Assembly: GCA_048213135.1 (NCBI GenBank) | Contig: PS015298.1 | Span: 71,761 to 117,313 of the forward strand | Direction of reading: 5' to 3' | DNA length: 45,553 nt | Source of the DNA: Reclinomonas americana ATCC 50394 | Taxonomy: Eukaryota | In this document: piece after piece, positions 1 through 45,553 of the stretch | How positions within the stretch are numbered: position 1 is the stretch's first letter | Layout of the letters: every line of letters starts with the position of its first letter | Translations under genes and position numbers: made by a program | Notes under the pieces: model-generated | Told to the model about the DNA's origin: nothing | Seen by the model: only the letters and a program-made list of their open reading frames with translations | Database searches by the model: none

Positions 1-7
1 CGCAAAC

Positions 8-397
8 CTCCGACGCATCCGGCCTCTCCAAATCCCCCTCCGCCGGGTTCTCCGTAAACGTGTTATACACAAACGCCGTAAACGCCCGCATCTCCTCCGG
101 CGGGCAATCGTCGCCCGTAAACCTCTTGACAAACTCCATGAGACGCGCCCACGGTCCCTCGGCGTCCTTTTGCGCCTTGCGTGGCAACTGCCGCGAGTAC
201 TCCTTCCACGTAAACTGCGACGCAGCATCGCCGCCTGCTGCTCCATCGGGAGAGTACACACTGCTCGCCTGTTGCTGCTCGCGACGAGAGAGCTTCTTGC
301 GCAGCTTTTCTTGCAGAATAATGGCCTGCTTTTCGGGGTCGAATCGCTGCCCGCGCTCCGTGGTGAATGTGCGCAGCATGGCGGTGAGCCGCGGACT
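8..397 (-). CDS. Exon encoding an ASCC3/Slh1-like N-terminus, on the strand opposite to the rest of the gene
   Basis: 390-nt stop-free minus-strand exon bounded by ttcactttcacAG (400-398) and GTTTGCG (7-1); translates SPRLTAMLRTF...LQEKLRKKL...FTWKEYSRQL...LMEFVKRFTGDDCPPEEMRAFTAFVYNTF, resembling from memory the ASCC3 N-terminus (PRLTxxLR, TWK). Not in the ORF track because the frame runs off the window edge. Confidence 0.65.
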
Positions 398-1109
398 CTG
401 TGAAAGTGAAAAAAGGGAAAATGCATTGATTTGTATGAGGGAGCTAAATTGGGTGCCGGGAATGCATTGTTAGGTGAGAGAGAGGGNNNNNNNNNNNNNN
501 NNNNNNNNNNNNNNNNNNNNNNNNNNNNNNNNNNNNNNNNNNNNNNNNNNNNNNNNNNNNNNNNNNNNNNNNNNNNNNNNNNNNNNNNNNNNNNNNNNNN
601 NNNNNNNNNNNNNNNNNNNNNNNNNNNNNNNNNNNNNNNNNNNNNNNNNNNNNNNNNNNNNNNNNNNNNNNNNNNNNNNNNNNNNNNNNNNNNNNNNNNN
701 NNNNNNNNNNNNNNNNNNNNNNNNNNNNNNNNNNNNNNNNNNNNNNNNNNNNNNNNNNNNNNNNNNNNNNNNNNNNNNNNNNNNNNNNNNNNNNNNNNNN
801 NNNNNNNNNNNNNNNNNNNNNNNNNNNNNNNNNNNNNNNNNNNNNNNNNNNNNNNNNNNNNNNNNNNNNNNNNNNNNNNNNNNNNNNNNNNNNNNNNNNN
901 NNNNNNNNNNNNNNNNNNNNNNNNNNNNNNNNNNNNNNNNNNNNNNNNNNNNNNNNNNNNNNNNNNNNNNNNNNNNNNNNNNNNNNNNNNNNNNNNNNNT
1001 CCGAGCGACGGCGCACAATGGCCTGCGGTGGAAGCAAAGGGAAAGGAGGATGAGAAGGGGAGAGGAGAGAGAGAGAGATAAGAAGAAGAAGAAGAAACCC
1101 CAACACATG

Positions 1110-1470
1110 ATAACAGAGCGAGCAAGCGAAAACATGGAGCAAGCAACAAGGCGGAGCAAGCGACAGGGTGGAGCAAGTGACAGGGCGGAGCACGCGACAG
1201 GGTGGAGCAAGCGACAAAGAAGAGCAAGCGCAAAGATGGAGCACGCGACAGGGTGGAGCAGGCGACAGGGTGGAGCAGGCGACAGGGTGGAGCAGGCGAC
1301 AGGGTGGAGCAAGCGACAAGGTGGAGCAAGCGACAAGGTGGAGCAGGCGACAGGGTGGAGCAGGCGACAGGGTGGAGCAGGCGACAAGGTGGAGAAGGCA
1401 ACAGGGCGGAGCACAAGGAGAAACGCCAACATACGGCAACAGAGCGAGCAAGCGACACGGTGGAGCAAGA
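1110..1470. repeat. Minisatellite, ~17-bp unit GGGTGGAGCA(G/A)GCGACA
   Basis: Directly visible tandem copies, cleanest at 1250-1395, degenerate on both flanks; isolated between two N gaps. Confidence 0.9.
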
Positions 1471-2428
1471 GAAGCAAGACGCCTATCTTAATCTTCCCCC
1501 ATCCCTCTCTCATTCCTCTCTCTTTCCCAAAANNNNNNNNNNNNNNNNNNNNNNNNNNNNNNNNNNNNNNNNNNNNNNNNNNNNNNNNNNNNNNNNNNNN
1601 NNNNNNNNNNNNNNNNNNNNNNNNNNNNNNNNNNNNNNNNNNNNNNNNNNNNNNNNNNNNNNNNNNNNNNNNNNNNNNNNNNNNNNNNNNNNNNNNNNNN
1701 NNNNNNNNNNNNNNNNNNNNNNNNNNNNNNNNNNNNNNNNNNNNNNNNNNNNNNNNNNNNNNNNNNNNNNNNNNNNNNNNNNNNNNNNNNNNNNNNNNNN
1801 NNNNNNNNNNNNNNNNNNNNNNNNNNNNNNNNNNNNNNNNNNNNNNNNNNNNNNNNNNNNNNNNNNNNNNNNNNNNNNNNNNNNNNNNNNNNNNNNNNNN
1901 NNNNNNNNNNNNNNNNNNNNNNNNNNNNNNNNNNNNNNNNNNNNNNNNNNNNNNNNNNNNNNNNNNNNNNNNNNNNNNNNNNNNNNNNNNNNNNNNNNNN
2001 NNNNNNNNNNNNNNNNNNNNNNNNNNNNNNNNNNNNNNNNNNNNNNNNNNNNNNNNNNNNNNNNNNNNNNNNNNNNNNNNNNNNNNNNNNNNNNNNNNNN
2101 NNNNNNNNNNNNNNNNNNNNNNNNNNNNNNNNNNNNNNNNNNNNNNNNNNNNNNNNNNNNNNNNNNNNNNNNNNNNNNNNNNNNNNNNNNNNNNNNNNNN
2201 NNNNNNNNNNNNNNNNNNNNNNNNNNNNNNNNNNNNNNNNNNNNNNNNNNNNNNNNNNNNNNNNNNNNNNNNNNNNNNNNNNNNNNNNNNNNNNNNNNNN
2301 NNNNNNNNNNNNNNNNNNNNNNNNNNNNNNNNNNNNNNNNNNNNNNNNNNNNNNNNNNNNNNNNNNNNNNNNNNNNNNNNNNNNNNNNNNNNNNNNNNNN
2401 NNNNNNNNNNNNNNNNNNNNNNNNNNNT

Positions 2429-13995
<11,567 letters not shown>

Positions 13996-14289
13996 TTGAT
14001 TGGAGTGAGTGAGTGAAAGGGAATCGCATTGTGTCACGTGGCGTGTCCGCGCGCGCGAGGAGTTTCTTGTTGTCGTTGTTGTCTGTACGCGCGCGTACTG
14101 TGTGAGCTCTCATGTGCGGGTGTCGCTCGTCAACGAGTTGCGTGTGAGGATGATGGAGAGAGAGAGAGAGAGAGCCGATATCGTATTCGTTAACACCCAC
14201 TTGCTCTCACTCACTCTCACACAAGGAACACAAAGCACACAAGACACACAAGGCAGACGCTCGCTCATTCTCATACAGTCATTTTCTCA

Positions 14290-14690
14290 CTAACTCTCGT
14301 CACTCGCTCTCTTCTCACTCACTCTCTCTCTCTCTCACACTCTCTCGCTCACTCACTCACTCTCTCACTCACTCACTCACTCTCTCACTCACTCCCTCCC
14401 TCACTCACTCGCTCTCTCTCTCTCTGTCTTCTCTCTCTGTGTCTTCTCTCTCTCACTCACTCACTCACTCACTCACTCACTCCCTCTCTCACTCTCTCGC
14501 TCACTCACTCACTCTCTCACTCACTCTCTCACACACTCACTCACTCACTCACTCACTCACTCTCTCTCTCTCTCACTCACTCACACACTCCTTCTCTCAC
14601 TCACTCACTCACTCACTCACTCACTCTCTCTCTCTCTCACTCACTCACTCACTCACTCACTCCCTCCCTTCCCTCTCCACTCTCTCCTTC
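14290..14690. repeat. (CTCA)n/(CT)n microsatellite forming an extended polypyrimidine tract
   Basis: Visible CACT/CT repeats ending at acceptor ttaacAG (14697). Confidence 0.9.
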
Positions 14691-14697
14691 TTAACAG

Positions 14698-17600
14698 TCG
14701 TGCGCGACGCACCTCCTGGACCGACCTCAGCTGCCTCCTCCTCTGCTGGTGCCTCTGCTGCCGCTGCTGCTCCGGCTCGACATCGACCGGTGTTTGGCGA
14801 GCCGCTTTCGTCGGTGTTGCAGAGGGATTATGGACCGGCGGCGAGTCGTGGATGGCTCATTCCGCGCTTCATTGTGGAGGTGGTGACGGCGTTGGAGAAG
14901 GGAGGAGGTGATTATGGGGAGGGGCAAGGGCAAGGGCAAGGGAGGAGAAGAGAGAGTGTGAAGGAGCAGAGGTGGGCGAAGAGAAGAGAGAGTGGGAGGG
15001 TAAAGAGACAGACGCGAGAGCGCCTTCGTTTTCAGTGGAGGCAGAGACAGGGAACGCGTGAGAAGATGAAGGCGGAGGAGTAGAGGCGGATGAAGAGAAG
15101 AGAGACTGGGAGAAAGCGGAAGGGAAGCGAGCGAAGAGGAGCGAATGAGAGAACGATGGTAGGGAGGGCATGAGAGACCAACACAAGAGCGCCTTCGTTT
15201 TCAGTGCAGGGCAGGACAGAGAGCGCGTGAGAGGATGAAGAAGAGGAACAGAGGCGGGTGAAGAGACTGGAGAGGAGCAGAGTCGGAAAATGAAAAGTGA
15301 GATTGGGAGAAAGCGGGAGGGAGGTGAGCGAAGAGGAGCGAATGAGAGAACGATGGATCGGGGCAGGGAGGGCATGAGAGACCAAACACTAGAGCGCCTT
15401 CGTTTTCAGAGGAGAGCAGACGCATGTAGCGCGTGAGAGGGTGAAGAAGAGGAACAGAGGTGGATGAAGAGAAGAGACTGGGAGAAAGCAGGAGACAGGT
15501 GAGCGAACAGAAGCGAAAGAGAGCACAAGGGATCGCGGCAAGGAGGGCATGAAAGAGACCGGCACAAGAGCGCCTTCGTGTTCAACGGCTGGTATAAACA
15601 GGGAGCGCATGAGAGAATGAGGGATGAGAAAGAGGAGAGTCAGAGACGGACATCGCTGACAGTGTGTTGTCGTGTCTAGCTCTCTCTCCTCGCTGGCTTG
15701 CGTCTCTCTCTCTGTCTGTCTCTTTCTCTCTCACCCTCCAGTACTCTGCTACCCTCCGCTGAAAACGGAAGGCGCTCTGCTCTTGTGTCGGTCTCTTTCA
15801 TGCCTCTTTGCCACGATCCATCGTTCTCTCATTCGCTCCTAGCTAAGAGGAATGATAGAGTGATCGACGTGGCAGACAGCGTTTCTGGCGTGTCTCTGGA
15901 TGGGAGTGAGCTCACTCTCATTCTCTCTTATTCTCTCGCAGAATGTCGCCCACTCTGTCGCCGTGTCCTTCTTTCTCTTCCTTGCTCATTCGCTTCTTGT
16001 GATCCAGAAAGAGATTAGACCACAACGCACTTTTCTCTTCTTTCCTCCCCTTTCCCTCTCCCTCACCCTTCCCCTCCATCCCCAGGCCTCCGCACAGAGG
16101 GCATCTTCCGCGTGCCACCCGCCATTCGCGATCGCGATCGCCTCAAGGCCGAGATCGAGGACGGCCGTCCGGTGACCTTCCTCGGCCAAGATGAGCACAC
16201 GCTGGCTGGCATCTTGAAGCACTACGCCGCCTCGTTGCCGACGATGCTGCTTGGCGAAGGCACCGATGCTCGTGGCTGGATCGAGTGGGCCGACCGGTGG
16301 GACGCTGCGGCGCACAATCCGTCGGTGCGGAACGGCTTGATGGAGGAGGCCCGCTCGCGCCTGCGCGGTATGCGACCACCGGAGCAGAGCCTGCTGGTTC
16401 TCATTTTGCACACGGCACAACGCGTCGTCGACAATACGTACACCACGCGCCTGAATGTGGCCACCGTGTCGGGTTGTCTGCGCCAGTGCCTGCTCGATGT
16501 GCCTCTCGACGATGTCAGCCGACCACCAGGAGGTATCTCCTTGGTTCTCCTTTCCTTTCTCTTCCCCCACCTTTACTCACTTCTCTTCAATCGACAGATC
16601 TCGACTCGATGCGACACGCCGCGGCGGTCTCCAAACGCGCTGCGCGCGTGGTGGAGATCCTCGTGGAGATGGAGCCGTACATTTTCCGAGAGGCCAATGC
16701 GCAGCTGGACGAGGTGTTGCGTGCGTGCTTTGGCGACGCGTACATGGAGCGCGTGCGCGAGAGGCGGGCGCAAATTGAGGAGCAAGNNNNNNNNNNNNNN
16801 NNNNNNTGGTGCGCTCCGCGCAAGTTCGTGGTGGCTCCGAGGGCCTGGTGACGGTCGCCCAGAAGGGCACGCCCTCACGCGTGGCCAACGAGGTCGGTGG
16901 GTCGTCGCCCGCCCCGGCCCCGCCAACTGCGTCGTCGATGCAGGGCGAGGAGGAGTTGATAATGGAGGCTCCAGTGGTGAGTCCTGCATAGTGTGCGCCG
17001 TTGTGTTGCTGCCGCGAGGACTCACATTCTCGGCTGCAGTCGAGTGCGCAAATGGAGGAGTTGCGTGCGCTGGTGCAGCAGGTGCAGGACGAGCATGCGA
17101 CGAGCTTGGAGCGGCTGACCACGGTGCTGGAGAGTGAGCGCGCCCATCACGCCGAGTCGGAGCGCCTGTTGCATGAGCGACTGACACTGGAGTTGGAGCA
17201 CGTGCGGCAGGAGACAGTGTCGGAGTTGGAGTTGTTGCGCACAGAGGTATGCAACAACAACAATAACGTCGCCGGCCTCGATTTCAATGTTCCTCCTGAC
17301 CCTCTTGCTTCGTGCACAAAAGATTCGCGACTCGGTACGCCGACTGGAGGACGAGCAGCAGCGACAGGGCACGGCGCTCATGTCGCTGACTCGCGACGAC
17401 ACGGATGCGATGGAGCGATTGACGCGCAGCCAGGATACACTGTCGGAGGAGATTCAGCTGTTGTGGCGGCGGTTGGGCGATGCCGAGGCCGCGGTGGTCA
17501 CGCTCACTGAATCGCACCGGCGCACGCGCGATTTGAACGATCTCAAGATCTCCGCGCCACCGGGTGTGGACTACGAGGCGGCGCGAAAGCTGCAACAGCG

Positions 17601-18081
17601 GGTGGTATCGTTGGAGGATGAGGTCGAGCGCAGTCAGCTGGCCAACAAGCAGTTGCAGCATGAGGTGCGCTCGCTGCGTGAGCGGGCCGAGGATCGCGTG
17701 AATCGCGTCTCTCAGCTGCAGCAGACGCACCAGGCGTCCATGTCGGCCGGCAGTGCGGCCGGCAACGACGTCGAGATGCTGCAGTTCCCCAGTGCCACCG
17801 TCAACAAGGCGGTGTCGCCTGTGGCAGTACCGGTGTCGGTGCGATCGCAGAGCGGCTCTGCCGGTGCGTCGCGCCCCACCACGCTGCCCGCGAGTCTGGC
17901 CAAGCCGGCCATGTACGCCACTGTCGACGCGGATCGCACGCTGGCCGGCCCGACGGCAGCGGCGACTCTTTATGTGCCCGCCCCGCCGCGACGGGCGCCA
18001 CCAACTGTGCCGTCGACTCGGGGGACTGGCGCACGCCCGCAGTCCACCACTCTTGGTCGCACTTTCAATGGGCGAGTGTAG
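14698..18081 (+). CDS. RhoGAP domain plus coiled coil and low-complexity tail; no own start codon found
   Basis: VFGEPLSSVL...IPRFIVEVVTALEKGG|GLRTEGIFRVPP (arginine finger; intron 14908-16085), HTLAGILKHYAASLP, RLNVATVSGCL, MEPYIF; then E/L/R/Q-rich heptads (17020-17730); stop at 18079-18081. Confidence 0.85.
15015..15845. repeat. Intronic ~170-200 bp degenerate tandem repeat (4 copies) plus one inverted copy
   Basis: GAGCGCCTTCGT(T/G)TTCA at ~15018, 15187, 15392, 15568; reverse-orientation copy TGAAAACGGAAGGCGCTC...CCATCGTTCTCTCATTCGCTCCT at ~15760-15840. Confidence 0.8.
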
Positions 18082-18120
18082 TATGTGTGTGTCTGTTTGT
18101 GTGCACTCGGTTTTTTTATT

Positions 18121-21100
18121 TTATTGGTCTTGTTCGAGAGCGTAGTGTGCCGCAGCGCGTGTTAGCATTTTGACCTCGACCGCCTCCTTCGCCTCCCGTC
18201 GCTCGTCGTCGTCCACTGCCAGACCGTCCTGCGAAGAGCAAAGCGATGATGATTTTAGAGGAGAAGAGGATGAAAGAGAGGTAAGGCGACAACACGCACA
18301 ATGGTCAGCAGCAGCATGCCTGGTGACACGGCCACGTTCACGGTGCCGCACAACTCCACCAAGAGTGCGACGCGCTCCATGTCGGTCTCATTGTCTGCAG
18401 ATTGCAAGTTGTCAGCTGAGAGATGAGAGAGAGCGAGAAAAAAAGAGAGAACGGGCGACCGCACCCGATACGTCGAGATGACGCAGTGCCGGGCAGTTGT
18501 GCAGGTGACCGGCCTCCAGCGGCAGATTGAGACGGTTGCCCGACAGATCCAGTGTGTGCAGGCGCTCGAGGCGTACTTGCGAAAAGGCCTCTAGCGAAAC
18601 GAGTCTGTTGTTGGCGAGTACCAAGTGCTCGACGGTGCGGAACCCCTCGAGACCCGACACGGCGTCCACGTCGTTTCCACTCTGCGTGAGGCGATGAGGG
18701 GCTGAAGAGCAAAGCATGAAAATAGTGCTCTCCACGCAACGAATGACAGGCAGCGGATGCATGGCAACTGGAGGCCGTCCATGGAGGTCAGCACGTTGCG
18801 ACCGAGGTCCAGATGAGTCAGTGCGGGGAAGCCACTCGTGTCGAGCAGCTGGATCTTGTTTTCTGTGTCGCAGAAAAGCAGGGCGTGAGTGACGATGAAA
18901 AAGAACCATTGCGACGGCCACGAGAAGCGAAACTCGTCAGCAGCAGTGTCGTCAACTGCACGCAGTGCGAGAATCGACCGCGCAGCACACGCGCCGAGTT
19001 CTCCGACAGATCCACATACTGAATGGCCGGCGACGATAGCAGCCGAGCAAAGTTGCGCACAATATTCTTGCGCGCCACCAATGTGCGCAACCGCGGCAGT
19101 GCGGCAACCAGCACATCCACATCCGCAATGGCGTTGTAGGAGATGTCGACGTGCTGTAGGGTGGTGAAGCGGGTGGCTTCACTGCAGTCGAGCAGGCTCC
19201 GATTCTGGTGGTGTCGCGCCTGGTCAGCACGACATGCAATGGGCCTGCAACTTCTATTGCACGGACGCAACTGGCACATCCAGATGTGTGAAACCAAACG
19301 TCGTGCCGTCACGCGGCAGCGACTCCATGTTCCCCAGACCACTGGTGATTAGAGCGCGCGTGCTGTGCACTCCCTCCGGGTGGTCCTCCAACACGCACTG
19401 CTGCATGATGGGCAGCAGATCCTCCATGGTCTGGCCGGGCGCCGGGTCGGCCGCCACGTGCAGTCGCCACGAGCCGTCGGCATTCTCGTGGTACAGCTTG
19501 AACAGCAGCATGCCTGTGTGCGAGCCGGTGGAGCCAAAGTGCAGCCGATGCAGGACCTTGCCGTCGGGTCGGATCACGCGCACGCGTGCCGATTCGATGA
19601 AAGTGAAGGGCTGGGGAGGGCAAAAGGAATGGGAGAAGGGAGGGCAAAAGTGGGCAAAGGGGAAGAGGGCAGAGGGGACCAAGGAGGAAATGGAGTGCGA
19701 GGGCAAAGGGAGGCGATAAGCAAAGAGGGGAGTGGGATAACGGGGCGGCGGAATGAGAAGGCAAGGAGTTGGCAGGCAGAGTGGGTCACGGAGAAAAGAG
19801 CAACGGAGCAGATGATGAGGTTCGTGGCATTTGGGCGGCAGAATGAGAAGGCAAGGAGCAGTGTGCAGAGGAGGGCAGGTCAGAGAAACGGGGAGCGACT
19901 GTGAGGAACGTGGTATGAGAGCGGCAGAATGAGAAGGAAGAAGTTGTGGGATCAAATAGGTACAAGAGCAACGAGGAACAGACAGTAAGGTAAGGGTGGT
20001 GGAATGAGAAGGCAAGGAGCAGTGAAGAGGAGGGCAGCCATGGTGGGGTCAATAAAGAAAGAGCAACGAGCAGCTCACGGTGAGGTGCATGGTATAAGGG
20101 CGGCGGAATGAGAAGGCATGGAGCAGGTTGAATATGAGCGCAGACTCGGCAGGCAGGGGGTCAACAGAAAAGAGCAACGAGGAATAAACGGCGAGGTGCG
20201 TGGAATGAGGGCGGCGGAATGAGAAGGCAAGGAACAACGTGAAGAGGAGGGCAGACTTGGCAGGCATTATGGGTCAAGGGGGAAAGAGCAACGAGTAAAC
20301 GGTGAGGAGCGTGGTATGAGGGCGCCAGAATGGGAAGGTAAGAAGTTGTGGGATCAAATAGGTACAAGAGCAACGAGGAACAGACAGTGAGGTAACAGTG
20401 GCGGAATGAGAAGGCATGGGGCAGCGCGAAGATGTGAACAGGCATTGTGGGTCAAGGGGAATGAGCAAACGGTGAGGCGAGTGCAGGAACGATGAAGGCA
20501 GTGACTCGGGGCAGGGAAACATAAAGGCAACGAGCAAATGAACGGCTGCTTCTCCCCCCACACCGCACCGTGCCACTGAACGAATTGAGAATGAGAATAA
20601 TGGCAAACGTCTCCTCCGGCAGCTCTGCAAACGTCACCGTAATCGTCTCATCATCCTCCTCCCCGTCGCCCTCCTCCCCATCCTCGCCCTCAACACCACC
20701 GGTGCGCGAGTCGCCCGAGTGCTGAATGCCACCGAGTTTCGACTTGAGCTGGTTGAACCAGACCGCGTCCAGTGGCTCACCGCGACGATTGAAGGTGCAC
20801 GCGGAGGCGTCCAAGTCCAGCGGATCAATGCCCGGAACAGTGACCCAGCTGGTGCCAAAGTGCTGAAAAGGAAAAGGGGTTTGAGGCAGAGGGCGAAGGG
20901 CGAAGGGAGAACACAGTGCATGTGAAAGGGAGAAGAGAGATCAACACTCTCCTTCGTCCCTTCTGATCACGCTTTCCGCACTTACTCCCTCTCTGTCTCT
21001 CTCTTCTCTCTTCTCTCTCTCTCTGTGTGTGTGTGTGGATGTGTGTGTGTGTGAAAGGAAAAGGATACAGATAGGAAGAATGAATGAGACAAGAGCGCTC

Positions 21101-21542
21101 CCTCATCCCCTCTGATCTTGCTTCCAGCGCTCACTCCCTTCCTGTCTCTCTCTCTCTCTCTCTTATCTCTTCTCTCTCTCTCTCTCTCTCTCTCTGAGTG
21201 TGAGTGTGTGCGTGTTGTTATCTGTCACACCTTGTTTTCCACTCTCTTCTCTATGTTCTCTCTCTTCTCCTCCCTTCTCCCTCTTCACTCCCTTCTCCTC
21301 CCTCCCTCTCTCCCTCCCTCCCTCCCTCCCTCTCTCACCAACTGCGGATGAGCAATCGATATCGAATCACCCGGCTCCAAGTGCGCCTCCTTGCTTCCGG
21401 CACTGGCACTGGTCGCCGCCGACGACACGCGTACTCTGGCAGAGGTGGGACGCGACACTGCTGGAGAGACGGCAGCAGAGCCGGCGCGCAAGAGAGCGCC
21501 AGTTTCGGTGACTTTGAGGAACTGATCTGCGCTGATATCCAT
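18121..21542 (-). CDS. TerD/TerZ-like domain fused to SDS22/LRRC23-like leucine-rich repeats with an LRRcap-like end
   Basis: ATG 21542; L|HFGTSW...DLDASACTF...DAVWFNQL...IQHSGDSRTG...DDETITV...LNSFSGT|PFTFIESA...TGMLLFKLY...WRL (TerD signature), then LQHVDISYNAI, LRTLVARKNIV, IQYVDLSENS, VEHLVLANNRL, LHTLDLSGNRL, and LLTI|DGLAVDDDERREA. Confidence 0.85.
19720..20520. repeat. Degenerate tandem repeat filling the long intron of the TerD-LRR gene
   Basis: About eight recurrences of GAATGAGAAGG(CAAGGA) alternating with AAGAGCAACGAG; near-identical GAAGTTGTGGGATCAAATAGGTACAAGAGCAACGAGGAACAGACAGT at ~19940 and ~20342. Confidence 0.8.
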
Positions 21543-22200
21543 CGCAATAGAGGGAGCTGTCTGTCCTGTGGCGCTTGTCTGCAGCAACTAGAAGCACCTC
21601 TGGGTGTGAGCGATCTTAGCGTGCTTGAATACAAGGAGTTCCCGCAGTAATTATTTTCCGATATCGGTCGACGTCAACTTCGAATTCGATCGACTGGTTT
21701 TTTTGGAACCCTTTCCTCGCGCATGATTGGTCCTGTGGCGCTCGTGCATCGGGTCCGGAAGGTGTCCACAGTCGCTCAGTTCACCAGCCTGCCGCATATG
21801 CATGCCGAAACTCCAGCGTGCGAGGTCGACATTCGTGATATCGATCGAATTCAATCGTTTGCATATGCATGCGCAGTTGATCGGCCATGGCTTTGCCTTC
21901 TGAAAGGGAAGATGACTGCTGGAGAAGAGGAACTATTGTTGGTGTGCCTAGGTCATTGTCGGCGAGGGATTGGTTGACATCCGTCGCATGCGCATTCGCT
22001 GCGCATTGTGGTGAATGAAGTGTTTTAAATTTGTTTCATTCGATTCACTGTTAAATCCCTCAGAAGTAGTGTCGTCGTTGCTGCAACTAGCAAGCTTCTA
22101 CGGACCTGGATCACGGCCGTTCAGAAGCTTCTCGACAACTTGTGAACCGTCCTGGAGGATTGTCCACACCCAATCAATCAATCGTCACAGGAGCGCGGGG

Positions 22201-22541
22201 ATGGCGTCCAGTGGCGTCCCTCCACACTCCTCCTCCTCCTCTTCTTCCTCCTCTGTGGATGGGACTGCCCTTCATCAACAACAGCAACAACAACAACAAC
22301 AGGGATTTGTGAGCATGTTTAGTGACACGCCGACGATTCCCGATGTGCCGACGCCCTTTGCCGCTGTCGGGCCCATGAACCCGTTCCTGCATCCTCATCT
22401 GCATCCTCATCTGCACCATCACATACCGTCGAGTGTACATGTTGGTGAGGAAGAGAGAAGAGTGAGACAAGAGAGAAGAGAGAAGAGCGGAGAGAGGAGC
22501 GAGAGTTCTAAGCATCAAACACACACACGCATGCTCCTCGT

Positions 22542-22585
<44 letters not shown>

Positions 22586-25500
22586 TCCCTCTGTGCGTGC
22601 AGTTCACTCCATGCATTCCATTTGTGGATGCTTGTTGACCTTCTCTCTATCCAGGCACCTTTGATGACCCCATCCCACCTGTCGACTCCTACGACTTGAT
22701 GGACGCGTACCGCTTCACTGCGCCTGCGCCACCCGCGCTGTCACTGCCTCCGCCCAACTTGCCACCTCCACCACCACCACCTCCTGCACCTCCGTACGGT
22801 TACATTCCGCTGCCGGTGAAGCCGCCTCCGCCTCCTCCTCCGCCACCACCACCGCCGCCACCAGCAGCAGCAGCTGTCGCTCCGTCACCTGCTGGCGGCT
22901 TGAAACCGTCGGCGTCCACCTCGTCGCTGACCTCGAGCAGCTCGTCGGGTGATCTGGCCCGTCTGGCAGGTTCCTCTGCGGGTGCGGCTGCTGGTGGCAC
23001 CGGTGGCGCGGCGCGTGAGCAGTTGTCCAATGCTCGTGAGCCGCCGTCACTAGCGGAGCGAGTGTGGCTGGTGGGGGCGTCGGGCGCCAAGGTGCAAGTG
23101 AAGACAGCCGACTCCACCGTGTGGACCTTGGATCGAGCCAATAGTGTTGCGTGGTGCTCTTTTTGTTTTGTGCGTGGCATCGACGACATCACACTCAATG
23201 CGTGTGTGCATCTTTGGCCAGTGGAGTGATGCACAGACCGACTGGTTCTCCTTCCGGTTCGGCTCGGTGCGCCAGTTGGCGGCCGGCGATCGCAGCGGTG
23301 GCGATGGAACCATTCGACCTTCCCTCATCAAGACGCGTCACTACATGCTCCAATTGTTTGTCACCAATCCAGTGCTGTCGCGCGTGCGGGTGTTGGCCCG
23401 AGTGGCCTTGCTGGAGGCCGCCACGGAGAAGTTGGTGCGCGTCCGTGACCCCAAGACCGGCGTCGTTGACGATGGATTGGGACCGTTGCGTCTCCGCCAC
23501 CACCACCACCGCAACCGCTTCCTTTGAGTGTTGTGCTGACTGTGCGCGCGCGTGGTGTTTTGGCGCTGCAGAGCCTCGTCGGCCGACGTCAACATGGTCA
23601 GCCAGGGCGATTCACTCTTTGGCCAAACGGAAATACGATTCGCCTTCCACAGCAATGTGTACGACTCGATGCGTGTCGCGGATGTGGATGGTGGAGCCAG
23701 TTCGTCATCTTCTGCCGCGACCACTGCCACCGCTGCATCTGCGAACGATTCCGATAGCGACTCTGCAAAGTTGGCCACTCGAAAGTCACCCAAATTGAGC
23801 AAGTCGCCAAAGGCGACTGTCAGCAAGACGCCTTCGTTGCGTCCACGCACACACATATATATATGTGCCATTCTCGTGTCAAGTGCCGCTTACACCACAG
23901 TGCCGCAGAATGACGCCGCGCTTCAAACTGCGCGTCACGTACCATCTTCTGGGAATGGACGACGAAGTGCAGGAGGTCCCGTTTGCGACTGTCTTGTCGC
24001 CAATCTTTGAAATCTTGGCGCGAGCTGGCAAGGGTGGTGAGGCACACCGCGAGGCTCTTGTTCCCAGCATGCTTGTATGCAAACTCCTTGCTTTCCCCCA
24101 CTTTCTCTCTGTTTCCCATTGCAGATCGTGTGTATGCTGGCTACGCGCGCGATGAGGCACAGTACGAGGAGCAGTCGGTTGTGGTGGAACGTGACACCGC
24201 CATGGATTCACCTCGGTTTGTGGAGATGCCGGCGACACAGTCGGCTCCATCGACTCGTGCCCCCACTCCATCGCTCCCTTCAGCGGTCTCCTCGCCAGAG
24301 GCTCCCAGACCGCCTGCCATCATGGTACCGCCTGCCGCCTCGTCCTCTTCCTCTGCGCCACCCGCCAGCGCCGCGTATACAGCCGTTCCTCACGACAGTC
24401 AGCGACGAGCCGCAGACTTGTCAATTGAGAGTTTCGTGCAAGTGTATGTGTGCCCGCCCATTGTCTACTCGTTTGCTCATCGCCCGCGACTTGCAGTACC
24501 GAGGTCCATGTTGGCACCCAAGATTCCGGCACCGTCGCCGACGCTACACCTGGAACTCGACGAATTGCTGCGCCTCTTCTGGCTCAATCCCACGTTTATC
24601 GAACAAACACACCGGCGCAATGTCCTGGTGGGTTTTGTCGATCGCGTGACGCAGCTGCAGGGTTTGTCACCATCTCTACGTCGACACAGTCCGTCTCTCC
24701 CTTTCCCTTATCGTCTTGCCCACAGACGACGATCAGCAGTACCTGTTGGCCCTGTTGCGTGCACGACTGCCTAACCTGTTTGCGAGTGTGGCTTCGTACG
24801 GTTCGGCGCCTGGATTTGGTAGTTCGATTGGTGGTGTTGGTGTTGGTGGCAGCAGCAGCAGCAGTAGTGGTGGTGTCGGTGGTGGTGGTGGTGGTGGTGG
24901 TGGCGGTGGCGGCGGAGGAGGGGGGAGGGGGAGGGGGAGGAGGAGGGAGGGGGTGGTATCGGAGGTGCAGGTGGCAGCGGTGGAGTGAGCGGTCTGCATC
25001 TCATGTCGTCGCAACGAGGCGCCTCGTCGGGCGGTGCAGACGATTTCTCCCGACTGCTGATTGAGACGCCACCACCACCACCGCCGTCGTCGCAGACAGT
25101 GCCACCTCCACCTCCGCTAGCTCCACCGCTCCCGTCTTCTCTGTCGTATGATGCACCAATGCGGCAGCAACTCCTGCAGCCGTCTCTCCAACTGACGACG
25201 ACACCGGTTCGCAATCCTCCGCTGACGCAGCGGCCGACAGATGCGCTGAACCCGCCGCGCGGTCAGGCGCCTCCATCGTTCTCCGGAACAACGTCGTCGT
25301 CATCGGCGGCCCATCCAGCGGGCGCGCCATACGACGATGATCGGAGTGCTGGTGAACAGTCCATGCTGAATGGCATGGAACGGTTTGTGTTGCTCCCGAC
25401 TCGCGCTCTCTTTCCCCGTATTTTGTCGCTGACATGGGTGGTGTCGGGGCAGGAAACGATCGTATTCTTCCGCGGTGTCGTCGTACTTGGTAAATGTGGG

Positions 25501-25883
25501 TGACGACCTGGGCGACAGTATTGATGATGATGGTGCGTGAAGATCCTCACGAACCGTGACAGCTTTTTGTCACCGCTTACCAATGGTGCTGCTTCGCAAC
25601 AGACTGGATGCCGCCAACAAAGCGCGCGAACACTGCCGTTGGCATGAGTGGAGCGGGTGGCAGTGACCACCGATCACAGTGGCGAGATAACGAGGGCGTG
25701 TTTGACAATATTGCGGGCGCTGGTACCGGTCTGCACTTCCGATCGCAGCAACCGCCGCCAGCCGGCCAATCTTCTCCCCCGGCGCCGCCATTGCCTCCTC
25801 CTCCTACAGGCCCGTTTAGCTCGCCACCTTCTCGGCACTCCAATTCACCGGGAGGCACACGACCGGAGAATAAGGGTGGTTGA
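22201..25883 (+). CDS. Putative transcription factor, paralog A (beta-sandwich domain, possibly CudA/STAT/p53-like; Q/H/P/G-rich regions)
   Basis: ATG 22201; poly-Q, His- and Pro-rich N-terminus; FSFRFGSVR...LIKTRHYMLQL...RVRVLARVALLEAAT...EIRFAFHSNVY...PRFKLRVTYH...VLSPIFEILAR; second block LLRLFWLNPTF...RRNVLVGFVDR. Clear similarity to paralog B; family assignment is inference. One apparent frameshift in the G-run near 24920-24955. Confidence 0.6.
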
Positions 25884-25942
25884 TATGGAGGACGGTGTGC
25901 GACAGACAATACAGTTCTTGTTTATGTGTGCAGAGTGGGGTT

Positions 25943-28900
25943 TTAAAGGTACTCCTCCTCGTCGTCCTGCCGTGCCATGATGGCATCCAGCTCTCTGCGC
26001 ACGACTCCACGCCAGGCCGCGTTCATGCGTGCCTTCGCCTCGTCCCAGCTGGAATCCAGCAGTGCAAGGTCCGTCACTCCCATCTCGTCGCTCAGCAGCC
26101 ACTCGACCAAGGTCTCGGCGATCTCGGGCTTCAAGTTCCTGTGCTTTGTGCACCAGACTGCGCGATACAGAGGCGCAACAGTGAATATGTGTGTGCCAAG
26201 ACAGACAAAAACAAACGAAAGCAGACAAACCATGGAATGCGTCGCGAACGGGTGTTGACGGCTGCAGCTGCAACTCCATTGGCACTGAGGCCTCGCTGGC
26301 CGAGTCGGGATCTCGGACGCGGCTAGGGCCTCGTACGCTGGCGGTTGGTACAGCCGGCACAGGTGCCGATGGCGCCGGCGCCGTCCGAGCAGCAGACGAC
26401 GCAAACATGAAGTTACCGGAGCCGAAGGGTGCGGAGGCGGCGGTGCTTGCGCTTCCAGCCGAACCGGCCGGGAGCCAGGAGCTGCCCGACGCGCGCACTG
26501 GAGTGGTCGGCGAGTGGGACGTCACCGAGGCCACATCGCTCTGCGGTGGCGTCACGGTGCCGTTGGCGCTCGAGTGCGACGGCGTGGATGCAGGTGATGC
26601 AAAGTTAAAGCTCGGGCGTGCCCAGGCACCAGCCATTCCGGCGGCACCCGCGCCACCAAATGGACTGGCAATCACTGGTGCCGGCACCGGCGGCTGCGCA
26701 AATACCGGTGCCGACGGCTGTTGCGCAAACATGGGAGCAGACGGCGGCGCCTGCTCCGACTGGCGACGACCACCGCGAGCGCTGAGGGGTGCAGCGGCCA
26801 TGTTCACTCGCGCACTCGGCAGTGACGCCTCCGAATCGGCGTCAGCGTCAAATTCGGCACCGCGGCGACTGACTGCCGAAGACGGTCGCTCACCCTCCGC
26901 CCCCTGATGGCGGCTGACTGCCGACGATGGTCGCTGTCGACGGGCACGCTTGCGAAGCTGGCCCTTCACCAAGGCCTCAGCAGCGGACAGTGCGTGCATC
27001 AGCGGCTCCAGAACGAGCACTTCCGCTCCCTGATCGCGGTACGAGTTCGGCCCAGTGTACGACACGGTGGGGTAGATGCTGGCGCGGGTGATGCCACTCT
27101 CCTTGGCGAACCTTTCCAGCGTCTTGTCCACCAAGTCACTCTCGAGAGCGCGGATGGCGTTCTTGTTTCGCAAGCGCGGGTCGACCAAGTCCATGCCGGC
27201 CAGAACCACCATCGGCTGCAGGCCCTGTTCGCCGAGAAGCTGGCCCAACTCGCGCAACGCCCACATCTTGTCCTCCTGGCCCAGCATGTTCACGTGGCAG
27301 CACAGAATGACGCCATGCACACGGTGAGCAACGCCGCCCTTCCACAACGTCGCTTTGTCCAGATCGTCGTCGAAGCGGAACCCGTCCGGCAGGGTGCCTC
27401 CCACCAGGGCGCTCGTCACGTCGTTCGAGTAGTTGGTGTTTGTCGGCCTTTCTGGTTCGCGGTACACGCCTTCGGCGTTGCCGGGTTTGCGGATTGCGTC
27501 CGAGTGGTAGCCCTGGTGTGTGTGCACACAGCAGTCAGGGGCATGCACCTCGAGCAGTGGGTCGCGCACGACAGCTCTCAACACTCACCCAGCAGTCAAT
27601 CAGGTTCAGATGGTCCGCCACGGCGTAGGTGACCTTTTTCTGCGTCACACCATCATCCGACGGGCAGCTCGGCGCGACCGAGAAGAAGCGGTTGTTCAGT
27701 GCGCTGGCCATGGTGTTGATGGTGGCACTCTTTGCGCCATTCTATCACACCAACACACATGGAAAAAATCAGCAACGACGAGCGTCGTGTGGTGGGTGGT
27801 CGCAGGCGTGCAACGCAACTCGGAGACCGACAAACAGAATGTTGTAGGCACCCACTTCAGCGGGGCAGTTGTGCTGGTACTCGTTGATGGTCGCCAGAAT
27901 AGTGTCACGCTCCGCCTCCAGGCTTTGTTGAGAGATGCGAGGTGCTGCGGTATACACAGGTGAGCGACGAAGATGCACATGATCAACGGTGGATGAGAAA
28001 CGCACCAGGGAGTGTGTAAAAATCGGTCTCGTCCGAGTACGAAGTCCGTGTGTTATCTGCACGAATGCCTTGCACGCGCAGCGTCACCAGTTCATTGGCC
28101 GGCAGCCCGCTCACCCAGTACTCGTTGATGCTCACGTCGGCTTCGCCCACAATCTTCCAATGCACTGTGGCAGAAGCCGTTCGACGTGAGTGCGACTGAA
28201 CGCTAAGTGGGTGTGCTGCGACACAATACCTCGCATTTTGCTGTCGGGCCCACGGTTTCGCACTTTGCGCTCAATGTGGATCCTGTCGAGGTTGAAGTCC
28301 AGCAGCGACCCGCTCGGCATCGAGAACTTGAGCATCAGCTCAGTCGATGTGCGGTTTCCAGTGGTCACCGAGGGGCTGTGAACAGTGGACGATGAGCAAC
28401 GAGCTCGACGACGACAACGAGGGCTCAAACAAACACACCATGCATTGCTGGTGACAGACGCCGGGCCAAACAACTTCTCGACCTGCTCACGCGAGTCGAC
28501 GAAGAATGTGTTGCGCTGCGAGGTGCCAAGCAGCTTGATGTCCTCACGCGCAGCGTCGTCGCGAGGGGCGTGCAGAGCGAACACCACAGTCGGGATCTTG
28601 GCGTCGTGCAGCGAGCAGTTGGCCTCCATCTTGGCAATCTGCGGGAATGGCAGTGCGCCTGCACGTGAAGTACTTGTTGTCAGATCGAGGAAAGCAACGA
28701 CGACAAAGCAGCTGCGCGCAAGGCAAGTGGACACCAACCTACAGTCACCAACACCACGAGGCTCTTCGGGTTTTGTCGCGCGCACGTGCCCAGGTGTTGC
28801 GCAGCGATCTTGATAGCGCTGGCCACACCGGCATTCTTGGTGGCCGCCACAGCCTCGTCGCCCTCCACATCCAGAGGCGGCTCGTTATAGTCCTCAGCGC

Positions 28901-29267
28901 GCGCCGCAAAGTCAAACAGTGGCTGGCGATCGTTGGTGAGCACTTGGAAGTTCACCGCCGGCGTGTGCTGGCCATACAGCACCACCGAGAAGTTGACAGA
29001 GCGCGGATCAGTAGGATCCAGACGCGAATGGCTCAACAGCATGCGCACGATGCTCTTGACGGTCAGCACCTCCCATGCCATCGGCAAGCACTGTACGTAG
29101 CGAGGAGCACACACAAGGAAATCGTCAGAGGCCAGCGAGAATGCAATCACAGAGGAGAGAGTGTTTGATGGGAAGCAGAACGCAACAAGGACGATGTTGG
29201 TGCTCTCGCTGAGTGGCGGGAGCACAATGCTCTGCAGGCGTTGATGTTCATCGCCGGCAATATCCAT
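25943..29267 (-). CDS. VWA - FN3 - IFI44-like P-loop GTPase (degenerate motifs) - low-complexity linker - small helical C-terminal domain; paralog A
   Basis: ATG 29267; VWA-like (FSVVLYG, VASAIKIA, KSLVVLVT); FN3-like (WKIVG...YWVSGLPANELVTLRVQGI...TSYSD...FYT); YNILFVGLR|NGAKSATINT, IDCW|G, LVGGTLPDGFRF, RVHGVIL, IYPTVSY, EVLVLEPLMHALSAAE; stop 25945-25943. Confidence 0.75.
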
Positions 29268-29919
29268 GGCAGTCAAAGTGGTTCTCTCTCCGCGGCAGAA
29301 GTGGAAATGTGTGGAAACAACCTGTCATCGACAACAGTGCCATGTCGGATCGCAAACATATCCGGCTGACGACTGCCGGCACCTGTTGTCCGCTGCGCGT
29401 CTCCCGGACACGTTGGCAGCCGCGGAGCTGGAGGGTGCCGCAGGCGAGGAAGATGAAGAGTGCGTACTTGCAACAAGCGCTAGCGATCATCGATTCTATA
29501 CGTGTTTTTGAAACAAAACCCGCTTGCAGCTCACGCGCACAGGCGCGCACGCACTGAGAGGAGGAGGGAAAGGGCAAGGAAGGGGATAGATGGTAGCGGG
29601 GCGCAGTCGCAGGGTTGACTTCTGCCGGGTCGCAACGATATCGTCAGCCGGGAATGCAATTGTTCGCGTCCTGTCGAAAAGATGGAAATGCACACGCGCA
29701 CTGCGCGTACTGCCCGGCAAACTGAGGACACGTGCTCTTCCCCCTCCCATCACTGCGTTGCCCATTGACGCAAGTGAGCACACCTTGCGACTCTTGGTGT
29801 ATTTGCATGTCCAGTCGTATTCGGATCAATTGCGAACCCGGCGTGTCCCGTCGCGCGGCACATTTCCTGTCACACAACTCGCTTTTTCTCTGTGTCTGCT
29901 GAGCACTTGCAACGCGAAC
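29268..29919. promoter_or_regulatory. Probable bidirectional promoter between the divergent GTPase paralogs
   Basis: 652 bp between divergent ATGs (29267 minus, 29920 plus); positional inference only, no motif assigned. Confidence 0.5.
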
Positions 29920-32900
29920 ATGGCTGCTCTCGAACCCGTTGTACCCGACTTCGTCGCCGCAGACGACCTTCGTGCACCGCCACCAGCGCCCCGGCTGTTG
30001 CCGGCGCCTCCTCTGGTCCTCGAGCTCACCGAGGCGGACCAGCTGCGACTGGCGGAGAAGTTCACTGGACCGGCATCGCAGACGGCTGATGTGGTGGTCG
30101 TTGCGTGCGATGTACAGAGAGAAGAAGGGATGAGGGATGGGGGGAGGGGAGAGCGTGAACGTTTACTTCGCTTGTCTTCTTGTCGGCTGTCCTACTTTGC
30201 TGTGTGTTCGTGGAGGAGCAAGATCGGTGAAGTAAGGAGTTGGAGTCAGGAGTCGTCTCTCTCTCTCTCTCTCTCTCTCTCCATCATGCTTCTCTTATTC
30301 TTCTTCTCCGCGCGTGTGTGTGTGTTTGTTGTTGTCAGATTGTCCTTCTGCTCCCTCAACACTGCGTGGAGTGCAGACACGCACCTCGTGATCCTTCTTC
30401 TCTCTCTCTGTAGGTGTGCGTGTTTGTGTGTGTTGTCAGAGTGACTTTGTCTGTTTTTGACCGCGTTGCCACTTGTACGCCTTTCATCTTATTGCTTGTG
30501 TGCACGTCGTCAGAGTGACATCTCCCCCGTCTCTTCCCCTNNNNNNNNNNNNNNNNNNNNGTCACTCTATCGCGCCTTTCTTCTCATCCATGTTGTCAGA
30601 GCTTGTCGTGTTGTCTGCTGCTTGCTCACTACTTCATCCCCACTCTTCCAGGCCTTTCCGAACGGCGCCAACACCAACCTCAAGCTGACCCAGCACTTGT
30701 ACCGCGTCCTCGCTACATGCCTCAACCTCGATGAATCGAATCGCGCCGGCACTGCGCTTGCCGTCGTGTACTACGGCAGCGAGTTCCCGGATGGCGCTCG
30801 GGTGGAGACTGAGCTGACTTCGAACTCACGGTATCACCTGGAGCGTGCTGCCGGTTGCGTCTTGATCAGCGAAGGACTTGTTCATCATCTTCGGTGTGTC
30901 TCACCTTGTGCGATTCACAGTCATGGAGAAGAACCCGGCTGCCACCTCCACGCACATTCACAAGGCCATTGACGTCAGCCACAATCACATGTTGGGCCAG
31001 GAGCCTGGTCGCCGCAAATTTGTTGTGCTGGTGGTCAATGGTACGCTGTTCGACGCACTTCCTCCTTTCTACGCTGCGTGGTGATTGTGCTGCTTACATC
31101 GCATCGCTCTGCCGTGAGCAGGTGACATCCAGGACGCATCGGCTGCTGAGCGCCACGCTTCCAACCTTCACACTGCCAGAGTGACGACTGTCGCTTTTGT
31201 CCTCGGTGCTGATGCATGCCGCAGTGCTGCAGTGGAGGAGGCACTGCGTCCAGTGATCTCCGCCGACTGCTTGTTCCGCGCAGAGCGACTCGAGGAGATC
31301 GAGTTCCTCTTTGGCAAGACCTCCACCGTCGTTCGCCCGGTGCCACAGATCGAGGCACACAATCGCACCTCGTCCAAGCTGGAGCTGCGCTTCAAGATGA
31401 GCTCCGATCAGAGCGCGGCTGGAGCCGTGAAGTCTTTTGAGCTGGAGCGCCGCATTCGCGGAAGTCCCATGGAGGTGTCATCGGCATCAGCTGCTGCTGG
31501 TGAGTGTTTCCTAGAGAGTTGGATACTCTCTTGCGTTTGCGAGATACTGACCGGAATTTCCTCTTCAGATGACGCTTCTGGTTCTCAGGCCCGTGTGGGA
31601 GAACGTTGCGTCTGTACGGTAGTGGTTCTTTGCCTCTTGTCTTTTGCTCACTGCATGACTACTTGAACAGCCAAGTGGGTGGAGTTTGGAAGTGTGGCAG
31701 CCAACATCAACGAGATGCACATTGAGCACCTGGCACCTGACGAGCTGCTGGTGCTGCGGGCATGCGCCGTCTTTGAGGACGGCACACAGTCGCCTTGGTC
31801 GCCAGTGACAGAGTACCGCACGCTGTCCAGTTGCGTTCGCTAGAGAGGTTTTGCTTCATTGATGTTCGCAGTTGTGAACTCATGCATAACTAATATGCAG
31901 GGCCTCGCCTGCGCGCTGAGGACTTGCCTGACTACCGGCAGGCCTTGGTGGCGCGCGTTGAGAACTTTGCCCGCGACCGCCATGCCATTGTGCCGTACAA
32001 TGTGCTCCTTTTCGGAAACATGGGAGCGGGCAAGTCATCCACCGTCATCACCACGATGAGTGCCATGAAGGGCAAGTTCGTGGCGGCCGCGACGGCACGC
32101 AAGCAAAACGGCACTGTCACGTTCACCAACTCTGACTATTCGGTGGTCGACGACTGTGTGTATCTGCATGATGTGTGGGTGCGTGCATTCGCTTGTGCTG
32201 TCTCGGTGATTGACAACCACTGCTATTGTATTCACACTTAGCTTGTGGTTGCAGGGCTACGACGCCAGGATGTACACCAAGGAAGTGACAGAAGACCTTA
32301 TCAATGGTACTCTCCCAGACGGGTTCGACTGCCGCCACAAGGGCAAACCTGCAGCGGCTGCAAGTGGCAGTCATGTGCGCGGCAGCGGTCGTCTTGCGCA
32401 CGCCAATTCGGAGCCGGAGGACGATGTGCTCGAGAGCTGCTTGGCAACGCACATGCACTCAGCCATGGTCGTCTTTGAGGCTGACTCGTTGGACAATGGC
32501 CTTAAGCGCGCGGACCTGAAGGAGATGCTGGCGCTGCTCACTCGCCACGGTTAGCACGTTGTTTCTTTCATGATTTTTCATCCGTTTCTCGCTCACCTTC
32601 TGTTATACACAGACTTGCAGTTTGTCGTTCTGCTGAGCAAGCTCGACATCATTGACCCGCGCCTGGCAGGCCACAACGCCATTCTGGCTCTGGACAGTGA
32701 CATTGTCGCCAAGGCCATGGAGGACTTTGCCGAGCGCGTCGGCATCCCTCTCGGCTGCGTGTACCCAGTTGTCAACTTCAGTGGCCCCAACGCGTATCCC
32801 GATCTCGGCAGCGAGGTGCTTGTACTCGAGGCGCTGCTCGGTGCACTGGAGTTGGCGGACGGCTACTGCGTCACTCAGCGCCGGGCCGCTGCGGCCCAGC

Positions 32901-33618
32901 TGGTTCACGGCCACGTTGGAGATGCCGACATGCAGTTTGCATTGAACACCGTGCGCAGCAGAGGCGTTGATGTGCCCGCCGCGTTGGTGCAGGCTGCACA
33001 GCAGACAGACGACTTGCGAGCGCTGGTGAATCACCTGGTGCGCGAGTGCGGCTACGACGCGGCCATGAAGGATGTGTTCGATGTGCCCAAGGCGGACGAG
33101 CAGGAGAGGGCGGTGGTGGCTGCGCCCATGCCAGCAGCGTCTGCTCCGTACCAGCCCAACGTTGCTGCCGGTGGTGGGTGGAACGCCAGGCCTTTTGCCG
33201 CACCGGTACCGGCACCGTCGTATGTGCCGCCGTATGCCGGCGGCTACTCGGCTCCAGTCAAGCCTGGCAACACGACTCCATTGTCGGTGCCGAATTTGGA
33301 TGACGTCGACGGTTTCGCGCCTGAGAGCGATGTCGGCGGCTGGTTGGGCAGTTGCGTTTTGCGATAGCATCACCATGTCACTCCCATGCAACAGATTGCT
33401 CACTTTTGTCTTGTCCACCAGCTCTTTGCGACCGGAACAGGCACTGGAACCGGGATAGTGTCGACGAACTGGTGGAGTGGCTGCTTGAGAGGGACATCTC
33501 CTCGCTGCAGGCACTGTACCGGCAATGGTCGACGGTAATGAGCAACGGCCCTACCGTGGATCGTTCCGTGTGCCAGAGCATTTACGGAGAGCTGGACGCC
33601 ATCATCACCATGTCGTGA
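29920..33618 (+). CDS. VWA - FN3 - IFI44-like P-loop GTPase (intact motifs) - linker - small helical C-terminal domain; paralog B
   Basis: ATG 29920; VWA-like (LAVVYYG, THIHKAID, KFVVLVVNG, VTTVAFVLG); FN3-like (KWVEFG...IEHLAPDELLVLRACAV...SPWS...YRT); G1 GNMGAGKSS (32014-32040), G3 DVW|G, LINGTLPDGF, MHSAMVVFEA, G4 LLSKLD, GIPLGCVYPVVNF, EVLVLEALLGALELAD - motif order as in IFI44/IFI44L. Confidence 0.8.
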
Positions 33619-34391
33619 AACGAACACCCACTAGTATCTGTAAAATGAAGAAGATGTGCTTGCTGCAGATGCGCAAGGGGAGGGGAGGGGAGGGAAGGAG
33701 AGAGGGGAGAGTGAGAAAAAGGCCGAAAACAACAACAGCTTGAAGACTGGCGACAACAACAACAACTTTACTAATCCAAACAGCAGCAGCTGCATGATGA
33801 TCACCATCTTGTTTGTAGTAGTCGCATGCAAGACAACAACAACAACAATTCANNNNNNNNNNNNNNNNNNNNNNNNNNNNNNNNNNNNNNNNNNNNNNNN
33901 NNNNCCGTGTACGTTCGCAGAAAACGCTACTATGCGTCTTATGCAAGTGCGTCAAATCCACTGGTCAACCACGCTTATGCGGTGAAGATCGCAGTTCTCG
34001 ACTTGTTCGGAGCTCCGAGAGCGAACACACACACACAAGGAACCTGCTGCTGCCTCAAGACTGGTGTTCGTGTTGATGTTTTGGATACGGTTGAATTGCT
34101 TGTTTGTTGGTGAATGAATTGCAGTGTTTGTATGCGATGAGGTTTTGATTGGGCTTGATCCCCAAGTTGCTAGTTTTGCAACTGAGCGTATGAATTGCAA
34201 AAGCTTTGCGTTGTCTTGGTGAAGTGGACAAACTTTGTCCCGTCCACAAACACACTCGCAGCAGCATAGTAAGCCGCGCACACACGCACGCAGAGCTCCA
34301 CCTCCCTCTCTGCCTCTTCCATCCTCCGCGCGCACACACGCATTTTCATCGTCACCAAAGTGCCGCGTGACTCGTGACCCCGACACACACG

Positions 34392-37300
34392 ATGCAGTCA
34401 GATCTGTCTTCCGTGGCAGTGCCTCCCTACGAGGACTACCAGCCTCCACCTCCTCCTCCACCACCACCACCACCACCACCTCCACAACAACAATCATCAT
34501 CATCATCGTCCGACTCCTCCTCCTCCTCACAATCCACCATCATCGTCGCCTCCTCGGCCGACACTGGCGGTGACGCCACGACAACCACCATTGTCGCCAG
34601 TGGAATTGTCGCGGCGGGTGCAGGCGGGCCTCCTCCACCTCCACCTCCGCCTCCGCCTCCGCCTCCACCGCCTCCGCCACCGCCGCTGATCACTGGTGAC
34701 TCGGCGTCCATGGCCTCCGCAGCAACGCCTTACCCGTTCAATGATATGTCGGTGCGTACGTGAAAGTGTGTGAGAGTGTTTGCGTCACTTTTTTTGGCGC
34801 GTGAATTTTTTGTGCGGTGGCTCTGTTGTGCGCGCGTGTGTGTGTGTTGCGTGTGTGCGCGCGTTTTGTTTGTTTTTTTCGCGTCGTGCGCGCGCGTGTG
34901 TGTGTGTGTGTCTTTGTGTGTGTTGCGCGCGTTGCAAATTTCGACGATGAATTTTGTGGTTGAATGCACGTGCTCTGCACTTTGGTGTCATGTGCATGTG
35001 TGTGTGCGCGCGTGTGTGTATGCGTGTGTGTGTTGTGTCTGTGTGTAATTTGATTGTGTGATTTCGCTCCATTTCCATGTGGAAGCATTTGTGGCTCATT
35101 GTGTGCGCGTCTGTGTGTGTGTGCAGTTCATGCCATCGCAAGGAGGTGCGTTTTACATAAGCCGGCTTACACTTCCACAAAAGAGCCTCATATTCTTGAT
35201 GCAGGGTACCCGTTCATGTCGCCGGGTGCTTTCCCTGGTGGCGATGGTGCGTGCGGACTTGTCTTCTATCTGCTCCTTTTTGTGGTGTTGACTGGCGTGT
35301 GGCGCAGTGATGGTGCCGCCACCGGAGAGCGCGGATACGGGAGACAGCGGTTCGTCGGGCGATGATCGCCTGTGGGTTGTGCGGACACGAGTTGCGGCGT
35401 TGGTCGTGCGCCGTCTCTTGGCTCTTGGCTCGTATTCATGCCCCTTTTTTTTTTGCGAGCAGCAAGAGGGAGTGCTGCCGTCGCACTTCCGCTTCGAGTT
35501 TGGCTCTGTGCGCGACTCGCGACGCGGCGGCATCGACGAGCATCTGTACAAGCCGCGGCATTATGTGCTGAAGGTTGTGAGATTCATTTTCCCTTTTGTC
35601 TGTTGGTCCATGGCGCTGATGTGTGCGAGGCAGTTGGAGCTGTTGCCGCCGCTCACCATGTACCGGTTGCGTGCGCGTGTGCTGCTGCTGGAGGCGGAGA
35701 CCGGTCTGCCGGTGGCCATGTACGGTGGCAAGAATAACACGGGACCGACCACCAATGGTCTGGATTACAAGTCCAAGTTGCGCGTGGGGGAAAGGGGAGG
35801 GATGAGAGGGAGAGAGGGGAGGAGGAGGGGGAGGCGATGGGCTCTCTCTTGCTGTGTGTGTCTTTGAGAGAGAGAGAGAGAGAGAGAGAGAGTGCGAGGA
35901 GAGTGGGAAACGGGAAAGATGGCGCAGATGTGTTTGTGTGCGTCTGTGAGTTAGAGTGAGAGTGAGAGGGGATGATAAAACGGGAGCGAGGGAGCAGATG
36001 TGTGTGTATGTGTTCTTGTGTTCTGCCGAGAGAGTGGGAGAGTTGAGAGGAGATGAGAAAACGGAAATGCGGAGCACATTTGTGTGTTTTGTATCGCTGA
36101 GGGTGAATACAGGAACAAAGAGCAATTTGCGTGTGTATGTTTTTGTGTGCCTGCGCTCGTGTGGATACGCGCCGCTGTGATTGTTTCACATTGGACGCTT
36201 GTGTGAGAGGAGAAAGGGAAGGAGAGGCACGATGTTTTTGTGATTTTGTTTCACTGATATTTGTGTGTGCGCGTTTGTGTGAGCGAGAATGGGATTTTGG
36301 TTTCACAGACCATGAGCTGCCTCCTTTGTCTGTCTCTCCAACATCCCTTCTCATCTTCGCCGCCGCGCCACGCAGTCCCGAATTTGTCGAAATGGAAGCA
36401 AGGCCACCACACATGCCCAACATGCTGTCGGCCGAGGTGCGAATCCGTTTCGTCCTGCACAGCAATAATTATCACAAGCTGCGGGCGCGTAAGACCCCGC
36501 AACTGCGCAATCTGCCACCAGCGTAAGTCGTCTTCATCCGTCCCGTTTCTTCTTTTCTTGTGTTATTCGTGTGTCCTAATTTTATATGTTGTCTGCAGCA
36601 ATGCTCCGCGGTTCCGCCTGCGCGTGTGCTTCCATGTGGCGCTCCCCGACGGCTCCATGAATGAGCAGCCGTTGGTGACGTGCGACTCGCCCGACTTTGA
36701 CATTTCTGCGCGTGTCGACAGTTGCGTTTGTTGGTACTTGTTCATGATTTAGAGTGTTCCTCGTCATCTTACTTGCGCATTTGCAGCCAATGAACATCCC
36801 GTGTACGTCACGAAGAGCGAGAAGAAGAAGGAGGGCGGTCCGCCGACGCCGAAAGAGGTGAGTCGTGTCGTCGCTCGTTCTTTGCCGCTCTCTGTCGTTG
36901 TTGCATGCACATCTCTGTCTGGTCTCTATCCATAGCCGCCATTATCTTGTTGATGAAGAGCGACGTGAAGTCATTCGCTCTCTTTGCCCTCTCCTCTCAC
37001 TCTCATTGCTTCACGCAGCTTTCCTCTCCTCCTATTATGAGCGACATGAAGTCCTTCGCTCTCGTTTCTAGATCCCAGTCTCCTCTCCTCTCTCGTTTCT
37101 TTTCTCCTTTTCTCCTTTGATGACCGACGTGAAGTCATTCATTCTCACTTTCTTTCCCCTTATCTCCCTCCAACGTTCCCTCTCGCCTCTCTTCCTTTTC
37201 TCTCTCACACTTTCTCTTTCCCCCTCTCTCATTCCCCTTCCCCCTTCCTCCTTCTCCTCCCCCTACCCTCTCATTTTTCTCACTTCCATTCCCCCTTTTC

Positions 37301-38294
37301 CCCCTTTCTCCCCTTTTCTCCCCCCCCTGCTCCCTTTCCACCACGCAGAGCTCCGGCAGCTCCTCCCGCCCCTGCCAGGTGCTGGTCACGCACGACGAAC
37401 CCATGCCCATCGTCCTCGACGACGTGGTGTCACTGCCGCCACCGCCGCCGCCACCGCAGCCGCGGTTCTTCCCGGGTTCCGGCGCGCTGCCGCACAGCCA
37501 CAGTGCTCCGATGATGCCTGGCGTCGAGGGCCTCGGCTCGCCGTCGTCGTCGTCGGCGTCGGATATGATCGTCTCGAGCCTGCTGGCGTCGGGCGGTCCC
37601 CCCGACCCCGAGATGATCCAGCTGTTGAGCTTCTGGCGCAACCCGTTGCTCTTTACGAGCGAGCAGCGTCTGGCGGTGGTGCGCAGTTTCATTTCGCGCT
37701 TTGCCATGTGTCCTGGTGAGTCGTGTGGTGTTGTGGTGCCACGATCAGGCAGCATCTCGTGCTAAACTTCACTGCGCGCAGCGTCGGAACATCCCGCGGT
37801 AGCCAATACCGTGACGGCCATGTTGCTGCAAATGGGCCCGGAGTCCATTTGTGCGTCGTCCTCCCTTCTCATTCCTTTGTGTTCGCGGTGCTGTGTCTGA
37901 TTATTCTCTTTGTTTGTGTGTTGAGCAGCCGCAGGCTTCCAGTCTTCGCCCTCTGTTCATCGATCCCCGTACGAGACGGATCAGAGGTTCTCCGCCCTTC
38001 GTTGTTTTTTCCCCAAGAAACGTCGCTCTGTGCCGTTGCTGACTCTCTGTTGTTTCCGCTGCAGGAAACGTGCTCGTGATACGTCGGCCGCATCCGACGA
38101 TGAGGATGTCGACTCGGGTCGTTGCGTCGCTCTCGTAATCTGCCGTCCACTGTGTGTTTGTTTGCCACGACTTACCTCTCTTGCCACCAATAATAGTCCA
38201 TCCACCTCGCAAGCGAAATCGCAATCGCAGCAGCGACGATGGCGACGACGATGATGACGACGATGACGATGATGATGACGACGATGACCAATAG
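34392..38294 (+). CDS. Putative transcription factor, paralog B, with basic NLS-like motifs and acidic tail
   Basis: ATG 34392; poly-P; FRFEFGSVR...LYKPRHYVLK|LEL...RLRARVLLLEAET...RIRFVLHSNNY...PRFRLRVCFH...DSPDFDISAR; LLSFWRNPLLF...RLAVVRSFISR; RKRARD, PPRKRNR, poly-D, TAG 38292-38294. Confidence 0.65.
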
Positions 38295-38546
38295 TTCCCC
38301 CTTGTCTTGTTGCTTTCTTTCTCATTCTTCAATCCTCTCTATGTTTCTGCTTGCTTGCTCTCTCTCTTTTTATCGCTCATTCTGTCGCTCGCCATTCTCT
38401 AACACAAGTGAAAAGACGTTCGTATTGGTGGTTGTGTCTATACATTTTGTGTTGCCGCGCAAGAAAAGAAAGGCAGTCGGCTGTGGAGTTGATTGGTGCA
38501 CTCACACGCGCCGGCGACGATGATGATTGAGACAGGAGGAGACCCA

Positions 38547-41181
38547 TCAGCGGACGAGTTCGGCCATCATGGCGTCCATCTGTGCACGCAGTGCCGCCAG
38601 TTGGTCGAGGGCCTCCTGCTTGGCGCCGGCATCGAGAGTCTTGACGGAATCCGGCCGTGCCGAGTCCAGCATGAGGCCGTTGGACAGGTGGAAGGCAATC
38701 GATTGGTCGGCGGCGTGAACCACTGTCGAGTTCATGCCGGCCATGGGCGTGGCCATTTCGAAGCGCTGCATCACGTTGCTCGTGTTTAGTCTCTCAACAT
38801 TAATCGCAAGGCAATTGCGGCGCAAGAGGCGAAATACGCACGATTGACGCGTCGGCCTGGCGTGGAGTGCGCAAGTTGGAGAATGGTACACGCGCACCAG
38901 TGCGACCTGGTGTTCCACGGGCGCCGGGCGTCACCGGCCGTGCAGGAGTGCGGATGCTCTCCATGTACTTGAGTGTCTCCTGTGGTTTCGTGGGCACGCA
39001 ATGTGAGGTGGGGATGGATGGAAAAAGGAGAATGCCGACGAACCTTGCGAGTGTTTTCCTTGTCCTTGGCCTCGGCCGTCTTGAACGATCCGCCGTACTC
39101 GTGCAACAACGTGCTCACTGGCATCTTGCGAATCGCCAGTGGCATCTGTTGATGGTTTCGCGGACAGGTGAGTGCATGACACTTCGCTAGTGAAAATAAC
39201 AGAGATCCTTGACCCTTGATACTGACCTTGGCCAACTGGACCGAGAACTCGTTCTTCAGCTGGAACTCCAGGGCCTTGCCACGTGCCCGAATCTGCTGGC
39301 AGCGGCTCTCCACCTCAATGTCCAGCTCTTCAATCATGGTGTGCACACGGCTGCTGTCGAGCCGCTTCGTCAACTTTGGCTCGGGAGGTGGTGGTGGCGC
39401 AGCGGTGTTGTTGGTGCTGTTACCCGCATCCTTTTTGGCCGCAGTCTTGCCCCTCTTTCCACGCTTGCCTCCACGCTTGCCTTGTTCCTCCTCCTCATCC
39501 TCCTCGACGACCGTCGGAGCGGCCGGCGCATCCACTTGCATCGGCACAGATGCCGGCTGTGGAGGAGATGCAGGCGCCACCGGCTCGGGAGCCAAGTGCG
39601 CAGCAGCAGCCTTGCGTGCCGCTGCAGGCCTGCGTGCGGCGGCTGTCTTGCCGGCCTTGCCTTTGGCGGCTTTGGGAGCCGGCGGTTCCTCGTCCGGCAA
39701 CATGTCCAGCGACACATCATCCAGGTCAATGGCCGTGGCCGCTGCGGCCGCCTTGGTTGCCGGATGCATTTCGGGCTTGGCTGACGGCGGTGCACTGGCC
39801 ATCAAGCTGGCGGAGCTGTCCTCTGCAATGCTCACGCCAAGCGGTACCTCCAGGTTGAACGAGATGCACGAGTTGGAGGCCTCGCCGACAGACTCGGGCA
39901 GCGCTGACACTACGAGAGGTTGAGCGTCAGCAATGAGAGACCACCGTGTGTGCTGTGTTTCTCCTCACCTTCCACTGATGTTTCGCTCTCGGAATCAGCG
40001 TGGTTGCGTGCCGCACGTGTCCTTGTTGCGCGTGCGCTGTTGTGTTAAAAAGAAGTAGTGAGCGCGCGGTGTGAACAGCAGAGCGTCTCTAGTCAATACG
40101 CACGGGGCAGCGGCTGTCGCGCGCGTGGTTCGAGTGGCACGGCCTGCGGCTGCTGCTGTCGTTGTCGTCTTCTTTCCACGCTTGCCTCCTCGCCGACGTG
40201 GCCCTGCATCCTCCTCTTCCTCCTCCTCATCATCGTCATCGTGCTCCCGTTCGGCGGTCTCGTTGGCGCCGACCGACTGGTCGACGTGCATGGACTCGCT
40301 CTGCAACACAGCGTGAGGGACTAAATAGGAGTCACAACTGCGCGTTGTAGGTGCACACACCTCGTTGAGGCTAATGATGCTGGCGGTCTCGGAGCTGTCC
40401 GCGGCGTACTCTGTGCGCAGTCACGTGAGCTCCGTGGCGCAGCACAGACTGATTGATTGCCTCCCTCTCGCTCGCTCGCTCACCATCGTGCTCATCCTCC
40501 TCCTTCTTTCGCCGCGTATTCCTCTTTGCTGCAGTGTTCGTCGTCGTTGTCGCCGTGCGAGCGGCGGCTGTGCGCGCACGCTTCTTGGGCGGCGGTGACG
40601 CCTCATCTGCACAGGAAGAGAGAAAGAGGCATGGGTTGAGGAGTGGCCGAGCATGCATCCTAATAATACACACGCGCATACCAGCAAACGAGAACGCATC
40701 GCTGTCCTCCTCATCACTGGCAGCAGCAGCGGCTGACTTGGCAGTGGTGCGACGACCAGCAGCCGCACGCGCAGGCGCCTTCTTACCCGCCTTGCCACCC
40801 TTACGAGCAACAGCGCGCGCACGAGGCTTCTCCTCTTCCTCCTCTGCCTCCTCCTCCTCTGCTTCGTCATCCTCAGAGTCATCACTGCTGCTGTCGCTCT
40901 CCATGGCCGTCGACTCCTCTTCTTCTTCTTCTTCGTCGTTGTCCTCGGTGAGGTCCGGGTCCCCACGGCGTCCACGCGCGGCACTGCGAGTGGCGCGTGC
41001 GGGTGCTGCGCGCGCACTGGAGGTCGCCGACTTGGCAGCGTTGCGCGTGCGACGAGCTGGAGCAGTCACTTGGCTCTCCTCAGTCATCGACAGCATCCAC
41101 GAGTGTGTCGAGGAGGTGTCGCTCTCGGCGTCTTGCTGAGCGCTGCATGAGGTGGAAGGGGAGAAGCGTGGGTGAGGGGGA

Positions 41182-41223
<42 letters not shown>

Positions 41224-41316
41224 CAACACACACCTGCTGTCAATGGTGGCATCAGTCGCGCTCATTTCGTCACTGGTGCGCTTGCGCGCTCGTGCGCGTG
41301 TCACTCGTGGTGGCAT
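38547..41316 (-). CDS. Borealin/Nbl1-like chromosomal passenger complex subunit with a very long disordered N-terminus
   Basis: ATG 41316; MIEELDIEVESRCQQIRARGKALEFQLKNEFSVQLAK|MPLAIRKMPVSTLLHEYGG fits the Nbl1/Borealin N-terminal helix pattern; TP-rich segment; C-terminal helix EALDQLAALRAQMD. Confidence 0.7.
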
Positions 41317-41444
41317 GGCGTGTCTTTTGTCTCTTTCTGTTCTGCTTCTTCTTGGGAGAGTGTTGTGTTTTCTCCAGTCGAGTTGAATTTGGATTGCAAC
41401 GGTCATTCATGCAGGACAAGATTGATGTAAGACGTTTTGAGGAA

Positions 41445-41700
41445 CGCGATGAGGCCTTGAGTCTGCAGAGACCTGAGGAGTGCCTGTCGAAGGTGCGCGG
41501 ACTGGAGCAAGACGCGCAATGAAAAAACAACAAAGGATTTGTCAAGCATATTTTTGTCGCGACGTCGCCACTCTCAGAGCCTGCGCTGCGATTCAATGAG
41601 GCCTTGAGTCTGCAGAGAGTTGGGAGGCCACTGTCGAAGATACTTGGACTGGAGGCAGACGCGCAACGAAAAAGAACAACAGACAGATTTGTCAGCCACC
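41445..41700. repeat. Diverged ~150-bp direct duplication
   Basis: ATGAGGCCTTGAGTCTGCAGAGA...CTGTCGAAG...GGACTGGAG...GACGCGCAA...GATTTGTCA at ~41449-41543 and ~41597-41694. Confidence 0.8.
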
Positions 41701-41854
41701 TCTTGATATCGCAGCTCTCCAAGAAACTCTCCTGCGGGTATTGAGTTGGCAGAGAGCTGGGGAGCAACTGCTGGAACTACTTGGACTGGGGCACATAGTT
41801 CTCCATGCTGCACATGAGACTCCGCTGCAATTAAATATGTGCTTTACTTGGTGG

Positions 41855-44800
41855 TTAGCAAGTATTCCACGTCGCTGCGCGCCGGAAGCAGTCAGAAACG
41901 TGATAGAAACTCGCAACTGCTCCCCCCACAAAAACGCAAACGAAGAACCTCAAGCGTTTGCCAAGAGCTGGCGGCAGCGGAGGCAGTGGTGAACCGGCGG
42001 CTGTTGCCACAAAGCGTCGCAACAGCTGAACAGCCTCCGACGCAATATCGTGCAGTGCATTGGTTCGCGCGGCGTTCCACTTGGCGTCGGGGGAGCCGGG
42101 TTCGAGAATGACGGAGCGGAACTGCAGGCGGTCCATCACGTCGACGGCGTTTTCGGCCACGACAAGAGTGGAGGTGTGGGACTGCAACAAGGAAAAGAGT
42201 GGAGAGAGGGTGGGGAAGGGGAAGGGTGAGGGAGAAAGGTGTGTGCGTGTTTGTACGTGCGAGGATGCAGCACCTTGGTTTCCTCGGGACCGAGGGTCAG
42301 TGCCTGCGACCAGAAGGGAGAACAGTGAGATGGGACTCACGGGAACAGGCACCGTTGCACGCACCGATGAGCACTGATCTAGGGCGTTTTCAAAGGCGGC
42401 CGAGTTGGTGTAGCAGCTCGCCAGGTGGTTGTGCAGCTGAATCAAGGCCGGTATCCGTTGCTCGACGATAGCAGCGTCGGTTGAGTCGGCGAGGTGGCGC
42501 AGGTGGGCAAGGGACTGGGTGAAGAAGGGGAAAGGGCAAGGGGTAAGGGCAGAGGAAGCAGCGAGAAAAAGAATGGAGAGGGAAAGAGATGAAAAGGGAG
42601 GGGAAACGAGGGGACAAGAGAGAGAGAGAAGCAGTATGGAGGAAAAGGATGAAAAGGCAGCAAAGGAAGAGAGAAGGACATGAGGAAGAAAGAGCAAGTT
42701 GAGAGAAAGAAGGGAGAATGGAGATAAGAGTGTGAAGAAGTCAGTAGGGGGGAAGGGAGGGCAAGGAAGAGACGAAGAATGAGAGAAAATGTAATAATAG
42801 CCAGGGAGACAAGGGCAACGGAGAAGCAGAGAGAGAGGAGAAAGGGGCACACGAGGTAAAAAGAGCGCATTCTCACCTTGTTGAACAAATCCAATGCCTC
42901 AAGAACTTGTTTCCTTCGCAGATGGTCGGCGCCACGACTGCCCGCAGAAAATGTCAGTCTGAAAGAAGCACAACACATGCCCGAGACGAAGAAGAGTGCA
43001 CCTTTGAAGCTCCTTGGCGCGTGACAAAATGTCGGCGTCACTCTGCGCATCACCAACGTGTCATCATTAAGCAACCACCTCAGCGAGACCCTCCACGACA
43101 ACCAACCTGCGTCACATCCACTGAGGCCTCGGCGGGCGGAATCTGACTCCTCATCCGTTCCACCAGCTCGCGAGCCTCCAGCCGCTGTCCGCGCTTGTAG
43201 AGGTTGGCGGCCAGGTTTTCGACGGCCGCCAGTGTGTCGGGGTGCGTGGGACCCAGCAGGCGTTCCCGACCGAGAAGTGACTCGCGGAACAACGCATCGG
43301 CCTCGTCACACTTGCCAATGTATGACAGACACGTGGCGAGGTGCGACATGGAGGCGAGGCTGTCGAGGTGCAGCGGACCGAGCACCTGTCTCCGCATCTC
43401 GCAACACCGGCGAAGCAAGTCGGCGGCCTGGTGCAACCGTTCCTGGCGGAACAGGCAGATGCCGAGGGTGCTGAGAGTGGCCAGCGTGTCGCTGTGCGCC
43501 TCGCCAAGCGCCTTCTGCTGCATGGCCAGACATTCGAGAGCCATCTTCTCCTGCTCCTTGCGCCGCCCCTGCTTGCCGAGGCACACACTGAGGTTGAAGA
43601 GTGAGCGCAGGGTGTCGGGATGCTTCTCGCCGAGAGAGCGAGTCTGCAGATCGAGACACTCGCGCGTCAGGCGCTCTTGCAGCTCACGATCGCCCAGTTC
43701 GCCAACACAAGGCTGTATACATAAAAACATCGAATGAGTGACCACAGCCGTAAAAAGTCAACCACCCTGCGCAGGAGGAAGAATTGCTTTCTCCCCACCA
43801 AGGTCTCTGCCTCCTTCCATCATCAGTAGAAAGACATAAAAGAGAGAGAGAGAGAAAATGACAGAGAAAGAGAAAGAGAGAGCGAGAGGCTGACAACAAC
43901 ACTCATTTCTTTCTACACTTGCACGCGGCACGCAACTCCCAAATTAGTCATCGTGGTCAGCGTGCCGGGATGGTAGTTGCCGAGCACCTCTCTCCTCGCC
44001 TGCAGACATCGCCGTAATAGGCGCTCCTCACGCACCAACAAGCCGGCCTGGCCCCAACAGTACGCCTCCTGGTGCAGCGCAAGCAGCGAGTCCTCTGTCT
44101 CGCGACGCGTCGATGCACTCTCCTCATCGTCGACACCCCACAGTTCCATGTGGTGCACTTGATGCCAGGCACGCGCCGCGTGCTCCCAGTCCCTCCGTAA
44201 CTGCTGCACGCGAGCCACACACTTCAGGCGCCACACACGCTCTGCGCCCTCCGCCTCGCCCGCCTTGCCGTCGCGATGATCGATGCGCGCCAGCACTCGA
44301 TTGCAGCCGTTCACCAAGTCAAAGGCACACGTGGCCACCGTGCCCGTGTCCACCAACGTCGCCAGCTCGAGGAGACCCTTCAGCGTCAACAACGGCGTGT
44401 ACTGGCCCGCTTGTGCTGACCACAGTCCGTCGTCCTCACACAGCGCCTGCCACAGCAGGCCCATGGGCGTCAGTAGACTCTGCGCGGCCTCCAGTTGGCG
44501 ATTCCGGTCGCGACCACCCAGCGAGCCGACCAGCGCGCACATGAGACGCATGAGTGAGCGACGAGTGAGGGCGTACGGCTTGCCCTTGCGCCAGGCCCGC
44601 AGCCACTCCACAGCCAGCGGGTGCGCGCGGTAGTGCAAGGAGGACTTGCCGGGGCGCGGTGGCAACAGCAGCACGTGCTCAATCACATTGCCGCCACTCT
44701 GCGCATCGGCGCGCAACATGCCTGTGGCCACCAGCGACTCGAGAGCAACTTGGAAGGGTCCGTCGATGCGATGCCAGGTGCCGCTGTCCAATTCCAGCGT

Positions 44801-44996
44801 CGTTGGCGTCGCCGCAATGTCACTGCCGACATCAACTGAAGATGCCGACGATGTGTCGACTTGCAGGCCACTGCTGTGGCCGCCGCCGCTGCTGGCCGCC
44901 GAGATTGTGCTCATGGCCGGTGATGAGGGTGTCATTTCGACGTCGGCCGGCAGGTGGTACGCCACGACGGCTTGCTTGCGGCGGAGCATTTCGGAG
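41855..44996 (-). CDS. TPR-repeat protein (kinesin-light-chain/TPR_12-type repeats) preceded by a winged-helix-like segment; 5' part lies outside the window
   Basis: Repeats RREVLGNYHPGTLTTMTNLG, LGEKHPDTLRSLFNL, LGEAHSDTLATLSTL, LGPLHLDSLASMSHL, LGPTHPDTLAAVENL; acceptor at 44999-44997 preceded by a CT-rich intron running to the window end. 3' exon structure and stop are uncertain. Confidence 0.8.
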
Positions 44997-45364
44997 CTGC
45001 GGCGGGTAGGGGAAGGGGGAAAAAGGGGAAGGGGGTGACGGGGAAGGGGGTGAGGGGGTGAGGGAAGGGGGAAGGGAGGAAGGGGGGAGGGTGGAGGGAC
45101 GAGAAGTGAGGGAAGGGGGATGAGAAGACGAAGGGGAAGGGAATGGCAAGGGATAGCCAAGGGAAAGGGGTGAAAGGGGCAGGGAATGAGGAAGGAGAAG
45201 AGAAACGGAATGGAAGTGAGAGAAGGAAAGGGAGGCGAGGTGGAACGAGAAAGAAATAGGGGCGAGTAGGGAGATGAGATAAGGGCAAAAGAGAAGTGAC
45301 TGCAAAGTTGCGGAAGAAGCAGAGTCGACAGAAAATGCGAAACCACTGGACGTGAATGGCACAG

Positions 45365-45401
<37 letters not shown>

Positions 45402-45553
45402 GAGAGAGAGAGAGAGAGAGAAGAAAGAAGAGAGAGAGAGAGAAGAAGTAGGTAAGGAAGAGAGAGAGAGAGAGAGAAGAAGAAGAAGAACGAACGAAGA
45501 ATAGAGACGAAGAAGAGAGAATAATAGTAGAACGAACGAAAGGAAGGAAGGAA

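What the first reader, a model, noticed from the sequence alone, without database searches (positions are those of the whole stretch)
22201..38294. Four-gene cluster: TF - GTPase <> GTPase - TF, a candidate protist innate-immunity module
Seen: two paralogous putative transcription factors bracket two divergently transcribed paralogous IFI44-like GTPases; both pairs are strongly diverged yet share intron positions, so the arrangement is not a recent or artefactual duplication (TFs are co-oriented, GTPases inverted). Knowledge: IFI44/IFI44L are interferon-stimulated antiviral-response genes in animals. Inference: a regulator-plus-effector locus, with a possible NLR-like TPR gene ~4 kb away.
Basis: partly seen in the sequence, partly recalled or inferred. 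Interest (0 to 1): 0.7.

Follow-up and report, generated by a model that had tools for sequence, protein, structure and literature searches.

The report
Head-to-head active/altered IFI44-like GTPase pair
An unidentified single-celled-type eukaryote carries two anciently duplicated, back-to-back relatives of the animal antiviral protein IFI44, one with normal and one with altered GTP-binding motifs, that differ unusually between chromosome copies and likely act as a defence pair, while the two orphan genes flanking them are not shown to be transcription factors or to control the pair.

Summary
The four genes are real and arranged as described: TF1(+), GA(-), GB(+), TF2(+). The other chromosome copy (C338) has the same order. 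GA and GB are old paralogs: vWA-like, FN3-like, an IFI44-like G domain (profile hit to an oyster IFI44-like protein, E 1e-10) and a helical tail, with 5 exactly shared introns. GB has canonical G1/G3/G4 motifs; GA has altered G1 and G4, identical in all three copies found. Between chromosome copies the GTPases differ about 2.7x (synonymous) and 8x (non-synonymous) more than neighbouring control exons, though dN/dS stays below 0.2; the flanking genes evolve like the controls. The 'TF' label is untested: no search found a relative. The four-gene module is not supported: a third GA-GB copy has a different spacer, no third TF copy was found, and a tandem IFI44-like locus has no TF relative nearby. 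No related genome or RNA was available. Best reading: the GTPase pair is the unit, likely defensive, with GA as a possible modulator; the bracket likely reflects local duplication history. The scan noted IFI44-like genes, including another head-to-head pair, elsewhere in this genome. New variant of a known kind.

The parts
22201..25883 (+). TF1: orphan gene, 9 exons, 977 aa on the C338 copy; Pro/Ser/Gly-rich arms, ~200-aa core domain, small C-terminal domain, basic motifs in the tail; putative transcription factor (untested)
23237..24036 (+). TF1 core domain exons 3-5, homologous to TF2 exons 5-8
24906..24951 (+). G-run where the window copy of TF1 is 2 nt out of frame; the C338 copy reads through (assembly error or allele-specific frameshift)
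25943..29267 (-). GA: vWA-like + FN3-like + IFI44-like G domain + low-complexity linker + helical C-terminal domain, 9 exons, 910 aa; stop codon 59 bp from the TF1 stop
27730..27831 (-). GA G1 motif, non-canonical (GLRNGAKS), split by a GA-specific intron at 27742-27819; identical in all three copies
27189..27200 (-). GA G4 motif without the Lys (AGMD); identical in all three copies
29268..29919 (.). 652-bp spacer between the divergent GA and GB start codons; candidate bidirectional promoter; 94% identical in C338, no detectable homology to the third copy's spacer
29920..33618 (+). GB: same architecture as GA, 10 exons, 860 aa, canonical G1/G3/G4
32014..32037 (+). GB canonical G1 (GNMGAGKS); G4 (SKLD) at 32636-32647
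34392..38294 (+). TF2: orphan paralog of TF1, 14 exons, 581 aa; poly-Pro arms, core domain, basic NLS-like motif and acidic tail; putative transcription factor (untested)
42360..45553 (-). Context only: TPR gene whose upstream part (on C338) carries a P-loop exon, NLR-like; a borealin-like gene lies between it and TF2

Best explanation
The unit is the head-to-head pair GA<>GB, two old paralogs with an IFI44-like G domain that likely share the 652-bp spacer as a bidirectional promoter and likely act in defence, with motif-intact GB predicted to be the working GTPase and motif-altered GA predicted to modulate it, while the flanking orphan genes likely bracket the pair through local duplication history rather than as its dedicated regulators. 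Shown: geometry, paralogy, IFI44 kinship, motif states, purifying selection on both genes, excess divergence between chromosome copies, and a separate third copy of the pair. Inferred: co-expression, GTPase activity of GB, a modulating role for GA (by analogy with IRG GMS/GKS proteins), and the defence role.
For: IFI44 kinship: the profile of G-domain exons hit 2 of 7,992 scored candidates, both TLDc-bearing; one is named oyster 'interferon-induced protein 44-like' (E 1.2e-10), the other is unnamed. Pairwise, GB vs the oyster protein gives E 7e-9 and GA 2e-5 over ~250-290 aa. GA's altered G1 and G4 are unchanged in 3 of 3 copies and GA is under purifying selection (dN/dS 0.18), so it is not a decaying pseudogene. 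The pair was duplicated on its own: C5798 holds GA and GB head-to-head at 81-85% DNA identity with internal exons in frame, while TF1, TF2 and the borealin-like gene each gave two places only. Between chromosome copies GA and GB show dS 0.155 and 0.148, dN 0.027 and 0.024; TF1 and TF2 show dS 0.086 and 0.046, dN 0.006 and 0.003; eight control exons from four neighbours pool to 54/967 synonymous and 9/2,810 non-synonymous differences (Fisher p 7e-11 and 1e-14 against the GTPases). Human IFI44 and IFI44L are also adjacent, and only IFI44L has a complete G4 (10.1101/2020.02.24.963900, passages).
Against: No expression data, so co-expression and inducibility are untested. dN/dS stays far below 1, so positive selection is not shown; the excess divergence could come from exchange with the third copy (runs test for conversion tracts not significant, p 0.52 and 0.09) or from relaxed constraint. 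Repeat-rich bins elsewhere in the window also reach 0.07-0.12 substitutions per site. The third copy is a partial witness: its GA is cut before the last exon by a dispersed repeat, and the contig ends inside GB's last exon. Its spacer is not homologous, which also weakens the idea of a conserved shared promoter. In human IFI44 the G1 region was dispensable for RSV restriction, so G-motif state may not define active versus regulatory roles. Paralog distances overlap (TF core 1.07 [0.84-1.41], G domain 1.25 [1.03-1.56]), so one block duplication is not excluded.
Confidence: 0.5

Rival explanations
1. A true four-gene regulon: an ancestral TF + GTPase block underwent inverted duplication, one TF later flipped, and TF1/TF2 drive GA and GB through the spacer.
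For: Both families have their closest relatives in this genome within 16 kb of each other. Paralog distances are compatible with one event. TF1 and GA stops are 59 bp apart. TF2's core has 0 amino-acid changes in 207 codons between copies, and both proteins carry basic motifs and Pro/Ser-rich arms.
Against: It needs two events, no fewer than nesting does. The third GA-GB copy has another spacer and no third TF copy was found. The tandem IFI44-like locus has no TF relative in 40 kb. No 8-mer is shared by the three upstream regions. The TFs evolve more slowly (dN/dS 0.07 vs 0.16-0.18), so similar paralog distances weakly suggest an older TF duplication.
Confidence: 0.17
2. The GTPase pair has a non-immune job (membrane, cytoskeletal or stress function scaffolded by vWA and FN3-like domains), and its excess divergence comes from exchange between paralogous copies.
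For: No TLDc domain, so it is not a full IFI44 ortholog. The nearest Atlas clusters for the N-terminus are intracellular vWA-clan proteins such as Ku_N, Ssl1 and Rpn10 (best score 0.90, a lead only). dN/dS is below 0.2. In some 300-bp bins the two chromosome copies are as far from each other as from the third copy. Most neighbours are housekeeping genes.
Against: The only named relative belongs to an interferon-stimulated family. IFI44-like genes also form a tandem array in this genome. The Nd/Sd ratio, not only dS, is raised over controls (p 9e-4). Conversion tracts were not significant.
Confidence: 0.23
3. TF1 and TF2 are not transcription factors but cytoplasmic adaptors or other proteins with poly-proline arms, so no regulatory link is possible.
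For: No hit to any DNA-binding family exon by exon, 0 hits among 1.84 billion representatives, none in PDB sequences; the core is only mildly basic (33 K+R vs 27 D+E; 27 vs 22).
Against: A basic NLS-like motif in TF2 and basic clusters at a shared intron in both tails; an acidic tail and low-complexity arms. The core's motifs resemble p53/Ndt80/CudA-type sandwiches (recalled, from no call).
Confidence: 0.1

Closest known systems
IFI44 / IFI44L family (human adjacent pair; oyster XP_011415537.1)
   Same: Homologous G domain over ~250-290 aa at 21-24% identity; adjacent paralog pair in which one member has an incomplete G4.
   Different: vWA-like and FN3-like domains replace TLDc; long low-complexity linker and helical C-terminal domain; paralogs are divergently oriented and ~30% identical (human pair 45%); GA also has an altered G1.
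IRG system, GMS regulators versus GKS effectors (PMC2532785)
   Same: Works-like analogy: a paralog with a non-canonical G1 beside a canonical one; GMS proteins are proposed to restrain GKS proteins like GDIs (passages).
   Different: No IRG kinship found; GA keeps the G1 Lys and changes the preceding Gly, whereas GMS proteins change the Lys; interaction untested here.
Plant head-to-head paired NLRs (e.g. CHS3-CSA1, PMC11298796)
   Same: Tightly linked head-to-head paralogs with allelic diversity (search listing and abstract start only).
   Different: GA/GB are GTPases, with no NB-ARC, LRR, TIR or CC domain found; no sensor domain unique to one partner.
p53-like (Ig-fold) transcription factors: Ndt80/MYRF, STAT, CudA, Rel
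   Same: Recalled resemblance only: ~190-aa core with strand-like motifs, low-complexity arms, basic tail motifs.
   Different: No sequence or structure match was obtained in any call.

Membership tests
IFI44/IFI44L | G domain homologous to IFI44 | tested here: met
   Profile hit E 1.2e-10; pairwise E 7e-9 for GB and 2e-5 for GA
IFI44/IFI44L | N-terminal TLDc domain | tested here: not met
   No alignment of GA or GB to the TLDc part of P0001/P0002; the N-terminus gives vWA-clan leads
IFI44/IFI44L | Canonical G1 GxxxxGKS | tested here: inconclusive
   Met in GB, not met in GA, in 3 of 3 copies each
IFI44/IFI44L | G3 DxxG | tested here: met
   Both genes, across a shared phase-0 intron
IFI44/IFI44L | G4 motif (complete in IFI44L, incomplete in IFI44) | tested here: inconclusive
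   Complete in GB, Lys missing in GA; the family itself varies
IFI44/IFI44L | Induction by infection; antiviral activity | not testable with these tools
   No RNA holder was listed
IRG GMS/GKS system | Kinship to IRG GTPases | tested here: inconclusive
   No IRG family among exon-wise Pfam hits; exon fragments are insensitive
IRG GMS/GKS system | G1 Lys replaced by Met in the regulator | tested here: not met
   GA keeps the Lys and changes the Gly before it
IRG GMS/GKS system | Nucleotide-dependent binding between members | not testable with these tools
   The G domains are split over several exons and could not be folded whole
Paired NLRs | Head-to-head linkage | tested here: met
   652-bp spacer; same orientation in 3 of 3 copies
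Paired NLRs | NB-ARC/NACHT plus repeat domain | tested here: not met
   The nucleotide-binding domain is an IFI44-like G domain
p53-like Ig-fold transcription factors | Beta-sandwich DNA-binding fold | tested here: inconclusive
   Single-exon model had mean pLDDT 47.9 and was not searched; the spliced core could not be folded
p53-like Ig-fold transcription factors | Sequence match to a DNA-binding family | tested here: inconclusive
   None; all queries were 40-104-aa fragments
p53-like Ig-fold transcription factors | Sequence-specific DNA binding, nuclear location | not testable with these tools
   Only basic motifs were seen

The most novel reading that the evidence does not exclude
A protist counterpart of an interferon regulon in one 16-kb locus: two transcription factors of an undescribed family switch on a paired IFI44-like GTPase and its pseudo-GTPase partner through a shared bidirectional promoter, with the effector pair under balancing selection. 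It would put inducible IFI44-type defence, and a GMS/GKS-like brake, far outside animals.
Probability: 0.12. Interest if true: 0.8.

Novelty: new variant of a known kind. Interest (0 to 1): 0.42.

Why it matters
The biochemical role of the IFI44 G domain is unresolved: its G1 was dispensable for RSV restriction in the one study read here. A non-animal pair with one canonical and one motif-altered G domain, both conserved, is a natural comparison for what the domain does and whether family members regulate each other. The vWA-FN3-G architecture shows the domain working without TLDc. The two orphan genes are a domain family with no relative among 1.84 billion representatives for the half tested, worth a fold in their own right. 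No paper on non-animal IFI44-like genes turned up in the listings of five searches of an open-access library.

Tried and rejected
RNA: no RNA holder was listed; no evidence either way. TF identity: Pfam by exon (8 TF stretches among 23), Atlas (best 0.79, bacterial), HMMER over representatives with the N-half profile (0 hits), PDB sequences with three profiles (best E 0.84), word search (0 of 177), own-genome searches for NDT80_PhoG and STAT_bind (0, but the controls did not ring either), and a fragment model too poor to search. Relatives elsewhere: GA half-domain word search (0 of 2,484); GTPase patterns in metagenomes (0 of 122) and viral contigs (0 of 206). The one metagenome hit for the TF (1 of 101) is a 22-residue chance match in an unrelated prokaryote-like contig and was rejected. 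C-terminal helical domain: model pLDDT 72 with four helices; best Z 4.2 with no row standing out, death-fold chains tied at 4.0, Foldseek nothing under E 4; SAM or death fold not established. Complex prediction for the two C-terminal domains: no verdict. FN3 label: no Pfam hit; it rests on recalled motifs. Assembly artefact: rejected. GA as pseudogene: rejected. A different splice restoring a canonical G1 in GA: the other donor listed shifts the frame. C5798 as a third haplotype of the whole region: not favoured, as neighbours have two copies. Shared cis-element: no common 8-mer; the spacer is not an inverted repeat. PDB sequence search with the G domain gave only unrelated designed-repeat and weak hits.

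Full report
What is there. The window is an intron-rich, GC-rich eukaryotic sequence. Reading frames and splice candidates gave four gene models: TF1 (+, 22201-25883), GA (-, 29267..25943), GB (+, 29920-33618) and TF2 (+, 34392-38294). GA, GB and TF2 translate without internal stops to 910, 860 and 581 aa. TF1 is 2 nt out of frame in a G-run in the window but reads through as 977 aa on contig C338. C338 is collinear with the whole window at about 92% DNA identity; I take it to be the second haplotype, which is an inference. All GA and GB internal splice sites and frames are kept in C338 and, where covered, in a third copy. No RNA confirms any model.

Paralogy and introns. GA and GB align at 27.5% over 579 aa, and each of their four folded parts scores above all 1,000 shuffles. 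Five introns match exactly (0 of 200,000 random placements); a sixth sits two codons before the same Trp by eye, though the aligner offsets it by three columns. TF1 and TF2 share a core (41% over 165 columns) and a C-terminal domain. Two introns match exactly (138 of 200,000), and seven of eight TF1 introns have a same-phase partner in order when paired by hand.

The GTPases. A profile of G-domain exons from this genome matched 2 of 7,992 scored candidates: an oyster 'interferon-induced protein 44-like' (E 1.2e-10) and an unnamed TLDc-bearing protein (E 4e-5). The alignment places G1-G4 and the C-terminal helices in register. GB is canonical (GNMGAGKS, DVWG, SKLD). GA has GLRNGAKS, DCWG and AGMD, so G1 and G4 are altered, identically in three copies. 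There is no TLDc. The N-terminus gives vWA-clan leads (10 of the ten best Atlas family hits in one clan, best 0.90; a lead, not proof). The next domain looks FN3-like from recalled motifs only. The last exon folds as a small four-helix domain with no clear match.

The flanking genes. No tool identified them. All queries were single-exon or intron-containing fragments of 40-104 aa, so sensitivity was low and the fold of the whole core is open. They have Pro/Ser-rich arms, basic tail motifs and, in TF2, an acidic end, which fits a transcription factor but does not show one. In this genome each finds only itself and the other, on the two chromosome copies; a motif pattern gave 4 matches and 0 in the control. 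These searches give lower bounds.

Is it one module? The GA search gave 11 places among 12 candidates: this locus, C338, a third head-to-head copy on the 7-kb contig C5798, and a tandem array of shorter IFI44-like genes on C6, C8 and C9. The third copy is 81-85% identical, has its own start regions and a ~250-bp spacer with no similarity above shuffles, and its GA is cut by a dispersed repeat before the last exon. So the pair was copied without TF1; the TF2 side lies beyond the contig end, but no third TF2 was found. The tandem locus has no TF relative in the 40 kb examined. No relative was found in metagenomes or viral contigs, so synteny across species is untested. The order TF-> <-G G-> TF-> needs two events under either history: inverted block duplication plus a TF flip, or a tandem TF pair with an inverted GTPase pair nested inside. 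Paralog distances do not separate them.

Evolution between the two copies. GA and GB differ at dS 0.155 and 0.148 and dN 0.027 and 0.024. TF1 and TF2 differ at dS 0.086 and 0.046 and dN 0.006 and 0.003. Eight control exons that I chose from four neighbours (helicase, RhoGAP, TPR, borealin-like) pool to 54/967 and 9/2,810. The GTPases thus carry about 2.7 times the synonymous and 8 times the non-synonymous difference of controls, and a higher Nd/Sd than the TFs (p 0.0015). dN/dS is below 0.2, so this is deep divergence under constraint, not shown positive selection. Balancing selection, exchange with the third copy and relaxed constraint all remain; conversion tracts were not significant, and repeat-rich bins elsewhere also reach 0.07-0.12. 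The signal covers the GTPases and not the flanking genes.

How it most likely works. Shown: a conserved head-to-head pair, one canonical and one altered G domain, diversifying and separately duplicated. Inferred: shared promoter, GB as GTPase, GA as modulator, defence role. The analogy is the IRG system, where GMS proteins with an atypical G1 are proposed to restrain GKS proteins (PMC2532785, passages), and head-to-head NLR pairs (listing and abstract starts only). Human IFI44 and IFI44L are adjacent and differ in G4, but IFI44's G1 was dispensable against RSV (10.1101/2020.02.24.963900, passages), which cautions against reading roles from motifs. IFI44's TLDc is noted in PMC5614904 (one passage). 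No supplements were read.

Neighbourhood. The TPR gene continues on C338 into a P-loop exon with sub-threshold NACHT, NPHP3_N and NB-ARC hits, so 'NLR-like' is plausible. A borealin-like gene separates it from TF2 and its tested exon evolves like the other controls; nothing ties it to the cluster.

Novelty. The G domain belongs with a known family; the architecture and the canonical/altered head-to-head pairing were not found in the literature searches (listings only, open-access library). Earlier AI notes on this genome report other IFI44-like genes, one with a vWA domain and one head-to-head TLDc pair, and another orphan TF-like trio judged to be ordinary local duplication; I did not test them. 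Verdict: real genes, a credible defence-like GTPase pair, an unsupported four-gene module. Interest 0.42.

Noticed in passing
window 22445-38196, modelled introns: The commonest 5' splice site is GTTGCG (14 of 38 introns), ahead of GTGCGT (7); GTAAGT occurs once. An unusual donor consensus worth checking against this organism's U1/U6 snRNAs.
   Followed up: partly
L019:6871-8730, L020:1-860, L021:375-4510, L022:8950-9910 (C6, C8, C9): Tandem array of shorter genes: poly-Pro, a possible FN3-like domain and an IFI44-like G domain with canonical G1, 87-97% identical to each other and 26-28% to GA/GB.
   Followed up: partly
L018 (C5798) 1-7006: Third GA<>GB copy with open frames, new start regions, a short unrelated spacer, and GA truncated by a dispersed repeat found at many other places.
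   Followed up: yes
window 25883-25943: TF1 and GA stop codons are 59 bp apart and convergent, so their 3' UTRs probably overlap; the gap is unchanged in C338.
   Followed up: partly
window 24443-24503: A possible 60-nt in-frame intron in TF1 exon 6 was left in the model; it lines up with a gap in TF2 and only RNA can settle it.
   Followed up: no
window 18270-21900 (-): Gene or genes with a TerD domain (E 9e-10) and leucine-rich repeats (E 1e-9), directly upstream of TF1 and divergent from it.
   Followed up: partly
window 42360-45553 (-) and L017/L058: P-loop NTPase plus TPR_10/TPR_12 gene, NLR-like; the P-loop exon lies beyond the window's contig end, on C338.
   Followed up: partly
window 38500-41320 (-): Borealin-like gene (Nbl1_Borealin_N, E 4e-6) between TF2 and the TPR gene; two copies in the assembly.
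   Followed up: partly
C338 ~124360-126300 (L016): The C338 copy has about 2 kb of extra sequence between GB and TF2 relative to the window, which has an N gap there.
   Followed up: no
L020:4300-9830: Long multi-exon gene with repeated ~110-aa Ser/Thr/Gly-rich units, probably a surface protein, downstream of the tandem GTPase array.
   Followed up: no

Follow-up and report, generated by a model that had tools for sequence, protein, structure and literature searches.

A divergent pair of VWA-like/G-domain paralogs in Reclinomonas americana: a presumably working GTPase and a pseudoGTPase candidate

Introduction

Two neighboring genes of the protist Reclinomonas americana ATCC 50394, here called A and B, raise the question of what a G-domain protein does once its nucleotide-binding motifs depart from those of its paralog: A could be a maintained pseudoGTPase, an atypical nucleotide binder that is still active, a pseudogene, or the product of a wrongly modeled splice junction. 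Both genes lie in a window of 45,553 nucleotides (the whole stretch of DNA that was analyzed; contig PS015298.1). A sequence-only reading had described them as a head-to-head, IFI44-like pair composed of one intact GTPase and one predicted pseudo-GTPase, and had proposed that the two proteins are expressed together and form a heteromer, with A as the regulator of B. The finding on A and B presented below is a prediction at the level of sequence.

Results

Gene models and paralogy

The head-to-head arrangement was borne out, since the ATG of A (29267, minus strand) and that of B (29920, plus strand) face away from each other across 652 bp (Table 1), and the two genes probably share this region as a promoter. 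An in-frame ATG at 29590 upstream of B, if it served as the start, would reduce the intergenic region to 322 bp. All eight introns of A and all eight of B are of the GT-AG type, those of B with CAG acceptors; intron 1 of B (30112-30651) contains a 20-N gap, and the in-frame introns 29150-29091 and 28438-28376 of A could be coding instead. In both proteins a VWA-like region, an FN3-like region and the G domain are joined by a linker of low complexity to a small domain at the C-terminus. The C-terminal domains of A and B matched no known family, and their comparison by hhalign with the HTH_17, KHA and P0011 tails of relatives gave a probability under 1%.

The alignment of A with B is identical at 247 of 779 positions (32%), and in single-exon BLASTP one stretch of 70 aa was 50% identical (E 1e-24) and another of 50 aa was 32% identical (E 1e-5), so that the paralogy is far beyond chance. 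As had been claimed, the intron that splits G3 between W and G occurs in both genes at the same position and in phase 0, and the two genes agree in the position and phase of four further introns, which lie at VTVG/VVNG, in the middle of FN3, at the end of FN3 and before the C-terminal domain. The additional claim of a common intron in the first VWA strand held only in that each gene has a candidate nearby; intron 1 of B comes after ...VVVVACD, but the nearest candidate in A (29150-29091; 60 nt, in frame and possibly coding) lies about nine codons further on. A tree of 13 rows places A as the sister of B (support 96/91), and tblastn with 19 family proteins against the window gave matches at the A and B loci only. 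A and B appear to be old, lineage-specific paralogs within a small, unnamed protist family. Scans of the window for Rfam families and for tRNAs gave 0 matches each, Pfam on its 15 exon-bearing frames gave only sub-threshold P-loop matches in the G1 exon of B, and NCBIfam and PADLOC gave weak P-loop matches only.

Table 1. Predicted features of the A/B locus (positions in the window)
Feature	Position	Strand	Remarks
Gene A	25943..29267	-	9 predicted exons, ~922 aa; homology to B and relatives
A exons 1-5	29267-29151, 29090-28739, 28658-28439, 28375-28230, 28164-28006	-	
A exons 6-9	27944-27820, 27741-27589, 27512-26231, 26157-25943	-	
G1 of A	27727..27828	-	GLR (27828-27820), 78-nt intron, NGAKS (27741-27727)
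A-specific intron	27742..27819	-	within P-loop codons; 78 nt; GT start, AG end
G3 of A	27510..27597	-	DCW/G, split by phase-0 intron 27588-27513, common to B
Insertion in A	27441..27506	-	22 residues directly after G3 (switch II region)
G4 of A	27189..27200 (27200-27189)	-	AGMD; [TS]K gone, Asp kept
C-terminal domain of A	25946..26155	-	70 aa, one exon; homologous to that of B
Intergenic region	29268..29919	.	putative shared divergent promoter; 652 bp between ATGs
Gene B	29920..33618	+	9 predicted exons, ~852 aa
B exons 1-5	29920-30111, 30652-30853, 30921-31040, 31122-31499, 31671-31829	+	
B exons 6-9	31901-32178, 32255-32549, 32613-33350, 33422-33618	+	
G1 of B	32014..32037	+	GNMGAGKS; canonical, single exon
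G3 of B	32170..32257	+	DVW/G, split by phase-0 intron 32179-32254
G4 of B	32636..32647	+	SKLD
C-terminal domain of B	33424..33615	+	64 aa, one exon

Family and fold

The family is rare and unnamed. A phmmer search of 1.84 billion representatives with a single exon of A retrieved only 19 clusters (E <= 0.001), the best match having an E value of 1.1e-11 and 30% identity, and the source names of the members are "hypothetical protein" or generic terms. Word-seeded protein searches returned no relatives with the G1 exon of B, only seven close relatives of the family member P0006 with profile A1, and only itself with the G domain of P0011. The best E value of profile A1 in a PDB sequence search was 0.086, and a scan of viral contigs with P0006 gave three matches and no relatives. 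In a metagenome scan, neither the A exon (595 pattern matches) nor the B exon (199 matches) led to a relative, and no ortholog of A was found there.

The predicted model of P0006 (pLDDT 77, pTM 0.79) resembles YsxC, Toc34, IRGB10, GIMAP2 and septins in Foldseek, with E values of 2e-6 (lowest 2.4e-6) to 1e-4, and its VIA Z values against solved G domains are 13-15. On the model of this one relative, the family is predicted to carry a G-domain fold. In the family architecture, a VWA domain and an FN3-like region are combined with a G domain of the TRAFAC type and with a C-terminal domain that varies. Pfam VWA was matched in 5 of the 19 phmmer relatives, and three more VWA-bearing members came from the word-seeded search; no exon of the window matched Pfam VWA. 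The N-terminal regions of A and B align with the VWA domains of relatives, and their putative VWA homology is drawn from an alignment with nine relatives, in which the MIDAS residues (DxSxS, the Thr of GGT(N) and the Asp of TD(G/D)) are carried by most of the nine and are absent from A and B.

Nucleotide-binding motifs

The G1, G3 and G4 motifs of B are canonical, as the earlier description had it, and B is presumably a working GTPase. Its G1 conforms to the TRAFAC-class pattern GxxxxGK[ST], to which that of A does not; B also has the G2 Thr, G3 DxxG and G4 [NT]KxD, whereas A has the G2 Thr, DCWG and only the Asp of G4. The exon of A that ends at 27820 reads ...YNILFVGLR and the exon that starts at 27741 reads NGAKSATINT...IDCW. 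Because the 78-nt stretch between them begins with GT, ends with AG and carries in-frame stops, the spliced G1 of A reads GLRNGAKS, and the exon translations therefore bear out the claimed Ala in place of the Gly before Lys. This Gly (G-K-[ST]) is found in B and in all 11 relatives that cover G1. The departures reported for the other motifs of A were likewise confirmed, namely DCWG at G3 and AGMD, without the Lys, at G4. Among the 19 relatives, the G4 Lys is kept in 17 and the Asp in all, and two relatives with normal P-loops deviate in G4 (TNVD and GRTD). The 22-residue insertion of A has no counterpart in B or in any of the 12 relatives with sequence in this region, contains no usable in-frame intron, and breaks the family profile match to A.

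PseudoGTPases have been defined by G motifs that are conserved but for non-conservative changes of key residues, and by the loss of GTP hydrolysis or of nucleotide binding (PMC10731463, in excerpt, citing Stiegler and Boggon 2020); A shows changes of the first kind in G1 and G4. The nucleotide pocket of A would be remodeled at three places, by the Gly-to-Ala exchange before the P-loop Lys, the loss of [TS]K from G4, and the 22 residues added in switch II. Loss of nucleotide binding is predicted for A, which would bind guanine nucleotide weakly or not at all. The same kind of Gly-to-Ala exchange distinguishes RhoA G17A, an engineered mutant of a Ras-superfamily protein, whereas A is a natural copy of another family; Gly17 is the residue directly preceding the P-loop Lys of RhoA. 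RhoA G17A can bind neither GDP nor GTP (PMC3460580, in excerpt).

Against the predicted loss stands the reading that A is an atypical but active nucleotide binder, with altered kinetics or nucleotide preference, which has diverged in function from B and acts independently of it; the layout of the two genes would then simply reflect an inverted duplication. A still has the Lys-Ser of the P-loop, the Thr of G2, DxxG at G3, the Asp of G4 and a His that is conserved in the family. Since the first four are in place, A need not be nucleotide-dead, and since a long-dead pocket would be expected to have lost these residues, A may still bind nucleotide. The G4 variants of relatives with normal P-loops point the same way, and an altered G4/G5 can turn a relative of GTPases to ATP, as in SpoIVA (PMC10731463, in excerpt). 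The domain also appears to be constrained as much as that of B: the family profile scores the G1-G3 segment at 37.8 bits in A and 53.6 bits in B, and with the P-loop octamer X-masked at 26.2 and 24.1 bits, respectively. The P-loop octamer accounts for the whole deficit of A in the family profile score, and the rest of its G domain would be as conserved as that of B; for scores after G3, A is favored because the family was gathered with its own exon. However, no relative that covers G1 departs from Gly before the P-loop Lys, replacement of this Gly by Ala abolishes nucleotide binding in RhoA, and the switch II insertion is a further sign of remodeling, so that an active A is considered fairly unlikely.

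Maintenance of A and splicing of its G1

A pseudogene reading, in which A is not expressed or was inactivated recently and the supposed P-loop intron is a disruptive insertion that is not removed, would fit three features of this stretch. If retained, it introduces the in-frame stops; its acceptor, ...GTGTGATAG, scores lowest among those of the 16 introns (-5.3 bits, leave-one-out) and is the sole TAG; and B has no intron at this position. No similar copy of the stretch occurs elsewhere in the window, which gives it no obvious mark of a repeated introner. The donor GTTGCG (+4.1 bits, leave-one-out), however, is a hexamer shared with three introns of B, and 78 nt is a typical intron length. The remainder of the gene also speaks against decay. 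The long intact frame reported for A was upheld, with ~922 codons open where composition predicts 26.6 stops, and the five splice positions common to B are intact. A and B have GC3 values of 0.744 and 0.730 (intron GC 0.54 and 0.50, respectively), codon usage of the two genes correlates at 0.93, and in the tree of 13 rows the terminal branch of A (0.77) is not lengthened relative to that of B (0.96). A shows no sign of decay and, by these sequence measures, looks maintained by selection; a pseudogene is very unlikely.

The possibility that splicing restores a canonical G1 in A was raised with the original proposal. None of the 21 frame-preserving GT-AG pairs gives GxxxxGK[ST], and GK[ST] was not found in the three minus-strand frames of 25900-29400. 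Although the weak acceptor and the 20 other pairs leave room for a mis-modeled junction, in which another donor and acceptor are used and GLRNGAKS is not real, this is highly improbable, for only 27819/27742 aligns without gaps to B over YNILFVGLRNGAKSA and YNVLLFGNMGAGKSS, and A is non-canonical under every alternative because each either keeps NGAKS (2 pairs) or deletes Lys-Ser (18 pairs).

Likeness to IFI44

IFI44 and IFI44L are prominent interferon-stimulated genes, and to our knowledge the G domain of their products is biochemically poorly understood. The label IFI44-like, which had been given to the A/B pair, stands as a lead for the G domain and does not extend to the N-terminal part of the protein. 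The likeness concerns the G domain of A and P0006 as seen in protein-language-model features: P0006 reached 0.98 with the IFI44-like clusters (222/256 features), this set provided 16 of the 30 listed language-model matches for P0006, and the exon of A itself reached 0.84 against the set at rank 7. TLDc was not found in the Pfam scan of the 15 exon-bearing frames, and no protein named IFI44 appeared in the three word-seeded searches; the phmmer library carries no names. IFI44L is composed of TLDc and MMR_HSR1 (PMC11682996, in excerpt), whereas the N-terminal part of A and B is VWA-like and FN3-like. Since the host is a protist, interferon induction of the IFI44 kind does not apply. The open-access literature searched contained no description of a VWA domain joined to an IFI44-like GTPase, nor of IFI44 in connection with protists.

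Discussion

Pairs of paralogs in which one GTPase has degenerated have been seen before, and A and B are a modest variant of this theme. In the mouse IRG system, the nucleotide state of conventional members is under the control of paralogs whose P-loop is atypical (PMC2532785, in excerpt). Its GMS regulators and GKS effectors resemble A and B as paralogous G proteins, some with an atypical P-loop, and the P0006 model also matched IRG structures in fold. In GMS proteins, however, which bind GKS partners directly and in a nucleotide-dependent way, the P-loop Lys is replaced, whereas A keeps this Lys, has lost the preceding Gly and so is not of the GMS type; the IRG proteins belong to a different family with a different architecture, and the link is one of analogy. 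GIMAP2 and GIMAP7 are activated by dimerization, and of two such paralogs one has no hydrolysis of its own and the other promotes it (PMC8201404, in excerpt). GIMAP2, GIMAP5 and GIMAP7 are also among the fold matches of P0006, but GIMAP2 binds GTP and has a normal P-loop, in contrast to the altered one of A. Septin genes were duplicated, after which one member of a G-interface pair repeatedly lost GTPase features, and the proposed class I septin pseudoGTPases carry substitutions in G1, G3 and G4 (PMC10731463, in excerpt). Septins differ in that they form filaments and have another domain context, and A keeps its G3.

With moderate confidence, the best explanation of these observations is that A is a maintained pseudoGTPase candidate that acts through contacts, likeliest with B. 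A would then work by way of protein contacts rather than catalysis, and its most plausible partner would be B, approached, by analogy, through the G-domain face used by dimerizing GTPases; the two proteins would be co-expressed and in contact. The putative heteromer under the regulation of A, as first proposed, would draw on the 652-bp divergent arrangement together with the analogy to IRG proteins, GIMAPs and septins. A bolder form, which we regard as unlikely, is that A is nucleotide-free, forms a pair with B through the G interface and thereby gates its GTP cycle, so that a logic like that of IRG proteins (GMS and GKS) or GIMAPs would have arisen independently and been hard-wired in a divergent two-gene unit. 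If this were true, regulator-effector logic would exist among protists, in a family whose G domain resembles that of animal IFI44 more closely than any other unicellular one. An IFI44-like G domain that protists carry in another architecture (VWA, FN3, G domain) would be a simple natural system for studying the role of this domain and whether it acts by dimerization, and A and B would add to it a natural contrast between a canonical copy and one with an altered P-loop.

Divergent Gene Pair and Its Surroundings

The window consists of nuclear DNA from a eukaryote, has a G+C content of about 58% and includes N gaps, one of which (10033–10707) breaks the Brr2/SNRNP200-like helicase gene. A Borealin-like ORF is also present, and among the window ORFs scanned none gave a NACHT or NB-ARC match. 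The TerD family, represented here by one ORF, is mostly bacterial.

Features of the window and of genes A and B
Feature	Position	Strand	Details
Brr2/SNRNP200-like helicase gene	4874–13357	+	Large, multi-exon; DEAD, Helicase_C, SNRNP200 wHTH and Sec63 domains
LRR-bearing ORF	18415–19348	-	
ORF with TerD domain	20455–20940	-	E 8.6e-10
Gene A	ATG 29267 to stop 25943	-	9 exons, about 922 aa
VWA-like region of A	29198–28657	-	
G1 of A	GLR, exon ending 27820; NGAKS, exon starting 27741	-	Predicted splice product GLRNGAKS
G3 of A			DCWG, intron between W and G
G4 of A			AGMD
Gene B	ATG 29920 to stop 33618	+	9 exons, about 852 aa
VWA-like region of B	30088–31123	+	
G1 of B		+	GNMGAGKS, inside a single exon
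G3 of B			DVWG, intron between W and G
G4 of B			SKLD
TPR_10/TPR_12 ORF	43083–45553	-	Continues past the window end

Gene models for A and B, drawn up from their homology to each other together with stop-free frames and GT-AG boundaries, are both intron-rich and lie on opposite strands within 25943–33618, with start codons 652 bp apart. The sequence-only reading of the two as oppositely oriented paralogs was borne out by 247/779 (32%) identity and single-exon BLASTP matches (E 1e-24 and 1e-5), and the two loci are the only window matches of the 19 family proteins in tblastn. Five introns are common to A and B in position and phase, namely the one between W and G of G3 and four others. The other shared intron proposed in the sequence-only reading, at the first VWA strand, did not hold, as the positions differ: the intron of B comes after ...VVVVACD, and the nearest candidate in A is a 60-nt in-frame stretch about nine codons later, which may simply be coding rather than an intron.

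An in-frame ATG at 29590, 110 codons upstream of the modelled start of B, would cut the gap between the genes to 322 bp; the residues it adds have no counterpart in A. Between the modelled start codons lies a 16-nt inverted repeat (29357–29372 and 29641–29656, 88% complementary, 268 nt apart). Intron 1 of B (540 nt as assembled) contains a 20-N assembly gap (30541–30560). The Ala/Pro/Ser-rich linker of A, with a 27-nt tandem repeat of 2.3 copies (26688–26748), is longer than that of B.

Nucleotide-Binding Motifs and the G1 Junction of A

Exon translations and the family alignment agree with the earlier motif reading, in which B is canonical and A is altered in G1 (the P-loop) and G4. Gly-Lys-[Ser/Thr] with a Gly three residues before occurs in all 11 relatives covering G1, and the G4 Lys and Asp are kept in 17/19 and 19/19 relatives, respectively; two relatives with normal P-loops have variant G4 motifs (TNVD and GRTD). 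In A, Ala replaces the Gly preceding the P-loop Lys and G4 is without [TS]K, while Lys-Ser, the G2 Thr, DxxG, the G4 Asp and the conserved His of the family are retained. A also carries a 22-residue insertion directly after G3 that is present in no relative.

Between the two G1 exons of A lie 78 nt that begin with GT, end with AG and hold stops in frame. In favour of this modelled junction, all 16 modelled introns of A and B have GT-AG ends, and in a leave-one-out matrix the G1 donor GTTGCG, a hexamer also used by three B introns, scored +4.1 bits; counting against it, the acceptor, the sole TAG, scored -5.3 bits, the weakest of the 16. Splicing that restores GxxxxGKS can be dismissed, as GxxxxGK[ST] arises from none of the 21 GT-AG pairs near the site that preserve the frame (3 retain NGAKS and 18 remove Lys-Ser) and GK[ST] is encoded nowhere in the three minus-strand frames of 25900–29400. 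The non-canonical G1 of A therefore holds whatever the exact junction, and 27819/27742 is the only pair giving a gap-free alignment with B. The splice sites have an unusual flavour, with CAG acceptors in 15/16 introns, GTTGCG donors in 4/16 (starting at 27819, 30854, 31830 and 33351) and lengths mostly of 60–81 nt.

Probable Maintenance of A

A shows no sign of decay. Its long intact frame, noted earlier, was upheld, being open over about 922 codons against 26.6 stops predicted from composition, with GC3 of 0.744 (B, 0.730; introns, 0.54 in A and 0.50 in B) and an A–B codon usage correlation of 0.93. In a maximum-likelihood tree whose 13 rows comprised both genes and those 11 relatives that span the whole G domain (8 partial matches being omitted; 222/303 columns kept), A and B are sisters (96/91), and the branch of A (0.77) is not longer than that of B (0.96). 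A family profile built without either gene gave 159 bits for A and 146 for B, a comparison that favours A and is biased to it because its exon was used to fish the family. The G1–G3 segment, outside the fishing query, scored 53.6 bits in B and 37.8 in A; masking the P-loop octamer with X reversed the order (B 24.1, A 26.2), and the whole deficit of A is therefore located in the P-loop. A has probably been maintained as a gene whose pocket is altered.

Family, Fold and Architecture

When 1.84 billion representatives were searched by phmmer with the largest conserved exon piece of A (205 aa), just 19 proteins matched at E <= 0.001 (best 1.1e-11, 30% identity). Physarum polycephalum (EukProt) and MMETSP each contribute one transcript, the rest of the members coming from contigs of 1–4.5 kb. 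At E <= 0.01, with some matches under curated cut-offs, Pfam VWA was found in 5/19 relatives, with an FN3-like stretch and then the G domain after it in full-length members; the VWA-like regions of A and B gave no Pfam VWA match. MIDAS residues (DxSxS, Thr, Asp) are absent from these regions in both genes and present in most of 9 aligned VWA-bearing relatives. The C-terminal tails comprise HTH_17 (4/19), KHA (2/19; P0007 and P0017) and a double zinc ribbon (1/19; P0002), and a later profile search added three members with VWA and HTH_17, the HTH_17 bearers being P0004, P0008, P0012 and P0019–P0022. The C-terminal domain is swapped among members, A and B bearing another of about 65–70 aa with no known family; a bacterial or phage-type HTH_17 tail on the Physarum member is odd.

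The predicted structure of the relative P0006 (pLDDT 77, pTM 0.79) has an ordinary G-domain fold. Foldseek matched it to YsxC/EngB, Toc34, IRGB10/Irgb6, GIMAP2/5/7 and septins (E 2e-6 to 1e-4), and VIA-align gave Z 13–15 to Arf/Sar, EngB and Toc33/34 with no discrimination among these.

The earlier label "IFI44-like" was upheld as a lead. Among named clusters, protein-language-model features place P0006 closest to those called "interferon-induced protein 44-like" (0.98, 222/256 features, 16 of the 30 matches listed falling in that set), and the exon of A reaches a cluster of this kind at 0.84; the motifs of IFI44L are in keeping with this. By sequence, no protein named IFI44 was reached from the family in word-seeded protein searches, the phmmer representatives carrying no names. 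The architecture also differs: IFI44L is described as TLDc plus MMR_HSR1 (PMC11682996), whereas A and B have a VWA-like and FN3-like N-terminus. The IFI44 relationship is a lead, not membership.

Possible Mode of Action

The Gly that is Ala in A would correspond to RhoA G17. RhoA G17A is reported to bind neither GDP nor GTP (PMC3460580). The residues retained in A, and the G4 variants in relatives with normal P-loops, weigh on the other side. Whether A has truly lost nucleotide binding is evenly balanced, and the prediction that it is a pseudo-GTPase is reasonable but unproven. The closest solved folds to the P0006 model include G proteins working via G-domain dimers, and in several such families degenerate paralogs act as partners or regulators of canonical ones: atypical GMS proteins with GKS proteins among IRGs (PMC2532785), GIMAP7, which promotes hydrolysis by GIMAP2 (PMC8201404), and pseudoGTPases among septin partners (PMC10731463). 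The short upstream region common to A and B would fit co-regulation. By this analogy A might regulate B within a heteromer, as previously suggested, which we consider unlikely. The pairing of one degenerate with one canonical GTPase paralog is a known theme, here in a variant from a rare protist family.
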